Positions 1-64,000 of a stretch of 64,000 nucleotides of DNA are shown piece by piece. The DNA comes from Basidiobolus meristosporus CBS 931.73. Lineage: Eukaryota; Fungi; Basidiobolomycota. The stretch is taken from assembly GCA_002104905.1 (NCBI GenBank), contig MCFE01000062.1, forward strand, positions 1-64,000, written 5' to 3'. How positions within the stretch are numbered: the first letter of the stretch is position 1; the number at the start of each line of letters is the position of its first letter. Below the pieces are notes generated by a model. That model did no database searches and was not told the origin of the DNA. It worked only from the letters and a program-made list of their open reading frames with translations. The position numbers were made by a program, and so were the translations under genes.

Positions 1-1389
1 GCCTAGGTCAATGCTATTTGAGAGTGGTGTGTATCAGTATTTTCCAGTACCAACTTACAGGATTGTTAGCATAGATGAATAGCTTATTTTGACTTCCTAT
101 TTACGTTAAGAATTTTGGTACATTTGGCCACTAGTTGTCGTAGCATTTTTGATTGTGTTAAACTTATGAGGAGTGAGGTTGATTTAATAAAAAAGAGAAG
201 TATCAGAGGCTGAAGCCAGTGCCGTGTGCCATTAATGGCACCTTTTGTGCATCATCACATATACGGTGCAATGAATATTATTCAAGCACAAATAGCGGAG
301 ATGTGGTTTGAGTACCTCTAGCATACCCAATATTCACACGTTAACCATAAGCAGCGGCTATTATAATGAGCAACTTCGCAAGTACTTTCTCACCCACGTT
401 AACCAACATTTCATGTATTCACACAGTCTATATATGGACATCCACAGCAACCTTACCTAACTCTAACCTACCTTCAATTGGTAGCTTATTTTTGAAACAC
501 TCTATAGGTGTTTCGAAAATTTTCCCCAGTGCATCTCGGCCGAATAATGCATGTCCCCGGGCTTCCCAAAATACTCAATCGGGGCAGTATTCACAATTGT
601 AGATGTTTCTCATGCCATTACTTGAAAACCCGGTTTTTTATCCCAGACATCGGTACAAGGCGTGGCCAAATTCGTGATCAAGAGAATGCCTTACAATCAT
701 GCCCAAGTGGCTGGCAGTTTTAGAATGGCCATTTGTTGTTTTCACATAGTCTGTTACACTAGTATTCCCTCTCACTGCCCACCATTACAGCTTGCAAGCG
801 CATCTGCGTGACAGTTTATTTCCACAGTTGTCGAATGATTGCTGTAGAGGTCGACTAAATAGTCAAGATCTACCAGGCTCTATTTTCAATAGACTCACAG
901 TCCAAATGACCGTTTCGGTTGCGATCTTCCCTTGTGAAACAATCATATGGACTCCTCTCATTCCTGAGTACAAGAGCTACGCAAGATCATTGGGCTTGGA
1001 TACGATACCACTATGTGAATTATTTAGCCATAGCCAGATTAGTTGTGATTTGCCGAGTAAGATCCATGAAGTCGTTTGTGCTTGAATTAACAATCTTGTT
1101 ATAGTTGGGTGTTGTATAATGCATGTCCTGAAAAAAGACTGAGACTCGAGTGAGGCTACAATGATGATAAGAATGGAGGTTTTAATAAATGCAACATACA
1201 CGAAGATGTCGGGAACAAGCCTGTGGCACTGTATGGAGTCACAGGAATATATGACAAGTCCAATTAAGATACAGTTCACAGGAAGAAACTGCGCCTATGC
1301 TTTAGTGATTGGGAAAAAGTATTTAAGAGTTGACCCTGGCGAGAAGTAACCACAAGAGATTACTCACATTCCTCTGCCAAGCTATTAGT

Positions 1390-4300
1390 ATGTTAACCAT
1401 TAGAGAACCCATATTGGAAAACTCTGGAAGCCATGAAGATGGAAAACATCTAACGAAGCCCAGAGAGATGCAGTCAGACGCTTTTCCTTTTTCTCTGGAG
1501 CAAGAGCAAATATGGGCATTTGAGAAGGGTTCTTCTAATTCAGCAAACAACCTTCCGATAGCACTCTTATTGAGAGGGCCACTTGACTGCGATGCTTTGA
1601 AATGGTCCATAGCGCAATTGGTGAATCGTTACCCCCTTTTACGTAGTAAGGTCCTAGATGGTAAAGTTCCTCATCTACAAATAGGAATCACTGGGCCTAC
1701 AGCAATTCAATTAGAGGAGCATGGCGTTCCCAAGATTCCTACCGAAGAAAATATCCGCGAATGTATTGAAGAAGAGGTTAACCAGCCATTCAGTTTAACC
1801 CAAGAATATCCGATCCGCATAAAGCTTCTAAAGTTTATTCAAGACATCAGCCTGATGGTCATTACTGTTCATCGTTTAGCTGCAACGTTGGAAACTATGC
1901 ACTCTCTCCAAAGCAATCTTGCGGTATTATACAACTCGTATGGAGTGGCTAGAGAGCACAACTTTGAGGCTGTTCAAGAATTCAATCCTGAACAGCAATA
2001 TCAGAATATCTCTCAAACCATTTTGAAGGATCAAATTACATTTTGGGAAGAGCATCTAGCCGGACTGGCCCCCATTGGACTATCAACAGACAAGTTACGA
2101 CGAAACAACAGCATTAATCGTGCCCGCATACAAAAAATGCACATCCCAGAGGAGCTTTCAGTCAAGTTAACTCGTATCACAGAGCAGAATCAAACCGATT
2201 TGTATACCACGCTTCTGTCTGCTGTCCAGATACTTTTATACCTCTACACCAAAAATGAAGATATCGCTGTAGCCACTAACCTGCAATTCTATACTTCCAC
2301 TGTTAACACCACGCAAATAGTCAGGTCGGAAATCAAAGGCGAAAAGACTTTCGAAGAATTAATACAAGGAGTTAAACACAAGGTTATTGAAGTCTTAAAA
2401 CACCAGGGCTGGCCTTGGCAAAAGTACTTTTCCGAATCTAACACTAGAGATGAACAAGGATTCCCCAAAATAGAGGTGTACTTTGATGTTCATAATTGGA
2501 AACAAGAGGAAATTCAAATGCATGATCTCGAAGTCACCTGCCTAAACGATTTCGAGCGGTCTACATCATATGAACTGGAAATCCATGTTTTCAACGAAGG
2601 TACTGGCTTACAAATCCAGTTTATCTACCAGACCGATGTGTTACATATCACAACAGTGCAGAAAATGCAGCAGGTTCTCTTCAAGCTACTGGATTCCCTA
2701 ACTTCCGACTCCAGCCTTTCACTAGACAACGTCGAGTTGCTAGACAAACAAGAACGCGAAATGCTAATGCAGGATTGGAATGAGACTGAGTCAATATATC
2801 CAAATTCCCAATCAATCCCAGATGAATTCGAGAAGCAGGTCCTGGCTGCACCAGAGGCAGTAGCAGTAGTACACAATGATACTAAGTTGACCTACCAGCA
2901 ACTACACCAAATGTCCGATCGCCTTGCCTCTCATCTAGTCAGCCTGGGCGTGCGCATTGAGTCTGCCGTTGGTGTTTGCTTGGATCGCTCTCCCCTAATG
3001 GTGGTCGCCTTGTTGGCCATCCTCAAGGCTGGCGGTGCCTACGTCCCACTTGACTCCCAGTATCCCTCCGAAAGACTGCAGTTCATGCTTTCCGACACAG
3101 AGGCCACCGTCGTGATTTGCCAGAAATCAAACATGGCCAGCATACCCAAGGGAGAGTACAAGCTGGTATGCCTGGATGAGGAGATGGATAGTCTGATGAG
3201 TGGCCCGTACACCCCGACACCAAGTCGGTCAACCTCATCCAACCTTGCTTACATCATATATACCTCAGGGTCCACCGGAACTCCTAAGGGTGTTTTGGTT
3301 GAGCAACGGTCAGTGGTCCGCCTGGTCAAGAACACCGACTATGTGAACATCCAGGCAGGCGACAGCATTGCCCACATCTCCAGCACTTCATTCGATGCTG
3401 CAACATTCGAGGTTTGGGGGGCTCTGCTCAATGGCGCCACAGTCGTATGCATGAGTCATGCTGAGGTGATTGACCTGAACGTCTTGGCCAAGAACATGGC
3501 AAAATACTCGGTAACCACCATGTTCCTGACCACCGCTTTGTTCAACCGCATAGTCGAGGATTCCCCCGATGTGTTTGTCAGTGTGAAGCAGGTAATGTTC
3601 GGAGGCGAGGCTGTCGACCATCGCTCTGTCCAAAGGTTCCTTGCCCTACCAGATCGACCAAGGCTTCTCCATGTTTACGGCCCTACGGAAAACACCACGT
3701 TCTCAACCTGGTATGAGGTGGACCACATCTCAAGCAACATCCCCATCGGAAAGCCCATCGCCAACAGCAAGGCCTACGTCCTCGATCACCAGCTCTTCCC
3801 TGTTCCTGTCGGCTTTGTGGGTGAGCTTTGTGTCGCTGGGGATGGCTTGGCTAGAGGCTACCTCAATAGGCCAGACCTGACTGCTCAGAAGTTCGTGGTC
3901 AACCCCAATCCGGAATGCAACGGCGAGATTCTCTATCGCACTGGAGATCTCGCACGCTACAGAAGTGACGGGAACCTGGAGTTTGTTGGGCGTATGGATC
4001 ATCAAGTCAAGGTCCGCGGATTCCGGATTGAGTTGGGCGAGGTTGAGAATGCACTCCTACAGCAGGACTCAATCAAGGAATGTGTGGTTGTGGCCCGCGA
4101 AGACCTCTCGGGAGAGAAGCAGCTGGTTGGCTATGTGGTGGTCAATGGGGAGACGACCTCTGGAATGGATGTCCAACAAGTGGATGAGTGGGAGACCGTG
4201 TTCGACCAGCATGTCTACGAGGAGCTTGGAAATGATATAGCCGAGCCATCATTCAACATCACCGGGTGGAAATGTACCCTCACCGGGGAAGATATTCCAT

Positions 4301-7300
4301 CAGATGAAATGCGAGAGTGGCTGAGAGATACCATATCCGGCATCAGAAGCCTTGGAGGTCAGGACATCCTTGAAATTGGCTGCGGTACTGGAATGTTGCT
4401 CTTTGAGATTGCCCCTCATTGTAGGCGCTACCTGGGCACGGATGTCTCCAGCGCGGCTCTCTCGTACGTCAGCAGGTACCTCGATACCTACTCACTCCGT
4501 GATACTGTCCAGCTCGAGCAGCGTGGTGGTGACCAACTGGAAGATATGGTGGAGCAAAGCTTCGACACTGCGATCTGCAACTCTGTGGCCCAGTACTTTC
4601 CCAATATCGACTATCTCAGGGCGGTGATCACACGAGTGGTCAAGCTACTTCGCCCCGGAGGCCACTTCTTCCTTGGAGATATGCGTAGTCTCGTCCTCCT
4701 CAAGCATTTCCACTCCTCCATGGAGCTCCACAAAGCTCACAGCGACCTCAAGGTCTCCGAGCTGCAGCAAATCATCTCAGATCGAATGCTGAGCGAGAAA
4801 GAGCTGCTTGTCGATCCAGCCTTCTTCTTTGCTCTCAAGGAAGAGATCCCGGAGATCTCCCACGTGGATATTCTGACCAAGTCCGGGGATAGTCTCAACG
4901 AGCTCACCCAATATCGTTACCAAGCGATTATTCATGTTGGCCCTGGCAGCGACCGAGAGGTCGTGGAACACTGGCTAGACTATCAAGAGGCCAGCCTGAC
5001 CCTCGAGAGAGTCGAGGAGCAGCTTCTGCTAAGTCGGCCTCAGTGCCTCGCCCTGGAGAATGTTCCCAACATCCGGCTATCCCGCGAGGTTGCTCTCGTC
5101 AAGCTTCTGGAGGCCGAGCAGTCCAAAGATTTGACAGTCGCGAGGGTACGAGAACTGCTCGAGAAGGAAGCACCAACTGGAGTGAAAGTGGATGATCTGT
5201 ACACTCTTGCTGAGAAGACAGGATACCATGTGAGCGTCAGCTGGAACAGACAGCTACGCGACGGAAGCTTTGATGTGATTTTCAGCAAGCGACAAGGTAC
5301 TGAAAGTCTTCCTCCACGCCACCTATTCAAAGAGCCAGAGTTCTATGCTTGGAAGTGGAAGTCCTATGGCAACAACCCTATGCACGAGGCAGTCAACAAG
5401 CAGTTCGTCCCACGCTTGCGGGATCAGCTACGTGCAGTGTTGCCCAAGTTCATGGTCCCAAGTGCGATAGTCATCCTCGATGCTCTCCCTCTCATGCCCA
5501 ATGGTAAGATCAACCGCCGAGCACTGCCTGCACCTGGATCCCATCAGGTCGGCGATGATGCCGCCTATGTGCCCCCCAGAACCCCATTAGAGCTGGCAAT
5601 CGGAAGCATTGTGGCCGAGATCCTTGGCTTCGAGAGGGTCAGCATTCACGACAACTTCTTCGACTTGGGAGGCCATTCCCTGTCAGCCACCAAGGTGATG
5701 TCTCGTGTCCGCATCATAGTGAAGCAGGAAGTGCCACTGAAGATGCTCTTCGAAGCACCCACCGTCGCATCCTTGAGTGAAAGACTGGAAGAAATGATCA
5801 ATGAGAACACCGAGGTTGATGAATCGGTCCCTGTGCTGAGGAGACTTGATCGTGGGGAAGAAATTCCGCTGTCGTTTGCGCAGGAGAGACTGTGGTTTAT
5901 GAACGAACTGGTTCCTAATAGCCCTTTTTATAATATTCCACTGGTCCTTACACTAAATGGGCATTTAAACGAATGCGCGTTGAAATCGTCAATCGAGTCG
6001 ATTTTGAATCGTCATGAAGCCTTGAGAACTGTATTTCCGGTGGTGGACGGGAAGCCTATCCAACGAATTGAAGGCAGTACTTCTATTCAATGGGAGATTG
6101 AAGACATATCGCAGCATTCGAACTGTAAAGAGCTACTTAAATCGAGAATCACGGAGGAGTCAGTGAAGCCGTTTGACTTGGTTAGAGGCCCGGTAATCCG
6201 GTTTAATGTTATCCGTGTTGCTCCCCAGGAACATGTGCTCTTGATTATTTTGCATCATATTGTTTCCGACGGATGGTCTATTACTCTTATTCAGGAGGAA
6301 CTATCTGCTCTGTATAGCTCTCACATACATGGAGATCAGCCACAACTCTCAAGCTTACCAATTCAATATGCCGATTTTTCAGTGTGGCAGCGGGAGTGGC
6401 TACAAGGTGAGAATTTAGATCGACAGATGAAATATTGGAAGGGACAGCTTGAAGGAATTGCAAATTTGGCATTGCCAACAGACTACCCAAGAGCATCAAT
6501 GATGAATTTCCAAGGTGCTGTAGTGAGCACCCAAATACCCCGTGGTTTGACTCAGCGATTGGTTGATATCTGTCAGAAAAAGGGAACCACCCTGTTTATG
6601 ACGCTTTTGGCTGCATTCGAAATTTTGTTGTATCGCTATACTGAGCAGGAAGATATTGTGATTGGCTCCCCGATCGCAAATCGCAACCGAAAAGAGATCG
6701 AAGGTTTGATTGGGTTTTTCGTAAATACCCAGGTTCTTCGGGTACATATTGAGCACGACTTGACCTTCTCGAACCTCCTATCTCGCGTGAAGGCAGTAAC
6801 CCTGGATGCTTACAGCCATCAGGATGTACCATTCGAGCAAATCGTCGCGGAGCTTCAACCAGAGCGAGACCTTAGCCGTAATCCATTGGTTCAGGTGATG
6901 TTTGCTTTGCAAGAAGTGTTGATAGACGAATTTCCGTTCGGTGACATGACAGCAACTTCAGTAAGCTCCAACGAGATCACCACAAGATTTGACCTTGAAG
7001 TGCACTTCTGGAAGCATAATGAGGGGCTCAAAGCCGACTTCATCTACAGTACAAGTCTTTTCAAGTCGGAAACAATGGAGCGAATGCTACGCCACTTGCA
7101 TAGAATATTGGAAGCCGTGGCCGAGGATCCATATCAGCCCATTGGCAATATTGATATTTTGGATCCTTCGGAGCGACAAAAATATCTGATCGACTGGAAC
7201 CCGATTGACAAGACTCCTCGCGATGGCAAATCCATCGTAGGTGCGTTTGAGGATCAAGTACGAAATACTCCCGACGCCGTAGCTGTGATCCAGGATGAGT

Positions 7301-10300
7301 TGACTCTCACATATCTCCAATTACAAGAGCAGTCCAATCAGCTAGCTAGATACCTGATGAGCATTGGTGTCGAAACCGAGTCGTACGTTGGTATATGTAT
7401 GGAACGTTCGCCGCTAATGATTATCGCACTACTGGCTATACTCAAAGCTAGAGCGGCCTATGTCCCACTTGATTCCCAATCACCACCAGATAGACTGGCA
7501 CACATACTGACAGACACTAGGGCGACGGTTGTAATCTGTCAAAAGTCAACTATGAGCATTTTACCGGATGGTGACTATAAGAATGTGTGTCTTGATCTAG
7601 AGATCCCTGGGTTGTTAGACCTTTCTCCAGATCGCATCGAAAACGCACCCACCCCTAACAACCTTGCGTATATTATATACACCTCAGGTTCCACGGGAAC
7701 ACCCAAAGGGGTTCTTATCGAACATCGTTCTGTCGTTGGTATGGTAAAAGATGTTCAATATCTCAGTATATGTAATGAGGACAAAGTATCACATATTGCT
7801 AGTCCATCGTTTGATGCCGCTGTGTTCGAGATATGGGGATCCCTTCTTAACGGCGCAATGCTGGTATGCTTTAGCCGGGAAGATATTCTTGACCTGGGGG
7901 TCTTTTCGAAGAAAGTCGCCTCATATGGGGTGAATACTCTCTTCTTGACCACAGCGCTCTTCAACCATTGCGTTGAGTCTGCACCTGGACTTTTTGATCG
8001 AGTTGACAATGTTCTGATTGGTGGTGAGCAGGCTGATCATCGTAGAGTCAAGCAGTTCTTGGAATTGTCTACTGGCGGTAGACTATTGAATATGTATGGC
8101 CCTACTGAAAATTCCACCTTTTCTACCTGGCACGAGATTACTCAGCAGTACGATACAGTTCCCATTGGAAAGCCTATTACAGGTAGACGCGCCTATATTC
8201 TCGATAGATCTCTGAGACCGGTTCCTGTGGGTGTAATCGGCGAGTTATGCGTTGCCGGAGGAGGGCTGGCTAGAGGCTATCTTAACCGAGAACAAGCTAC
8301 TTCCCAAAGCTTCGTCATTAACCCAAACAAAGAATGTAATGGCGAGGTTATCTATCGTACCGGAGATCGGGCTCGTTTAATGAATGATGGTAATATACAA
8401 TTTGTTGGTCGTATCGATCACCAAGTGAAAATCCGTGGCTATCGAATCGAGCTGGGTGAGATAGACGGTGTGTTGCAGCGTAACAAGTCTGTCGCACAAA
8501 GTTATGTTACGACCAAATCACTCTCAGCAGATGAGAAGAGTATAGTGGCATATGTTGTGATGAGCAAGGAAGCGCCACCCCTCAGTCTTCCTTCACTAAC
8601 GGAATATCTGGCCTCGAAACTCCCCAAATACATGATGCCAACTGCGATAATTATTCTGGATCAAATGCCATTATTACCTAGTGGCAAGCTGGACTTCAAG
8701 GCGTTACCGAATCCTGGAGCTCAAAACACTCTCTCTCATGTAGCCTACGTAGCACCGCGAGATTTTACTGAGCAATGCATTGCTGAAGCTTGGCAAGAAG
8801 TCCTGAATATTGAAAGAGTTGGAATTTATGACAATTTCTTCGATCTTGGTGGCCACTCGCTTTCAGCAACAAAAGCAATCTCCCGTATAGGGCATTTATT
8901 CAAGAAAGAGATAGCATTGAAATGGATCTTCGAATTTCCCACAGTGATCTCGTTGGGCCAAAAGGTATCTGAGGTTCTCGGAAGTAATAGCTGCTCTATG
9001 AATTCGCCGATAGTGAAGCAGCAGAAAAAAAACACATTGCAAATGTCATTTGCCCAAGAACGACTGTGGTTTATGAATCAGTTGATGCCTGATAATCCAT
9101 TTTACAACATGCCGCTTGCCCTGAATATCAAGGGCAAATTAGATATCCAGGTTCTGGAGTCCGTGATCAACACAGTTGTCAAGCGTCATGATATCCTTAG
9201 AACCACATTCGGGAATTCGGGATGCAACCCTATTCAAAAGATTAACCCCCATAGCGAGTTTCTGCTTCAAATGGTAGATATTTCAAAATCTCCTGGAAAT
9301 ACTCGGGAGCTGAGGGCGTATATTACATCCGAATCACAAAAACCGTTCGATTTGGTCAATGGCCCAGTTATACGGGTGAATTTAGTTAAAGTCGGCGAGG
9401 AAGAGCATATTCTTCTGATCGTCCTTCATCACATCATCTCTGACGGTTGGTCCATCACTGTGTTACAAGAAGAGCTTTCCTTGTTATATAGGGCCTATTC
9501 ACAGGGCTTACCGTCCCCGCTGCATGAACTAACTATTCAGTACGCCGATTTCGCAGTATGGCAAAGGGAATGGTTACAAGGTGAAAACTTCGAGAAGCAG
9601 ATGCAGTACTGGAAAGATCAATTGAGTGGAATTGGAGACTTATCGCTGCCCACGGATTACATTCGACCACCTGTGTTAAGCTACAATGGAGGGTTAGAGC
9701 AATTGGAACTTTCTGCTTCCCTTACTAATGATTTACGCGACCTGAGTAAGAAGGAATCGTCTACTTTATTCATGACCCTCTTAGCCGCATTTGAGGTACT
9801 GCTATTTAGATACACAGGGCAGGAAGATATTGCGATCGGCTCTCCGATTGCGAATAGAAATCGAAAGGAAATTGAGCGCCTCATCGGTTTCTTCGTAAAT
9901 ACTCAGGTGATACGTGTTCAGGTTGATCGTGAGGCAACTTTCAATGAGCTAGTATCCCGCGTGAAGGAGGTAACCTTGGGAGCGTATAGTCATCAAGATG
10001 TGCCATTCGAACAAATTGTTGCTGAGCTACAACCCGAGAGAGACTTGAGTCGCAATCCATTAGTTCAAGTGATGTTCGTTTTGCAAGATGCAACCGTGGA
10101 CGCCTTTACTTTTGGAGACCTAAATGCTACCTTGGTGAACACTGACCGAATTAGTACACGTTTTGATTTAGAAGTACATTTCTGGAAACGTGATGAAGGA
10201 TTGAAGGCAGATTTCATCTACAGTACTGACCTGTTCAGCCCTAAAACCATGAAACACATGCTTTTAGACTTGCATAAGATACTGCAGATGGTGGCAACCA

Positions 10301-13300
10301 ACCCTGATCTTCCTATTGGCGATCTGAACATGCTGGATTCCGCCGAAAGAGGTAGTCTGCTAGTTGATTGGAATAATACATCAACAGACTATCCACGAGA
10401 CAATTCCTTGGTGGCCATTTTTAAGAATCAAGTTCAAAGCACACCTGAGGCAGTAGCAGTAGTACACAATGATACTAAGCTGACCTACCAGCAACTACAC
10501 CAAATGTCCGATCGCCTTGCCTCTCATCTAGTCAGCCTGGGCGTGCGCATTGAGTCTGCCGTTGGTGTTTGCTTGGATCGCTCTCCCCTAATGGTGGTCG
10601 CCTTGTTGGCCATCCTCAAGGCTGGCGGTGCCTACGTCCCACTTGACTCCCAGTATCCCTCCGAAAGACTGCAGTTCATGCTTTCCGACACAGAGGCCAC
10701 CGTCGTGATTTGCCAGAAATCAAACATGGCCAGCATACCCAAGGGAGAGTACAAGCTGGTATGCCTGGATGAGGAGATGGATAGCCTGATGAGTGGCCCG
10801 TACACCCCGACACCAAATCGGTCAACCTCATCCAACCTTGCTTACATCATATATACCTCGGGGTCCACCGGAACTCCTAAGGGTGTTTTGGTTGAGCAAC
10901 GGTCAGTGGTCCGCCTGGTCAAGAACACCGACTATGTGAACATCCAGGCAGGCGACAACATTGCCCACATCTCCAGCACTTCATTCGATGCTGCAACATT
11001 CGAGGTTTGGGGGGCTCTGCTCAATGGCGCCACAGTCGTATGCATGAGTCATGCTGAGGTGATTGACCTGAACGTCTTGGCCAAGAACATGGCAAAATAC
11101 TCGGTAACCACCATGTTCCTGACCACCGCTTTGTTCAACCGCATAGTCGAGGATTCCCCCGATGTGTTTGTCAGTGTGAAGCAGGTGATGTTCGGAGGCG
11201 AGGCTGTCGACCATCGCTCTGTCCAAAGGTTCCTTGCCCTACCAGATCGACCAAGGCTTCTCCATGTTTACGGCCCTACGGAAAACACCACGTTCTCAAC
11301 CTGGTATGAGGTGGACCACATCTCAAGCAACATCCCCATCGGAAAGCCCATCGCCAATAGCAAGGCCTACGTCCTCGATCACCAGCTCTTCCCTGTTCCT
11401 GTCGGCTTTGTGGGTGAGCTTTGTGTCGCTGGAGATGGCTTGGCTAGAGGCTACCTCAATAGGCCAGACCTGACTGCTCAGAAGTTCGTGGTCAACCCCA
11501 ATCCGGAATGCAACGGCGAGATTCTCTATCGCACTGGAGATCTCGCACGCTACAGAAGTGACGGGAACCTGGAGTTTGTTGGGCGTATGGATCATCAAGT
11601 CAAGGTCCGCGGATTCCGGATTGAGTTGGGCGAGGTTGAGAATGCACTCCTACAGCAGGACTCAATCAAGGAATGTGTGGTTGTGGCCCGCGAAGACCTC
11701 TCGGGAGAGAAGCAGCTGGTTGGCTATGTGGTGGTCAATGGGGAGACGACCTCTGGAATGGATGTCCAACAAGTGGATGAGTGGGAGACCGTGTTCGACC
11801 AGCATGTCTACGAGGAGCTTGGAAATGATATAGCCGAGCCATCATTCAACATCACCGGGTGGAAATGTACCCTCACCGGGGAAGATATTCCATCAGATGA
11901 AATGCGAGAGTGGCTGAGAGATACCATATCCGGCATCAGAAGCCTTGGAGGTCAGGACATCCTTGAAATTGGCTGCGGTACTGGAATGTTGCTCTTTGAG
12001 ATTGCCCCTCATTGTAGACGCTACCTCGGCACGGATGTCTCCAGCGCGGCTCTCTCGTACGTCAGCAGGTACCTCGATACCTACTCACTCCGTGATACTG
12101 TCCAGCTCGAGCAGCGTGGTGGTGACCAACTGGAAGATATGGTGGAGCAAAGCTTCGACACTGCGATCTGCAACTCTGTGGCCCAGTACTTTCCCAATAT
12201 CGACTATCTCAGGGCGGTGATCACACGAGTGGTCAAGCTACTTCGCCCCGGAGGCCACTTCTTCCTTGGAGATATGCGTAGTCTCGTCCTTCTGAAGCAT
12301 TTCCACTCCTCCATGGAGCTCCACAAAGCTCACAGCGACCTCAAGGTCTCCGAGCTGCAGCAAATCACCTCGGATCGAATGCTGAGCGAGAAAGAGCTGC
12401 TTGTCGATCCAGCCTTCTTCTTTGCTCTCAAGGAAGAGATCCCGGAGATCTCCCACGTGGATATTCTGACCAAGTCCGGGGATAGTCTCAACGAGCTCAC
12501 CCAATATCGTTACCAAGCGATTATTCATGTTGGCCCTGGCAGCGACCGCGAGGTCGTGGAACACTGGCTAGACTATCAAGAGGCCAGCCTGACCCTCGAG
12601 AGAGTCGAGGAGCAGCTTCTGCTAAGTCGGCCTCAGTGCCTCGCCCTGGAGAATGTTCCCAACATCCGGCTATCCCGCGAGGTTGCTCTCGTCAAGCTTC
12701 TGGAGGCCGAGCAGTCCAAAGATTTGACAGTCGCGAGGGTACGAGAACTGCTCGAGAAGGAAGCACCAACTGGAGTGAAAGTGGATGATCTGTACACTCT
12801 TGCTGAGAAGACAGGATACCATGTGAGCGTCAGCTGGAACAGACAGCTACGCGACGGAAGCTTTGATGTGATTTTCAGCAAGCGACAAGGTACTGAAAGT
12901 CTTCCTCCACGCCACCTATTCAAAGAGCCAGAGTTCTATGCTTGGAAGTGGAAGTCCTATGGCAACAACCCTATGCACGAGGCAGTCAACAAGCAGTTCG
13001 TCCCACGCTTGCGGGATCAGCTACGTGCAGTGTTGCCCAAGTTCATGGTCCCAAGTGCGATAGTCATCCTCGATGCTCTCCCTCTCATGCCCAATGGTAA
13101 GATCAACCGCCGAGCACTGCCTGCACCTGGATCCCATCAGGTCGGCGATGATGCCGCCTATGTGCCCCCCAGAACCCCATTAGAGCTGGCAATCGGAAGC
13201 ATTGTGGCCGAGATCCTTGGCTTCGAGAGGGTCAGCATTCACGACAACTTCTTCGACTTGGGAGGCCATTCCCTGTCAGCCACCAAGGTGATGTCTCGTG

Positions 13301-16300
13301 TCCGCATCATAGTGAAGCAGGAAGTGCCACTGAAGATGCTCTTCGAAGCACCCACCGTCGCATCCTTGAGTGAAAGACTGGAAGAAATGATCAGTGAGAA
13401 CACCGAGGTTGATGAATCGGTCCCTGTGCTGAGGAGACTTGATCGTGGGGAAGAAATTCCGCTGTCGTTTGCGCAGGAGAGACTGTGGTTTATGAACGAA
13501 CTGGTTCCTAATAGCCCTTTTTATAATATGCCGCTGACCTTGACACTAAGTGGAACTCTCAATATTGATGCTCTGAAGAAATCTATCCTGAATATCATTC
13601 ATCGGCATGAAACCTTAAGAACAACTTTCCAACTCTCCTCTAACGGTCCAGTTCAAACGATTAAGCCTGTCTCCGATTTTTCTACGTCTCTTGTTGATTT
13701 CGTCGATATAACCTCCAATCAACAGTCGCTTCGAACTATTATTGCTCAGGAATCTGCTAAGCCTTTTAGCTTGAAGGATGGACCCTTAATTAGAGTCAAG
13801 CTCATACAAATTGCATCAGGAGAGTATGTACTAGTTATTGTTATACACCACATTGTATCCGATGGGTGGTCAATAGCTGTGTTGCAGAAGGAGCTTGCAG
13901 CCTTTTATGAATCTAATATATGTTCTAAGCCACAACCCTTATCCGAACTATCTATTCAGTACGTGGACTTTGCCGTATGGCAGCGTGAATGGCTACAAGG
14001 TGTAAGGCTGCAGAAGCAATCAAGTTACTGGAAAAAACAACTACAAGGCATTACACCACTAGCTTTGGCTACTGATAAGATACGCCCAGCAATATCGAGT
14101 CACCATGGCCAGACTTATCAACTATTTTTATCAGGACCATTGACTAGAAAGCTACGAGCCCTGGGTCAAAACCATGGTGCAACATTATTTATGACACTGT
14201 TGGCAGCTTTCCAGGTCTTGCTCTACAAGAGCACCGGTCAGAACGACATCGCCGTTGGTTCTCCTATTGCCAATCGTAATCGAAAAGAAATTGAGGCACT
14301 GATTGGTTTCTTTGTCAACACCTTGGTGCTTCGTGTGCAGGTTAACCCGGACGCGACGTTCAGTGATATACTTAACCAAGTCAAAGCCACTACCCTCGAT
14401 GCTTATGGCAATCAGGATTTACCATTTGAAAAGGTGGTAGCAGAATTACAGCCTGAACGCGATCTGAGTCGTAATCCACTAGTACAGGTGATCTTTGCAC
14501 TGCATGAATTGTCAATTGACAAATTCGAAATGAAAGATCTAAAGGTCAATGTCTACAACGATGACCTGGTAACATCCCGCATGGATTTAGAGGTGCACAT
14601 CTATCCACAAGATTATGGACTGAGGATAGAAGCAATCTACTGTAGTGATTTGTTTGTTTCAAGCACCATTGAGCAATTGTTCAAAGGTTTCCTTAACATC
14701 TTGGAATCTATTACTGCAGACTCCCATCAAACGGTGGGAAGAATTAGTTTACTTGATGCCTCCGAACGCGAATCTCTGCTTTTAAACCGTAATCTGACAC
14801 ACTCCCAGTACCCATGCGACCAATCCATGGTCGACCTCTTTGAGAGTCAAGTCAAAATAATTCCCGATGATATTGCTGTGGTAGACAATGACCTTCAACT
14901 TACCTACCAGCAACTACACCAAATGTCCGATCGCCTTGCCTCTCATCTAGTCAGCCTGGGCGTGCGCATTGAGTCTGCCGTTGGTGTTTGCTTGGATCGC
15001 TCTCCCCTAATGGTGGTCGCCTTGTTGGCCATCCTCAAGGCTGGCGGTGCCTACGTCCCACTTGACTCCCAGTATCCCTCCGAAAGACTGCAGTTCATGC
15101 TTTCCGACACAGAGGCCACCGTCGTGATTTGCCAGAAATCAAACATGGCCAGCATACCCAAGGGAGAGTACAAGCTGGTATGCCTGGATGAGGAGATGGA
15201 TAGTCTGATGAGTGGCCCGTACACCCCGACACCAAATCGGTCAGCCTCATCCAACCTTGCTTACATCATATATACCTCGGGGTCCACCGGAACTCCTAAG
15301 GGCGTTTTGGTTGAGCAACGGTCAGTGGTCCGCCTGGTCAAGAACACCGACTATGTGAACATCCAGACAGGTGACAACATTGCCCACATCTCCAGCACTT
15401 CATTCGATGCTGCAACATTCGAGGTTTGGGGGGCTCTGCTCAATGGTGCCACGGTTGTTTGTATAAAGCATTCCGAAGTTATTGACTTCCAACTGCTTTC
15501 CAAGAATCTATCTACCCACTCCGTAAGCATTCTATTCTTGACTACAGCACTATTCAACCGCATAGTCGAGGATGCCCCCAATGTGTTTGACAGTGTGAAG
15601 CAGGTGATGTTCGGAGGTGAGGCTGCAGATCCCCACTCTATTCAACAATTTCTCTCGCTGGTCAACCGGCCAAGATTGCTGAATATTTACGGCCCTACCG
15701 AAAACACTGCATTCTCAACCTGGTATGAGGTGGACCACATCTCAAGCAACATCCCCATCGGAAAGCCCATCGCCAATAGCAAGGCCTACGTCCTCGATCA
15801 CCAGCTCTTCCCTGTTCCTGTCGGCTTTGTGGGTGAGCTTTGTGTCGCTGGGGATGGCTTGGCTAGAGGCTACCTCAATAGGCCAGACTTGACTGCTCAG
15901 AAGTTCGTGGTCAACCCCAATCCGGAATGCAACGGCGAGATTCTCTATCGCACTGGAGATCTCGCACGCTACAGAAGTGACGGGAACCTGGAGTTTGTTG
16001 GGCGTGTGGATCGTCAAGTGAAGATTCGTGGCTTCCGAATCGAGTTAGATGAAATCAAATCCAAATTAATGGAGCACTCTGGCGTCAAGGAATGCGCTGT
16101 GCTAGTAAATGAGAAGTCTGGTGTAAAGCGCATTATAGCTTATGTTGTCAAAAGTGCAGATTCTCTAGATTCTAACGAGGACACTCTACTGAACTACCTT
16201 GCCAAATCCCTACCAAGGTATATGCTACCACACGCATTAATCATGCTAGATGGCCTTCCGCTTCTACCTAGTGGGAAGTTGGATACTCAATCTCTCGCCG

Positions 16301-17388
16301 CATTAACTGATAACTCCTTAACCTCAAAGTCTCACGTTGAGCCACGCACTCCTCTAGAAAGCAGCCTCGCAAGTATCATGGCCGAGGTACTATCTCTGGA
16401 ACAAGTTGGTATCGATGATAGCTTTTTCGATCTTGGTGGGCATTCGTTATTGTCGATTCATTTCATTGCAAGAATTCGGAAGTCTTTGGAAACGAACGTC
16501 AGCTTACAAGCTCTCTTTGAGGCACCAACTGTAGCTATGTTGGCGAAATATATCAGCAAGAACCAGAATGGGGAGCACGATATTATGGAAAATCCAGTAA
16601 CCGTACTCCGCAAAGGAAGTGACGAAACTCCTATTGTCATGGTTCATGCCATTGGCGGTGGTCTTTCGTGTTACCAGCCACTTCTCGAAGCATTTTGTCA
16701 AGAACAGACTATATACGGAGTGTATTCCTCTGATTTCCTCGGACTTAGTCAGAGACAAACATTCCCAGATATGAAATCCATGGCTGAGTATTATGTTCAG
16801 TCGTTACTGAGACTCTCCAACGCAAAGAGGTTTATACTTGGCGGTTGGTCATATGGAGGCAATGTTGCCTTTGAGATGGCCATCCAACTACAGAAGATGG
16901 GAATCACGGTGCCGATAGTGGTGCTTTTTGACTCATATCCCCTATTCGGAGTTCCCAATCACGAGTTGTTCTCAGTCCCGTTGACCACAATGATTACCAC
17001 TTTGATGAACCAGATGCAAGAATCCACGGAGATTGTGTCGGAGGAGTTAATCATGGTGCGAGACCTATTCGGATTGAGTACGAACATGACCAGAGACGAT
17101 GAGGTCACCCTTGAGCTACTTACCAGCGCCCTTAAGAGGATTAACCACATGCAGGAATATCTTCCTGACCCCTATGAGGGCACAGTATACCAGTTTAGAA
17201 GCTCCGACGTCCAAGTGTACGATCCCGAAGATACTGAGCGTGTCTCGAGTCAGGCAAGACAATGGTCCGAATTCGTCAATGGGGAGTACATCACCGAAAC
17301 AGTGGCTGGAACCCATTTCACCATAATGCAGTCGCCTTATGTTGAAACTATTGCCACAAAACTGGAGCCAATTGTTAGAGGATTATAA
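1390..17388 (+). CDS. Tetramodular NRPS, C0-A1(nMT)-T1-C2-A2-T2-C3-A3(nMT)-T3-C4-A4-T4-TE, single exon (~5330 aa)
   Basis: Uninterrupted ORF. Four A domains (YIIYTSGSTGTPKG, YGPTE, YRTGD), four T domains (FFDLGGHSL), three intact C domains (HHIxSDG), two SAM-binding N-methyltransferases (ILEIGCGTG) inserted between A8 and A9, and a terminal thioesterase (GWSYGG...GTHF). First ATG is 1390, alternative 1468; the ORF track's 1330 start is TTG. Confidence 0.97.
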   Translation: MLTIREPILENSGSHEDGKHLTKPREMQSDAFPFSLEQEQIWAFEKGSSNSANNLPIALLLRGPLDCDALKWSIAQLVNRYPLLRSKVLDGKVPHLQIGITGPTAIQLEEHGVPKIPTEENIRECIEEEVNQPFSLTQEYPIRIKLLKFIQDISLMVITVHRLAATLETMHSLQSNLAVLYNSYGVAREHNFEAVQEFNPEQQYQNISQTILKDQITFWEEHLAGLAPIGLSTDKLRRNNSINRARIQKMHIPEELSVKLTRITEQNQTDLYTTLLSAVQILLYLYTKNEDIAVATNLQFYTSTVNTTQIVRSEIKGEKTFEELIQGVKHKVIEVLKHQGWPWQKYFSESNTRDEQGFPKIEVYFDVHNWKQEEIQMHDLEVTCLNDFERSTSYELEIHVFNEGTGLQIQFIYQTDVLHITTVQKMQQVLFKLLDSLTSDSSLSLDNVELLDKQEREMLMQDWNETESIYPNSQSIPDEFEKQVLAAPEAVAVVHNDTKLTYQQLHQMSDRLASHLVSLGVRIESAVGVCLDRSPLMVVALLAILKAGGAYVPLDSQYPSERLQFMLSDTEATVVICQKSNMASIPKGEYKLVCLDEEMDSLMSGPYTPTPSRSTSSNLAYIIYTSGSTGTPKGVLVEQRSVVRLVKNTDYVNIQAGDSIAHISSTSFDAATFEVWGALLNGATVVCMSHAEVIDLNVLAKNMAKYSVTTMFLTTALFNRIVEDSPDVFVSVKQVMFGGEAVDHRSVQRFLALPDRPRLLHVYGPTENTTFSTWYEVDHISSNIPIGKPIANSKAYVLDHQLFPVPVGFVGELCVAGDGLARGYLNRPDLTAQKFVVNPNPECNGEILYRTGDLARYRSDGNLEFVGRMDHQVKVRGFRIELGEVENALLQQDSIKECVVVAREDLSGEKQLVGYVVVNGETTSGMDVQQVDEWETVFDQHVYEELGNDIAEPSFNITGWKCTLTGEDIPSDEMREWLRDTISGIRSLGGQDILEIGCGTGMLLFEIAPHCRRYLGTDVSSAALSYVSRYLDTYSLRDTVQLEQRGGDQLEDMVEQSFDTAICNSVAQYFPNIDYLRAVITRVVKLLRPGGHFFLGDMRSLVLLKHFHSSMELHKAHSDLKVSELQQIISDRMLSEKELLVDPAFFFALKEEIPEISHVDILTKSGDSLNELTQYRYQAIIHVGPGSDREVVEHWLDYQEASLTLERVEEQLLLSRPQCLALENVPNIRLSREVALVKLLEAEQSKDLTVARVRELLEKEAPTGVKVDDLYTLAEKTGYHVSVSWNRQLRDGSFDVIFSKRQGTESLPPRHLFKEPEFYAWKWKSYGNNPMHEAVNKQFVPRLRDQLRAVLPKFMVPSAIVILDALPLMPNGKINRRALPAPGSHQVGDDAAYVPPRTPLELAIGSIVAEILGFERVSIHDNFFDLGGHSLSATKVMSRVRIIVKQEVPLKMLFEAPTVASLSERLEEMINENTEVDESVPVLRRLDRGEEIPLSFAQERLWFMNELVPNSPFYNIPLVLTLNGHLNECALKSSIESILNRHEALRTVFPVVDGKPIQRIEGSTSIQWEIEDISQHSNCKELLKSRITEESVKPFDLVRGPVIRFNVIRVAPQEHVLLIILHHIVSDGWSITLIQEELSALYSSHIHGDQPQLSSLPIQYADFSVWQREWLQGENLDRQMKYWKGQLEGIANLALPTDYPRASMMNFQGAVVSTQIPRGLTQRLVDICQKKGTTLFMTLLAAFEILLYRYTEQEDIVIGSPIANRNRKEIEGLIGFFVNTQVLRVHIEHDLTFSNLLSRVKAVTLDAYSHQDVPFEQIVAELQPERDLSRNPLVQVMFALQEVLIDEFPFGDMTATSVSSNEITTRFDLEVHFWKHNEGLKADFIYSTSLFKSETMERMLRHLHRILEAVAEDPYQPIGNIDILDPSERQKYLIDWNPIDKTPRDGKSIVGAFEDQVRNTPDAVAVIQDELTLTYLQLQEQSNQLARYLMSIGVETESYVGICMERSPLMIIALLAILKARAAYVPLDSQSPPDRLAHILTDTRATVVICQKSTMSILPDGDYKNVCLDLEIPGLLDLSPDRIENAPTPNNLAYIIYTSGSTGTPKGVLIEHRSVVGMVKDVQYLSICNEDKVSHIASPSFDAAVFEIWGSLLNGAMLVCFSREDILDLGVFSKKVASYGVNTLFLTTALFNHCVESAPGLFDRVDNVLIGGEQADHRRVKQFLELSTGGRLLNMYGPTENSTFSTWHEITQQYDTVPIGKPITGRRAYILDRSLRPVPVGVIGELCVAGGGLARGYLNREQATSQSFVINPNKECNGEVIYRTGDRARLMNDGNIQFVGRIDHQVKIRGYRIELGEIDGVLQRNKSVAQSYVTTKSLSADEKSIVAYVVMSKEAPPLSLPSLTEYLASKLPKYMMPTAIIILDQMPLLPSGKLDFKALPNPGAQNTLSHVAYVAPRDFTEQCIAEAWQEVLNIERVGIYDNFFDLGGHSLSATKAISRIGHLFKKEIALKWIFEFPTVISLGQKVSEVLGSNSCSMNSPIVKQQKKNTLQMSFAQERLWFMNQLMPDNPFYNMPLALNIKGKLDIQVLESVINTVVKRHDILRTTFGNSGCNPIQKINPHSEFLLQMVDISKSPGNTRELRAYITSESQKPFDLVNGPVIRVNLVKVGEEEHILLIVLHHIISDGWSITVLQEELSLLYRAYSQGLPSPLHELTIQYADFAVWQREWLQGENFEKQMQYWKDQLSGIGDLSLPTDYIRPPVLSYNGGLEQLELSASLTNDLRDLSKKESSTLFMTLLAAFEVLLFRYTGQEDIAIGSPIANRNRKEIERLIGFFVNTQVIRVQVDREATFNELVSRVKEVTLGAYSHQDVPFEQIVAELQPERDLSRNPLVQVMFVLQDATVDAFTFGDLNATLVNTDRISTRFDLEVHFWKRDEGLKADFIYSTDLFSPKTMKHMLLDLHKILQMVATNPDLPIGDLNMLDSAERGSLLVDWNNTSTDYPRDNSLVAIFKNQVQSTPEAVAVVHNDTKLTYQQLHQMSDRLASHLVSLGVRIESAVGVCLDRSPLMVVALLAILKAGGAYVPLDSQYPSERLQFMLSDTEATVVICQKSNMASIPKGEYKLVCLDEEMDSLMSGPYTPTPNRSTSSNLAYIIYTSGSTGTPKGVLVEQRSVVRLVKNTDYVNIQAGDNIAHISSTSFDAATFEVWGALLNGATVVCMSHAEVIDLNVLAKNMAKYSVTTMFLTTALFNRIVEDSPDVFVSVKQVMFGGEAVDHRSVQRFLALPDRPRLLHVYGPTENTTFSTWYEVDHISSNIPIGKPIANSKAYVLDHQLFPVPVGFVGELCVAGDGLARGYLNRPDLTAQKFVVNPNPECNGEILYRTGDLARYRSDGNLEFVGRMDHQVKVRGFRIELGEVENALLQQDSIKECVVVAREDLSGEKQLVGYVVVNGETTSGMDVQQVDEWETVFDQHVYEELGNDIAEPSFNITGWKCTLTGEDIPSDEMREWLRDTISGIRSLGGQDILEIGCGTGMLLFEIAPHCRRYLGTDVSSAALSYVSRYLDTYSLRDTVQLEQRGGDQLEDMVEQSFDTAICNSVAQYFPNIDYLRAVITRVVKLLRPGGHFFLGDMRSLVLLKHFHSSMELHKAHSDLKVSELQQITSDRMLSEKELLVDPAFFFALKEEIPEISHVDILTKSGDSLNELTQYRYQAIIHVGPGSDREVVEHWLDYQEASLTLERVEEQLLLSRPQCLALENVPNIRLSREVALVKLLEAEQSKDLTVARVRELLEKEAPTGVKVDDLYTLAEKTGYHVSVSWNRQLRDGSFDVIFSKRQGTESLPPRHLFKEPEFYAWKWKSYGNNPMHEAVNKQFVPRLRDQLRAVLPKFMVPSAIVILDALPLMPNGKINRRALPAPGSHQVGDDAAYVPPRTPLELAIGSIVAEILGFERVSIHDNFFDLGGHSLSATKVMSRVRIIVKQEVPLKMLFEAPTVASLSERLEEMISENTEVDESVPVLRRLDRGEEIPLSFAQERLWFMNELVPNSPFYNMPLTLTLSGTLNIDALKKSILNIIHRHETLRTTFQLSSNGPVQTIKPVSDFSTSLVDFVDITSNQQSLRTIIAQESAKPFSLKDGPLIRVKLIQIASGEYVLVIVIHHIVSDGWSIAVLQKELAAFYESNICSKPQPLSELSIQYVDFAVWQREWLQGVRLQKQSSYWKKQLQGITPLALATDKIRPAISSHHGQTYQLFLSGPLTRKLRALGQNHGATLFMTLLAAFQVLLYKSTGQNDIAVGSPIANRNRKEIEALIGFFVNTLVLRVQVNPDATFSDILNQVKATTLDAYGNQDLPFEKVVAELQPERDLSRNPLVQVIFALHELSIDKFEMKDLKVNVYNDDLVTSRMDLEVHIYPQDYGLRIEAIYCSDLFVSSTIEQLFKGFLNILESITADSHQTVGRISLLDASERESLLLNRNLTHSQYPCDQSMVDLFESQVKIIPDDIAVVDNDLQLTYQQLHQMSDRLASHLVSLGVRIESAVGVCLDRSPLMVVALLAILKAGGAYVPLDSQYPSERLQFMLSDTEATVVICQKSNMASIPKGEYKLVCLDEEMDSLMSGPYTPTPNRSASSNLAYIIYTSGSTGTPKGVLVEQRSVVRLVKNTDYVNIQTGDNIAHISSTSFDAATFEVWGALLNGATVVCIKHSEVIDFQLLSKNLSTHSVSILFLTTALFNRIVEDAPNVFDSVKQVMFGGEAADPHSIQQFLSLVNRPRLLNIYGPTENTAFSTWYEVDHISSNIPIGKPIANSKAYVLDHQLFPVPVGFVGELCVAGDGLARGYLNRPDLTAQKFVVNPNPECNGEILYRTGDLARYRSDGNLEFVGRVDRQVKIRGFRIELDEIKSKLMEHSGVKECAVLVNEKSGVKRIIAYVVKSADSLDSNEDTLLNYLAKSLPRYMLPHALIMLDGLPLLPSGKLDTQSLAALTDNSLTSKSHVEPRTPLESSLASIMAEVLSLEQVGIDDSFFDLGGHSLLSIHFIARIRKSLETNVSLQALFEAPTVAMLAKYISKNQNGEHDIMENPVTVLRKGSDETPIVMVHAIGGGLSCYQPLLEAFCQEQTIYGVYSSDFLGLSQRQTFPDMKSMAEYYVQSLLRLSNAKRFILGGWSYGGNVAFEMAIQLQKMGITVPIVVLFDSYPLFGVPNHELFSVPLTTMITTLMNQMQESTEIVSEELIMVRDLFGLSTNMTRDDEVTLELLTSALKRINHMQEYLPDPYEGTVYQFRSSDVQVYDPEDTERVSSQARQWSEFVNGEYITETVAGTHFTIMQSPYVETIATKLEPIVRGL
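1468..2760 (+). other. NRPS N-terminal condensation-like domain with degenerate active site
   Basis: Has C-domain motifs (FSLEQEQIW; LYTTLLSAVQILLYLYTKNEDIAV), but HHxxxDG reads HRLAATL at ~1870-1890. Boundaries approximate. Confidence 0.8.
2854..5936 (+). repeat. Direct repeat copy 1 (A1-nMT-T1-linker plus start of C2), 3083 bp
   Basis: Matches 10447-13529 at constant offset 7593 with about 16 substitutions counted by eye and no indels. Confidence 0.95.
4150..5390 (+). other. N-methyltransferase domain embedded in A1
   Basis: VDEWETVFD...GWKCTLTGEDIPSDEMREW...ILEIGCGTGMLLF...NSVAQYFP, followed by return to A9/A10 (LPKFMVPS...PNGKINRRALP). Boundaries approximate. Confidence 0.92.
10447..13529 (+). 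repeat. Direct repeat copy 2 (A3-nMT-T3-linker plus start of C4), 3083 bp
   Basis: Near-identical to 2854-5936; duplicated antisense ORFs in the ORF track show the same 7593 offset. Confidence 0.95.
11743..12983 (+). other. N-methyltransferase domain embedded in A3
   Basis: Near-identical copy of the module 1 nMT at offset +7593. Confidence 0.92.
14902..15452 (+). repeat. Partial third copy, N-terminal part of A4
   Basis: Near-identical to 2890-3440 (offset 12012). Confidence 0.9.
15712..16005 (+). repeat. Partial third copy, C-terminal part of A4 core
   Basis: Near-identical to 3700-3993 (offset 12012). Confidence 0.9.
16620..17385 (+). other. Terminal thioesterase domain
   Basis: VHAIGGGLSCY, GWSYGG nucleophile elbow, FDSYP, VAGTHFTIM. 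Boundaries approximate. Confidence 0.9.
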
Positions 17389-19423
17389 GCAAAGGGCATT
17401 GAGATTTACGTATGCATGGCCTCTCACATTAAATAAAGTTCTCGTTTTTGACAGTGATTGATTTAGGATATTGACTGATAAGTAGGCATCATTATGTGCG
17501 GATTCTCTGAAAGTATGTGTGTAGTATGAGTTGTGATTCACAGACATCTAACTTCAGTGATATTTTATCGTTAACACAACCCAAGAAGAGATTCGTGATT
17601 CAAGCAGCATTAGCGTGCTAAACAGCTTTGTATTTGCCTATAGTAGCTTTCTGTCTATTTCCATGAACTAGTCATTGTGATATAATGAGGATTCTTCTCA
17701 CGCAGTGCTCCTTAGTGTATTGATATTAATTCTGGTATGATGCATCCACCTATTTAGCTTATCCAATAAAGGAAGGGATGATTTCGTCACACAACTCAGG
17801 CGACCTACCTGGCCATTTGCTGAGATCAATGGATTATATTATCTCGACAGGAATGCTAATCTTTGTATCATGTATGGTACCGTGGTGATCGATAGCATCA
17901 CCTCGTACTCCAGTATGACTTTTTGTTGATTACTACGTGAGCCAAAGATCGGTCTTGACCAAGTATATTGTGCTCGCCAGGTTATTAGCCATATTTTTGA
18001 AGCATCCATTCAGATGTGGTTACCACCAGAATAAGATTCCGGGTAAACAATGGGGGGGGGTGAAATAATCCGAGAATGTATTCAAATAACCCATCAATAG
18101 GTGTTTATTCACAAAAGGTACTCAGCTACTGGTAGCATTGATATATCCGGATAATTATGTTGCTGACTAACCTTTCTCTAACTCTGGCTAACAATTAGGC
18201 TAGTGAAACAAGTCAGGCAGTATCAAATTACATTTAGTGAACAAGTCACAGACTAGAAGACACGCACGTACCTGCTGATCCTTGATGTGGAGCGTGGTAT
18301 CTATTGCTCTCGCTGAGCTTCGAAGAAAATCACAATGCCAACGAGGAGTTAAGTAGGTGCCTGAAATCATGTACAACGTTTGGGGCCTTCTAGTGCTTTC
18401 AAAAGTAATATATATCTGGAGATCTCAACTATACTATGCAATTATTAGAATTGGCTGCATAATCCAGATCTCTAAATATATTACTAGGATATTTATTCAA
18501 CTGGGACAGTGGCATAACAGAGCCAAGACTGGTTAGGTTTGTTGTCTTTTTGGTGTCTCAAACAAACAGTATATCCCTGGCCTAGTGCTTGGCTATTTTC
18601 TACCCAAGGACTCAGTGGGAATTCGTGTCACCAAGCGATGCATACTGCACTGACTATTGTTCACAGAAGGGGAATCTTGCTGCCTGTAACATGTCGTGGG
18701 TTCTCCCAAAGGCAGATGTGATAAGGGACTTCCAGCATATGTATTGATTTAACTTGCATTGAGCAACGATAATTCTTCACTGAGATGTAGATCGATGATA
18801 CCATAGCTTATTCTCAAACGATGATCTACGCAATCATCAAGATCCACACCTCTGCTCACATGAAGATCAAGACATTGAGGATCCTGACGCCTTGATCATT
18901 GGTCAGAGAGCACATAAAACAAGGTCTCTTGACTACAGGGGGTTTAGGGAGAGCTTGAGCGAGTATCTTTCCGAATTACTCCATGGGATGATTGTGTGAA
19001 GTCACTGCAGATGCTTATAATAGTAATCAGCACAATGATTCACATAAACTTGTGGTCGATATTTATGAAATGAACATATGATTCTGTGGATTCATTCGAA
19101 AGGGCTATTTATGGACTGTCCAGTCAGCAGCAGTCAACAGTCCCCTTATTTTCTCCAGTTTTATTTGACTTCACCACAATATCTAAGGACCTTGTTCTCC
19201 ATACCGCATTGCCAGTTTTTAGAAGAAGCATCCAATTACGTAGTTGTCCTCCTGTAAATAAATTGCATTATCGTTGCTGATTCTCCTAATATTTCATTTT
19301 CATCTTGTGTGTATGGATTGTTTATCGATTCATATTCTTTATATCTTTCTTTCACTCTCGTCCTTTTGGTTACTTAATATTCATCCTTTTTAAGTTTTAG
19401 CTACACTCAGTGAAGTAATATCG

Positions 19424-20664
19424 ATGGTGATCTGGTCCTTGTATTGCTCTTTGCTTCTAGGTATCGCTTTAGGGATTAACGCGTGGGCAAATGCGACCAT
19501 CATTGTCTTGGTAAGCCATGTTTTGCATTTGGCCACTTAGAAATCATACTTATTTTGCTGTATCCTTGTTGGAAAATATCAGTCCACAAACGACACATAC
19601 CAGGTTTGTTGCGCCAAGCGTGGATCTCTCGCTGCTTATTATTTACACACTGTTCAGGATCGCATTGCTGCTTTCGGTCCTCGCCTTAGTGACAAGGGAA
19701 TAAATGGAACGTTGGCGCTGGTAGAAACATATGCTCCCGAAAACAAGCATGCCTGCAAAGTAATCCCACCCCCGCCAGTGGCTGACTGGATTGCCCTGGT
19801 TGAACGGGGTCACTGCCCTTTTATTGAGAAAGTCCGCAATATGCAGATGTCCGGTGCTATCGCTGTGGTTGTGGGGGATGCCGAGTTCGATAGTTTAGTT
19901 ACTATGTATGCCTCTGGTGAGTTCTTTGTATTGCTCCCCCAACTATACTTTTTCAAACTAACGTCTCATCGATCAAAACAGGTGACACTTCCGATGTTAG
20001 GATACCCTCAGTATTTACTCCACAATCTCAATACGAGCAAATTCGCTTTCTCAGCTCATTTGTAGATGAGCCATTGATGATCCATTTAATCAAAGACGAT
20101 ATGTTAGACTGGTAATGCTCCTCCTATATCTCAAGCAGCACACCTGTATTGATGATTCTTCCAAAGGCCCTTGCTTGATGTTATTATTGTTACTTTGTTA
20201 TCGCCCACAATCATGATGACATTTATATATGCCTTATGGAGATTTCGCCAACGTCAACGGCAGAAGCGCGACCTTGCACCTGTCAGTGTCATCTCAAATC
20301 TCCCGAAGAAAAAGTTTTACAAGGAGAAGAGGAAGGGCAACGAGCCTCAAGAGTGTGTGATCTGTTTGGAGGATTATGTAGATGAGGACAGATTGCGTAT
20401 TCTTCCTTGCAAGCACGAATTCCACATTGACTGCATTGGTAATTTGTTACCTTACGTTGTGCCATGATTCAAGAAAACTCACCTTTGTTCCTTTATAGAT
20501 CCTTGGCTTACCACTCGTAAGAAATTTGTAAGTCAATCTTTCTTGTTGACTGATCGAGGATATATTCCCAGTATTAATACAAATCACAGTGCCCTATCTG
20601 TAAGCAAGATACCTGCCCTAGCGAAGATACGCCACTGCTTCCGATTCGAGAAGGAAATCCTTAG
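19424..20664 (+). CDS. PA-domain transmembrane RING-H2 E3 ubiquitin ligase (RNF13/RMR-like), multi-exon
   Basis: Spliced model: signal peptide MVIWSLYCSLLLGIALG, PA domain (DRIAAFGP...IALVERGHCPFIEKVRNMQMSGAIAVVVGD), TM helix, RING-H2 CVICLEDY...LPCKHEFHIDC/DPWLTTRKKF/CPICK, and a C-terminal EDTPLL dileucine sorting motif. GT-AG introns, e.g. at 19511 and 19604. Confidence 0.9.
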
Positions 20665-21965
20665 ATGCTTATGGTACAAAGAGCCTTATTGAATTTCCAC
20701 CTCAACAACCATCCTTGTCATTTACACTTCTGATCCCTTTATTTTCCTATGATCTATCCTTGCTATGTTGCAGCAGTAGCCCTAAACTCTAGACAGAAGT
20801 ACTACCCCAATCCTCCTTGATGTATTTCCGTGTCTCGAGTTAGTATTAATTTGGAATTTTCACTGGTGTCAGCCTTCTCACCATCACTTTCCATTTCTTA
20901 TTTTCTTGAATTCATTTCAACAATTCATTCATCATGTAAATAATTATTTTCCCTTTCCAGCGTTAGTCTGGCTCCCTTATGAACTAAATTAAAGGAAAAT
21001 CTACACCTAATACTGACTCGAGTCAAAAATGCTCGCCACGAAAGCAGAGTTAGACTGAAGGATGACCTCTATGCTGAAAAGACGTCAGTCAACCTTTTAG
21101 CCCCACGATCTTTAGCGCACCAACGTAATTCATTGGCATTAACAAATCAGAAAAGTGCGTATTGATCCCCTTGACCCTCTAGCCAACCTCATATGATGCG
21201 ATGTGTTATGCATGGGGCTTCCTTGCGATCCTGACCCTAACAACGCCACTAACAGATTGGGTCAATATGGTAGCCATATTTACATACTAACCACATATAT
21301 CAATGCCAGGCGAATTGCCCAGCATGCTTACATATGATGCTTGCTCGTAACACTGTTAACAGGCATGGCCAGATTTCCTCAGCGCATTCATTATCAAGAC
21401 ATGTCAATGCTCCATGCACCCAGTCTCCTGAACATTCATGACCTTTATCGTGCTGGACGTCGTGAATGCATTCATGTGATCAATCAAATGGGTACAATCG
21501 TCATCATCAATCTAAACTTGAATTGGTACGGTCACGCCTGATCTTTTTTGGCCTAAGCCTGAAGTTTTATGCTGAGCCAAATCCAACAAGGATTTCCTTA
21601 AATAATGATTCCTGCGACCCGTGTGATTTTTTTAGGGAATTGGATGAATTATGAAGTCACTGTATTATAGGTTTAAAAGAACTTGAGCATGCACATGGAT
21701 ATTAGTAGACAGCATCATATTTCTTTTGACTCGGTTCGACACTCGGTCAACTAAGCATACAAGACATATATCAAGGTGAAAGGGATCTAAGCCTAGCTTG
21801 AATAGTATCTCGCTCAATTTATAAAATGTAAGCAATATACTCTGCAGTTCAATGCTTTCTCTTTTGGTTTTGGTCAGCTCATATGTACACCCAAGTAGTA
21901 TCGATAAACTAACTGATTTGCTTGGCAGAAAATAACAGCAATTCCACTGGTTGGTCTGAAGTTCA

Positions 21966-23787
21966 ATGTCAACTGTAGTGGGTGACAAAGCCGACAGGTT
22001 GGATCCCGGGAACTCTTCGCAAGAGAAAGTACAAAAACTCTCGGCGAATGTTGAGAGTGAGCCAAGTGCGCCTATTCCAACCTTTCTTGAGGAATCGGAA
22101 AGTGAAAAAGATGCACGCATACGAAAGTTATTTAACTTCTTCGATGTGGACAACAAAGGCGTGCTTGACGTGGTAGCAATAATAAACGCTTTAGACGCCG
22201 TAACGTCCTCGCCTATTAGGATGGAGTACGCCCAACAACTCTTGCTAAGATGTGATACGTCCCATGACGACCTGATTCAGTACGAGGAATTCCGTGCATT
22301 TGTGGAAGAAAAGGAGATGGAACTTTGGAAACTGTTCTCGGAGATAGATAGAAACAATGATAACGAACTCCAGAAATGCGAGATTGAAGGCGCATTGAAA
22401 AAGGCTAATATTCATATATCTAAGGACGAATTGGATACTTTCTTCAACAAGATGGACAAGGATAACAACGGGGTTATCGACTTTGATGAATGGCGGGATT
22501 TTCTTTTAGTACGTGGTAGCGCTTCCATTACTCTTCTGATAATGACTGTTATGGTAACGGTGTTGCATTTGATTTCCCTCGTTTCTAGCTTCTGCCACGT
22601 GAGACTACAATCTATGAGATTTGGCATTACCATCAAGCCATTGCCCATGTATCCATGGACGGTGAGATTGTTGTAAGCGGCAAAGGGAATTCATTAAGCG
22701 CATTCTTTGCCGGAGCGATAGCAGGCGCTGTAAGCCGTACCGCCACAGCTCCTCTCGACAGGCTTAAGGTATTCTTACAAACTCAAACAAAGGGACCGGT
22801 GTTGGCCATGCCAAAAAACCTATCGGAGACGAATATTGCCAAGAAAAGGGTTATTCTTGGTCTTTACCACAGAGTGAAGTCAGCTGCTACAACTATAGCC
22901 GACACTATGAGGCAGATTTATAGAAATGGGGGAGTGTCGAGTTTCTTCCGAGGTAACGGGTTGAACGTTGCGAAGATAATTCCGGAGTCGGCCATCAAAT
23001 TCTACACTTATGACAAAGTCAAAAAGTACCTCGCCAAGTACTTGAATGAAGAGGAAAAAACCTCGTCTAGTATATCTATGCGGTTCGTCGCTGGTGGGGC
23101 AGCAGGCCTTACAAGCCAGTTTTCTATATATCCCGTTGAAGTGTTAAAGACTCGGATTATGAGCTCTGCTGGGATGTCTAAATCCTCAACCAAAGGCGTC
23201 TTAAAATCAACCGCTACAAAAATGTGGAAAACCGGCGGCCTTACATCCTTCTACAAGGGCCTCACCCCAGCACTCATTGGTGTGATGCCATACGCAGCAA
23301 TTGATATGGGCTTATTCGAAACCCTAAGAGTAACATATACAAAGTACCTTCAATCTATCAGTAAGAATGAAGATGAGGCCCCAAGCGTATTGGCCTTACT
23401 TGGATGTGGAACTATCAGCGGCACTGTTGGCGCTACATCAGTTTACCCTTTGAATTTGGTTCGCACAAGGTAAGATGTATCTGCGGGCTGGCGGCGATTT
23501 GAGATATGTGTTTGATTTGTTTGTCGTGCAGGCTAATGGCACAGGGAACTCCTGGTCATCCATACACCTATGATGGTGTTATGGATGTGGTCAAGCGGAC
23601 GTATACACGTGAAGGAATCACAGGCTTCTACCGTGGATTAGTGCCAACACTTATAAAAGTGAGTCCACCATCTTACCATAAAGTATCACTATCTAAATGA
23701 CTCTCCTCTCTATAGGTGATCCCAGCCGTGAGCATCAGCTACGTGGTCTACGAGAAAACAAGGAGATTTATTGACAGTAACGAATGA
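21966..23787 (+). CDS. SAL1: Ca2+-binding mitochondrial ATP-Mg/Pi carrier (SCaMC/SAL1-like), multi-exon
   Basis: Four EF-hand-like loops (DVDNKGVLD, DTSHDDLIQYEEF, DRNNDNELQ, DKDNNGVIDFDEW) followed by three carrier repeats (TATAPLDRLKV, YPVEVLKTR, YPLNLVRTR; FFRGNGLNVAKIIPESAIKF). Confidence 0.92.
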
Positions 23788-24441
23788 ACAAATCGACTTT
23801 ATGTTTGGAATGTAAAGTGCCCTTTGTACAACCGTATTATTATTATTCTAACATGGTTTGAGGTAAAAGCCAATGAAGCAATTTGGACGTGTGATGTGAC
23901 CAACAACATTGTGCATACATGAAGTAAATATGATCCATTTTCGTGATAACTCTGTAGGCACAGTAGACTTTCGGGTGCGCACACAATCTTGACAACAATG
24001 AACATGCGAGAAACCAGATAAATACAGATTTGGTTGTTAGGCCATTTTTCCACAAATGATAATGATTCATGTATTGTAGATCCAGTGAAACTGGGAAATT
24101 AATTGGAAAATATATTATCAACTAATATAAATTAATCTACATCAGGGACGATATTCTGTATCATATGTACAAGCCTTCTTACTTCCAACAACAATCTTGA
24201 AGTATATCATACAAGTTGTATGGATACTCTACATAGATATCTGAGTGCTTTGGATGTAGCTAGCTTACATCCGGAAACTATGAGTGTGGCTGAGCGGGGA
24301 GGATCTAGTATTAAGCTTCGTTTGCTAGAGATATAGGTGAATGTAGGATTTACAGGAAATAAAGTAATAAAGAATGCGTTGCTTTTCATGCACCTAGCTT
24401 CAATCCGACACTGCGTCATTATTTCTCCTAGGAACGTAGCA

Positions 24442-26505
24442 TCACCCATGATGATGCTCCTTCAATGAGTAGAATCGTTCCACCGAGTTTACAGCGTCTT
24501 GAATACTAAAGTGCAGGTATTTTTGCTCCTTCAGCAGTGGTGTATGGATGTTCGGCTGCCTTGAATAGGTTTCAAGATGGGCTTCAGAAGGGGAGAGCGG
24601 TGCGATAGGTGTGGTAAGTCCCGAGTTCTCCAATGCTTTCTGTATATTATAGTGGACAGATACAAAATGGAACTCAAAGCTCTTTCCGTTGTAAGTGTCC
24701 AAGGTTTCTCCAGAATACTTAGTTAGCTCGGTTTTGAGGTCTATGAGACCTTGCAGGCCTGTGGAATCGATATTGTTGACCGCGCCGAAGTCAAATATGA
24801 CTGCACGCAACAATGGGTACTCGTAAGAGCTTGATACTTCACCGAAGTGTCCAAGTCGCAAATTCACAATACGCTGTTCAAGATCGTCAGACCAACTTTG
24901 GTCCTCTTTCGAAAACGGTTGTGCCCCAGAACGCGTACGCTCGTACACCGCATCAAGTAGCTTTTCTTTGACGTACGCTACATTGGGGAATGTGAGCGAT
25001 TCCTGCAATTTAAAAACCACAATCCCTGAAGGTGGCGGGATGGTGTGTTGATTAACCGAAGGCACGATATAGTTGGCAGTACCATAAAGCCTTTCCAAGA
25101 CGTATGTCTTGGGTCTGCTTATACGATATAATAGTAGTAGAAGAGCAAATCCAACCGCCACCGTAATACCCACCTCAGTACCGAAGAAGAAGGTGCTCAA
25201 CAAAGCCAGAATGCTGTTTACGAAGTCCCAAGGCTGGACTTTATAGAGCTGGTAAAAGAAGCGCCAGCCAGAAATAAGGGATCCAGCATTGACTATGATT
25301 ACCGCAGCCAGAGTTGCCTCAGGGATCCAAAAAAACAGTCGGGTCAAATAGAAAAGCGCAGCGATCACGACCAACCCCGTCCATATGCCTCCAAGCGGGG
25401 TTCGAACACCCGATCGTGATTTAACAGCAGACCGAGAAAATGAGCCTGTAGATGGCATGGCAGAGAAAAAAGATCCCAGAATATTACAGACACCTAGAGA
25501 GAATAGCTCCTGGGAAGGATCAACTTGATAGCCATTCTTGCGAGCAAAAGCCTTGCAGATTGCAACGTGCTCCAATATGGTGATGACGGTGACTGGAACA
25601 GCGGCGTAGCTAATATCCGAGAGGAGCTGCATGCTGATATCTGGTGTCTTGACAGGGGGGAAGCCTTCGGGAACGTTTCCAACAATACTGAATGCGAACT
25701 CATTCCCACGATTGCAATTAATCAGATAAGAGACAAAGGTGAATAAAACAACACAGAATGCATTCCCGGCGGTCCCAAAGATATCCCATCCGAGGTTGTT
25801 TTGGCCCAGCCTCTTGCGGATGATAAGGAAGAGGATGAGGATGCTGATTGAGGAGATGCCCATGAACCCATCCGCCCAATTTGCTTCTTCAAAATTCTTC
25901 AAAAGACTAATTATAATTTCATAACTGGAATCGTTTCCATTGACATTAGGGACGCCTAGTAGGTTCTTTATCTGGCCAAGGACGATAGTACCTGCGGCCC
26001 CAGAAGTAAATCCCGCGATAACCGGGTTCGGAATGAAGTCGAGGATGATGCCGAGGCGAAGTAGTCCCATTATAAGCGTAACCATGCCACCAAGAAAGCA
26101 TAGTGCGACAGACACCGTAACTGGATCATACGCGCCATTTCCCGCAACAGTCCCAATGACGGAACCCACCAGTAAGCAAAGGACTGCAGTTGGGCCAACG
26201 GAGATATCTTTACTTGTACCCAAAAAGCTATACAGCATCACACCAGCAAAGGAAGAGTATAGGCCATATTCAACAGGCAGCGTGGCAAGTTTTGCGTATG
26301 CTAGAGACTAGATATCACAGTGAGTATGAGGTGATGCGAAGGATCTTGGTATGTTGCAGCTTACCTGGGGAACTAACATAAATCCTACTGTGAGGCCGGC
26401 TATCAGATCGAAAGTAAACCAATTCAAATTGTATTTGGGTCCCCAAGATAATATGGGGACTACCCTCTTGCTTCGTATCCATATACCACTTGAGATAGAC
26501 GCCAT
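24442..26505 (-). CDS. SulP/SLC26 sulfate transporter with STAS domain
   Basis: DLIAGLTVGFMLVPQ/SLAYAKLATLPVEYGLYSSF, GTSKDISVGP, TGSFSRSAV, STAS (VIFDFGAVNNIDSTGLQGL). One intron ~26310-26365. ATG taken at 26505 (MASISS). Confidence 0.93.
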
Positions 26506-28528
26506 GTTGTCCACACTCAGGAATGCAGCTATGTCAAAGCTTTTGCGATGGAAACAAATATAGATCACTACTGGAATAGAATGGATCAAGCAGAAAAGCG
26601 GGCGAGGAGCACTTTTGTACGAGCAGGAGCGAATGGAAACAACAATTCTTGAGGTCACAGCTGAGACCTTTATACCAATGCCAGCCGAGAAATTACTAAT
26701 GGCACTTCATATTATGCTTGCATGATGGAAACTTGAATCACGCCCGAGCAGCAATTGCGCAATAATTTTTAAGGAGAAATTGCTCATTCGAAATTCAGTC
26801 ATCTGTGCTACCAAAGGAATAACTGATATGAGTTCTATATTTGTCAACAATGAATTCACAAGGGATCGGTGTGAATGCACCAGAGCAATTCGTATGTTGT
26901 TGGCCATCGGCCAGTAGGTGAAGTTGTGAGTGCATGAAGATTGGTAAGAATCCAAAGGGACAGTCAACATTCGTGCATATGCAAATTTACTTCTTGGTAA
27001 TCAATGACACTTGCCACATTCAGTGAAACAGGAATAAGGATACATTCCGTTCAAACCCAGTCAATTGATACATGAAGATGGCTGATGGATTGGGGATTAG
27101 GGATAGATTCCAGTAACCAATGATGCCAGAATTGCTCCACAATGTGCCCTGAGAAGCCCATCATTTTCCGATCCACTCCACTTCACATCATTGTGGTATG
27201 TTTGAGATGCTAGGTAATATCTGAGGAAACTTGACAGTGCAATGGATCCGCAGTGTCACAGGTTTCAAGCTTGGGATCTGATCAAACAGGCTATATGAAG
27301 TGTTTCCAAGACACTCCACGTAGCAAGTCACGAATTTCGTCAGCAATGCGATCTTTCACCTCTTTGCTGCTCTCCTTAAAACATGGTCGGTGTATACAAA
27401 TGATTTTCGTTAATATTCGAGGCGCACGCTAAGCAAATGGTATGAATGAGCGACAGGAGTATTGTGATATATTTGTGGCACAGTACGCTCTCCCCACTTT
27501 GCCATTCTTCATGTCATGATCAACGCATCCACTGAAACGGAATCAAACCACAATAAACAGAGCTCCACTGTTTACATAATCCTGGTTTTTGTTTTGCAAC
27601 ATTGGCCGGGGGCCGATTTGGGATATGAGGGCATAATACATGGCAGGCAATGGAGGGGCAATGGTCTCAAGAATACACTATTAACAGCTTGGCCTCTCTA
27701 TACCTTTTGGCGTATCACAGTATGGATGAAGGTGTGTAGACGTCTCAATTTCAACTCCGAACTGATAGGACATTGGCTTGACTGTTCGGGTAAAATATAA
27801 ACCAAGGCTGATTCCAGTACCTCGGACATAATGAGCTGTTATTCAAATTTGGGGCTGCTGGGTGATACAGGTTCAAGAGATCAATCTATTACAATGGAAA
27901 ACCAGTTCACAAGCCCATTGCTAATACAGTATACCATTCCGCTGCTACCCTACATCAAAGCAGATCGTGCCATTTCTTCCAAAATTGCATTTGTTACGGT
28001 GACTATGGCGTGATTATTTTAGATTTCTCTCACCACACTTCATCGATAGGATCGGGAGTACATCATGTGGCCCGTCTACACTCAATGGGAATCAATTTGT
28101 ACCATCAATCTCCTTGACTTCTAGAGCACACAAGCCATGGAAGAATACGATAAAAGGATGCAAAGTATTCCTCCATATTGTATCTCTCGAACAGTACGTT
28201 TTTTGGGCTTTTCCTTCTGTACTTTGCCATGATGTGTCCATCTAGCTAAGTGGCTATGAAAGTAGTCCATCAGACTGGTGACAACTGTGCGGGTCCCGAA
28301 CTTTTACGATGCAAGTCACCGTTATCAATAACATATTGACATAAGGTCTAAATTGAAATTTTATCATGCTTGAAGGGTAAATACATCTGAATCTTGCGAA
28401 ATTACATAAATGTTCAGGGATAGTGATAGGTTAGATAACATGCATGTGGAGTGTGAATAATACAGTAATATGAAAGTTGTGATTGCTACGCATTTAGCAG
28501 TGCAGATTACAAAATAGGTTCAAGTTGT

Positions 28529-29356
28529 TTAGCTACTACCTGCTCCATATGGTTGTGCGGGATACGATGGGTTAGGATTGGAATCTCTGTTGCCACCGAA
28601 CTGACTCAAGTTGGACATGGACAAATTCAACATTTTCTTGTAATTTCTCATACGACGTCTACGACGGAAGTAGATGAATAATGCACAAAGTAGCACTGCT
28701 ACTCCGGCAACTACACCTATGACAATGTACACCCAGACTGGTAAGGAATGATATAGTTCTTGCTCGTTGCTGGCTTGGCATTGGCTATTTTTGCAGCTGG
28801 ACGATTGGCATTGAGCGTTGCTAGTACAGGATTCCCCATCAGCAAATCTGCTCACACATAGCCGTGAATCCTGAGAGCAGAATGTGTTCGGCATACAGTT
28901 GTCAACAGAATTGTCAACGGATAGCACGGAATCTATAGTACACTGCCCGCCAAGCGTAACATTTCTGGAAGTACATACTTGGTTTAAACAGATCACACTT
29001 GTATCACCAACGCAAATAGAGTTGAAGTTGGCTTTCTGTGCATCGCAATCTCCGCCAAGAGGTATCTTCTTTTGACATTCAACGCGGTCATAAGGACAGT
29101 AGTAAGCGTCGTTGCACATTGGTGCTTGAGATCCGGTATCATCAGGGTCATAAATGCATTTTTTACGAACGCATTGCTGGTTCTTGTTGCATGTTAGTGT
29201 GTCATCTTGGCATGTATTGGATACGCTGTACGATTCGATGTATCTACACTTGGCGGGAGCTTGACCATGAACAGAGGTGATTATATTGTCCTGGTTTACC
29301 AGCATCATCATGATGCGTATACCAAGAACCCAGCACCAACTCTTCAAAGGGATCAT
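28529..29356 (-). CDS. Cysteine-rich single-pass (type I) membrane protein of unknown function
   Basis: Hydrophobic N-terminus, ~20 Cys ectodomain with EGF/EB-like spacing, TM helix LPVWVYIVIGVVAGVAVLLCALFIYF, RRRRR stop-transfer, short tail. Confidence 0.8.
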   Translation of the reverse strand: MIPLKSWCWVLGIRIMMMLVNQDNIITSVHGQAPAKCRYIESYSVSNTCQDDTLTCNKNQQCVRKKCIYDPDDTGSQAPMCNDAYYCPYDRVECQKKIPLGGDCDAQKANFNSICVGDTSVICLNQVCTSRNVTLGGQCTIDSVLSVDNSVDNCMPNTFCSQDSRLCVSRFADGESCTSNAQCQSSSCKNSQCQASNEQELYHSLPVWVYIVIGVVAGVAVLLCALFIYFRRRRRMRNYKKMLNLSMSNLSQFGGNRDSNPNPSYPAQPYGAGSS

Positions 29357-30579
29357 GCTGGAACGCTATTGAGGAGAGTTTGGTGAAAAGGTAGTTCGGG
29401 TTAATACAGAATTGAAGAGGGAGCGCGGGCTTTTTTAAACGAATTCAAAGTTTTCCTTAGTGTGAAGATGTCAGAGGTCGATGCAATTCCTATTTTTAAA
29501 TACAGTAGACTATCCAATCCTAAGAAGAGTCCAGTTAGTGTAACTTTTATTTCGCAACAGCACTTGATTGTGTAACAGGTGAGCCTGCCGATACTGGTTT
29601 CCTGCTATTGTTCAAGGTAAAAATACCTTTTTTGAACCCCATGAGATACAGTGAATTTTATTCACTTATCAGGTAGAAGATTGCATTGCGAGCTACATGC
29701 CATCTTCAGTTAGAAATGATATCGATCTGTTTGTGTGCACGAATCGGATGAGCATGCCAAGCCCATATGGTTTAGATGCAATTTCAAATTACCACTCTAC
29801 TTCCGGGATTCATCGGCCTCAGGACTTCTAATTTAACTTAATCAAATTTCATAGTCTCCCACCATTGGCATAAATAAATCAATCTTGTATATAAATAGAA
29901 ATCCATGTGCATTCGTGTTACGTATAGCTCAGACATGCATATGGATTAGAATGGACACAGATACCTTCCTCTCTCTCTCCCCCCCCCCGAAAAAAGGGGT
30001 ATTCACACGAATACATACCATACAGCTTGTACAAATGGACTGCACAAGCGTTTTTGTAGCACAAAGTTCAACCTCTAAGATGGACCTTTCCGCACCCCAC
30101 TCCTATACGGCTTGTGATATAATGCCCATTGAAAGGCACTGTCTAGAATCTCGAGGCACTGCCTCAGACCTGGGATTGCGGAATGAACTGGCTTAGTAGA
30201 CAGTGTGAAGGTTTATATGAGGTGGTGGAAAGATTGATTTGACCTTCAACAATCACTAAGCCTGGAATCGAGTGGATAGGTGTCTCAAATTAATGCATTC
30301 CAAAGATGATTGTGTTTAGCATATTTTATTTCATTTTGGTCGAAACAGTAAATCGGATATCAATGTTGATTATTAACTCATGAATGATCAGGTTTCAGAG
30401 TCCTTTCATCCTCAGAAAGCCCAGTGCTTTTCTAAAACTACCACTCGTATCGTTCACCCTGGGATAGCTAGCAATACGTATACCACAGGTCCCTTACCTA
30501 TCTTCTACAGCGACTCTTTGACGATCCAGTGCCCACCCAGCTGTCTATTCAATCTGAGGAATGTCATATATTGTCAATT

Positions 30580-33500
30580 ATGGGAAACAACAAGAACTCT
30601 GTCAATAAGCTTTTTGAAGAAAAAAGTAGAATACCCGATCCTTTCCCTCCAGTAAGAAAGTTTGGTGGCATTCAGCGTAGCCAAACCTTACCAGTACCAA
30701 CCAAAAAAGTTGAAGACACAAGCATCGGCTTTTCCAACGATTTCTTTGCCCTTGCATTATCCTCGCTGCCCAGTCTGCAGCAACCCAAATGGCAAAAAAC
30801 GATCGAAGATAGGATAAAATCCGTGGTCTCCATCAAATTTAGTCTAGTCGAATTCTTTGATACTGAAGGTTCCAACATTTCTTTCACTTTTCGGGCGCTT
30901 ATGACCAAAGCTAATATGATCTTCAGAACCTCTAAATTCCGAGGCGACTGGATTTGTAGTTGATTCTAAACGCGGTCTGATATTGACCAACAGGTACTTG
31001 CTTCCATCTAAGGCGATCTACTTCGCCAACTAATCAGCCAGTCAGACATGTAGTGTCCCCAGGCCCGTTTGTTGGTGAGGCTATTTTCCACGATCTTGAG
31101 GAGGTCGGAGTGTTTCCGGTCTATCGGTATGACCTAAAGTTTCTCATTCTTAAGCGTTTTTTGACCTTTCAATCTACTTAGTGATCCAGTTCATGATTTC
31201 GGGTATGTGTTGAAGGTATCTGGGGTGTTGATTTACACTTTACAAACACTGTCTTTTCGTAGATTTCTCCGGTTTGATCCAGCCAAGATTAAGTACATGC
31301 CTGTGAAAGAAATCCCATTGGAGCCTTCCGCGGCGAAGGTTGGTTTGGAGATTCGGGTTATTGGCAACGATAACGGTGATCAGCTATCGATTCTCGCTGG
31401 ATGCATATCTCAATTACACAGAAATGCCAGTGACTACGGCCCAGGAAATTACAGCGATTTCAAGTATGACGATGCACACTCATATTCCATTCTAGGTGCG
31501 CATCGTTGACTCCTTCAATTTTAGTACCTTTTATTACCAGGCCGCCTCTAGTGCAAGCGGTGGTAGTTCCGGGAGCCCTGTCATTGACGTTGAGGGGAGA
31601 GCAGTTGCGCTTCAGTCAGGTTGGTTTATTTGGTTATCTGGAGCATAGCTCAGAGCGCTTGATTAACCCATTGGCGACAATGCAGCTGGAAGTGACGAGG
31701 CTGCCAGTAATTACTATCTTCCTCTAGATCGCGTAATTCGCGCTTTGAAATGTATTCAAAACAACGAACCAATCACACGAGGAACCATTCAAGCCAAATT
31801 TATGTAGTGCCTAGTCATGAGCATTGTTTCCGAAGGTCCCACTAATTCCTAACGTTATGGTCGCTAGGTATGAGCCCTTTAACGAAACGAGAAGGTTGGG
31901 ATTGCTCCCTGATACCGAGGAAGATGTCCGAAACACGTTCCCCGATGGTAGGGGAATGCTTGTAGTCGCCTCGGTTGTCCCTAATGGGCCAGCGTATGGA
32001 ATGTTGGAGGAAGGAGATATCCTTGTGATGGTTAATGGGAATCACACCATTGAATTTTCTCACCTGGAGGAAGTTATCGATACTTCAGTAGGGAGTAGTG
32101 TCAGGTTCACGGTTGAGCGTGGTGGCGAGGTTCTAAACTTTGACATTGTTGTTCAAGATTTGCATGCAATGTAAGATACACGAAACAATCGTTTATTTGC
32201 CGAGAATTTCTGTTAACATTTTGCAACGCAGTACTCCAGATCGATATGTCACCATCGGTGGAGGGATTTTCAATGAGCTCTCTTATCAAATTGCCATGAG
32301 TTACAAAATTCCTGTCGGTGGTGTTTACGTATCAGGAGGCTATGGGATGTGGTTTGGGAGTGGGATGGTAATCGATTCTGCTCATAATAAGCCTACTCCT
32401 GATCTCAGTACATTCATTGAAGTGATGAAAGGGATCCCAGATGGAGAGCATTTCCCTGTCAAGTATCATTATGCCTCAAATCAGAGAGACATGAGATTGA
32501 AGATTGTCAGGATGGAGCGCCACTGGTCCCCATTCAAAGTCGCCATAAAAGATGGTTAGTTCGGTATCTAAATCTAGCTTCATTCAAACCTTAACACAGC
32601 GACCATTCTAGACACTTCGGGATACTGGAACTTTACCGATTTAGGGCAACCCCCAGTCCCTGAGCTTCGTCGTCGAATAACAGCCGATATGCTACCGAGT
32701 GATAATCTTAGCTCTGAAACGAACTTGATACGATCGTTTGTCAAGATCAAGTACTATATGCCTTTAACACTGGACGGGTTTCGGCTCGTAAACGTAAGTA
32801 CACTTCGTTTACTCATTGCTCAGGCAACGAATAGTCGTTAATCCTATTCCAGACTGAGGGCTATGGTGTTATTGTGGATGCTGCCAGAGGCATAATTGTT
32901 GTTAGCCGGTCTCTAGTCCCAGTATCAATGGGCGACCTAACTATTATTATTGCTGATTCCGTCAAGATACCTGGTCACATCGTTTTCTTCCATCCTGGGC
33001 ATAATTTCGTCTTCATATCCTACGATACAAACCTGGTGGATGATGGGATTGTCAGAAATATCAACATCAGTGACGCTCCTCTAGAAGATGGTATACCCTC
33101 GTTCGAATGGAGATACATCCTGGTTTTAAAGCGTGCCATGCTTACATTTTCCTTAATAGGACAAGAGGCGTACTTCTTCGGATTTAACAATTCCGATTTT
33201 CCCGTGCTCACAAAGACAACCGTATCATACGTGAAAAACTACAGCTTCGCCGAAAACAATCCACCCCGGTTCAAGTAAGGCCAAGAAGTGCAAACGTAAC
33301 ATAAGTAAGGACTAATCACGTGTACGCTTACAGGAGTGTGAATTTTGACGCCATTACGCTTGGGTCTACTGTCCCATATACCTGTGATAACGGTATCATT
33401 GTCGACGGCCAAGGGTGCGTTCAGGCATTCTTTTTCAACTATCTGGAGTCATCCGATGAACATGGAAACGAGAAGGAGATTCAGCTTGGATTGCCAATTG

Positions 33501-34476
33501 ATGTGATACTCCCAGCTTTATATGACATTCGAGAGGGAAAATACCCTACAGTAAGAATGCTCACCATCGAGTTAACCTCACTCTCGTTCGATGAAGCCAA
33601 AGATATTGGCCTGTCTTTCTTCTGGATAAAGCTATTCAAGGAAACGAACCCAACCTGCTTGGATGTCTACCAGATTTATAGGGTCGAGGCAGGTAGCCCT
33701 TGCCAAGGGGTTCTAAAAGAACTGGACATTATTTTGGCCGTGGATGGGCAACCCTGTACCCAGTTGGCTGACATGGACATTCAGTATTACCAACCTGAAG
33801 TTGAGATGGTAAACACCTTTTTGTCAATCAGTTGCACATCACACTAACACTACTTTGTTTCATCTAGACCATCTTAAGAGACTCCGAAGAGCTGGTTATC
33901 ACAGTGCCAACCACTCCTTGCTCTGGAGAAGGCACCACCAGAGTAGTTAGATGGTGTGGAGCTGTACTTCAAGGTAGTGCTTGAGCTTTTCATATGATCA
34001 AGATCTGCCGTGTTAACATCCATATGACATTAGAGCCGTATAAAGCAGTTCTGCAGCAAGTAGAGAGGATACCTTCGCAAGTCTATGTATCTTCATGCAA
34101 CTTTGGCTCGCCCGCCAATAATTACGGACTGGTGAGAAGACAAGATACGATGAAACTTGAAATCAAGCTAATACCCACTTCATAAGGCTCCTACCAAATT
34201 CATTACACATGTAAATGGCTTTGAGACTCCTGATTTAGATGCTCTGCTGAGGGTGCTTGGCGATTCACCGGACAACACTTACGTACGGATAAGACTGGTT
34301 AGTCTAGAGGGGCATCCAGAAATACTAACGTTAAAGACCAATTACCATTACTGGTACGAAGCGATCTTCATTGTTGTGCGTTGCGAAAGTCTTTCTCACC
34401 CAATCTCTCCTGCAGGCCTACCACAGAGCTGGTAAAAGACCGGGACTCAGTTGCGTGGTCTAGAAAAGAACACTAA
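30580..34476 (+). CDS. NMA111: Nma111/Ynm3-like HtrA serine protease with PDZ domains, multi-exon
   Basis: Spliced motifs [34 protein letters not shown] and [14 protein letters not shown] give an intact His-Asp-Ser triad. Second degenerate protease domain [17 protein letters not shown]; PDZ motifs [13 protein letters not shown] and GSPANNYGL. Confidence 0.9.
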
Positions 34477-34966
34477 TGGTCACTGAACACTGCCTATACA
34501 ACCCATCAATTTTATCGTACATTCCCTAATGAATAGAAAGTGTTCATGATGTTGACCATTTTCTTCCATAATAGAATAGATTAAAACTTTTTATACTCCT
34601 AGAATGCACATATTTGTATGACACAGTCCCCACACCATTTTTCAGGTTGTTATTCAACTTGCGGGCTGCAATATTACTTGGTAGATGATCGATGGGTGGG
34701 TCCGCACTTTACTGAGCCATCCACACCAGTTTATTATACTTCTATATCACTCGTTCTTCTGAAATGAATAGGTGTGACAGGTATGGATATGATTGCATAC
34801 TATATACATTAAATGAATATGTCGCATAATCTCACTTGGTTCCAAGAAGCTGTCGTGAGTGGAGGTTTAGTGATTTATCTAGTGGTCCATGTGAAATGAT
34901 ATAAGTTGTGGATGGGGGCGTAAGAGGTGTAGTGTGAATGTGTTATATTTGCTAAAATAAAATAAT

Positions 34967-35999
34967 TTACAGCTCTTCGTTTGATCGGTCGTCAAGGGCC
35001 CACAGAGTTTCGCTCTCTCGGTTGTGTCGAACCAATCCGTTGTGCTCCTCTTCGTCATGTACAACCTGGTTTATCATTTTTTTTGACAGCCAATACAGAT
35101 ATACTAGTATACCTATCCCCAAAGAGGCAGCGAGCAGAAGCCCAAACAGCTTCACTGGCGAAGGATGTTGAGTCAGGGAGTCCGTGAAGTTGATCAACTG
35201 AGAACCAATGTAGATTTGTGGTAGCAGCTTGATTAGCGACATGCCAGTTACAACCAGGAATTGGGTAGTTGGTATGGTGGTGCCAGCTAGGGTGACATTT
35301 AGGACATTGTATGGGTAAGGCGCGAACCGAATCAGCAGAAACAGCTTTGTTGGAGGAACGAGCGTTAGAGACTTTTATCGCGCAACGAACCGTCTATTTA
35401 CAAGTTCTCTTACTTTAAATCCCTTCTTTTCAATGGCACGGGTTATATTGGCCATGATGTGATGCGAAGTGAGTATTTTGCGCACATATCCATGTCCATA
35501 CCTGCGGCTGAGTATGAAGCAGCACGTCCCACCAACGTAGGCACCAACGTATGCGGGAACGAACCCAAGCGGAAATCCGTACACAAAGCCGGAGAATGTA
35601 GTCAAGCTACTTAACCCCAAAACTGGCGGAAAGCCAGTACAAGCAATCAATAGAGTTAATACGAGACCTCCCCTATAGTCGGGTATGAGTATGTTAGTCG
35701 CAAGTCTCAGGAATATCCAACCAGAAGAAACCTTACAAAAAACCACGTTCCCTGGTCCATTGACTCAGTTGCTCCAATTTTGGTACTAGAGTATCTTTAT
35801 GCCGTGAGAGCAGAGTGAGAGCTGTTAGCATCATAGAGAGAACCAATAAAGCGGATAAAAGTATCCTCCAACGTTTGAGAAACCTTCCAAGAAGGCTTCT
35901 CTTGGGTTTCCCTTCGTATCTGTCATGGTAGCCTAGTTCTATTGGTATCTCTTCAAACAACCCAAAGCTCCCTCTGGTTTTAACTCTGCTAGAGACCAT
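34967..35999 (-). CDS. TVP38: TVP38/TMEM64 (SNARE-associated/VTT) Golgi membrane protein, multi-exon
   Basis: FPPVLGLSSLTTFSGFVYGFPLGFVPAYVGAYVGGTCCFILSR, AIEKKGFK, LIKLLPQIYIGS. Confidence 0.82.
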
Positions 36000-36717
36000 T
36001 CTTCTTGAGTGAGGTTGAGTGGAGAACTTTCGAATGTTAAAGCAAACAGGTCAGCTAGGACAACCAATATACAGCCAAAAATTGCGACGCAAAGGGGCTA
36101 GGAGGCTGCTAATGTTGGGTAGATTAATATAGGCAAGTCATGGCGATATTTGAAAATGTTGTTTCTCAACTGCGGAGAGGGGGGCCAGCAATGCATATTC
36201 ATTGATAAGCCATCAGGAAGCTTGGCATTTATTTTTCAGGAATTAGTTACACAATCAAAACATCTATGCCTAACTCCAAAGTTGATCCCTAACATGAATG
36301 CTAGGCGAGGGTAGCCATCATAATTGTATTCGAAGCACTCTTATAAGGAGCCGTAAAAAACAATGTATTACATGCGTTGCTATGCTGGCCCCTGTTGGAG
36401 GTAATCGAATTTGTTTGATCATACCAAACATCCTCCTCAGTAGCAGTAAGCTGAGCATCACTCTGCCAACTGAAGGTCACGAAAATCCGTGAGGCCTGAA
36501 TTTACCTATTCCTGGAAAGTCTACCAACAGAATGTTCTCAATGCTGGATAGCAAAGGAGAGCTTTGCATGATTGATAGCATACTAAGTCGATTGACCGTA
36601 TATAAAGCCCCAAACATCCAGCCGTAAACCATGAGAATGAGTAAAGGTCCTTGCTTTATTTGACATCTATTCTAAGACATCTCTAAGAGCTCCATTCAGC
36701 CTGATCTAGATCTTCCA

Positions 36718-37308
36718 ATGGTGAATTATCAGAATGCCATATTGTGGCTGATTGTTGGCCTGAGTCTTTGTTCAGCCCTACCTGTCCCACCAAAACCACA
36801 CACCGCCCAGTATTCGCACTCAGGTAGTTGATTACATTAGCCTATCAAGTAACCTCGTGTGGTTGGTAATTGTTGTTCAGTTCACCTAGAGAAACGACTT
36901 GGGATAGGGATCCGCCTGAAAGCCAGTCACCGAGGGCAATCCAGGAAGACCGGGAAAGATGTAGGCTTCCAAGTTGGAATTGGTTTGGATATAGGGACTG
37001 AAATAGGTGCAAAGGACCATGGAAAAGGCGTAAAGTTAGCCGGACATGCTGGATTGTCTGCAGTCGGCCGAGTTTTTACCGATAAAGGTAGTGTAGAAGG
37101 TGAGGTCCATGTGAAGGGCGAAGCCAAAGTGGAATTGGGGACTGACTCCACCGGGAAGAAGATGGAGCTAAACACTGGTGTCGGCGTGAATGCCAGTGTA
37201 GGAGGTGCGGTGGATCCTGAACCCAAATCCATGCCATGGGATATATCAATGCATGATATAGATCCAGAAGAATTCAAGCGCTTGATGAAGACTAACCAAA
37301 TCAAATAG
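36718..37308 (+). CDS. Small secreted prepro-protein (177 aa), Gly/Val-rich amphipathic beta-strands, unknown function; exons 36718-36823 and 36881-37308
   Basis: ATG 36718 gives signal peptide MVNYQNAILWLIVGLSLCSA. A 57-bp GT-AG intron (36824-36880) joins in frame to the track ORF 36859-37308. Pro-region ends in LEKR. Confidence 0.78.
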
Positions 37309-37376
37309 CTTTGACAATAATTCAGAATTGGAAACTCGCTGAGGAGACATGGTTCTGCATGTACCAACAATTTCTG

Positions 37377-37395
37377 TCTATCTATCTATCTATCT
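37377..37395 (+). repeat. (TCTA)n microsatellite
   Basis: tctatctatctatctatct. Confidence 0.8.
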
Positions 37396-39936
37396 TGCAT
37401 TACATGAGGCTCTATAGAATAGCAGCCTGAATAAACAGAGCTCGGACCGTAACCGCGTGTGTTATTAGTTAAGCAGCGTAGAGAGAAATTATTTCCCTTC
37501 TTCAACCATCGTTGATAAGTAATATAGTATTTGCACAACCATGAATCCACTTTTGAAACAGGTATGAGTTTTCCTGTGCCACAAACCTTTGTTGGTGAGC
37601 TAATCTTGTAGGGCTAGGTCAAGCTCTTGCCTCCATTTGCCTATTTCGTACTTTACTCAAGTTCTTTTCCTAGGGTGGTTGAAGTGCTTTGGGGAAGTGG
37701 AAACAACATATTAATATTATTGAAAGTCTTCTTCTCGTCAACATGGTATTCGTACTCGACGAGGCTCAACACGTAGCAGTTCAGAAGAGAGAACCAGAGC
37801 ATCAGGGAGTCAAAATACCATCTACACCTAAATAGGATGTAAGATCCTCCTATACCAATAGATTTTCTAGAATTAATATCATTGTATGTGATTCGAAGTA
37901 TATGATGCTTAATAGCATGTTTGACAAGTCTATCAAATTTAAATCACTCCGTTTCCAGCTTCTATTCTTACCTTCATTTATACTCCAACCATACGATACT
38001 CTCAATTCTAGCAATCAACTCATAAGAACTAAAGACCCCCCTAGCCGAAATTCGTACGAAGATGGAATATCTTACCAAGCTTCCTTCTCAAGACTCCAGG
38101 AATTTCTCCTCTATGTCAGGAGACCAAAAACTTCAAACTCGCTTTTCCGTTCTTATTCCAACTGAAGATACTGCGCCAGCTAGTCACCAAGGTTGATGTT
38201 AACGCAGTTTTAGCTTTTCCCATGTTAGACCTTAGGAGTAATGGAAATCGCTTCGTCTAGTTAGAATCATATTTCACAAAGTTGAAATTCTTCGTATTCA
38301 CGCTTTCTCATCAATTTAGTGATCGCGACCTCTAGTGGGAATGTTTTGCTTCGCTTTTTGTACAAGAAATTCACCGAACTGGTATGCTTCCCTCAACATT
38401 CCTAGCGGAGTAACCCTAACCCCTCTCCCCCTCCATTCAACTTAGAGCGAAAAAAAGAAAAACGAACAAGCAGAAGAATCACTAAAACGTAACAGTGAGC
38501 ATCTTGATATAGAGGCTGATGAGCAGCGTAAAGTGACCAAAACTGAGTGAAGAATCCTGGTTACTTGTACAAAGAGAGTGACACGTCAGCTTAACTACCT
38601 CTACATAATTCGTTCCTTAACTTCGGTCAACATATGCGCCGCTTATGTAATCTTTTTTGAACCACTGCTTTATTTTCTATCATCGAGGAAGTATTTCAAA
38701 AGTGCCACAAGCCCTTAGCTTAAACACACAAATAAGATCAGCCAAAGTGTTGAGCATAGGAGTTGATATTTAATGGCTGTTTTTTGTTTAGTTGGCTTCT
38801 TGATTATTGAAAATATACATTCCAGCGATTATAACCTTTCTACAAAACATGGCTTCTTTTATTGTCCCCTGAATGTTCGCAAGCTTAGGAAATCTACTTT
38901 TCTATGATGGAGCACCTGGATTCGGTTGAAGTACCATCTCTTGGTTCAACACAGTCTCTAAAACACTTGTCGTTTGTGATTATCTTCGACCTTCTAATCT
39001 ACTTCCAATGATTCACGCTACAGTGCTGCGGTAATACAACAGAATAGATATCATTGATGTATAGAATCCACGTCGAGTTCGGAGCGACTAATCGCATCTA
39101 TATTCTATACACTTCACCCATTACGGATTGAACATCCTCACACACACGCATTTATTGTACAAGCGGAGTTGGATAATCAACGCGCCTCGGTAAAGCAAAA
39201 TCCATTATGTGATTACGGAATACTAATCATTTGAATCTACACTATCAAGATATGACTGCCTACATAGAGCATAGATTGAGATCAAGTATCTTGCCTTCTG
39301 CGTGTTCACCCGCCGTACAAAATCCTTGAGGCCTTCATTGTCGTATCTTATTGTCAGCAGCTGCTTCTGTACATCCTGATTTTTCCGAGTTCCTATGATC
39401 ATTTCCTGGTCATGGCCTACCTGCAATTCCTTGATGACACAATGTGAACTAACAGTCGAAGTCATCATGCCGCAACGGACAAATCAGTTGGTCAATAGGA
39501 GTTACCTCGCATTAATACTAAACATGAACCCCGAATTTAATCATTTCTTCATTCGACCACGAACTGGTAATTTTCAAGAAACCGCCGATACAGGATGACA
39601 GGACATCATCGTTCTGGTGAAGGAAGGATATCTATACTGGGAGTACGTTGGTGAACGTGACACTATTTCGTCGGTGTCTTATTCAAGAAAGTCCATTTTG
39701 TCAGTTTAATTGCTGCATAGGATGCGGTCAACGCTTTGCATATTACGAAAATGAGTTTAATGAAACATGACGGCATAAAAGGGAAAAGTATCATTGATGT
39801 ATATTGGCTCAAATCCAAAGCACAAACGCTCAGTGATCTCGTTTTCGGTGATACGCACCAGAAAAGGAAGTTCATGTTAGAGGGAAGTCATCTAATTACA
39901 CAGTAAACCGCCAGCTATCTGGCTAGGTTTTAATAT

Positions 39937-40410
39937 TCAATCCAGCATCTGACCATTCAAGATTAGACTTTTCATTGGCGATGGTGGCCGGTCCCTCGAC
40001 TTCATCAAGTTCCTTTGGGTAGCCACCTTCATGGACATGCTTCGTTTGGGATAAGTGGGAGGAGAGAATGGTAGATTTGCCTCATTGTTCATTGTACTTG
40101 TAATCCCGCTATACTCAGCACCTTCTGTCAAAGGTCCAGCATCAGCGAAGGAAAATCTCCGAAACTGAGATGGGATCTGTGGACGAGACTTCGGCGAGCT
40201 TGCAATATTGCTCTGACTCCAGGAGGCGTTTTTGGAAAGCATTCCAGGGCTGGTCAATGGCGATGTCGCAAGTTGAGTTGCCGTTGGGGAGGTAGGCGTG
40301 ACGCCAAATGCACTTGAGTTCCAGCTAAATCCGCTCCCACTTATGGATGGCGTACGTTTACGACTGGGGATAGAGAGTGGTTGTGGGCGGCTGGTGGTTG
40401 GCGAACTCAT
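39937..40410 (-). CDS. Small Ser/Pro-rich intrinsically disordered protein
   Basis: ATG at 40410. Many SP/TP and RxxS sites; C-terminal RPPSPMKSLILNGQMLD. Confidence 0.7.
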   Translation of the reverse strand: MSSPTTSRPQPLSIPSRKRTPSISGSGFSWNSSAFGVTPTSPTATQLATSPLTSPGMLSKNASWSQSNIASSPKSRPQIPSQFRRFSFADAGPLTEGAEYSGITSTMNNEANLPFSPPTYPKRSMSMKVATQRNLMKSRDRPPSPMKSLILNGQMLD

Positions 40411-41845
40411 CACTTACTTTTCCCAAAAGAACGTTTAGGAGGGGGTGAAGCTAGTATACAAATAAAAAAGAAATATTGGACCAAATAATGTGGAAGACCA
40501 GTGATAGATTGTGTTTGAGTCTAGCAAAGAGTCAGGAGATTACGAAGGTATAAGAGCAAAAAGGATATTTCACATGGGGCTTTCTGCTCACTATTTAAAT
40601 GAAAATTACTGGTAGCAAGTCACTTGACTCATTGGCCAGCTCATACAGCGAATATCAGTTTTCTAGCTTGGGCCAACTTTAAGGGTGACTCTGAAATTTC
40701 CAAGTCACACCTCACCAAATACACCCCTTTATGTGAGACTACCAAAATAACCAGCATCCCTTATTGTGTCTTAGCATTATTTATTTATTTCCAAGCTGCC
40801 AGAGAGAAAGGAAATCTCCAAGTATAATGGATTACGTCAACAGGCTGATTGCGATCAGCTCTAACGAAATCCAAGGCGCTGTGACCCTTTGTTTGACCCA
40901 ATTAGACTCCAGTGCTCTTAAAGGTAGCAGACTCACAGATCACCATCCAGCTATCCAAAGATTCATTGAATGCTATCTCATGCATATAGATCTAGTGGAT
41001 GGTTGATAATGAATTCCATTGACTAGAGGATCGACTCTCATTGCTTGGATGCGCTATACTTAGTATATGGCGATTCAGCCAAACCAATGCACACTGGGAA
41101 TTTCCGACCCCAACTCTATTGCTTACATATAATGGTGACAGAAATCCATTTACATTATTATGGCCAGAATGGGAATTATGGTTGGGTGTCAATTTGGGCC
41201 AGTTTTTCGTGTTGAGCAAAACAGTGTATTTCCTGACGCTAACCTTTGCTTAACAAGTCAACCCAACTCAGATTATAGACACGCATAGTGATGGGCTCTG
41301 GACATGATGTTATTTCACTTAGGTAGATCTCAAGCGCAAAGCGAACTCGTGTCATAGCAAACTTATCACCAAACATACAGACCTTGATTGCTTCCCAGGA
41401 GTATATGAATCGCTGACAGGATTTACGCATCAACTGGAGAGATAACGAGCCTTCCTAGACTCTGTAGTATGGTCACTACCCTCTGCTTAAAGATGAGGTG
41501 TGCATTATCAGATGTGCGCGAGTATGTACAATTACTTATCAGATGAGCTGGGTTTAGGTATTGATCAAATAATCAGATTGAAAATCAAATAAAATCGAAT
41601 TATTCATATTCATTTCTGTTTAATTTCGCCACTGATGCTTTTGTAGATTTTTATATGCAGATGAGTTTGTATAGGCATGGAATGATATGTGTAGGGGTAT
41701 TCAATCTGATTGTAACATGAGACAAATATAGAAATAGAGTGGTCTCCACTCAACCAAACGTATCAGATCAAATGAGTACCCCTTAAATTGGGGACCCGAG
41801 CTGAAATCCATCTTGAGGTATTTAACGGAGCAGTGAGAACTTCCG

Positions 41846-43078
41846 ATGGCAGGATTCTATTCAGTTTGCTCATCCACAACGTATCCTAATTTCACGAAGA
41901 TTTCCGGAATGCAGAGTGCGAAGATAGTAACCAGAGCCTTTATTACTCCTCATAACTATGCCACTCGACTTGTATGCGGACAAGCCAAAAGGCAATTTCC
42001 CCGTTATATGGTATCGCGAACAAACGACGTACAAGCAGCAGCCATAAATACCGTTCCAATGGAAATGGAGCAAACCACACACCCTTTTAAGCTTCCCTGC
42101 CGTGGCGAGTATAACGTTCTTCTGAACACTTTTTACCGCCAACAGCTTCCTCCTTGCTTGACTTCATTTACCTCCGAAGAGGGAAAAAAGTATTTCAAAG
42201 AAAGCCTGAGTCAAGGGTATGCTGAAGGCTATTTTAATTTGGTTGGGAATTTTACTACGCAAGCTGAGCCCTATTGTAAGTGGAGTACTCTATTCAATGT
42301 TGAAAATCATGTACTCATTTTACATATATCTAGTCTGTGGGCCAAGCTCATTAGCAATGGTTTTAAACGCGATGGAGATTGACCCCAAGAAACGCTGGAA
42401 GGGAAGCTGGAGATGGTAGGTCGAGTCAACATTCACTTCACCGTAACTGAGCTAACACGACTACCGAAGGTTTAGTGAAGAGCTATTAGAAGGGTTCAAC
42501 CCCTCAAAACAAGTTCAACGTAGTGGCGTAAATTTTGCTGAATTCCAAGGTAAATAATGGCTAAACCACTTGAAGAGAAGTCGTATTAATCTGATAATAT
42601 TTCCATTCCAATAGCGTTGGCTCAAAAGCATTGCGATGTTGTAGCAAAGCGGGCTAGTGAGGTGACAATAGGCGACTTCATCGATGACCTTAAAAGAGTG
42701 TGCTCTTCAGGTAGAGAGCATATTGTCATATCCTTTGCTCGTAAAGGCCTAGATCAGGTTGGAGAAGGGCATTTTTCGCCGATTGGTGGCTACAATGTAG
42801 ACCGCCAGCAAGCGCTCATTATGGATGTAACAAGGTGAGCATTGCTTCTACAGTGTATTATTCAAATATGCGCAGTAATTAACAATATTTATTCCTTCAG
42901 ATCGAAGTACCCAAGCTATTATGCTTCCGTAGAGCGCGTTTTTAACTCGATGTGCGAGGTTGATAAAAACACAGGACTTACACGTGGATACTTTATTCTC
43001 AAGTCCAATAGAGAATCCCTGAACAACATATACATGCAAGATACTCCTCACTACACAACCAACTCAGTCATCATGTAA
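41846..43078 (+). CDS. Phytochelatin synthase family protein (catalytic domain only), multi-exon
   Basis: FYRQQLP...SEEGKKYF...FTTQAEPY/FCGPSSLAMVLNAMEIDPKKRWKGSWR/WF, GHFSPIGGY and LIMDVTR/SKYP give a Cys-His-Asp triad. Introns begin near 42276, 42416, 42550 and 42835. Confidence 0.9.
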
Positions 43079-44689
43079 ATATCTACAATGTTGGCTTCCC
43101 TCCAACCTTGTTTCATACTTTAATCCTGAATCGCCCAATCACGTCAACTTATAGAACGTAATTTTGTAACATACACATTGCAACCCTTTCACATGCATAT
43201 TTGAATAAACTGGAAGCAGACCCTTGTCACCAGTACCAAGACGCTATCTTTACTAGCCTGCTGTCTCGACATGCCCTTCATCAGATAAATGAGATTTTTT
43301 TCATTTTTCCCGATCCACGCATCGAACACATAGAACGAAAGAAAGTTACACCCAGAATCACGAGCTCACATTGGACATTGGATCTGATATTGTTCAAATC
43401 CAATTTATCGCGAATTATCCGAAAGCCATGACTAAATTTCCCGCTGATTCCAGTTTTGGACTATCTGATCCGATCTAGGTGCCATGTCGCATAGTTGTCT
43501 TAGGTGGCAGCAATGGCGAGGTCCAAATTACGACATCGAGACCGCATTTGTGAACCCTACCACTGCATATTTCAATTATACCAATTCATCTTCCCCACTG
43601 AAAGTTCGGATGACCCCCCCCCATATCACTATGCTTCGCTCCCTGAAAATCATTACGAGTATTGCAAACGGTCAAGATGCTGACTAAATCGTGTCCTGAT
43701 GTAGGCTCTGATATGCGGTTTCCAATTCCTGATCCACTATTTAGATGTGTTACCGTGTTAGCTGTTCCGCTCGGTCCCAGAAACATCGATTCTTGATGTT
43801 GGTGTTATTCCCTCGGATTGGTTTGATATACTGGGCAATTATCCTCCAATCGCAAACGTCGTTTGGAAAGATTGTGCGTAGGCCGTCAACCAATCAACTG
43901 GTGGCAGGGGCATCCACGTGAATTCCCTTTGATCAGACTTGGTGCCTAATTCCCTACTGGTTAACTACATCTACGCAGGCTGTCTACCTAATTCCATATG
44001 GGCAGTTGTGAGTATCAATGATGGTATCAAACCTCTGTTTGATTTGTTGCTTGCGTCTGCCAGTTTCTTCAAGTGTTGAGTCTGTGGGGGTTATTTTCAA
44101 TGCGCGTAGTAGTACCAATAGCGTACATGCTCTACTTGGAATGAGTTCGTTATTATTGATTACAGAAACCCGATGCGTTGACAAGTCTCTTGCCCAGTGG
44201 TTGCCAATTTATGCCTCGCTATGGATCAATCAATACATATTATTACAAACAGCAACTGTTTAGATTCAATTATTTAATAGTTGTTTTGGTGGATTTCAGT
44301 ATGCACATGGTCCTGAGATTGGCATTTGATTGCACCATGTCAGCTTATTCATCATTCAAGTGATAACAGTCTTAATTGGGTTCAAATTGATTCAATGGAC
44401 AGCCATTTAAACACTATTGATGCTTTGAAATATTATTTCCATAGTATTTGATTGTCCCAAGTATGTGCAGAGTATGTGGAAGCCTGAATGTGTTGATGCT
44501 AGATAATACCGTGGCATACTTGTGGTATACATTGAGAATATTCTGTGACAGTTCATTCTTCCTACAACAAGTGGTACACATATTTGTTGTAAATATTTAG
44601 TTTACACATAACCCATTCACTTACCTCAAGATCCTATTTAGCTTATTGCTAAGTGATGAATTATACACTTGGAGTTTAGTTGGTAGATA

Positions 44690-44860
44690 TTGTCCAGACA
44701 AAGGCCTGGAAGTTATCAAGATTTTTCAAACTCGTCCAAAAGCCCCCAAACTTTGCACACCACTTCCAGGAACCTTTCTTGAGACATCCCTATCATCAAT
44801 TTTATGAAGCTCCCCTAAAAGTTTATGAACTCGAAAAGTGAATATCATGTAATTTTTCTA
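44690..44860 (+). repeat. Degenerate copy of the repeat family seen at 62.5-63.8 kb
   Basis: Shares ccccaaactttgcacac and surrounding similarity with ~63640-63700; lies in a CpG-poor tract. Confidence 0.45.
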
Positions 44861-46353
44861 GTTCTCCAAATCACTTCCTATGTTCCCTAGAATCTTGCAA
44901 CAATGCTAACCCGTCAATAGTAGATGGTTGTTCAGTTATCAACACAGCTATTTTGCAAGAATACCAACTGGTGAAGCTAATGGTATGAGTCCTTTTAATT
45001 AAAATAAGCATACTGTATTCCCCACAGTGGAACCTATCATTCTTGACACCCTGCGTTTCCGGATTTCTGCTAAACACCTTGCATATTATGATGCCAAGAC
45101 CAATCTTGGCGATTCTATCTAGAGTATCCGCTAGGGGCTTCAGGAACATTCCGATATTACAAGAAATATCAGCGCACCTTATGCAAACAATGTATCTGGT
45201 GATGGCATGCGAATGCAGGGATAAACGAAGCCAACCGTTGTCGATTCATATCGCTCCAACAATATCCACAGTCTGTTTCATATTGGCGACTTAAAGGCAG
45301 CGTGACAGAAAGCAGGGTGGCGTCTTTGCATGAGGCTTTAAAGCATTGTCTCAACTACATGGTTGAATTTCCTGAATCGCCCAAGAATTCTCGTCGACTC
45401 TCGCGACTGGCATTGCTTGCCTAGTCGACTAATAGACGAACACTGATTACATTTTCGAATTAGCGGTGTTTGCTGGTGTGAGCTTTCGTATATGTCGCGT
45501 GCCATTCGTTATATGAATAAAGCAGGCCAACCACCATAAATAAAGATGCCCCAGATAAATATCAAAGAGTATAGAATGAGCTTAAGCAGTCGTAATCTTG
45601 AGTCTTGAAATGCCGCCTTGTTATTCCTTACCCAATGACGTATCTTCATATAGAAATGCAGGCTTGTGACGGATTCATGAACATGCCCTGAGCAAAATCA
45701 TTGTCGTGGGGATGGTGAGCAATTATAGTAGACTTCCATCAGGGACTGTTTTGCTAGCATTTCAAGGGCTACTTTCAATACACCGGATTATTTTGATGCT
45801 ATGGTTAGCTCCACATTACACACCGAGAGGGTGTTCATATACCTGCACCATCAAAACTGGAGCTATTGGCTCACAGGGAAGCACTATTTATTTCATGTAT
45901 TAGCATATCAAGCAACCGATGAGGATCGTCGAGTATGCAATAAATATTTCTTCAAGTAAACTCAGCAAATACTTTATGTCCGATTGGCTCAGCGTCATCA
46001 ACCAAGCCTAAAATGATGTACACTTGCATGGAAATGACAATATCGCTCGCCGAGGGTTTGTATGGCTAACAAAGTTAACGACGCCTACAAATTGTAAAAC
46101 CTTGTCGCAAATAACCATGCCTACATAACTTCGAATGGTATGCCACTCTACCAATCTTATAAAGAGTCCCAGCAATACGATTTGGTATTGAGATTAACGA
46201 TTAACCCTGACTATTCTCTATTTTGACTTCGGTTACGGTTTGGCTGATTTATAAGGTTTCCCCACACCAATCCCCAAGGAACTTGTAACCCGTTCCCTTT
46301 AAACTGTATCTAATTTCTTTCACCTTAATCTCTAACCCAATTAAAGTGCCATC

Positions 46354-48078
46354 ATGTGGGGGAAAGGTAAATCCAGCAAGGACAAGAAGAGCACCACGAA
46401 TGCAGATCATGAGGAGGCTGTTCCCCAGACAGAGATCAATGAGGAAACCGGCATACCCCACTCCTCAAGAGAGGACGAGTTTGTTGTTGATATGCCTGGG
46501 GAGTCCAGGAGGGATCGGAACTTACGACAGTACAATATCGAAGCAATGAACCTCGTGCAAAACGCGACCGCCGCTGATCAGCGCCCGGCAAATGGAATCC
46601 TTTCGAATCTGCTAAAACTAAATGCTGCCGTCAGTAAGGCGAAGAAAAAAAAGTCAGCCAAAACCCATGATCGCCGATACAGTATCGACAGGCCACCACT
46701 TTCTAAAAACATCGGGTACAGGCGCTCGATCTCAAGCATGAGGAGTATGGTGAACCTAAGATCCTCGCTAGACAGTCGCAGAAGTTTGGATATTCAGGAC
46801 AGTGAAGACACAGATATAAGCATGGAGGAGAAGCTGAAAATCACCGCCAACATCGCCGAAATCATACTGAAGCAGGATTACCTCATTCTTCTTGCCAAGT
46901 CGTATGCGACGTTTGGTTCGCCTGCCCATCGTCTTGAATACAACATGGAGCAGGCATCCGCGGGGCTACAAATTGAAAGCTCCTACGCATTTTTGCCGGG
47001 GTTGATTTTGATCTCGTTTGGTGATCCAGATTTGCATACAAGTGATACTCACATAGTTCGTGTTACCAATGACTACTACATGGACAAGCTAGATCGTTGC
47101 TACAACATATCCAGGAAAGTCAACAACGCTGAACTAACGGTTGGAGAAGCGTATATCGAGTTGGAGGAGCTAATCAATGAAGCGCCGCTCTATCCACCCT
47201 GGGCGGAGGTGAGCACCTACGCCGTGAGCTCCTTTATCATTTGTCCCTTGGTATTTGGTGGAAGTTGGGAGGATGGGGTGGTCAGCGGAGGCTTGGGATT
47301 TCTTGTTGGGATGATGAGCTTGTTAGCCAGGAAAATCTACACCTATAATAGCGTATTTGAGATCACGGCAGCAATCCTCACTTCCTTGATTGCCACTGCT
47401 TTGCACAATCGAATCTGTTACGTTCCGGTCATGTTGTCTTCGGTGGTCATCCTCATTCCAGGGTTTGGTGTGGCTTCATCTGTGGTGGAACTGGCAGCTA
47501 GAAATATCGTATCAGGAACGGTGCGCTTGGTCTACAGCCTTTTCCTGGCCTTTCTTCTTGCATTTGGGATGTCTTTTGGCGCCCTGATCTACCGTGGTTT
47601 CGGTAAATTACCTGTAGAGGTCCAAGTTTGCGAACCGATCAGTCCGTACTGGTATTTCCTCCTCTTCCCGATAGTCACCATTAGTTTTGCCATGATTATG
47701 CGTGCAGCCCCAAGACAATGGCCTGCCATGGTTGGGATCAGCGGGGTCGGCTTCACGACCTACTACTTCATCTCTCCCGTAGTCCCTGCCACGGTCTCGG
47801 GCGTGGTTTCGGCGTTCATGCTAGCATTCACCGGTAACAGCTACTCTCGACTCACGGGCAACCTGGGTTTCCCCGCCATTCTGAATGGTGTATTGATCCT
47901 AGTCCCTGGAGGCCTTGGGGTCCGCGGAATATTCGAGGCACTGAGCGATTCCGCTGAGGGCCTAGCTTTAGCTTTTGAGATGGTAACAATATGCCTAAGC
48001 CTTGCTGTTGGACTGTTTTTCGGCTCCTTGATAGTATATCCGATCGGAAAGCGAAAGACTGTCTTAATGACATACTAA
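46354..48078 (+). CDS. DUF1212/ThrE family (PRM10-like) multi-pass exporter
   Basis: FGSPAHRLEY...AFLPGLILISFGDP...KLDRCY motif followed by ~10 TM segments with LIPG and LVPGGLG motifs. Confidence 0.88.
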   Translation: MWGKGKSSKDKKSTTNADHEEAVPQTEINEETGIPHSSREDEFVVDMPGESRRDRNLRQYNIEAMNLVQNATAADQRPANGILSNLLKLNAAVSKAKKKKSAKTHDRRYSIDRPPLSKNIGYRRSISSMRSMVNLRSSLDSRRSLDIQDSEDTDISMEEKLKITANIAEIILKQDYLILLAKSYATFGSPAHRLEYNMEQASAGLQIESSYAFLPGLILISFGDPDLHTSDTHIVRVTNDYYMDKLDRCYNISRKVNNAELTVGEAYIELEELINEAPLYPPWAEVSTYAVSSFIICPLVFGGSWEDGVVSGGLGFLVGMMSLLARKIYTYNSVFEITAAILTSLIATALHNRICYVPVMLSSVVILIPGFGVASSVVELAARNIVSGTVRLVYSLFLAFLLAFGMSFGALIYRGFGKLPVEVQVCEPISPYWYFLLFPIVTISFAMIMRAAPRQWPAMVGISGVGFTTYYFISPVVPATVSGVVSAFMLAFTGNSYSRLTGNLGFPAILNGVLILVPGGLGVRGIFEALSDSAEGLALAFEMVTICLSLAVGLFFGSLIVYPIGKRKTVLMTY

Positions 48079-49156
48079 TCAATACCCGCAGAGTATGGCA
48101 AAAGATTCGGTTGGGCGCACACCACATACGGCTGGAGTCTAGATACATGATGCACTCAAGAAAAGTGTAGGTGGAATGCGTTATCTGAAGCTGCAACTGA
48201 TGTAAGTAGGATTCGTTGACTATTGTTAGATATTATCCGCTACCCTCGACCTGTAAGATATCTTTGTATTTAAATCCTAAAGAGTTAATGTTTTATTAAA
48301 GCGTCAAGTTAAATGATCGTGCGATGTGCCACGAAATCATAGGTTGGTGATACATCTAATGATCTACACGGAAAAGTTGGAATCAGATCGATCTTCTCAC
48401 CACTCTCGCATTCGAATCCCAAAAGGTGGCTTCGAATCTCAATTTTATTCGATCCCTGTAATGAGGTGAGAGTATCGGAGTCCAATGAGGGTTAGACATA
48501 TCTGTATTGGGCACATTTTCCAATTGTGTAAGCGTAAGGACCCATCTAGTGCGGTCATAAATAGTTCTACCTATCCTGAAATAGGGCGGGTTGTTGGGTT
48601 GGGTATATCGAAATCCTCAAGGGTTGATTGATTTGCTGATATGCCAGTTACCGAGCACTCTTTTGGGCAATTTCCCTTTTACGGGCGATTCGAATAACCT
48701 GGAGTTAGGCTAGACTAGGTTACATGAATATGGCTCATTGATTGGTCTCTAGTCGTGAACAAACATTGCACAGAATCGGGCGTCTCAATGCCTAAGCTTC
48801 TTGGATAGCATTAGCAACTTCCAAATTAATATTCAAGCTGCCTCACGCAAAGTCTACGAACGAGTCTTACTCTACAGTAGAGACAGCTGACACACGGCTT
48901 ATGCTTGGCCATGAGGAGGACCCCAACGATTCTTCGCATTTCTGAGTAAATTCTCCTCTTAGGAAACCTTTTATAACCCTTTCCTCTCCGATTGGCGTTA
49001 GCTATCTCTCTTTTTTTAATCTCCTGATAAAGAAACCGCTAAAAAATATGGCTGATCCCGTGAAATGGTATTCGTCTTGGACTATATAATATATTACTGG
49101 GTTGCTCGCCGTTCCTATCGTTCTTTCCCTTTTACCGCTTTCATTTCAGTGTCAAG

Positions 49157-52100
49157 ATGGCGAAGCAATTCGATTCCAAGAGTGAGTTTAAACTGGAATC
49201 ACAAAAATTCACTGTTGCTAAGTATCCTCTACCATATAGAATATCTTGATGATACCCTGCGAAAGAGGATCATGTTCCTCGATGGTCAGTAGACGCACCT
49301 GTTATTTTCGCTTTATCCCTCCTAATTTCATTTAATATACAGGTGGTATGGGCACTATGATCCAAAGGCTCCGACTTGAGGAAAAGCATTTTAGAGGTAC
49401 ACGGTGTTTCCGAGTTGCGCCTTGTTGCACGTGAAGCCAGGCTTACTTTATTCGTCTAGGCACCCGTTTTATTGACCACGAGAAAGATCTGAAGGGAAAC
49501 AATGATGTTTTGGTTCTCACATTACCCGATGCAATCGTTGACATTCACAAAGAGTATCTGTTAGCCGGTGCTGATATGGTGGAAACCAATACTTTCTCTT
49601 CTACTTCGATTGCTCAAGCTGATTACGGTTTGGAGGACCTTGCTTATGAGCTAAACAAGGCAGCCGCAGAGGTTGCTAGAAAAGCTTGCGACGAAGTCAC
49701 TGAACTTCAACCAGATAAGCCTCGTTTGGTGTGTGGCTCTATGGGCCCTACCAACAGAACAGCTTCCATATCCCCTTCGGTTGAAAATCCATCGTATAGA
49801 AATATTACATTTGATCAGCTGGTAGAGGCATACAGGGAGCAAGCGCGCGGCTTGTTGGATGGTGGTGCGGATCTCTTGCTTGTAGAAACAGTGTTCGACA
49901 CCTTAAACGCCAAAGCTGCACTATACGCTATTGATGTTCTCTTCAATGAGGAGGGCTACAAAGAGGTGCCTATCTTGGTATCCGGTACTATCGTAGATCA
50001 GAGTGGAAGAACTCTTTCCGGGCAGACTGGAGAGGCCTTTGTCATAAGTGTTTCCCATGCAAACCCTACGGCTATTGGGTTGAATTGTGCTCTCGGTGCC
50101 CCACAAATGAGACCCTTTATCCAGAATATTTCGAACGCTACTTCGAAGTATGTCATTTGTTACCCTAACGCTGGACTACCTAATACCTTTGGTCAATATG
50201 ACGAAACACCTGAGATGATGGCACGTCATGTTGAAGAATTTGCTGCTGGTGGCCTACTCAACATTGTTGGTGGCTGCTGTGGAACTACCCCGGAACATAT
50301 CAAGGCAATCGCTGAAGTTTGCTCAAAATATCCTCCTCGAGTGCCATCTTTGGAGCAACAAGGAAACAAGATGCTGCTTTCCGGTTTGGAGCCTTTGGTC
50401 ATTGATGAAAACACGAACTTTGTGAATATTGGTGAGCGTTGTAATGTTGCCGGGTCCAAGAAATTTGCTCGTCATATTCTCAATAACGAGTACGAAGAAG
50501 CACTTGCTATTGCCAGAGCACAGGTAGAAAACGGTGCGCAAATTGTTGACATCAATATGGACGAAGGTCTCCTGGATGGTGTTGCTGCTATGACCAAATT
50601 CCTGAATCTGATTTCTACGGAGCCTGATGTCTCAAAGGTGCCTTTGATGATAGATTCTTCCAATTTTGATGTCATCGTAGCGGGCTTAAAATGCGCTCAG
50701 GGAAAATGTATTGTCAACAGTATCTCACTGAAGGAAGGTGAAGCCGACTTTTTGAAGAAAGCCACGATAATCCATCGCTTTGGAGCTGCTGTAGTAGTGA
50801 TGGCCTTTGATGAAGAGGGTCAAGCTGTTGATAGAAAGCGCAAGCTGGACATCTGTACTCGTTCCTACAACTTGCTAGTTGACCGAGTAGGGTTTAATCC
50901 TAACGACATCGTTTTCGATCCTAATATTTTGACCATCTGTACTGGTATGGAAGAGCACGACCATTATGCTGTCGAATTTATTGAAGCAACCCGTCTCATC
51001 AAAGCGAACCTTCCTGGTGCTAAAGTAAGCGGTGGTGTATCAAACATCTCATTCTCTTTTCGCGGAAAAGAGGTTATTCGACAGGCTATGCATAGCGTCT
51101 TCCTTTTCCACGCCATTAAAGCAGGTATGGATATGGGAATCGTTAATCCGGGCTTCCTAACCATCTACGACGATGTTCCTAAAGATCTGCTTGAGATCTG
51201 TGAAAAGGCCGTTCATAATCTGGATCCGAACTCCACTGAAAAGTTGCTTGAATACGCTGAAAAGCACGGCAACGTTGCTGGGAAAGTCACTGATGCGGAG
51301 GAATGGAGACAGCAAGACGCTTCTTCGCGACTATCTTACGCGCTTGTTAAGGGGATCACCAAATACATTATCGAGGATACTGAAGAAGTGCGACTCAACA
51401 AGGAGAGATACCCAAGGCCTTTGAACGTTATCGAAGGTCCTTTAATGGATGGCATGAACACTGTAGGCCAGCTTTTTGGTTCCGGCAAAATGTTTTTGCC
51501 CCAAGTCATTAAGAGTGCTCGTGTTATGAAGAAGGCGGTCGCTCATCTTATACCTTTCATGGAAGAAGAAAGACTAGAGCGATTGAAGGCTGGCGGCTTG
51601 ACCGATGACGGAGAGAGCATGTATAGTGGCACTGTAGTCTTGGCGACTGTTAAGGGCGATGTTCATGATATCGGGAAGAATATTGTGGGCGTGGTGTTAG
51701 GTTGCAATAACTATAAGGTAATCGATCTAGGAGTTATGACGCCAACTGAAAAAATTATCCAAGCCGCCATTGATGAAAAAGCCGATATTGTCGGACTGTC
51801 TGGACTTATCACCCCCTCCCTGGATGAAATGATCACAGTGGCCAAGGAAATGGAGCGCAGAGGTCTCAAAATGCCGCTTCTTATTGGCGGAGCCACCACA
51901 TCCAAGACTCATACTGCAGTCAAGATTGCACCCCGGTATTCGCAACCCACAGTTCATGTCTTGGATGCCTCAAGAAGTGTTGTCGTTGTATCGAATCTGT
52001 TGGACAAGGCTTCAAGAGAGGAATTCATTGAGGATTTAGCAGAGGAATACGAGGAGCTTCGGGAGGATCATTATGATTCGTTGAAGGACCGGAAATTTCT

Positions 52101-53100
52101 AACACTTGCGGCTGCCCGGGAACGTCGACTTCAGATAGATTGGAAGACTCAAAATCCTCCCGTGAAGCCAACATTCCTGGGAACGAAAGTATTCAAGGAT
52201 TACGACTTGAAGAAATTACTCAGTCACATCGATTGGAATCCTTTCTTCCAGACCTGGCAGTTGAGAGGCAGATATCCCAATAGAGGCTACCCCAAGATTT
52301 TCGACGATGCAACGGTTGGTGCTGAAGCCAAGAGATTATTTGATGAAGCCCAGGTGATGCTCCAGAAGATTGTGGATGAAGGGCTATTGCGTGCCAGCGG
52401 GACGCTTGCATTCTATCCGGCAAACAGCGTGGGTGATGATATCGAAGTGTATGAAGATGAAAGCCGCAGCAAGGTCATTTCCACCTTCCATGGCCTTCGT
52501 CAACAAGCAGAGAAAGATAGCGAGTCAAATGAGTCCTATCATTGTATATCTGACTTCATTGCTCCGAAGGAGAGTGGTATCAGTGACTACATTGGCCTCT
52601 TTGCCGTGAGCGCCGGTTTTGGTGCTGATGAGCTATGTGAGGTCTTCCAGAAAGATCAGGACGATTTTAATGTCATCCTGGTAAAGGCATTGGCTGACCG
52701 TCTAGCGGAAGCTTTTGCCGAGGCCTTGCATGAGGATGTCCGCAAAGAATATTGGGGCTATTCCCCGGATGAAACCTTGCAGACAAACGATCTTATATCT
52801 GTGAAGTATCAAGGAATTCGTCCCGCTCCCGGTTATCCAAGCCAGCCGGATCATACGGAAAAAATCACCATGTGGAATCTAGCGAAGATCCACCAGAACT
52901 GCGGAATTGAATTAACCGAGTCCCTTGCCATGGCCCCGGCTGCTAGCGTCAGTGGCTTGTACTTCGCCAATCCCGAAGCCAAATACTTTGCGGTCGGCAA
53001 GATCGATAAGGAGCAGGTGATGGACTACGCATCGAGAAAACAGATGGATATTGGGACTGTCGAGAAGTGGCTTCGTCCGATCCTTTCCTACGATTCCTGA
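49157..53100 (+). CDS. metH: Cobalamin-dependent methionine synthase, with three small 5' introns
   Basis: Spliced N-terminus [31 protein letters not shown].../[13 protein letters not shown]. Hcy-binding GGCCGT, pterin domain [14 protein letters not shown]12 motif [10 protein letters not shown]...SGL, activation domain [12 protein letters not shown]. Confidence 0.97.
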
Positions 53101-54694
53101 GTGAATGCGGTCAATCATATTGCACGATACATTGGATTCGATTTACCCATTCATCACACTTATTTACACATCGTCTCATAGTCAAGTGATGATTATGTGA
53201 CCACTTCATCTCTATATATCGCAGTCTCGAACAGACAGTATATCCCAGTATATATGTATTTGTTAATTTAGATGCCATGTATCATGATTATATACATCAA
53301 TCAATTTTGATTCAACATGACAACGCTGAAGCGACCAAATTGTGATTCATATGATTCCAGGAAACAATGATGTACAAGCTTTGGACCCCAGCTCAATAAT
53401 AATGATAATGCAGCTCTTTCACGGATACTTACGGTGCGCGGATAATCCATGGAAATAGGTGGGCGGCATGATGGGAGGTTTTACATGTCTCTTTTCCTAA
53501 GCCCATAATTAGGCAGAACAAAGGGTAGCCCCTAATGTTGCCACATATCTCGATACCCTGAGGGTTGAGGAGCCATCTGCACTCTCATCCCTATACATAC
53601 TGGCCCATTCCTGCTTAAATATATTACCATGATGACAGGTGGAGACTTGGTCCAACTCTGGCAATAGCAAGTTTCAGAGCTCGGTTGGCTTTAAGAAACA
53701 CCGCCACATATTTGGTTTCGCCAACTGTGAAAGTAATAAAACAATTTCACATGCACAAGCGATACAAAGGGTAGCTAGAAACTACATAGCTGTAGATTGG
53801 GATTATCATCATTTTGGTTTCGTGCTTGTTGGACAGGTCCCACTATTTAATAAATATAGAACATGTAAACTTGGCTGTCTCGAGTCTCATCTTGAACCAG
53901 CTATGCACAAGTGTATATAGCCAAGTCTAGTGGAATACCATACACGCAAGTATGGATCTTCTCTAAACAAACTTGAATGGGAGTTGCTGCGAAGTCAGGT
54001 GGAGGTAATAGATGCGCAAATTCAAGTGAATCTACCATTCTAGCATCTGGGTGCTACTATCAGATGACTTTGAGTAATGAAGCATCTGGTTGATACTTGA
54101 TTAGATTCAGGTATTTGTGTCCCACAAGCTTTCATCATTTAGTGATATTGGGTAAACTGAATCAGCTGAACTTTATCAATTTCTACAGGACCAGAAGGCT
54201 AGCTGTTAGGATTAGTTTGAACCTCACCCTCTAATCACAGCAATCATAGCGCTAATGAGTGTGTTGACAATGCCCCCGAGCCAGGTTAAGATACTGTGCC
54301 CAAAGTGTAGACGCACCATCCACATCTATATAGCTATGTTCTACCAACAGTGTCTTGGAATCAATCTTGGTTTATCGCATACCCCATGTATCCCATGGGG
54401 CCGATTCGTGTGGCAGTTAATATACTGTCTATATAAATTACGGGAAAGTCGTGCATAGTATGTATGTTTATGGCTAACCTCACCCCTTGATCAAACTAGT
54501 CTAGTCATTGACGTGATGGAGCTTCATGCATTGCCATTTTGGTACTCGGGAGTGACTTCGTTTTACCCATTTAACTTCCGATCATTCCTTCCTCAACAAA
54601 CCAAGACCCTCTTGGCATGGCGATTCCATTTATATAGTGATCCTTTCCCTGGCATTTCCGAAATCTAAAAACCCTGTAGTTACTACTTGTTCAA

Positions 54695-56472
54695 ATGAAT
54701 CCGTGCATAATCTATAGTCGAGACCTTGATGCAGCCTCTTCACAGCCTCAAATCCACAGCCCCTCTACTTGCTTCATCTCGCGTGTCCCTCATGAGATCA
54801 TTGAATATATGCTCTCATTTCTGAGGGAGGATTTGGCAGACTTATGGTCCTGCTGTTTGGTTAACCGCCAGTGGAATCATTTGGCTTCTTCAGAGCTATG
54901 GCGGACACCTGTCTTTTCCTCTCAGAAAGCAATTCGTGCCTTCAAGGAAACTGTAACAACCAATGTCAAAGGTATTTCTATCCACACTTCGCTTTTCTAC
55001 GCTGACACTAATGATTGCGTGGTATAGTGGCCAACCTTGTGAAGGAATTTGCCTTTGATGAGTACCGTTATCAAATCAGACCTATAGCGCGGGTAGAGGA
55101 ATTGATTCACTGTCTACCGAACCTGACCTCCATACGTCTACCACCCGTAATCCCGCTCTTCCGACCAAATTCCCTGCTCTCATTCGTTTCCCACTCGCTA
55201 CCGAACATCAAAAGCCTAGGCTACCGCGACAAAAGAATGGATCCGAATGAAATAGTGGATGATTTGGTTCGTGTACTTGATGGTTGCCACAGCATTGAGC
55301 ATTTGACACTGGATTTCGAGGAAATCAAGCCATTCCGCGAGTCCACCCTACAGAAACTTCAAACCTTACCGCCTATTTCGTCCCTAACATCGCTAGATGT
55401 ATGGAGTTACAGCGTTAAAGAGAGCTTCTTCAGTGCACTCTTTCCTTTGACACCAAACCTCCGTAAAATTTCCTTTACAACCACTCGCATTCCTCTCGAT
55501 ATAGTTCATCAGTTGGTTAGAAATTGCCCTCGATTGACCTCACTTCGAGTCAAGTTCCTCTATTCCGAAGATATGGACCACAAATCAATCCAGAAACTTT
55601 GTACTGACCTAATCCATGGATTCCGAGGCCAATTAAAGGAGCTGGGCCTGTCGTTCTTCAAAGACCCCAATATCCCACAGGATATACTCAACTCACTCTG
55701 GGATTCATCAATGTGTGAATGGGAGATTCTGAGTCTCTCGAACTTCGTAATTCCTACCAATTCCATGATCCGACTTTCGGAATCAGTTTCCGGCAAACTC
55801 AAGGTTCTAGATATGTGCAATATTATGGGCTCAATCCCGCAGGATCTCAAAGCTTGGGATTCTCTTTTGGGCAGATGCGGATCCAGCCTGACTTCATTGT
55901 TCATTGGAGGGAATTCCAACCTCGACGACTCTATTGGCCTACTCATTGCGGAGCATTGCACTAAACTTGAGAAGCTCTCATTAAGGAATACCTTGGTGAC
56001 TGATCGCACGGTAGTCGCAATCGCCAAGAAATGTGGGCCAAGCCTTCGCTATCTGGATCTGAGCGGAACTTCCACTGGAGCAGAAACCATCGACGCTATA
56101 TGCCAATACTGTTGCTGCATCAAGGATCTTATCCTGCAAAGACCTCTCTCACGACTAGATGAGTGTATGGATGGAGATGTGCTCATACCCCTAATCCAAA
56201 ACCACGGCCATAGGTTGAAGCGACTGAACATCTACTCTTGGAGAATCACTGACGAAGTTCTGAATACCTTTTCCGTTTATGGAAAGGGGATTCGTGAGCT
56301 AACCTTTATGAACAACCGGTATTTGTCGGATGAAAATCTCCGCGGAATGCTGGATCAATGTCGTAAACTCCGGAAGCTGTATATCTTTCCTCCGTTTTGC
56401 CCAAAGGATAGCACCTCATTCAGTCTGGAGCTGCTGGAAGAAATTCAAGAAAGATGTATAGACTACATATAA
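54695..56472 (+). CDS. F-box/leucine-rich repeat protein (RNI-like), two exons
   Basis: F-box ISRVPHEIIEYMLSFL...LWSCCLVNRQWNHLASSELW. Intron ~54971-55027. Cys-containing LRRs (HCTKLEKLSLRNT, CGPSLRYLDLSGT). Confidence 0.88.
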
Positions 56473-59400
56473 GTCGACCGGATTTCAATGACATCATCGC
56501 ATTCGAACGCTACTCTGTCGCCTCTGTTGATATGTAATGAAGAGGTCCATGTTTGATGTGGACTCGCTGTGTAAACTCTCCTATCTGTTTGTTATCCCAT
56601 TAATTGTATGTATAGCACCCCCCTACTTATTGTTACTGTACGAAGACGATAGATGGTATTCATCTTAAATTGCCAGTCGGTCTGATGCAATCCCATACTG
56701 CTCTAAATATCTAATAGCTCATATAATATACGTACTTCATATGACTTGTTGTCAAATTTCCATATCACTATTTCGGCACCAGGGTGAACCTCGTCATATG
56801 AAACCAAACTATCCGAGGGTATAGTAATGAAGATAATCATTACACCCACGGCTGCAACATGGCTTCCCATTTAAATGGTGATATACACTCAGTGTAACGC
56901 AGAAGGATTCAAAATCTGATTTTGGATACGCGATTACACGGATATTCTTCCGATTATCGGTAGAGGTTACCTTCGCTCAGTGATACTTTGGGATGTATTG
57001 CTTGCATGAGCTTTCCACCATTGTGTCAGGTTTCCAGTAGCTAGTCTTATTTAGTCAATGGATTATATTTATTATTTTATAGCTGAGCACATGAGCATAC
57101 GATGGCGCCAAAATAGGCCTTGGGGGAGCTACAATGGGTCAACAAGAAGCCTGGACGCCACACAATGACTTGTTCATGCAAATCCATTCTATAACCATAT
57201 CCTGCTAATAGTTGCCTCCAACTGCATTATACATCACTAGCATATACTCCTGGGCTCTTATAGACTGGGAACACCCACTTTGGAAGTGGGTTGTTTAAGA
57301 AATGACTCAGTAGCACGCTTTTGAACATTCACGAATCAAAATGGTATTTAATACTTCTGTTTGGAGACAAGGATGATGCTGAGGCATCCAGCAGAAATAG
57401 AATATCCAGACATTTTCTTGCCACGGGTGATCATCTCCCCTGTTTCCTCTCCTCACCGGCGAATTGTCAGAAACAGAGAACGTAGTGACGGCCATTTGCA
57501 CACTGCCAATCTCGAGAAAGAAATTCGATGTCTCAAAGGCGCCTGACCTAGTCCAGAATTCATTTTTGGGGAATCTTCGGTTCTTTAGATTCATGATGAA
57601 TCGGCCAGGATGGAATACTCGATCAATCATTCTACATGCATGACGTACATAATCTGGGAAGAATTGTGCTCTTTATAGATACACCTTTACTGCAGTATCC
57701 CTTGCTGTCGGCTAATACAGTAGAACATCCAACATTCATTAACGATAATACAAGCAGTGCACAAAATACCTTAACATATATATAAAAAGATACCAAAATT
57801 TGTTCTGGCAAGACCCAGCATTGGCCTACTAAAAATATCTCAGCCTATTCTTGAGGAAGAAAATACTGCGGATCCTAGTGTATGGCAATGGCAAAGTGAT
57901 TGACTCCTATATTTTATGAATCGCTTGGGACCGCAGCTCTCCTCTATGCAGAACCCGAACTTATATTTATCCGGTAAATAGTGTCCCAAATGCTGGCTTC
58001 ATGACTTGGGTTTCCCTACAGCCCATTTGTACAGAAGTTGCATGCACTAGGATTCCACACATTATATTGAAGTTTTGTTTGTATTGGGCTACACATCAGT
58101 CTTTGAAATACCTAATATTTACTGGAGGTCAGGAAACCTTTCAGATAATGAGAACTCCCCAAGGACAACTTGATCAGTCACAATAAAATTGGTAGCATCA
58201 GTGGATTGTAATCCCCTGACAGATACCTTGAATAACACTAGGTACAATTTGCACAATATCCGCTTAATCTAGGATAAACAGGCTATGAAGCTAGAAGTAC
58301 AGTGGCAAGCGACACCAGCCGCATGTTGGGTGGATATTAACCAGCCCTTACACCACGTCAAATTCCACAGGACCTAATTGCGTTGGCTCTTGGAGAATTT
58401 AGCTTATCGATTGAGTTTTATTTTAACCTAGATTAAGTCCGATTTAAAACAGGAATCAGTGTGGACATAACCGCCATATCAATATACTTACATAAACTTT
58501 CAAATCTGGGGAAATCTTGATCACAACGTACTCATTAACGCAGATGGCTGAAGTCATAAAGGGAATCACCCCTTTTAACTATACAAATGTCACCAGAAGA
58601 GTTTTTCATGAGTGGGGCTGAGTGAGATGTTGATTGTACATCTGCCAACTTGGTAAGCGTTTATGGAGCGAAGTATTCATGACACGACGCATAAAGCTTG
58701 GGGTTAATCAGAGTAAATTTTGGCGTATTTCAGGAGTAAAGATTGAAGGTAGAGCTTTGAGCAGCAAGCCAGTCAGCCACTACGCGGTTAGCCACCAGCC
58801 TTTCTCCTGGATAGCACACGGCTTTTAGGTGCTGGTGACAAGCTTTCTCCCGTGAAGTAAATGTAGACGCAAGTATTAGACGTATGGATCATCTTTGCGT
58901 TTCATTTCTAATTGGGCTGTTGGCTGAAAAGCAGCAAGCCGGCAACCAACAAACCCTCCGAACTTGCTGGAACCTCCCAAACTTTAAAGCTCATCAATGG
59001 CAAGAGGATCAATCATGAGCAATAGTACTTGTTCACACTGATGGAAGAGTATTATTATTATTCAGTGACCTTCCCAGTCTTTACATACATTTACGTTAGA
59101 TCAGCACAAGATCAATGGAATGGGCAGATTTTTGCCATCAGATTCGGCGTAACCAGCGTACATGAGCCAAAGTACTCTGGGACTCCGAACAAATGAATGG
59201 GACAGTTACTGTATGAAGTGCAATAAGGATCCACTCCGTTCAGGTTAGATTACCCCATCTACGGAATTAGTTACTTCTACTCTAAATTAGTGAGGCAACC
59301 ATCATTCGTGTGTTATAATCTATGCTTGAATAGAATACAGCCTTTCCTCGGCCAGCAGATATTAATTCAAATCATGTACAGGAAGTGCATCGTCCCTGCT

Positions 59401-59853
59401 TCAGCATTCTCCTCAGCTGAAACTTACACCAGTGCATGATAGCTGCTCCGTCACCACCCAAGTATGGCTATGGCGACTGCTAGAATTGATGTGCGAAAGA
59501 AGTATTTCAGATATTACCAAGCCTGTCAAAACTCACTCCATGTAAATACATCCCTGAATTTCTGAACTGTGCAGTACACGAATAATATCGCAAACATACA
59601 AAATCAATTTCCGGTGACAATTTTCAGGACCATGCACCATACTCGTGAATTCGAAATTATATAAATTCCCAGGTAACCTTCTGATTCGTTCTGATCAATC
59701 TCATTCCCCTCACTTACCACTTGCCCATTCCTTCGTCAGTTGGCCATCTTGTATTTACACTCAACGCTTTGCTCTATTTGTCCCTATTGTTATAGGTACA
59801 AAGGCTTTTCATGAAATTCCTTCGCACACTACGTACTAACGTTCTTCTGCCAG

Positions 59854-60642
59854 TTGCATTTAAGCATGCCGAGCTGGACTCGTTGTTTGCTATTAATCCT
59901 AGCAATCTTAATTTGCTCTGCCCGTCCAGCTGTTTTACCTTTGAAACCAGCGGACTCTCCTACAGCTGCTCCTCCACCAAATCCTGCTCCTACAAGTGAT
60001 GCTCTTCCACCTGCTTCTTCCGCTGCGCCTGCGCCAGCCACCTCCGCTCCTCAACCAACCACTCCTGCACCTGCACCTACACCAACACCTGACAAACCCG
60101 TTGCTTCTCCTGAAAATACTCCCTCCAACCAGCCCTCTGTTCCTGTTCCTCTGGTTCCGACAACCATCCCTGATCCAGGAAAGCCACACCCAACTGAGAA
60201 GCCTGCTGACCTACCAAATCCTGTGCCAACAAACGCTGACAAACCTACAAATGCGCCTGTAACTCCGACAGTATCTATGCAAACAACTATCCAAGGAAAC
60301 TCAATTATCACGAAATCCATTCTGGTTACTCCAACCAGAGGAAGCACCTCGGCCTCTTCTGTCCCTGCCACCGATGATTCCCCTCCGGTGCGACAGAATT
60401 CGACCGAAAGTGGCTCCAATCGCTCATTAGTAGCAGCAGGTGTTTCTGTAGGCGTGGTTGTTGTTCTGGCTTCGGTTGGTATCTTCATTTTCAGAAAGTG
60501 GAAGCTTTCACCATCCCGGCGCTTCCGATCCAAATTGGAGGAAGGAGAATCGTATCATCAGCTACCATCACGCTCAGGTTCTAGAAGGGACCTGGCCTCG
60601 CACAACCAAGATACCGTGTTCCTTAAGGAACTACACTCATAG
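59854..60642 (+). CDS. Pro/Thr-rich type I membrane protein (Mid2/WSC-like cell-surface protein)
   Basis: Signal peptide, P/T/A-rich stalk, TM LVAAGVSVGVVVVLASVGIFIF, basic RKWKLSPSRRF, C-terminal DTVFLKELHS. Confidence 0.8.
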   Translation: MHLSMPSWTRCLLLILAILICSARPAVLPLKPADSPTAAPPPNPAPTSDALPPASSAAPAPATSAPQPTTPAPAPTPTPDKPVASPENTPSNQPSVPVPLVPTTIPDPGKPHPTEKPADLPNPVPTNADKPTNAPVTPTVSMQTTIQGNSIITKSILVTPTRGSTSASSVPATDDSPPVRQNSTESGSNRSLVAAGVSVGVVVVLASVGIFIFRKWKLSPSRRFRSKLEEGESYHQLPSRSGSRRDLASHNQDTVFLKELHS

Positions 60643-62487
60643 AAGAGTTCTTTTCGGATAGCTTACAGCAAGTTTCATTTCAATTTCACATCCCCTTTCA
60701 GTTCAGAAACCTCATTATTCCCCTATCTTTGATCTAATCAGCAATGGTATGGATCGCCCGTATTATTTGTATAGAATATAATAAGAAAAGTCGATTTTTC
60801 TTCTCATGAGATAGTTTTCAGACAGCAAGCTAAGTGCCCCTCAAGTCTCTTATTCCTGCCAATTATGCAATAAATTTTATTTGACACATGCTTTAGTGCC
60901 TCCCCTCTCCTTCACACGCTCTAACTATCAAGGAAATGGAGGAATCCTGCTTGTGTTCCTCAAGTTGGCTTGATCTCTGACCAATTCATCTGTGATACTT
61001 CACGTTTCACATTCATTAATGTACGTCCACTCAAGATGTCAGGAGATAAATTTACGGGTATTACCAAATCTAGTGGAATTATTTAGCGAATTACTATGAG
61101 CTGGTTCCCTTCCTTCATTAAGCAAAGGCACCAGTCTCTTGCGCCAGTTCATAGGAAGGTTTGTATTAGAGAGATCTAGAGCTCACTGGGGATCAAACGG
61201 AATGTGGGAGTAGAAAATACCTCCAGATCTGGCTTGGATTTCGTCTGATACCTCCGACTCGATTATGATCAAGCAATTGTGGAGTGTGAGTTCCATCCAC
61301 GATACAAGTGATGGTCAGCCCATTTGTCACACGATGTAGTATATGCTATCTGCGCATCAATAGTACATACGTCCCTACCGAATTCCAGTCCATTTCCAAC
61401 TCACACTGAATTCCGAATGCACCTTTATTGGCCCGCTTCGATGTTGGTGGAAGCCTTCGAACTGTTCGTAGCTGCAAATTGGAAACGCGTTGTTACTCAA
61501 TCTATTGGAAGTCCTGGGATCTGATTAAGACTCTCGCTACATATGTACGGTGGAATCTGCCCAGTTCTTCGCTGTCAAAGAATAAGCAGTGGAGTCTGAG
61601 CCTAGCTAAGTCATTTATATTTACGGACATTTGATCTTTGCCCGAGTGCCGGTATTGGAGAACGATTCTTCCTAAAAAGGATGCTTTCACTTGGGTTGTT
61701 CTCTATCCGTCGGGCTCGATGAGAGGTTTTGGGATCCCTCCTTGCTAATCACGGTATCTTCCTGCTCTTCTGTGTTCTTCTGAAATTACTGTAAAGCACA
61801 TCACATTCCTTTCACGTGCAAGCCTAGATTTTAAAGGTCAATCCAGTTACATCCTGGGATTGGCGGGTTAATTTGCAATGGTTATTCCATCTACTTCAGA
61901 ATTCCCTTGTATCCATTTCCACTTATATTTCCCAATACTAGGAAGGCCGCAGCCTTATTAATTTGACTCGTGGCATTTAAATGGCTGATTGCAATACACT
62001 GCTCTTCCCTGTGATGGCGCAACATCCTATCTAACATGGCCCCTTCAAAGTTTTCACTAGTTAGCTGGTAAACTCAAAATGTTGGCTACCTCGGCAATGC
62101 TGAATATATACATCTGATGGTGCCTGCCCTGCTTGCAAGTAGATACGGGACTTGAAAGTGCTCTAGTTATTCCTATTTGGTGATATTTCCTATCTTTTCG
62201 GGGCTGGAAATGCTGGGATAGTAAAATGATAGGATTGTGTGTATATTAATGAGGCTGTTGAGGTATTCTGTTGCTAAACTTGTGAAAATCCACAAAAGGA
62301 ACAGGTACTCTATGTTTACTATACAAACCAGTAAGTGAGTGCCATATTTTCCTCTCTAATTTCCTCACTGGCCTCTAATAGCAACATTTTAAATCTATTC
62401 TTTGTGGTCAAGAAGTCCCCAAGCCATGACATAGACTCATAAGTATGTGTCAGATTTCTTCCCATCTCCTTTTATACTTACTTCTAT

Positions 62488-62830
62488 TTGTTGTAAACTT
62501 TGTATTTACATCAAAATCTTCACCTAACTCAGTCACTTAGATCATTGTCTACAAATCTTAGAGAATTCTGGCCAAATTCCTGGTCGAGATTTATATAGAG
62601 CATTTTCTGCAAGACATCAGGTACCCCAAACATGGAAAATCTCAAAGTTGCCTAAGCAGGCCCATGCCTCTCAAACCTCTTCTTGGGACTTTCTTAAGCA
62701 TATTTTACTTATTTGTTTTGCCAAGACCATGTAACAGTATAAATACCACTCTTACATTCAATACATCATTAGGTGAAAACCACAAATCCACTTGCTCTCA
62801 ATGCACCTTTCAGTATCTCAATAGACTCTT
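62488..62830 (+). repeat. Degenerate ~340 bp direct repeat, copy A (probable TE-derived DNA)
   Basis: Aligns with 63483-63820 (cacctaact.agtcacttagatcat...caggtaccc...catg.aaa..ctcaaagttg). Confidence 0.75.
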
Positions 62831-63482
62831 TCAGAGAATATCTGCATCAACCCAGAAACTTGGATCCTAGCTTATATACTTTCTTACTTGCTGCACAAAT
62901 TTCTTGTCATGAAGTATATAGTTCACTTGGATTGATATTACAGGTACCCAGAGCATGAAAAATTTCCAAGTTATTCCAGAAGTTCCTCACTTTGCACACA
63001 TACACTTGGTATTCCCTATAACACATTCTAAATGTTTGCTTCATCAAGAAAAAATAAAATTACAATGCCACTTTTATATATGATAAACCATGAGTGAAGA
63101 CTATATTCTAGTAGTCCTCCTAGTTGCTTCCAATATTCTGGAGACTCCAACTGCCTAGTAAGGGAATATGTATATATTACACATTATTTCTCCATATCAC
63201 TGTTTGTGACTCTTGTTGCAAGATTCTAAGGAATATTGGCAATGATTTGTTTGTTGTCATGTTGAGTTGAAGTAATACATTTATACTTTCAGGAGAGCTT
63301 TGCAAAGCCAACAACATAAATTCATCACAAGAGGCTTCTGTCCTGGTTTTATTCATTGTAAAATTGGTATTTGCACCTATATAGTCCATTAACTTGGTTG
63401 CTTGGATGATTGCGTATGATCCTTACTATACCTCTTGTCCAAATTCCTGGTCAGGATCTATTTGGAATATTTTCACCAAAAT

Positions 63483-63820
63483 GTTGTTGTAAAAATTCTT
63501 ATTTCCACCTAAATATTCACCTAACTTAGTCACTTAGATCATCACCTTCAAATCCTAGAGAATACTGACCAAAATTCCTTGTTGGGATTTACTTAGAATA
63601 TTATCACCAAAATACCAGGTACCCAGAACATGAAAATTCTCAAAGTTGTCCAAACAGCCCCAAACTTTGCACACATGTTCTTGGGACCCTCCTTAACCTA
63701 TTCTACATGCTTGTAATGCCAAGACCAGGTAAAAGTATTAATATTGCTTTTACATTCAATAAATCATTCAGTGAGAACCACATAATCTACTTGTTCTCCC
63801 AATCACTTCCAATATCTCCA
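63483..63820 (+). repeat. Degenerate ~340 bp direct repeat, copy B
   Basis: Aligns with 62488-62830. Further partial copies at ~62941-63000 and ~63435-63480. Confidence 0.75.
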
Positions 63821-64000
63821 AGACTCTTACAACATTAGGTTCACATGAGTATTGACCAAGAAGTGATATGATAGCATTACATTGTTGAAGGTCAAACTGT
63901 TATCCCCATGGATAAGACTACTTTGACTCAAAGCTGTAAGAGAAGAGAAAGAAGACCATATTGCTATTGTGGCAAGCCTCTGAGCCATGAAGCATGCAGA

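Follow-up and report, generated by a model that had tools for sequence, protein, structure and literature searches.

The nonribosomal peptide synthetase (NRPS) gene in the analysed window, the first 64,000 nt of contig MCFE01000062.1, is JGI gene model 387529 (ORX93211.1) of Basidiobolus meristosporus CBS 931.73, published in 2020. We consider it probable that this gene encodes a linear assembly line of bacterial type which was acquired long ago, is now resident and transcribed in its fungal host, has been internally duplicated and homogenised, and is predicted to have aliphatic bis-N-methyl tetrapeptide chemistry. The identification was made because genome and scaffold, domain architecture and five neighbouring genes are all the same. 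A 275-aa open reading frame (ORF) of the window maps exactly, with the same coordinates, onto MCFE01000062.1 (192,483 bp; GCA_002104905.1), and the four adenylation (A) and four condensation (C) domains, two N-methyltransferases and thioesterase (TE) of the NRPS agree with the published model (Tabima et al. 2020, G3, PMC7466969). The neighbouring genes also follow in the published order (PA-RING 'zinc finger', EF-hand mitochondrial carrier, SLC26 transporter, PDZ protease and VTT/SNARE-associated protein).

The preliminary description was right in placing the gene in an early-diverging fungus, but the novelty implied by its not recognising a characterised synthetase did not hold, given that the gene, its architecture, horizontal gene transfer (HGT) candidacy, expression and a cyclic product guess are all in Tabima et al. 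2020 (PMC7466969). In that work ORX93211.1 was described with four modules, two N-methyltransferases and a TE, listed as a bacterial HGT candidate with no fungal BLAST hits under the paper's criteria and a coverage z-score of -0.157, found to be the highest-expressed NRPS in culture (74 TPM), and suggested to make a 'cyclic N-methylated peptide'. In the A-domain tree of that paper its four A domains are the sister group of the remaining CYCLO A domains and lie outside the surfactin-like clade. The central finding has thus been known since 2020. Not found in that paper are the predicted dead first C domain, the 99.5% identical cassette with raised GC content at codon position 3 (GC3) and the mosaic fourth A domain, all described below, nor that the neighbours in the published 'cluster' look like housekeeping genes.

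The NRPS frame is uninterrupted from 1330 to 17388 on the forward strand with a first ATG at 1390, giving a protein of 5,332 aa (Table 1). Pfam and motif scans revealed the domain order C*-A(MT)-T-C-A-T-C-A(MT)-T-C-A-T-TE, the first C domain being termed C1 here. All four A domains have intact cores including A3, A5 and A8, a GGHSL motif is found in each of the four T domains, and the HHxxxDG motif is intact in C2, C3 and C4 and fails in C1; together with the repeated C-A-T units, these are the features of a linear, bacterial-style modular type I NRPS. A1 and A3 carry methyltransferase (MT) inserts with the SAM-binding motif ILEIGCGTG (aa 994 and 3525). As A8, MT motif I and A10 of module 1 lie at aa 867, 994 and 1371, respectively, the MT is situated between A8 and A9, the arrangement of an interrupted A domain with a backbone N-methyltransferase. 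The motif NSVAQYFP is also present in the NRPS MT. The Pfam and motif scans detected no epimerisation (E) domain in the NRPS and no second HH motif such as marks dual E/C domains, and no MbtH-like partner motif turned up when all six frames of the window were searched. The C-terminus matched the Pfam Thioesterase family (E 4.8e-25) with GWSYG at aa 5152, and the triad candidates GWSYG, FDSYP and GTHF line up with the TEs of AB3403 and Vlm2, as would be expected of a type I thioesterase and its Ser-Asp-His triad. The best scores of C3 were with Txo1/Txo2 (1e-105), followed by TycC6 of the LCL type (2e-83), SrfA-C (3e-42), E domains (~1e-14) and the CDA starter C domain (7e-11); by this score ranking, from which the subtype was read, the C domains resemble the LCL type. 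Single exon, four modules, MTs in modules 1 and 3, the lack of an epimerase and the terminal TE had all been proposed beforehand and were reproduced, while the degenerate C domain at the N-terminus had been left out.

Table 1 Features of the NRPS locus, in nucleotide positions of the window
Feature	Position	Strand	Remarks and evidence
Whole NRPS gene	1390..17388	+	single exon, 5,332 codons + stop; ORF list, Pfam, published architecture and neighbours
C1, N-terminal condensation-like domain, predicted catalytically dead	1462..2814	+	HRLAATL at aa 161-167; motif scan, Txo2 alignment
Module 1: A1 with MT between A8 and A9, then T1	2827..5814	+	putative code DAFFMGVTFK; GGHSL from aa 1427; matches TioS 5wmm
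Homogenised cassette copy 1 (A1-MT-T1)	2854..5936	+	GC3 0.627
Module 2: C2, A2, T2	5842..8994	+	HHIVSDG aa 1622; putative code DAFFLGMTFK; Pfam and motif scans
Module 3: C3, A3 with MT insert, T3	9022..13407	+	HHIISDG aa 2680; A-MT-T near copy of module 1
Homogenised cassette copy 2 (A3-MT-T3)	10447..13529	+	GC3 0.628
Module 4: C4, A4, T4	13435..16584	+	HHIVSDG aa 4153; putative code DAFFMGIAFK; Pfam and motif scans
Terminal thioesterase	16612..17385	+	Ser in GWSYG; Asp (FDSYP) and His (GTHF) candidates
PA-domain / RING-finger neighbour gene	19655..20815	+	Pfam; four GT..AG joints in RNA-like contig

C1 spans aa ~25-475 and is probably inactive. HRLAATL occupies its HHxxxDG column, motifs C2 and C4 have decayed too, and identity to any other C domain is only 27%. 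An AF2 model, for which the prediction was fed a 30-row alignment, gave a pLDDT of 76.7 and a TM score of 0.79 against the Txo2 C domain, and C1 is predicted to keep the C fold in spite of the lost catalytic motif. A starter (lipo-initiation) C domain, and with it a lipopeptide product, was considered and rejected on account of the HRLAATL sequence; the CDA starter C domain was not among the C1 matches. In the FastTree phylogeny C1 forms a long branch within the Basidiobolus C clade, and it may be a decayed relic of module duplication in which the fold was kept and the catalytic residues were lost.

Homogenisation within the gene is most visible in the two A-MT-T cassettes, which differ at 16 of 3,083 nt (99.5% identity) and have sharp edges. 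A4 is a mosaic with respect to A1, with 93-100% identity at 14872-15412 and 15682-16040 and only 69-77% in the intervening 15412-15682. GC3 reaches 0.63 in the converted tracts, compared to 0.41-0.47 in the rest of the gene and 0.42 in the B. ranarum counterpart, which is compatible with ongoing GC-biased gene conversion of the cassettes. A foreign origin of the GC-rich cassette was rejected, given that its similarity to the B. ranarum counterpart (68-71%) is on a par with that of the other domains to theirs (57-66%). Fungal CYCLO-clade sequences did not appear among the listed hits of three protein searches and the representative search. In FastTree phylogenies built from these top hits only, the Basidiobolus A domains all fall in a single clade and the C domains in another (support 100 each), and A1, A3 and A4 of the window cluster with each other and not with their B. 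ranarum counterparts. The modules would accordingly have arisen through internal duplication, with GC-biased gene conversion apparently still homogenising them.

Bacterial affinity, which had been proposed from the domain layout, was seen in the LCL-like C domains, the TioS-like A-MT unit and the nearest relatives outside Basidiobolus. The best 120 whole-length and the best 120 MT-region matches were, Basidiobolus aside, all bacterial or unnamed metagenomic, and no Dikarya protein was among the best 120 MT-region matches. Among the matches listed, Basidiobolus supplied the only fungal relatives. The nearest named TE relatives are bacterial, and among the ten named of the 150 TE matches listed from 1.84 billion representatives searched, no relative outside Basidiobolus exceeded 33% identity. 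The Atlas neighbours of the NRPS, taken as a lead only, are likewise all bacterial. Bacterial relatives are at most 52% identical in the A, C, MT and TE domains (~60-65% in the short T domains and the C-terminal subdomain of A), too distant to point to a donor. The three features by which Tabima et al. 2020 recognised HGT, no fungal homologues beyond the lineage, host-level coverage and fungal flanks, are all found here, the first as judged from the matches listed.

Vertical descent within the fungal CYCLO (cyclosporin/enniatin) lineage, rather than acquisition from bacteria, would agree with the published position of the four A domains and with a base composition and codon position 3 that are host-like outside the converted tracts. 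However, the A domains are sister to the CYCLO clade in the published trees and not inside it, the protein ends in a TE and not in a terminal C domain, and among the matches listed every named one outside Basidiobolus is bacterial. C3 also scored far lower with the C domain of the fungal PKS-NRPS psoA (6e-36) than with the bacterial LCL-type domains given above. The lack of fungal BLAST hits and the HGT listing in Tabima et al. 2020 (PMC7466969) speak against vertical descent as well, and CYCLO itself groups with bacterial NRPSs with its deep nodes unresolved (Bushley and Turgeon 2010), a study in which TE-bearing CYCLO-like genes are regarded as possible transfers. Such a lineage therefore appears unlikely as the source of the gene, and we favour an ancient acquisition of a bacterial-type linear assembly line that would since have become an ordinary transcribed fungal gene.

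The aliphatic-type pocket codes proposed earlier could be retraced, as residues 235, 236, 239, 299, 301, 322, 330 and 331 came out the same when counted from the FDxx, GGE and YGPTE motifs; position 278 is the exception, and its place in GrsA numbering is our assumption. Set against consensus codes, the 10-residue codes appear to be of the aliphatic type. All four A domains would then load branched-chain aliphatic amino acids, the MTs in A1 and A3 would N-methylate residues 1 and 3 on their T domains, and the intact LCL-type C2-C4 would link four L-residues. The terminal TE would release NMe-X1-X2-NMe-X1-X4 by hydrolysis, cyclisation or dimerisation. The earlier prediction of a cyclic tetrapeptide or octapeptide is somewhat weakened because N-methylation of residue 1 would leave a secondary amine as the nucleophile.

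Another product has been proposed in the hypothesis of Luo et al. 2020, in which the NRPS is the basidiosin/meristosporin synthetase and thus the source of the cyclic pentapeptides known from B. meristosporus. The hypothesis is cited for ORX93211.1 in Tabima et al. 2020 (PMC7466969), whose culture data rank this gene first in expression, and a 2024 account calls basidiosins and meristosporins the sole published metabolites from cultured Basidiobolus. The known compounds are described as pentapeptides in which D and L residues are combined, whereas the NRPS has four modules, two N-methyltransferases and neither an E domain nor a dual E/C motif, not the equipment of a cyclic D/L pentapeptide synthetase. 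The published proposal is hence not colinear with the predicted domain content, and Tabima et al. 2020 (PMC7466969) themselves ask for genetic confirmation of the link; we judge it quite improbable, slightly more so than descent from CYCLO. In place of basidiosins, we tentatively put forward, with less than even confidence, a joint reading in which the product would be an undescribed bis-N-methylated aliphatic tetrapeptide, or a cyclic or dimeric form of it, the A-MT-T exchange units would be held identical by GC-biased gene conversion with the pocket-bearing subdomain of A4 escaping, and the dead C1 would perhaps serve a non-catalytic role in docking or recruitment.

Residency in the fungal genome was examined with independent read data. 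Two DNA contigs from the source sample (14.0 and 18.6 kb) join the 3' end of the NRPS to the neighbour with introns and show zero differences, and in Logan contigs of the source reads the NRPS and this spliced fungal neighbour have an equal depth of ~150. The stretches common to A1, A3 and A4 coincide exactly with a 2- to 3-fold rise in depth. A search for RNA runs listed none. A 2013 run of the same study, classed as RNA from its behaviour and not from its label, covers 15501-17304 unspliced at a word depth of ~194, with zero depth in an intergenic stretch; at least the last 1.8 kb of the NRPS, the part covered by this run, is transcribed without splicing. The genes flanking the NRPS are eukaryotic, and the intron-containing neighbours noted in the preliminary description were verified in the PA-RING gene, where the RNA-like contig supports four GT..AG introns of 55-65 nt at 19.9-20.6 kb. 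This gene is the 'zinc finger' of published cluster 5 and has no obvious biosynthetic role. The NRPS 3' end is present in a second isolate at ~85% identity, and a B. ranarum homologue aligns end to end with aa 2364-5332 (62% identity) and stops at its contig end. As the NRPS starts only 1,389 nt from the scaffold end, an upstream partner may lie beyond it. That closeness to the scaffold end (1.4 kb), along with 3-kb near-identical repeats inside the gene which break short-read contigs, could point to contaminating bacterial DNA, a chimeric join in the scaffold or an artefactual duplicated cassette, the first two of which had been named in the preliminary description, but the bridging contigs at equal depth, the exact coincidence of the depth rise with the shared sequence, the 16 fixed differences separating the cassette copies, the RNA-like coverage, the homologues in the second isolate and B. 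ranarum and the published coverage z-score make this explanation scarcely credible, and it is refuted as far as the present data reach.

In Basidiobolus, a fungus of the gut that occasionally acts as a pathogen, the diversity of secondary metabolites stems mainly from bacterial-type NRPSs. ORX93211.1, the reported top-expressed NRPS of B. meristosporus, is still an orphan, its only published assignment clashing with its predicted domain content. The re-examination does not overturn the current understanding. The apparently very recent intragenic homogenisation with its GC-biased signature bears on natural NRPS module recombination and on possible engineering breakpoints.

Among known systems, the closest parallel to the A-MT unit is the bacterial interrupted A domain with a backbone N-methyltransferase of thiocoraline biosynthesis, TioS A4aM4A4b (PDB 5wmm), to which aa 5-754 of the A1-MT query matched in a PDB search with an E value of 4.5e-147. 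In both, the MT sits between A8 and A9, whereas the present NRPS has a eukaryotic host, predicted aliphatic substrates and no MbtH-like motif in the window. C1 can be compared to the glycopeptide X-domain (PDB 4tx2/4tx3), a catalytically inactive C-like domain that is among its sequence and structure matches and likewise has a C fold without the catalytic motif; the X-domain is located near the C-terminus and recruits P450s, while C1 is N-terminal and possibly a mere relic. The malpicyclin and malpibaldin synthetases of Mortierella alpina and the 'surfactin-like' Basidiobolus NRPSs are also bacterial-type, TE-using enzymes of early-diverging fungi attributed to HGT. Unlike these pentamodular or larger systems, which make D-containing peptides, the window NRPS has four modules, C domains resembling the LCL type only and two N-methyltransferases. 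CYCLO-clade NRPSs (SimA and the enniatin/beauvericin synthetases) are known to release their products via a terminal C-type domain, whereas the window NRPS ends in a TE. Common to both are N-methylating and internally duplicated modules, and their A domains are placed near each other in the published trees.

The NRPS is encoded by a single open reading frame in the ORF list of the window, whose first ATG is directly preceded by an in-frame stop, giving a protein of 5,332 aa. Both halves of this protein match Condensation, AMP-binding, AMP-binding_C, PP-binding, class I methyltransferase and Thioesterase families in Pfam, and motif positions give the domain order C1-A1(MT)-T1-C2-A2-T2-C3-A3(MT)-T3-C4-A4-T4-TE. 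Motif scans revealed the A3, A5 and A8 core motifs in all four adenylation (A) domains, GGHSL in all four carrier (T) domains and ILEIGCGTG in both N-methyltransferase (MT) domains, and the terminal thioesterase (TE) carries GWSYG and candidate Asp and His residues that align with solved TEs. By sequence, the catalytic motifs are complete for four A, two MT, four T and three condensation (C) domains and for the TE. Pfam gave no match to an epimerase domain in the NRPS, and a motif search did not detect the second HH motif that marks dual E/C domains. The preliminary description was thus right about four modules, two MTs, a TE and the lack of an epimerase, but had overlooked the N-terminal condensation domain; the pocket residues that it gave were recovered when positions were counted relative to the FDAAxFExW, GGE and xYGPTENxxF motifs of the A domains, with position 278 dependent on GrsA numbering.

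Although presented there as an unrecognised synthetase, the gene has already been described. Tabima et al. 2020 (PMC7466969) reported CBS 931.73 gene model 387529 (ORX93211.1) as tetramodular, with four A, four C and two N-methylation domains and a TE, as the most highly expressed NRPS (74 TPM), and as a candidate for horizontal transfer, for which fungal BLAST hits were absent, the best hit was in beta-proteobacteria and the coverage z-score was -0.157. Their 'cluster 5' groups it with zinc-finger, carrier, transporter, peptidase and SNARE-associated proteins, and this same series lies 3' of the NRPS in the window. Since both the architecture and the neighbour series match the published gene, the present finding is a rediscovery, and both the gene and its interpretation as a bacterial-type NRPS of an early-diverging fungus had been published before; in the literature searched, no other paper mentions ORX93211. 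All five neighbours resemble housekeeping genes, a point not found in the literature consulted on this gene, and their domain content gives no sign of tailoring, dedicated peptide export or regulation. The published 'zinc finger transcription factor' carries a PA domain and a RING finger, an E3-ligase-like rather than DNA-binding combination. A 275-aa ORF of the window (28532-29356, minus strand) is encoded exactly and at identical coordinates in the 192,483-bp scaffold MCFE01000062.1 of B. meristosporus CBS 931.73 (GCA_002104905.1), which makes the window the first 64 kb of this scaffold. Only 1,389 nt of non-coding sequence with 41% GC lie between the scaffold end and the NRPS start.

Coordinates of the NRPS gene, its neighbours and other features, in the window and on scaffold MCFE01000087.1
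Feature	Window	MCFE01000087.1	Strand
Non-coding scaffold end	1-1389
NRPS open reading frame	1330-17388		+
NRPS from first ATG	1390-17388		+
Cassette A1-MT-T1	2854-5936		+
Cassette A3-MT-T3	10447-13529		+
Divergent stretch of A4	15412-15682		+
PA-domain/RING finger gene (3' of NRPS)	19712-20467 (19.7-20.5 kb)
EF-hand mitochondrial carrier (3' of NRPS)	21966-23473
SLC26 sulfate permease (3' of NRPS)	24442-26241		-
PDZ-containing protease gene (3' of NRPS)	~29.9-33.9 kb
VTT (formerly SNARE_assoc) gene (3' of NRPS)	35375-35746		-
Phytochelatin synthase fragment	41846-42382
B12-dependent methionine synthase (MetH)	49339-53094	10180-13932
F-box/LRR gene	54821-56471	15458-17115
Dispersed repeat	62489-62833, 63477-63835	2583-2935, 3478-3827, 6636-6969

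Contamination, chimera or artefact is rejected: contigs built independently from source-sample reads (13,987 and 18,645 nt) match 15976-21500 with zero differences and, at an even depth of ~150, connect the 3' end of the NRPS with the PA-RING gene and its introns; depth rises to 340-456 only where A4 sequence is common to A1 and A3. From the same study, a run of 2013 that is classed as RNA by its behaviour covers 15501-17304 without differences or joints at a word depth of ~194 and has zero depth over intergenic 17.5-19.3 kb. In the PA-RING neighbour it has four GT..AG joints (55-65 nt), and one contig end carries an adapter. The NRPS is therefore transcribed, with at least its last 1.8 kb unspliced, in agreement with the intronless gene first proposed. 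In a second isolate under the same species label, the NRPS 3' end is ~85% and the neighbour ~87% identical.

With residues 1-5000 as query, the only match above 45% identity among those listed was the NRPS itself; the other 119 of the best 120 were bacterial or metagenomic (36-45%; Nostoc, myxobacteria, Acidobacteriota and others). Among the best 120 matches to the MT region, the sole non-bacterial one was B. ranarum K7432_006735 (68% identity), which aligns end to end with NRPS residues 2364-5332 (62% identity) in the layout ...A-T-C-A(MT)-T-C-A-T-TE and is an assembly-truncated homologue, because the 17-kb contig begins within its still open reading frame. The Kre9/KNH and X8 cell-wall genes 3' of it (JASJQH010000308.1, 9330-17315) lack similarity to the window neighbours, and therefore the NRPS either lies outside conserved synteny between the species or is a paralogue. 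Against 1.84 billion representative proteins, the TE had one match below 1e-30, the B. ranarum fragment K7432_014021 (58% identity); the next nine listed were 27-33% identical, and those named are bacterial or metagenomic NRPS/PKS. K7432_014021, on a 5.8-kb contig, is ~59% identical to K7432_006735 and to the window NRPS alike and ends A(MT)-T-TE with an N-methylating last module; the NRPS family has therefore diversified within Basidiobolus. By domain, the best bacterial identities are 46-52% (A), 45-49% (C2-C4), 39-40% (MT) and 27% (TE), and those in B. ranarum are 55-71%, 56-62%, 68% and 57%, respectively. Among solved structures, C3 matched Txo1/Txo2 (1e-105) and the LCL reference TycC6 (2e-83), and far more weakly SrfA-C (3e-42), fungal psoA (6e-36), E domains and the CDA starter C domain, while A1-MT matched LgrA and the TioS interrupted A-MT domain 5wmm (4.5e-147). 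Atlas feature neighbours of A-T, MT and C pieces, which serve as leads only, were all bacterial. The bacterial matches, the structure matches and the TE ending support assignment of the NRPS to the bacterial type, as the preliminary description had it, with bacteria as nearest relatives outside Basidiobolus. The only published result at odds with this is a tree in which its A domains form the sister group of the fungal cyclosporin/enniatin (CYCLO) clade (Tabima et al. 2020, PMC7466969). No CYCLO sequences appeared among the matches listed in searches with the NRPS, and Bushley and Turgeon 2010 placed CYCLO among fungal subfamilies that cluster with bacterial NRPSs, with deep nodes unresolved, and considered that the few TE-bearing CYCLO-like genes may be transfers themselves.

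Between the cassettes A1-MT-T1 and A3-MT-T3 there are 16 differences over 3,083 positions; their edges are sharp, with identity dropping to ~60% or less outside them. A4 is 93-100% identical to A1 on either side of a 270-nt stretch, itself only 69-77% identical, between the FDxx and YGPTE motifs, the site of most pocket residues. FastTree trees built from 260 A cores and 278 C domains unite all Basidiobolus A domains in one clade and all C domains in another (support 100 each); window A1, A3 and A4 cluster together and not with B. ranarum A3' and A4', C2 clusters with C3, and C4 is closest to its orthologue. Both cassettes have a GC3 of 0.627 and A4 has 0.56, against 0.41-0.47 in C1, C2, A2, T2, C3 and C4; the corresponding B. 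ranarum A-MT-T has 0.416, as in the remainder of its gene. A single recent duplication would account for the cassette identity but leaves the GC3 shift unexplained, and identity and GC3 together form the pattern that repeated GC-biased gene conversion in this lineage would leave. Such GC3-marked conversion was not found in the literature consulted on this gene and is a modest addition. Outside the converted tracts the composition is host-like (GC3 0.41-0.47 vs 0.47-0.57 in the neighbours), and the transfer took place before B. meristosporus and B. ranarum diverged.

C1 is degenerate: its HHxxxDG column reads HRLAATL in alignment with Txo2, and in a 45-sequence alignment C1 deviates at the second His and at Asp, Gly, Trp and Ser, all of them almost invariant there. 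Its identity to any C domain, own paralogues included, is only 27%, and its FastTree branch of 1.9 substitutions/site is nested in the Basidiobolus C-domain clade (support 100). By this position, C1 is a decayed product of internal duplication rather than a separately derived starter C domain. An AlphaFold model from a 30-row alignment (mean pLDDT 76.7, pTM 0.73) superposes on the C domains of Txo2, DhbF and TycC6 (TM 0.75-0.79), and C1 matches further include the inactive glycopeptide X-domain. The degeneracy, likewise not found in the literature consulted on this gene, adds modestly to its description.

Elsewhere in the window, MetH is 87% identical to a CBS 931.73 protein and ~75% to Kickxellomycotina proteins. 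MetH and the adjacent F-box/LRR gene recur on MCFE01000087.1 (74.6% and 72.9% nucleotide identity, respectively; MetH 87% in amino acids) and are a diverged segmental or whole-genome duplicate block. Both scaffolds share a ~350-bp repeat in an AT-rich region, dispersed rather than in tandem array (76-95% identity). An ORF fragment that matches the N-terminal part of the phytochelatin synthase domain (E 2.8e-12) probably represents a single exon from a gene with introns.

From the domain content, modules 1 and 3 are predicted to share one aliphatic substrate (code DAFFMGVTFK), to be N-methylated while carrier-bound. This code is nearest to Ile/Val-type consensus codes. Modules 2 (DAFFLGMTFK) and 4 (DAFFMGIAFK) are likewise predicted to load further aliphatic residues, and LCL-type C2-C4 would assemble an all-L tetrapeptide, NMe-X1-X2-NMe-X1-X4, for release by the TE. 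As residue 1 would be N-methylated, head-to-tail closure or dimerisation would need a secondary amine as nucleophile; linear release is therefore given about the same weight as a cyclic tetrapeptide, and an octapeptide less.

ORX93211.1 has been proposed as the basidiosin synthetase by Luo et al. 2020, as cited by Tabima et al. 2020 (PMC7466969). The proposal is not colinear with the enzyme: basidiosins, like meristosporins, are cyclic pentapeptides of D and L residues, and four modules stand against five residues, an NRPS without epimerising function against D residues. The enzyme also has two N-MTs. Its misfit with basidiosins is a modest addition to the published account.

Follow-up and report, generated by a model that had tools for sequence, protein, structure and literature searches.

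Near-identical A–MT–T blocks in two modules of a Basidiobolus peptide synthetase as a probable product of intragenic gene conversion

NRPS and PKS domains are known to undergo concerted evolution (PMC4256081; PMC8097286). Medema et al. 2014 described it in the daptomycin/CDA/A54145 systems, in syringopeptin, in the rapamycin family, and in others, and in their model, domains are "trapped" in a cycle of slight divergence and re-homogenisation, with the homogenised sets expected to be interoperable (PMC4256081). Recombination between mcyB and mcyC of the microcystin synthetase and the Acore units of Baunach et al. 2021 represent a related process: non-reciprocal copying of A segments within a pathway, with the native C–A linker kept (PMC8097286). 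Engineered units have fusion points of their own: in the C–A linker at WNATE (XU), inside the C domain between its lobes (XUC), or inside the T domain at the GGxS motif (XUT; bioRxiv 10.1101/2022.12.02.518901).

With concerted evolution of NRPS modules already so well known, the case that we describe here, from the fungus Basidiobolus meristosporus CBS 931.73, is a clean example and not a new kind of system. As in the assembly lines of Medema et al. 2014, some paralogous domains of one line appear homogenised, and others escape; unlike those cases, this is a fungal nuclear gene of bacterial type, the unit concerned is a whole A–MT–T block that forms an island of third-position GC (GC3), and what we have is one dated tract (dS 0.017) with base-pair-level edges, as opposed to clade patterns in trees (PMC4256081).

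The gene lies in a window (the whole stretch of DNA that was analysed) comprising the first 64,000 nucleotides of contig MCFE01000062.1. It is intronless and runs from 1390 to 17388 on the + strand, to which all coordinates below refer (ORF list, Pfam scan, and core-motif scan). The ORF of 5352 codons is open from 1330, the ATG at 1390 gives a called product of 5332 aa, and the database copy P0004, also 5332 aa, is 100% identical to it. Pfam and core-motif scans give the domain order C1-A1-MT-T1-C2-A2-T2-C3-A3-MT-T3-C4-A4-T4-TE, with Pfam matches to Condensation, AMP-binding, AMP-binding_C, PP-binding, and Thioesterase; the A3, A7, A8, and A10 core motifs and the LGGHSL carrier motif occur in four copies each, HHxxxDG is present in C2, C3, and C4, and the thioesterase (release) domain at 16630..17367 (PF00975) carries GWSYG. 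These module-ordered C, A, and T repeats, closed by a release domain, are those of a predicted modular (type I) non-ribosomal peptide synthetase. The N-terminal condensation-like domain C1 (1447..2799), which lies outside the repeat, has a degenerate active site with HRLAATL in place of HHxxxDG and so does not look like a catalytically competent first C domain, a peculiarity without effect on the NRPS membership of the whole protein.

Modules 1 and 3 each hold something more. Methyltransf_12/25/11/23 matches fall at aa 1010–1146 and aa 3541–3667, in the first case within a SAM-dependent MT core at 4357..4767 (Pfam Methyltransf_12/23/25 and motif positions) and in the second within an MT core at 11950..12330 (Pfam matches in the second half of the protein). 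Each is inserted between A8 and A10, that is, between GRMDHQVKVRG (aa 887) and aa 1387 in module 1 and between aa 3418 and aa 3918 in module 3, so A1 and A3 read as interrupted A domains with an embedded, predicted N-methyltransferase. The gene fits published model 387529 of this strain, which is tetra-modular with two N-MT domains, a TE, and neighbouring carrier and transporter genes, and which is the most highly expressed NRPS (PMC7466969); we checked the neighbours in the window against that model.

The two blocks at issue, which we call cassettes, occupy 2854..5936 and 10447..13529 (fixed-offset comparison and BLASTN). The first takes in the whole of A1 (core, inserted MT, and Asub), T1, the T–C linker, and codons 1–25 of C2; the second takes in A3 with its MT, T3, the linker, and codons 1–25 of C4. 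Both are in frame and in direct orientation within the single 5352-codon ORF. At a fixed offset of 7593, the copies, 3083 nt each, show 16 mismatches and 0 indels (99.48% identity); BLASTN extends the pair to 2849–5960 and 10442–13553 at 99.2%. In a codon-level listing, 12 of the differences are synonymous and 4 are not (S632N, S679N, I1149T, and N1491S), with 13 transitions to 3 transversions. The pairwise alignment that the original prediction had proposed as a check thus returns its size, its coordinates, its tally of about 16 substitutions (about 12 of them silent) with no indels, and its S/N, S/N, I/T, and N/S changes exactly.

Between the copies, dS is 0.017 and dN/dS is 0.10, and the probability of at least 12 synonymous changes among 16 is 1.8e-5 (8.5e-4 once transition bias is taken into account). 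These are genuine differences that selection has filtered; because those gathered since the last homogenisation are mostly silent, both copies are evidently functional, with purifying selection acting on them. The 16 differences show no significant clustering of the kind that would point to patchy conversion (largest gap 845 nt, P = 0.10), and a search of the cassette for GRINS-like nucleotide skew found no intense GC or AT skew.

Where does the near-identity stop? On the left, the last preceding mismatch is at 2853, and identity runs from codon 509, within P-EAVAVV, 22 codons past the WNETE linker motif (483–487) and 11 codons ahead of the A1 core motif LTYQQL. On the right, the first following mismatch falls on the third base of codon 1536 (5937), just past SFAQERLWF...PFYN, 25 codons into the Pfam Condensation match (from residue 1510) and 12 codons past SFAQERLWF (1515–1523). 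Codons 509 and 1535/1536 are where breakpoints just inside the A-domain start (PEAVAVV) and some 25 codons into the next C domain had been predicted. Both tract ends lie in motifs that are conserved in all modules, P(E/D)AVAV and SFAQERLWFMN..PFYN, with short nucleotide homology there. Outside them, identity at offset 7593 drops to 25–60% within 100 nt. C2, C3, and C4 are 52–59% identical in protein, and A2 is 59% identical to A1/A3 (strongly diverged, as had been claimed); C1 is 26–29% identical to the other C domains. The unique segment between the cassettes (5937..10446; the rest of C2, A2, T2, C3, and the C3–A3 linker) is likewise of old divergence, with GC3 of 0.42–0.48. Flanking paralogs at 52–59% and a cassette at 99.48% cannot be of one age, and the whole is a near-identical tract that sits in register, with 0 indels, between far more diverged homologous flanks.

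The cassette observation had placed A4 in neither the diverged nor the similar set of domains. We find that A4 is 88% identical to A1/A3, owing to further near-identical tracts. The first (14902..15446) is ~99% identical to A1/A3, includes a 302-nt exact run, and has GC3 of 0.65. It is followed by an old island of 265 nt (15447..15711; 71% nt and 68% aa identity to A1; GC3 0.51) that includes the pocket-forming stretch as far as the YGPTE motif, in which A4 departs from A1/A3. The second tract (15712..16005; ~98–100% identical to A1/A3; GC3 0.65) runs up to the A8 motif, where Acore ends; most of the cases of Baunach et al. 2021 stop at the same place (PMC8097286). Downstream, GC3 falls to 0.42. 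At six of the eight A-core sites that differ between A1 and A3, A4 carries the A3 base. Among its paralogs, then, A4 is a mosaic of several tracts with different end points and, since these end points are not those of the cassette, at least two conversion events are implied; because the old parts of A4 are AT-richer than the converted tracts, the direction there would have been from the cassette into A4.

We conclude, with a probability of roughly 0.8, that intragenic (ectopic, non-allelic) conversion between paralogous modules of a single NRPS gene gave rise to the pair of 3083-nt blocks. A break that arose inside or close to one A–MT–T segment would have been mended by homologous recombination templated by the A–MT–T segment of the other module, 7.6 kb away, probably by double-strand-break repair or synthesis-dependent strand annealing. 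The copied tract would have run from just inside the A domain to just past the next C domain's first conserved motif, overwriting the recipient in register and non-reciprocally, so that the pre-event sequence was erased. Shorter tracts within the A core would have carried cassette sequence into A4 by the same process, sparing the old island with its two pocket residues, and after the last homogenisation, both copies would have gathered their few, mostly silent mutations.

The composition of the cassette is a further matter, and what is new here is that the cassette is a GC3 island, the compositional edges of which coincide with the identity edges. GC3 is 0.62–0.64 in both copies and 0.41–0.48 in C1–C4, A2, and T2, with change points at codons 519/1483 and 3050/4057 (identity edges at 509/1536 and 3040/4067). 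Thus, GC3 is raised in the converted segment over unconverted paralogous sequence, and GC at codon positions 1 and 2 is equal in A1 and A2. GC3 is just 0.48 over the last 25 codons of the cassette tract, at the C2/C4 start. It rises to 0.61 at the repeat-free end of the TE domain and is 0.57 in one neighbouring gene. GC-biased conversion in paralog families under concerted evolution is established for vertebrate multigene families. The cassette resembles them in that GC3 is up in the converting segment with positions 1 and 2 unchanged. The polarised substitutions, too few to be informative, show no bias: with A4 as reference (not an independent outgroup) and with site 3594, which lies inside A4's diverged island, left out of the eight differing A-core sites, 4 changes are AT-to-GC and 3 are GC-to-AT (n = 7 only).

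The GC3 island may reflect long-term GC-biased conversion, and we infer that conversion has been recurrent and GC biased, which would explain a cassette GC3 of 0.63 against 0.41–0.48. A larger version of this idea, which we hold tentatively and at somewhat less than even odds, is that the A–MT–T block has long served as a conversion domain: modules 1 and 3 would have been repeatedly re-homogenised, together with the A4 core, GC-biased repair would have built the 3-kb GC3 island, and the edges would be stable exchange limits.

Could the island have come from outside? In that account, a GC-rich A–MT–T from outside this gene (from a different NRPS, in this fungus or a relative, or through a second bacterial transfer) took the place of the A–T portion in one of the two modules and later spread by copying to its partner and, in part, to A4, and if this were true, the peptide would have been reprogrammed. 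The sharp compositional edges, the apparent direction into an A4 with AT-richer old parts, and the confinement of MT domains to the cassette copies (Pfam) are all what import would leave behind. However, a search for a donor of the whole cassette among 1.84 billion representatives found none above 45% identity, in a match list from which the gene's own product was also absent. The A1 core shares 59% identity with A2 of its own gene and no more than 53% with any protein that was fetched, and its nearest outsiders, Nostocales NRPSs, are also those of A2 and C4, which lie outside the cassette. The published A-domain tree joins all four A domains and names no further clade member from this genome (PMC7466969), and import would call for no fewer than three events close together in time. 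We regard it as unlikely.

For orthologs, two word-index searches, one with module 2 within the full-length protein and one with the unique inter-cassette segment, listed only bacterial NRPSs at ≤46% and the protein itself among the best 120 matches, outside which short near-identical ortholog fragments could fall. A 250-aa query across the C3|A3 junction recovered two B. ranarum fragments on 1.3-kb contigs at 57–58% identity, too short and too distant to serve as orthologs; the C halves of these short fragments are 90% alike but only 65–69% identical to B. meristosporus C2/C3, the direction that would be expected if paralogs grouped by species and not by position.

The original prediction had left the choice between a recent intragenic duplication and ongoing conversion; its second half is well supported, with the in-register swap, the old C flanks at 52–59%, and the A4 tracts in its favour, and its first half, as a module-adding event, is not, since the neighbouring C and A domains are not equally young. 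The presence in one gene of two 3-kb direct repeats that are nearly identical does invite the thought that a shorter ancestor gained a module through a duplicated A–MT–T block or some larger unit, duplication is a recognised route to multi-modularity (PMC9205934), and the model of strain B9252 has been reported with only two A domains of this gene's clade (PMC7466969). But a contiguous event would have left C2/C4 or C1/C3 and A2/A4 as young as the block, and their identities are 26–59%; a block without a C domain cannot create a module by insertion, and this block sits precisely in frame in the place of its homologue, between conserved motifs. The B9252 assembly, moreover, is Illumina-only and fragmented, and a 3-kb repeat at 99.5% would be expected to collapse in it, which makes a count of two uninformative. 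We give such a duplication very little chance. An ancient two-module duplication as the cause of the shared offset is rejected, C2 being nearer to C3 (59%) than to C4 (53%), and T2–T4, the most distant T pair, argues against it too.

Least probable, and barely credible, is misassembly or polishing with wrong-paralog reads as the source of the second copy or of the near-identity: near-identical repeats are a known cause of both errors, but the copies are in frame in different unique contexts within an ORF open for 5352 codons, their 16 differences are strongly biased toward synonymous changes as errors are not, A4 has independent tracts, and the published assembly is PacBio, the gene's read depth matching the scaffold average (z -0.157; PMC7466969).

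Conversion between the modules, our preferred reading, need not have changed the peptide. By motif alignment, with GrsA numbering, we take the pocket shared by A1 and A3 to be D-A-F-F-M-G-V-T-F-K, that of A2 to be D-A-F-F-L-G-M-T-F-K, and that of A4 to be D-A-F-F-M-G-I-A-F-K. These residues suggest aliphatic substrates; modules 1 and 3 probably load and N-methylate the same aliphatic amino acid, and the event was probably neutral for the product. LgrA, the top PDB match, was rejected as a substrate guide: its score is inflated by two summed A domains, and its pocket residues differ.

How does the cassette compare, finally, with the exchange units that nature and engineers are known to use? Like the mcyB/mcyC swaps and the Acore units of Baunach et al. 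2021, it would represent non-reciprocal copying of A segments within a pathway with the native C–A linker kept; unlike those swaps, the main tract is far larger, adding Asub, MT, T, the T–C linker, and the first C motif; it lies in a eukaryotic host, and nothing indicates a change of product (PMC8097286). Like XU, XUC, and XUT designs, it comprises several adjoining domains that passed together from one module context to another and are apparently tolerated there, with the left edge near the C–A linker. Its edges, however, are at none of the three fusion points, the right one lying outside the T-domain GGxS, the C-lobe junction, and the next C–A linker. The suggestion that this is a natural module-exchange unit fits only in part: the tract ends in conserved motifs where homology lets it stop, and these are not the fusion points of the engineered units.

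The case is unusually clean and dated, with end points known to the base. A block of A core, MT, Asub, T, and T–C linker is tolerated in two module contexts, with the C–A linker and most of each C domain native, and the limits of that block are practical information for NRPS module recombination. The process of conversion would be one that operates in a eukaryotic nucleus on a bacterial-type gene, and the coincidence of the tract with the GC3 island is a testable hint that it is GC biased. If the A–MT–T block is indeed a long-lived conversion domain, codon composition alone could flag naturally interchangeable NRPS blocks, and this gene, bacterial in origin, would show directly that gene conversion can be GC biased in a fungus of an early-diverging lineage.

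How could two modules of one NRPS come to be nearly identical over three domains amid paralogs that resemble each other only distantly? The gene is an uninterrupted ORF of 5352 codons at 1330-17388 (from the ORF list), in a window with 44% G+C and few long ORFs, in line with a eukaryote; its product in the database (P0004) has 5332 residues and begins with the ATG at 1390. Pfam and core-motif scans give the order C1-A1(MT)-T1-C2-A2-T2-C3-A3(MT)-T3-C4-A4-T4-TE, with both methyltransferase domains placed between motifs A8 and A10 of the A domain. This is very likely the published model 387529 (ORX93211.1, strain CBS 931.73), which Tabima et al. (2020; PMC7466969) described as a candidate for horizontal transfer from bacteria and as the most highly expressed of the NRPSs (74 TPM), with read coverage at the scaffold mean (z = -0.157) in a PacBio assembly. 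The core-motif scan found the HHxxxDG active site in C2, C3 and C4; in C1 (1447-2799; motif at about 1870-1890), which has 26-29% identity to C2-C4, HRLAATL replaces it, and C1 may be an inactive relic from a time when an upstream subunit supplied the chain, or else some other type of domain with a structural or starter role.

The near-identical A-MT-T cassette lies at 2854-5936 in module 1 and at 10447-13529 in module 3. At a fixed offset of 7593, the copies of 3083 nt each differ by 16 mismatches and no indels, just as the original prediction had it (two 3.08-kb blocks, some 16 substitutions); BLASTN aligns a little more, 3112 nt at 99.2%. The breakpoints fall where they had been placed, just inside the A-domain start and some 25 codons past the beginning of the next C domain: identity starts at codon 509, 22 codons past WNETE (C-A linker) and 11 short of the A domain's first core motif, and stops within codon 1536, 12 codons past SFAQERLWF. 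On either side, same-offset identity falls to 25-60% within 100 nt. The strong divergence claimed for C2, C3, C4 and A2 is borne out in protein (52-59% among the three C domains, 59% for A2 against A1/A3), and T2/T4 have 40-51% identity to the remaining T domains. To judge from such values, the paralogous domains outside the cassette are old.

Our reading, to which we give a probability of about 0.8, is that one A-MT-T segment recently overwrote its counterpart, in register and non-reciprocally: gene conversion in the broad sense. Alternatively, the cassette might be foreign sequence. Among the 150 best matches of the 1027-aa cassette to 1.84 billion cluster representatives, none exceeded 45% identity. 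(The NRPS's own 5332-aa protein is missing from these 150, though it would be expected to outscore them all; either it is not in the library or it is represented by another sequence.) Compared domain by domain with 503 fetched proteins, the A1 core reaches at most 52.6% with any outsider versus 59.4% with A2; A2 and C4 have the same closest outsiders as the A1 core, the Nostocales NRPSs P0020, P0228 and P0008, with comparable identities of 48-49%. In the published A-domain tree the four A domains of model 387529 group together, and no further clade member is listed for the genome (PMC7466969). The lack of a donor above 45%, the affinity of A1 to A2, the shared outsiders and the published tree thus mark the cassette, on present comparisons, as an old in-gene paralog and not a recent foreign insert. 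Import is unlikely.

Recent intragenic duplication had been offered beside ongoing conversion, and between these two the evidence clearly favors the second. A contiguous duplication would have left the whole unit equally young, yet the 99.5% block has flanks at about 50-60%; the cassette alone, lacking a C domain, would have been unable to add a module; and an old two-module duplication does not lie behind the common offset, C2 being nearer to C3 than to C4. Old flanks, a block without a C domain and an offset not owed to a two-module duplication argue for non-reciprocal replacement, and an in-register block between diverged flanks is what conversion would leave.

A4 argues independently for conversion. 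At an offset of 12012 from A1, it matches A1/A3 exactly or almost exactly at 14902-15446 (with an exact run of 302 nt) and again at 15712-16005; the island of 265 nt between these tracts has only 71% DNA and 68% protein identity, and past the A8 motif identity collapses once more. Since these tracts have other end points than the cassette, there would have been at least two conversion events among the three A domains. A4 carries the A3 base at six of the eight A-core sites that separate A1 from A3, so its partner may have been A3, the copy that lies closer.

The weakest alternative, that the differences between the cassette copies are noise, fails because sequencing or polishing errors would not spare amino acids: four of the 16 change an amino acid (S632N, S679N, I1149T and N1491S, matching the predicted S/N, S/N, I/T and N/S) and the other 12 are synonymous, an excess with P = 1.8e-5 under random placement, or 8.5e-4 when the observed transition bias (13/16) is simulated. 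Nei-Gojobori estimates are dS = 0.017 and dN = 0.0017 (dN/dS = 0.10), and the spacing of the differences shows no significant clustering (P = 0.10). By this measure, purifying selection has acted on both copies since they began to differ.

Protein searches with the full-length product and with the unique inter-cassette segment found no ortholog from another strain among the best matches listed. The B9252 model has two A domains of the model 387529 clade in an Illumina-only assembly (PMC7466969), a count that says nothing about module number because a 3-kb repeat of 99.5% identity should collapse there. Two B. ranarum fragments of a related NRPS across a C-A junction, P0385 and P0386, have C halves with 90% identity to each other and 65-69% to C2/C3 of our NRPS, and A parts with 67% identity to each other. 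The fragments are short; their pattern runs in the direction expected under module homogenisation, which in this sister species may have acted on the C domain. Their tiny contigs (1.3 kb) suggest an assembly broken by repeats.

What would the enzyme make? Pocket residues are similar in all four A domains (motif alignment), and the codes look aliphatic at the ten positions, tentatively placed by GrsA numbering; alignment to PDB structures added nothing to this. By that tentative placement, A1 equals A3 at all ten, and A4 differs at two, both inside the old island; none of the four replacements between the cassettes falls at a code position. The predicted product, released by the TE, is a peptide in which residues 1 and 3 would be the same N-methylated amino acid. 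Tabima et al. themselves treat a proposed tie to the basidiosin cyclopentapeptides as unconfirmed (PMC7466969).

The published model has "carrier protein" and "transporter" genes as neighbors (PMC7466969), and 3' of the NRPS gene we find a mitochondrial-carrier gene with EF-hands, then a sulfate permease. The adjoining plus-strand ORFs with EF-hands (21966-22676) and with mitochondrial-carrier repeats (22655-23473) probably make up one gene, joined by splicing, whose product would be a mitochondrial carrier regulated by calcium; it probably corresponds to the "carrier protein" assigned by antiSMASH to published cluster 5, and the sulfate permease with a STAS domain (24442-26241, minus strand) is probably the "transporter." Neither the permease nor a ThrE-family exporter (46354-48078, plus strand) has an evident tie to the NRPS peptide. 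Farther on, a plus-strand ORF at 49510-53100 carries the complete MetH domain set (S-methyl_trans, Pterin_bind, B12-binding, Met_synt_B12) of a cobalamin-dependent methionine synthase, which is notable for fungal DNA, although B12-dependent enzymes are reported to be retained in early-diverging fungi.

The cassette also stands out at silent sites. GC3 is 0.62-0.64 over A core, MT, Asub and T in both copies and 0.41-0.48 in C1-C4, A2 and T2. Within A4, GC3 is 0.65 in both converted tracts, 0.51 in the old island and 0.42 past the tracts, and GC-rich sequence therefore seems to have entered A4 by conversion. By maximum likelihood, GC3 shifts at codons 519 and 1483 (module 1) and at 3050 and 4057 (module 3), against identity edges of 509/1536 and 3040/4067; in two of the four cases the 2-lnL support interval takes in the identity edge, and in the other two the edge lies 3 and 4 codons outside it. 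Codon positions 1 and 2 have the same GC in A1 (0.49) and A2 (0.48), so the shift is limited to silent sites. Most likely the GC3 excess of this old paralog built up in situ, where recurrent GC-biased conversion could have produced it; diverged flanks, by blocking tract extension, could have kept the edges of GC3 and identity sharp. Polarisable substitutions in the A core (four AT-to-GC versus three GC-to-AT) are uninformative on bias. GC3 is about 0.61 in the unrepeated TE end (about 16855-17385), so conversion is not the only influence on silent-site composition in this gene; one neighboring gene has 0.57.

For bacteria, concerted evolution of NRPS/PKS domains by internal recombination has been amply described (Medema et al. 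2014; PMC4256081), and so has intragenomic A-domain replacement, for example in mcyB/mcyC; Baunach et al. (2021; PMC8097286) found that exchange of the Acore is in general preferred, with the C-A linker and the Asub-T interface retained. The A4 tracts conform to this preference. The main tract covers more, yet its C-A linker stays native and Asub and T move jointly. The cassette edges match none of the fusion points of the engineered exchange units (XU, XUC, XUT). The cassette is thus a clean example of a known process, NRPS domain homogenisation, in a less usual host, and the GC3 island that coincides with the tract is an added feature, the single one perhaps worth more work.

What the first reader, a model, noticed from the sequence alone, without database searches (positions are those of the whole stretch)
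14902..16005. A4 is a mosaic: flanks match A1/A3 but the specificity subdomain differs
Seen: 14902-15452 and 15712-16005 are near-identical to A1 (offset 12012), but the intervening ~260 bp (15453-15711) is diverged. That interval encodes most substrate-pocket positions, changing the code end from V-T-F to I-A-F. After 16005, A4 leaves the A1 sequence just before the nMT insertion point and has no MT. Established: natural NRPS diversification by exchange of the flavodoxin-like A subdomain has been described in bacteria. Inference: either the subdomain was swapped in, or gene conversion homogenised the flanks while selection protected the pocket. A fungal example would be notable.
Basis: partly seen in the sequence, partly recalled or inferred. 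Interest (0 to 1): 0.8.

Follow-up and report, generated by a model that had tools for sequence, protein, structure and literature searches.

The report
Gene-conversion mosaic in NRPS adenylation domain
In a four-module peptide-synthetase gene of the fungus Basidiobolus, the core of the fourth substrate-choosing domain was recently overwritten by copies from modules 1 and 3, except for two short old islands that hold two substrate-pocket residues; this is a clear example of a process already known in bacterial versions of these enzymes.

Summary
Window 14902-16005 (A4) aligns without gaps to A1 (offset 12012) and A3 (offset 4419). The flanks are 98.7-99.3% identical (synonymous difference 0.02-0.03). 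15447-15711 is only 71% identical.

Three things refine the finding.
- The diverged part is not one block. It is two islands (15447-15552 and 15625-15711) with saturated synonymous divergence, separated by a 72-nt patch that is again near-identical.
- The identity tract runs from core motif A1 to the A8 hinge. That is the "Acore exchange unit" already described for bacterial NRPSs.
- Third-position GC is 0.65 in the converted parts. It is 0.45 in the islands and 0.44 in A4's native linker and Asub.

A Basidiobolus ranarum orthologue shows that A4's linker and Asub are truly orthologous (97-100% support). Its A3 and A4 are not homogenised. The islands group with neither A1 nor the orthologous A4.

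Best reading: repeated gene conversion within the gene among modules 1, 3 and 4, which spares two islands. A recent swapped-in subdomain is not supported: read-derived contigs of the genome hold no copy at 90% identity or more, and the islands are smaller than the flavodoxin-like subdomain.

Only two of ten specificity-code positions differ (322 V>I, 330 T>A), so a change of substrate is unproven. The scan already noted the same pattern in another NRPS of this genome (s1-212482). This is a new member of a known kind.

The parts
1390..17388 (+). Intronless NRPS gene, 5332 aa: C-A1(nMT)-T-C-A2-T-C-A3(nMT)-T-C-A4-T-TE
   Evidence: One ORF. Pfam domains and core motifs. The architecture matches B. 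meristosporus gene model 387529 as described in PMC7466969.
2854..5936 (+). A1-nMT-T cassette, homogenised with module 3 (16 mismatches in 3083 nt); conversion partner of A4
   Evidence: Mismatch list at offset 7593. GC3 is 0.63 here against 0.43-0.48 in the rest of the gene.
10447..13529 (+). A3-nMT-T cassette, the second copy of the homogenised cassette; conversion partner of A4
14620..14901 (+). Native C-A linker and start of A4; not converted
   Evidence: 36-39% aa identity to the other modules. Groups with the B. ranarum A4 orthologue at 97-100% support when analysed together with the Asub part. GC3 0.43.
14902..15446 (+). Left converted tract, starting at core motif A1 (LTYxxL); includes code positions 235, 236 and 239
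   Evidence: 7 mismatches to A1 and 5 to A3. dS 0.023. GC3 0.65. Shared contig at about 2x depth in X2 and X3.
15447..15552 (+). Island 1: old sequence, 14 of 36 residues differ from A1; contains code position 278 (F in both). In the model it is a strand-helix-strand unit (residues 182-217).
   Evidence: 41 of 106 nt differ. pS 0.84, dN 0.27. GC3 0.42. Secondary structure.
15553..15624 (+). Reconverted middle patch: 4 mismatches to A3, of which 3 are non-synonymous; holds code positions 299 and 301, which are identical to A1
   Evidence: 0 of 100000 permutations. GC3 0.67.
15625..15711 (+). Island 2: old sequence, 11 of 29 residues differ from A1; holds the two differing code positions, 322 (V>I) and 330 (T>A), around motif A5
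   Evidence: 32 of 87 nt differ. pS 0.82, dN 0.25. GC3 0.48. Code positions placed via the SrfA-C alignment.
15712..16005 (+). Right converted tract, ending inside the A8 hinge motif (GR|xD)
   Evidence: 2 mismatches, both synonymous. GC3 0.65. Shared contig.
16006..17388 (+). Native Asub, T and TE of module 4; no MT insert
   Evidence: 44-49% aa identity to the other modules. 69% aa identity to the B. ranarum A4 orthologue over the first 46 codons. Pfam AMP-binding_C, PP-binding and Thioesterase.

Best explanation
The gene is a bacterial-type four-module NRPS of Basidiobolus meristosporus. The large N-terminal parts (Acore, from core motif A1 to the A8 hinge) of adenylation domains 1, 3 and 4 evolve in concert through repeated gene conversion within the gene. 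A1 and A3 exchange a 3.08-kb A-nMT-T cassette. A4 takes part only over its 1.1-kb Acore, and keeps its own C-A linker, Asub, T and TE.

Within A4, conversion has homogenised three pieces: 14902-15446, 15553-15624 and 15712-16005. It has not replaced two short islands of 106 and 87 bp. These islands are old sequence with the base composition of the unconverted gene.

The result is that A4 has the A1/A3 scaffold plus 28 residue differences. Two of these are specificity-code positions, 322 (V>I) and 330 (T>A). All three domains keep a Leu/Ile/Val-type code.

Shown: the mosaic itself, the recency of the flanks, the age of the islands, the orthology of A4's outer parts, the absence of such homogenisation in B. 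ranarum, and the GC3 step.

Inferred:
- Conversion is recurrent and GC-biased.
- The islands persist for one or both of two reasons. Tracts that overwrite them may be removed by selection because they would change what module 4 loads. Or their roughly 40% divergence may itself block heteroduplex formation.
For: - Mosaic and breakpoints.
- Age contrast: flank dS is 0.023-0.030, while island pS is 0.82-0.84. That is as saturated as A1-A2 or the between-species comparisons.
- Star-like variants among A1, A3 and A4 in the shared tract: 5 sites where A4 is the odd one, 4 for A1, 2 for A3.
- Orthologue: B. ranarum contig L003 carries ...A2-T-C-A3(nMT)-T-C-A4-T-TE.
- Trees: for the outer segments, A4+BrA4 at 97-100%. 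For the flanks, A1+A4 at 100%.
- BrA3 and BrA4 are only 69% identical in the flank region, so this homogenisation is specific to B. meristosporus.
- Composition: GC3 is 0.65 in converted parts, 0.45 in the islands (Fisher p=0.003) and 0.44 in the native outer parts (p=6e-5). The same codons in B. ranarum give 0.33-0.39. W>S to S>W changes are 76:29 on the homogenised lineage, 15:11 in the islands and 34:23 in the outer parts.
- The tract edges lie at motif A1 and the A8 hinge. This matches the natural Acore exchange units that keep the C-A linker and Asub (PMC8097286) and the concerted-evolution model for NRPS domains (PMC4256081).
- Read contigs reproduce every junction.
- The gene is intact and is reported as the most highly expressed NRPS of the strain (PMC7466969).
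Against: - The islands do not group with the orthologous B. ranarum A4 core. Identity is 60% aa, against 58-65% to every other member of the clade, and there is a weak 73/71 pairing with the fragment Br_L001. 'Resident remnant' is therefore not demonstrated.
- Selection is untested. Only 2 of 10 code positions differ, and both codes look aliphatic.
- By BIC, the change-point models with and without the middle patch tie.
- The GC3 excess could instead reflect a different origin of the cassette. The W>S excess is only moderate.
- Short contigs cannot verify phasing across the shared 545-nt and 294-nt pieces.
Confidence: 0.7

Rival explanations
1. Subdomain import. The 15447-15711 stretch, or the two islands separately, was copied into an A1-like A4 from a third adenylation domain elsewhere in the genome or from a lost paralogue. 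Later conversion from A1/A3 restored the 72-nt middle patch.
For: - The islands group with neither A1 nor the orthologous A4. They share several residues with, and pair weakly (73/71 in the aa tree) with, a separate B. ranarum C-A(nMT) fragment, L001.
- The island edges lie next to conserved motifs A4 and A5. Natural and engineered swaps have their junctions at such places (PMC9205934; PMC8097286).
- Basidiobolus carries many NRPS genes that could act as donors.
Against: - No second contig at 90% identity or more lies over the core in three runs of this organism.
- No donor exists in the 64-kb window.
- The best matches to the 89-aa core outside this gene are only 67% and 65% identical. That library hides close relatives behind cluster representatives, so this is weak evidence.
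- The diverged part is discontinuous and shorter than a flavodoxin-like subdomain.
- Island GC3 equals that of the native parts of the same gene.
- The model needs at least one more event than the sparing model.
Confidence: 0.17
2. One recent patchy conversion event. A single heteroduplex spanned 14902-16005, and mismatch repair restored the recipient sequence in two patches. No recurrence and no selection are involved.
For: - The three converted pieces have similar, very low divergence.
- Discontinuous conversion tracts are known from yeast meiosis (my own knowledge, not checked here).
Against: - If A4's Acore had been as diverged as its islands (about 38-40% nt), there would have been no homology on which to start or extend a heteroduplex.
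- A rise in GC3 from about 0.4 to 0.65 over the homogenised tracts needs many substitutions, so a long history of conversion.
- The middle patch carries proportionally more differences than the flanks: 4 of 72 against 7 of 839 versus A3. This suggests the pieces differ in age.
Confidence: 0.08
3. Artefact. The mosaic is an assembly chimera among three near-identical repeats, or the core diverged quickly under positive selection after complete conversion.
For: Three copies at 99% identity within 13 kb are hard to assemble. Contigs of the shared pieces are collapsed paralogue mixtures.
Against: - The A4-type core piece (15417-15741) is present with zero differences in all three runs, at about single-copy depth in X2 and X3. 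It carries the junction words to both shared flanks. The two outer junctions are also present.
- Rapid divergence is excluded. About 41 of roughly 49 synonymous sites' worth of change in the islands sits beside flanks with pS 0.02-0.03, and dN is well below the saturated dS.
Confidence: 0.03

Closest known systems
Natural Acore exchange units in bacterial NRPSs (Baunach et al. 2021, PMC8097286)
   Same: The recombined unit lies inside the Acore, between core motifs A1/A2 and the A8 hinge. The native C-A linker, Asub and Asub-T interface are kept. Modules with an MT between A8 and A9 are also involved.
   Different: Here the exchange is between modules of one gene in a fungus. It homogenises rather than diversifies, and the part that stays different is two small islands inside the unit.
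Concerted evolution of NRPS/PKS domains, with escape through functional divergence or sequence distance (Medema et al. 2014, PMC4256081)
   Same: Domains within one synthetase are more alike than their orthologues are. The model predicts that parts protected by function or by divergence escape homogenisation.
   Different: That work is at the level of whole-domain trees in bacteria. Here the escape is resolved to 106-bp and 87-bp islands, and comes with a composition footprint.
Near-identical hormaomycin A domains that differ in the pocket region, and engineered flavodoxin-like subdomain swaps (Cruesemann 2013 and Kries 2015, as cited in PMC8097286; Thong 2021, PMC8616955)
   Same: An identical scaffold with a differing stretch between motifs A4 and A5 that carries pocket residues.
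   Different: The differing stretch is 89 aa, not about 130-140. It is discontinuous, leaves out code positions 235, 236 and 239, and changes only two code positions. No donor is known.
Intragenomic A-domain recombination in the wollamide/desotamide cluster (Booth et al. 2022, PMC9205934)
   Same: The recombinant region runs from motif A2 to A5/A6 and preserves the C-A interface.
   Different: In that case a donor elsewhere in the genome was identified and the substrate changed. Neither is shown here.
GC-biased gene conversion between paralogues (general knowledge, not checked in the library)
   Same: Third-position GC is raised exactly in the stretches that undergo conversion.
   Different: Here it is only inferred from GC3 and polarised substitutions within one gene. 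No direct measurement exists for Basidiobolus.

Membership tests
NRPS adenylation domain (ANL superfamily) | Pfam AMP-binding plus AMP-binding_C, and core motifs A3, A5, A7, A8 and A10 intact in A4 | tested here: met
   Pfam. Motif matches at 15277, 15682, 15946, 16000 and 16258. Best PDB hit is LgrA at E=1.5e-184. The model has mean pLDDT 88.8.
Interrupted A domain with N-methyltransferase between A8 and A9 | MT domain inserted after A8 | tested here: not met
   A1 and A3 have the insert (Methyltransf_12 and others; about 4156-5415 in A1). A4 has none. A4 is therefore a plain A domain that carries the Acore of interrupted ones.
Gene conversion / concerted evolution between paralogous segments | Paralogues within the species are nearly identical at synonymous sites, while adjacent sequence is saturated | tested here: met
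   dS is 0.023-0.030 in the flanks. pS is 0.7-0.9 in the pre, post and island segments.
Gene conversion / concerted evolution between paralogous segments | Paralogues group together to the exclusion of orthologues from a related species | tested here: met
   In the flank tree A1+A4 has 100% support. The outer segments of the same domain group with B. ranarum A4 at 97-100%.
Gene conversion / concerted evolution between paralogous segments | Sharp breakpoints that are statistically supported | tested here: met
   Change points after 14901, 15446, 15711 and 16005. Permutation tests.
Gene conversion / concerted evolution between paralogous segments | GC bias in converted tracts | tested here: inconclusive
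   GC3 is 0.65 against 0.45 and 0.44 (p=0.003 and 6e-5), and W>S to S>W is 76:29. The pattern fits, but a different origin of the cassette is not excluded.
Flavodoxin-like subdomain swap (Kries / Cruesemann type) | One contiguous exchanged block that covers the subdomain (about 130-140 aa) with nine of the ten code positions | tested here: not met
   The diverged part is 89 aa in two islands of 36 and 29 aa, with a converted patch between them. Positions 235, 236, 239, 299, 301 and 331 lie in converted sequence. The subdomain size of 139 aa is from PMC8616955.
Flavodoxin-like subdomain swap (Kries / Cruesemann type) | An identifiable donor domain | tested here: not met
   No contig at 90% identity or more in genome reads. 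None in the window. The best matches outside this gene are 67% and 65%. The placement of the islands in the tree is unresolved.
Flavodoxin-like subdomain swap (Kries / Cruesemann type) | Changed substrate specificity | not testable with these tools
   The codes are DAFFMGVTFK (A1/A3) and DAFFMGIAFK (A4). Both resemble SrfA-C Leu, DAFFLGCVFK. Adenylation assays are needed.

The most novel reading that the evidence does not exclude
The two islands (36 and 29 codons, 25 residue differences, plus 3 in the middle patch) may be a naturally minimised specificity cassette, about half the size of the flavodoxin-like subdomain. Selection would hold it against long-running GC-biased conversion so that module 4 loads a different aliphatic residue from modules 1 and 3. 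The GC3 steps would then record which codons have or have not taken part in conversion in an early-diverging fungus.
Probability: 0.3. Interest if true: 0.55.

Novelty: new member of a known kind. Interest (0 to 1): 0.36.

Why it matters
A1/A3 and A4 form a natural matched pair. They share the same Acore scaffold within one enzyme and differ by 28 residues confined to 89 positions. If their substrates differ, the pair defines a very small transplantable unit for re-engineering A domains, and it comes ready-made in a gene that is highly expressed. If their substrates are the same, the pair shows that divergence alone can shelter islands from conversion. The GC3 steps also offer a cheap way to map conversion history in the many repetitive NRPS genes of this genome. 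The process itself (Acore-limited recombination and concerted evolution of NRPS domains) is already established in bacteria, so the value here is a clean, testable case rather than a new principle.

Tried and rejected
- Fetching the gene's own contig by protein failed because the protein is over 5000 aa.
- The first whole-length protein search found only the gene itself plus bacterial NRPSs at about 45% identity. The length filter hid the B. ranarum relatives until I used queries of other lengths. One attempt timed out and was not counted.
- The representative search with the 89-aa core gave no donor. It does not list the B. ranarum orthologue P0496 or the window's own protein, so close relatives are hidden behind cluster representatives. 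I treat this negative result as weak.
- A look-up of the core by sequence in the scan's earlier findings was blank.
- Trees of the 65 island codons are unresolved, with support of 28-73%. They cannot decide between a resident remnant and an old import.
- The two B. ranarum fragments L001 and L002 lie on contigs of 2.3-2.4 kb, so their gene context is unknown.
- I considered and rejected A2 as donor of the islands: identity is 48% aa and 54% nt.
- I also rejected rapid divergence after conversion, because the islands are saturated at synonymous sites.
- I placed the code positions using conserved motifs and the SrfA-C alignment. I did not obtain a direct alignment to GrsA (1AMU), because it did not rank among the alignments shown. 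The code position numbers (GrsA numbering) and the reading of those codes as Leu/Ile/Val types rest on my own knowledge; SrfA-C's residues at those positions were read from the alignment.
- I found no link of this gene to basidiosins beyond the suggestion cited in PMC7466969. Basidiosins are pentapeptides with D residues, whereas this gene has four modules and four condensation-family domains.
Full report
WHAT THE GENE IS

The window carries one uninterrupted ORF, 1390-17388 on the + strand, of 5332 aa. Pfam and core motifs give the architecture C-A1(nMT)-T-C-A2-T-C-A3(nMT)-T-C-A4-T-TE. The rest of the window is gene-poor and looks eukaryotic.

Outside this gene, the nearest relatives are Basidiobolus ranarum proteins. 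After those come bacterial NRPSs at about 45% identity. Earlier notes of the scan name the genome as Basidiobolus meristosporus.

The architecture matches gene model 387529 of strain CBS 931.73. [quoted passage not shown] That paper does not mention recombination or gene conversion.

CHECKING THE OBSERVATION

The four A domains align without gaps from the C-A linker to beyond motif A8. At offset 12012 (A1) or 4419 (A3), A4 is near-identical from 14902 to 16005.
- 14902-15446 has 7 mismatches to A1.
- 15712-16005 has 2 mismatches.
- 15447-15711 has 78 mismatches, which is 70.8% nt and 68.5% aa identity.
- Outside the tract, third-position identity is about 0.3, which is saturation.

Change-point analysis places breaks after 14901, 15446, 15711 and 16005. 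No permutation out of 20000 reproduces the clustering of mismatches.

Logan contigs from three public runs (two samples, one study) break exactly at these edges. They contain an A4-specific piece, 15417-15741, with no differences from the window. In X2 and X3 its depth is about single-copy. The shared pieces have roughly double depth in those two runs and carry the paralogue variants. So the mosaic is in the reads. Only the phasing across the two shared pieces rests on the assembly.

(a) The "core" is two islands. 15447-15552 differs from A3 at 41 of 106 nt, and 15625-15711 at 32 of 87 nt. Between them, 15553-15624 differs at only 4 sites, one of them at a third codon position. A1 and A2 differ at 33 of 72 sites in the same patch. 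No permutation out of 100000, stratified by codon position, gives such a clean patch. By BIC, the models with and without this patch tie.

(b) The outer edges fall on core motif A1 (LTYxxL) and inside the A8 hinge motif. A4 therefore keeps its own C-A linker, Asub, T and TE. Its Asub has no MT. A1's insert begins 54 codons further on.

(c) The ages differ sharply.
- In the flanks, dS is 0.023-0.030.
- In the islands, pS is 0.82-0.84. That is as saturated as A1-A2 or the between-species pairs.
- Island dN is 0.25-0.27.
The islands are therefore old sequence under purifying selection. They are not recent adaptive change.

(d) Composition marks the tracts.
- GC3 is 0.63 in the A1/A3 cassette and 0.65 in the converted parts of A4.
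- GC3 is 0.45 in the islands and 0.44 in A4's native linker and Asub (Fisher p=0.003 and 6e-5; islands against native parts, p=1.0).

THE ORTHOLOGUE

A third protein search found B. ranarum protein P0496 on a 17.3-kb contig (L003). The contig is open from its first bases and encodes ...A2(part)-T-C-A3(nMT)-T-C-A4-T-TE.

Trees by segment:
- A4's linker plus Asub group with B. ranarum A4 at 97-100% support.
- The flanks of A4 group with A1 at 100%.
- The islands group with neither. Support there is 28-73%, with a weak pairing to a separate B. ranarum C-A(nMT) fragment, L001.

In B. ranarum, A3 and A4 are only 69% identical where the B. meristosporus copies are 99% identical. GC3 at the same codons is 0.33-0.39. 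Polarised against the B. ranarum sequences, the homogenised lineage shows 76 W>S changes against 29 S>W. The islands show 15:11 and the native parts 34:23.

MECHANISM

The simplest account is repeated gene conversion within the gene among the Acores of modules 1, 3 and 4.

Several observations point to a long-running process rather than one event:
- The three copies differ from one another in a star-like way.
- The GC3 shift needs many substitutions.
- The middle patch carries proportionally more differences than the flanks.

The islands are stretches that conversion has not replaced. I see two non-exclusive reasons, and both are inferred. First, tracts that cover island 2 would reset code positions 322 and 330 and could be removed by selection. 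Second, about 40% divergence blocks heteroduplex extension, so an island sustains itself once it has formed. Island 1 holds no differing code position, which favours the second reason for that island at least.

The published model of NRPS concerted evolution predicts exactly such escape (PMC4256081). The tract limits match the natural Acore exchange units that keep the C-A linker and Asub (PMC8097286).

SPECIFICITY

A gapless alignment to SrfA-C (2VSQ) places the code positions.
- SrfA-C reads DAFFLGCVFK. Its Leu assignment is my own knowledge.
- A1 and A3 read DAFFMGVTFK.
- A4 reads DAFFMGIAFK.
- A2 reads DAFFLGMTFK.

All are aliphatic-type codes. A4 differs from A1/A3 at two pocket positions and at 26 other residues of the 89. 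In the AlphaFold model (mean pLDDT 88.8), island 1 covers residues 182-217, a strand-helix-strand unit. Island 2 covers residues 242-270: a helix, the strand bearing position 322, and the A5 loop. Whether the substrate differs cannot be decided with these tools.

RIVALS

- Import of the islands from a third A domain remains possible as an old event, because the islands do not sit with the orthologous A4. A recent import is excluded: no second copy at 90% identity or more exists in the read contigs or in the window. The diverged stretch also fails the definition of a flavodoxin-like subdomain swap on size, contiguity and content.
- A single patchy event is unlikely. There would have been no homology to start it, and the composition shift needs time.
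- An assembly artefact or a burst of positive selection is contradicted.

VERDICT

The phenomenon is known in bacterial NRPSs. The scan also noted it before in another NRPS of this same genome (s1-212482, which I did not test). This is a clean, experimentally tractable new member of a known kind. The islands-within-a-tract structure and the GC3 footprint are its most interesting details.

Noticed in passing
window 2854-5936 and 10447-13529: The A-nMT-T cassettes of modules 1 and 3 differ at only 16 of 3083 nt. GC3 steps up from about 0.45 to about 0.65 exactly at the cassette edges.
   Followed up: partly
window 16870-17229: The C-terminal part of the TE domain also has raised GC3 (0.62-0.65). 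It has no similar sequence elsewhere in the window. Unexplained.
   Followed up: partly
window 1564-2607: The first condensation-family domain is only 26% identical to C4 and has no HHxxxD match, unlike C2-C4. It may be a starter-type or non-canonical C domain.
   Followed up: no
L003:1-9327, L001, L002 (B. ranarum): B. ranarum has at least three A(nMT)-type Acores (L003 module 3, L001, L002), while the B. meristosporus gene has two. L003-A3 and L002 are 83% nt and 93% aa identical just after A8, and 79% nt identical in island 1, but 66% nt in the left flank. This hints at older, separate conversion in that species.
   Followed up: partly
L001:253-2384: The public gene model for P0173 does not translate collinearly from its contig, although the whole 2.4-kb contig is one open frame. 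The model probably has a spurious intron.
   Followed up: partly
window 15574, 15580, 15590: Three of the four differences inside the reconverted middle patch are non-synonymous (S>A, D>N, V>D). At two of them A4 shares its residue with other homologues: A at the first with A2 and several B. ranarum sequences, and D at the third with A2 only. They may be single-site remnants or selected sites.
   Followed up: partly
window 49510-53100, 46354-48078, 24442-26241: The neighbouring long ORFs encode a complete B12-dependent methionine synthase (five Pfam domains in one 1196-aa ORF), a ThrE-family exporter and a SulP sulfate permease.
   Followed up: no
whole gene, window 1390-17388: The literature suggests this gene makes the basidiosins. 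These are cyclic pentapeptides with D residues. The gene has four modules and exactly four condensation-family domains, so the link looks doubtful unless a module acts twice and a C domain epimerises.
   Followed up: partly
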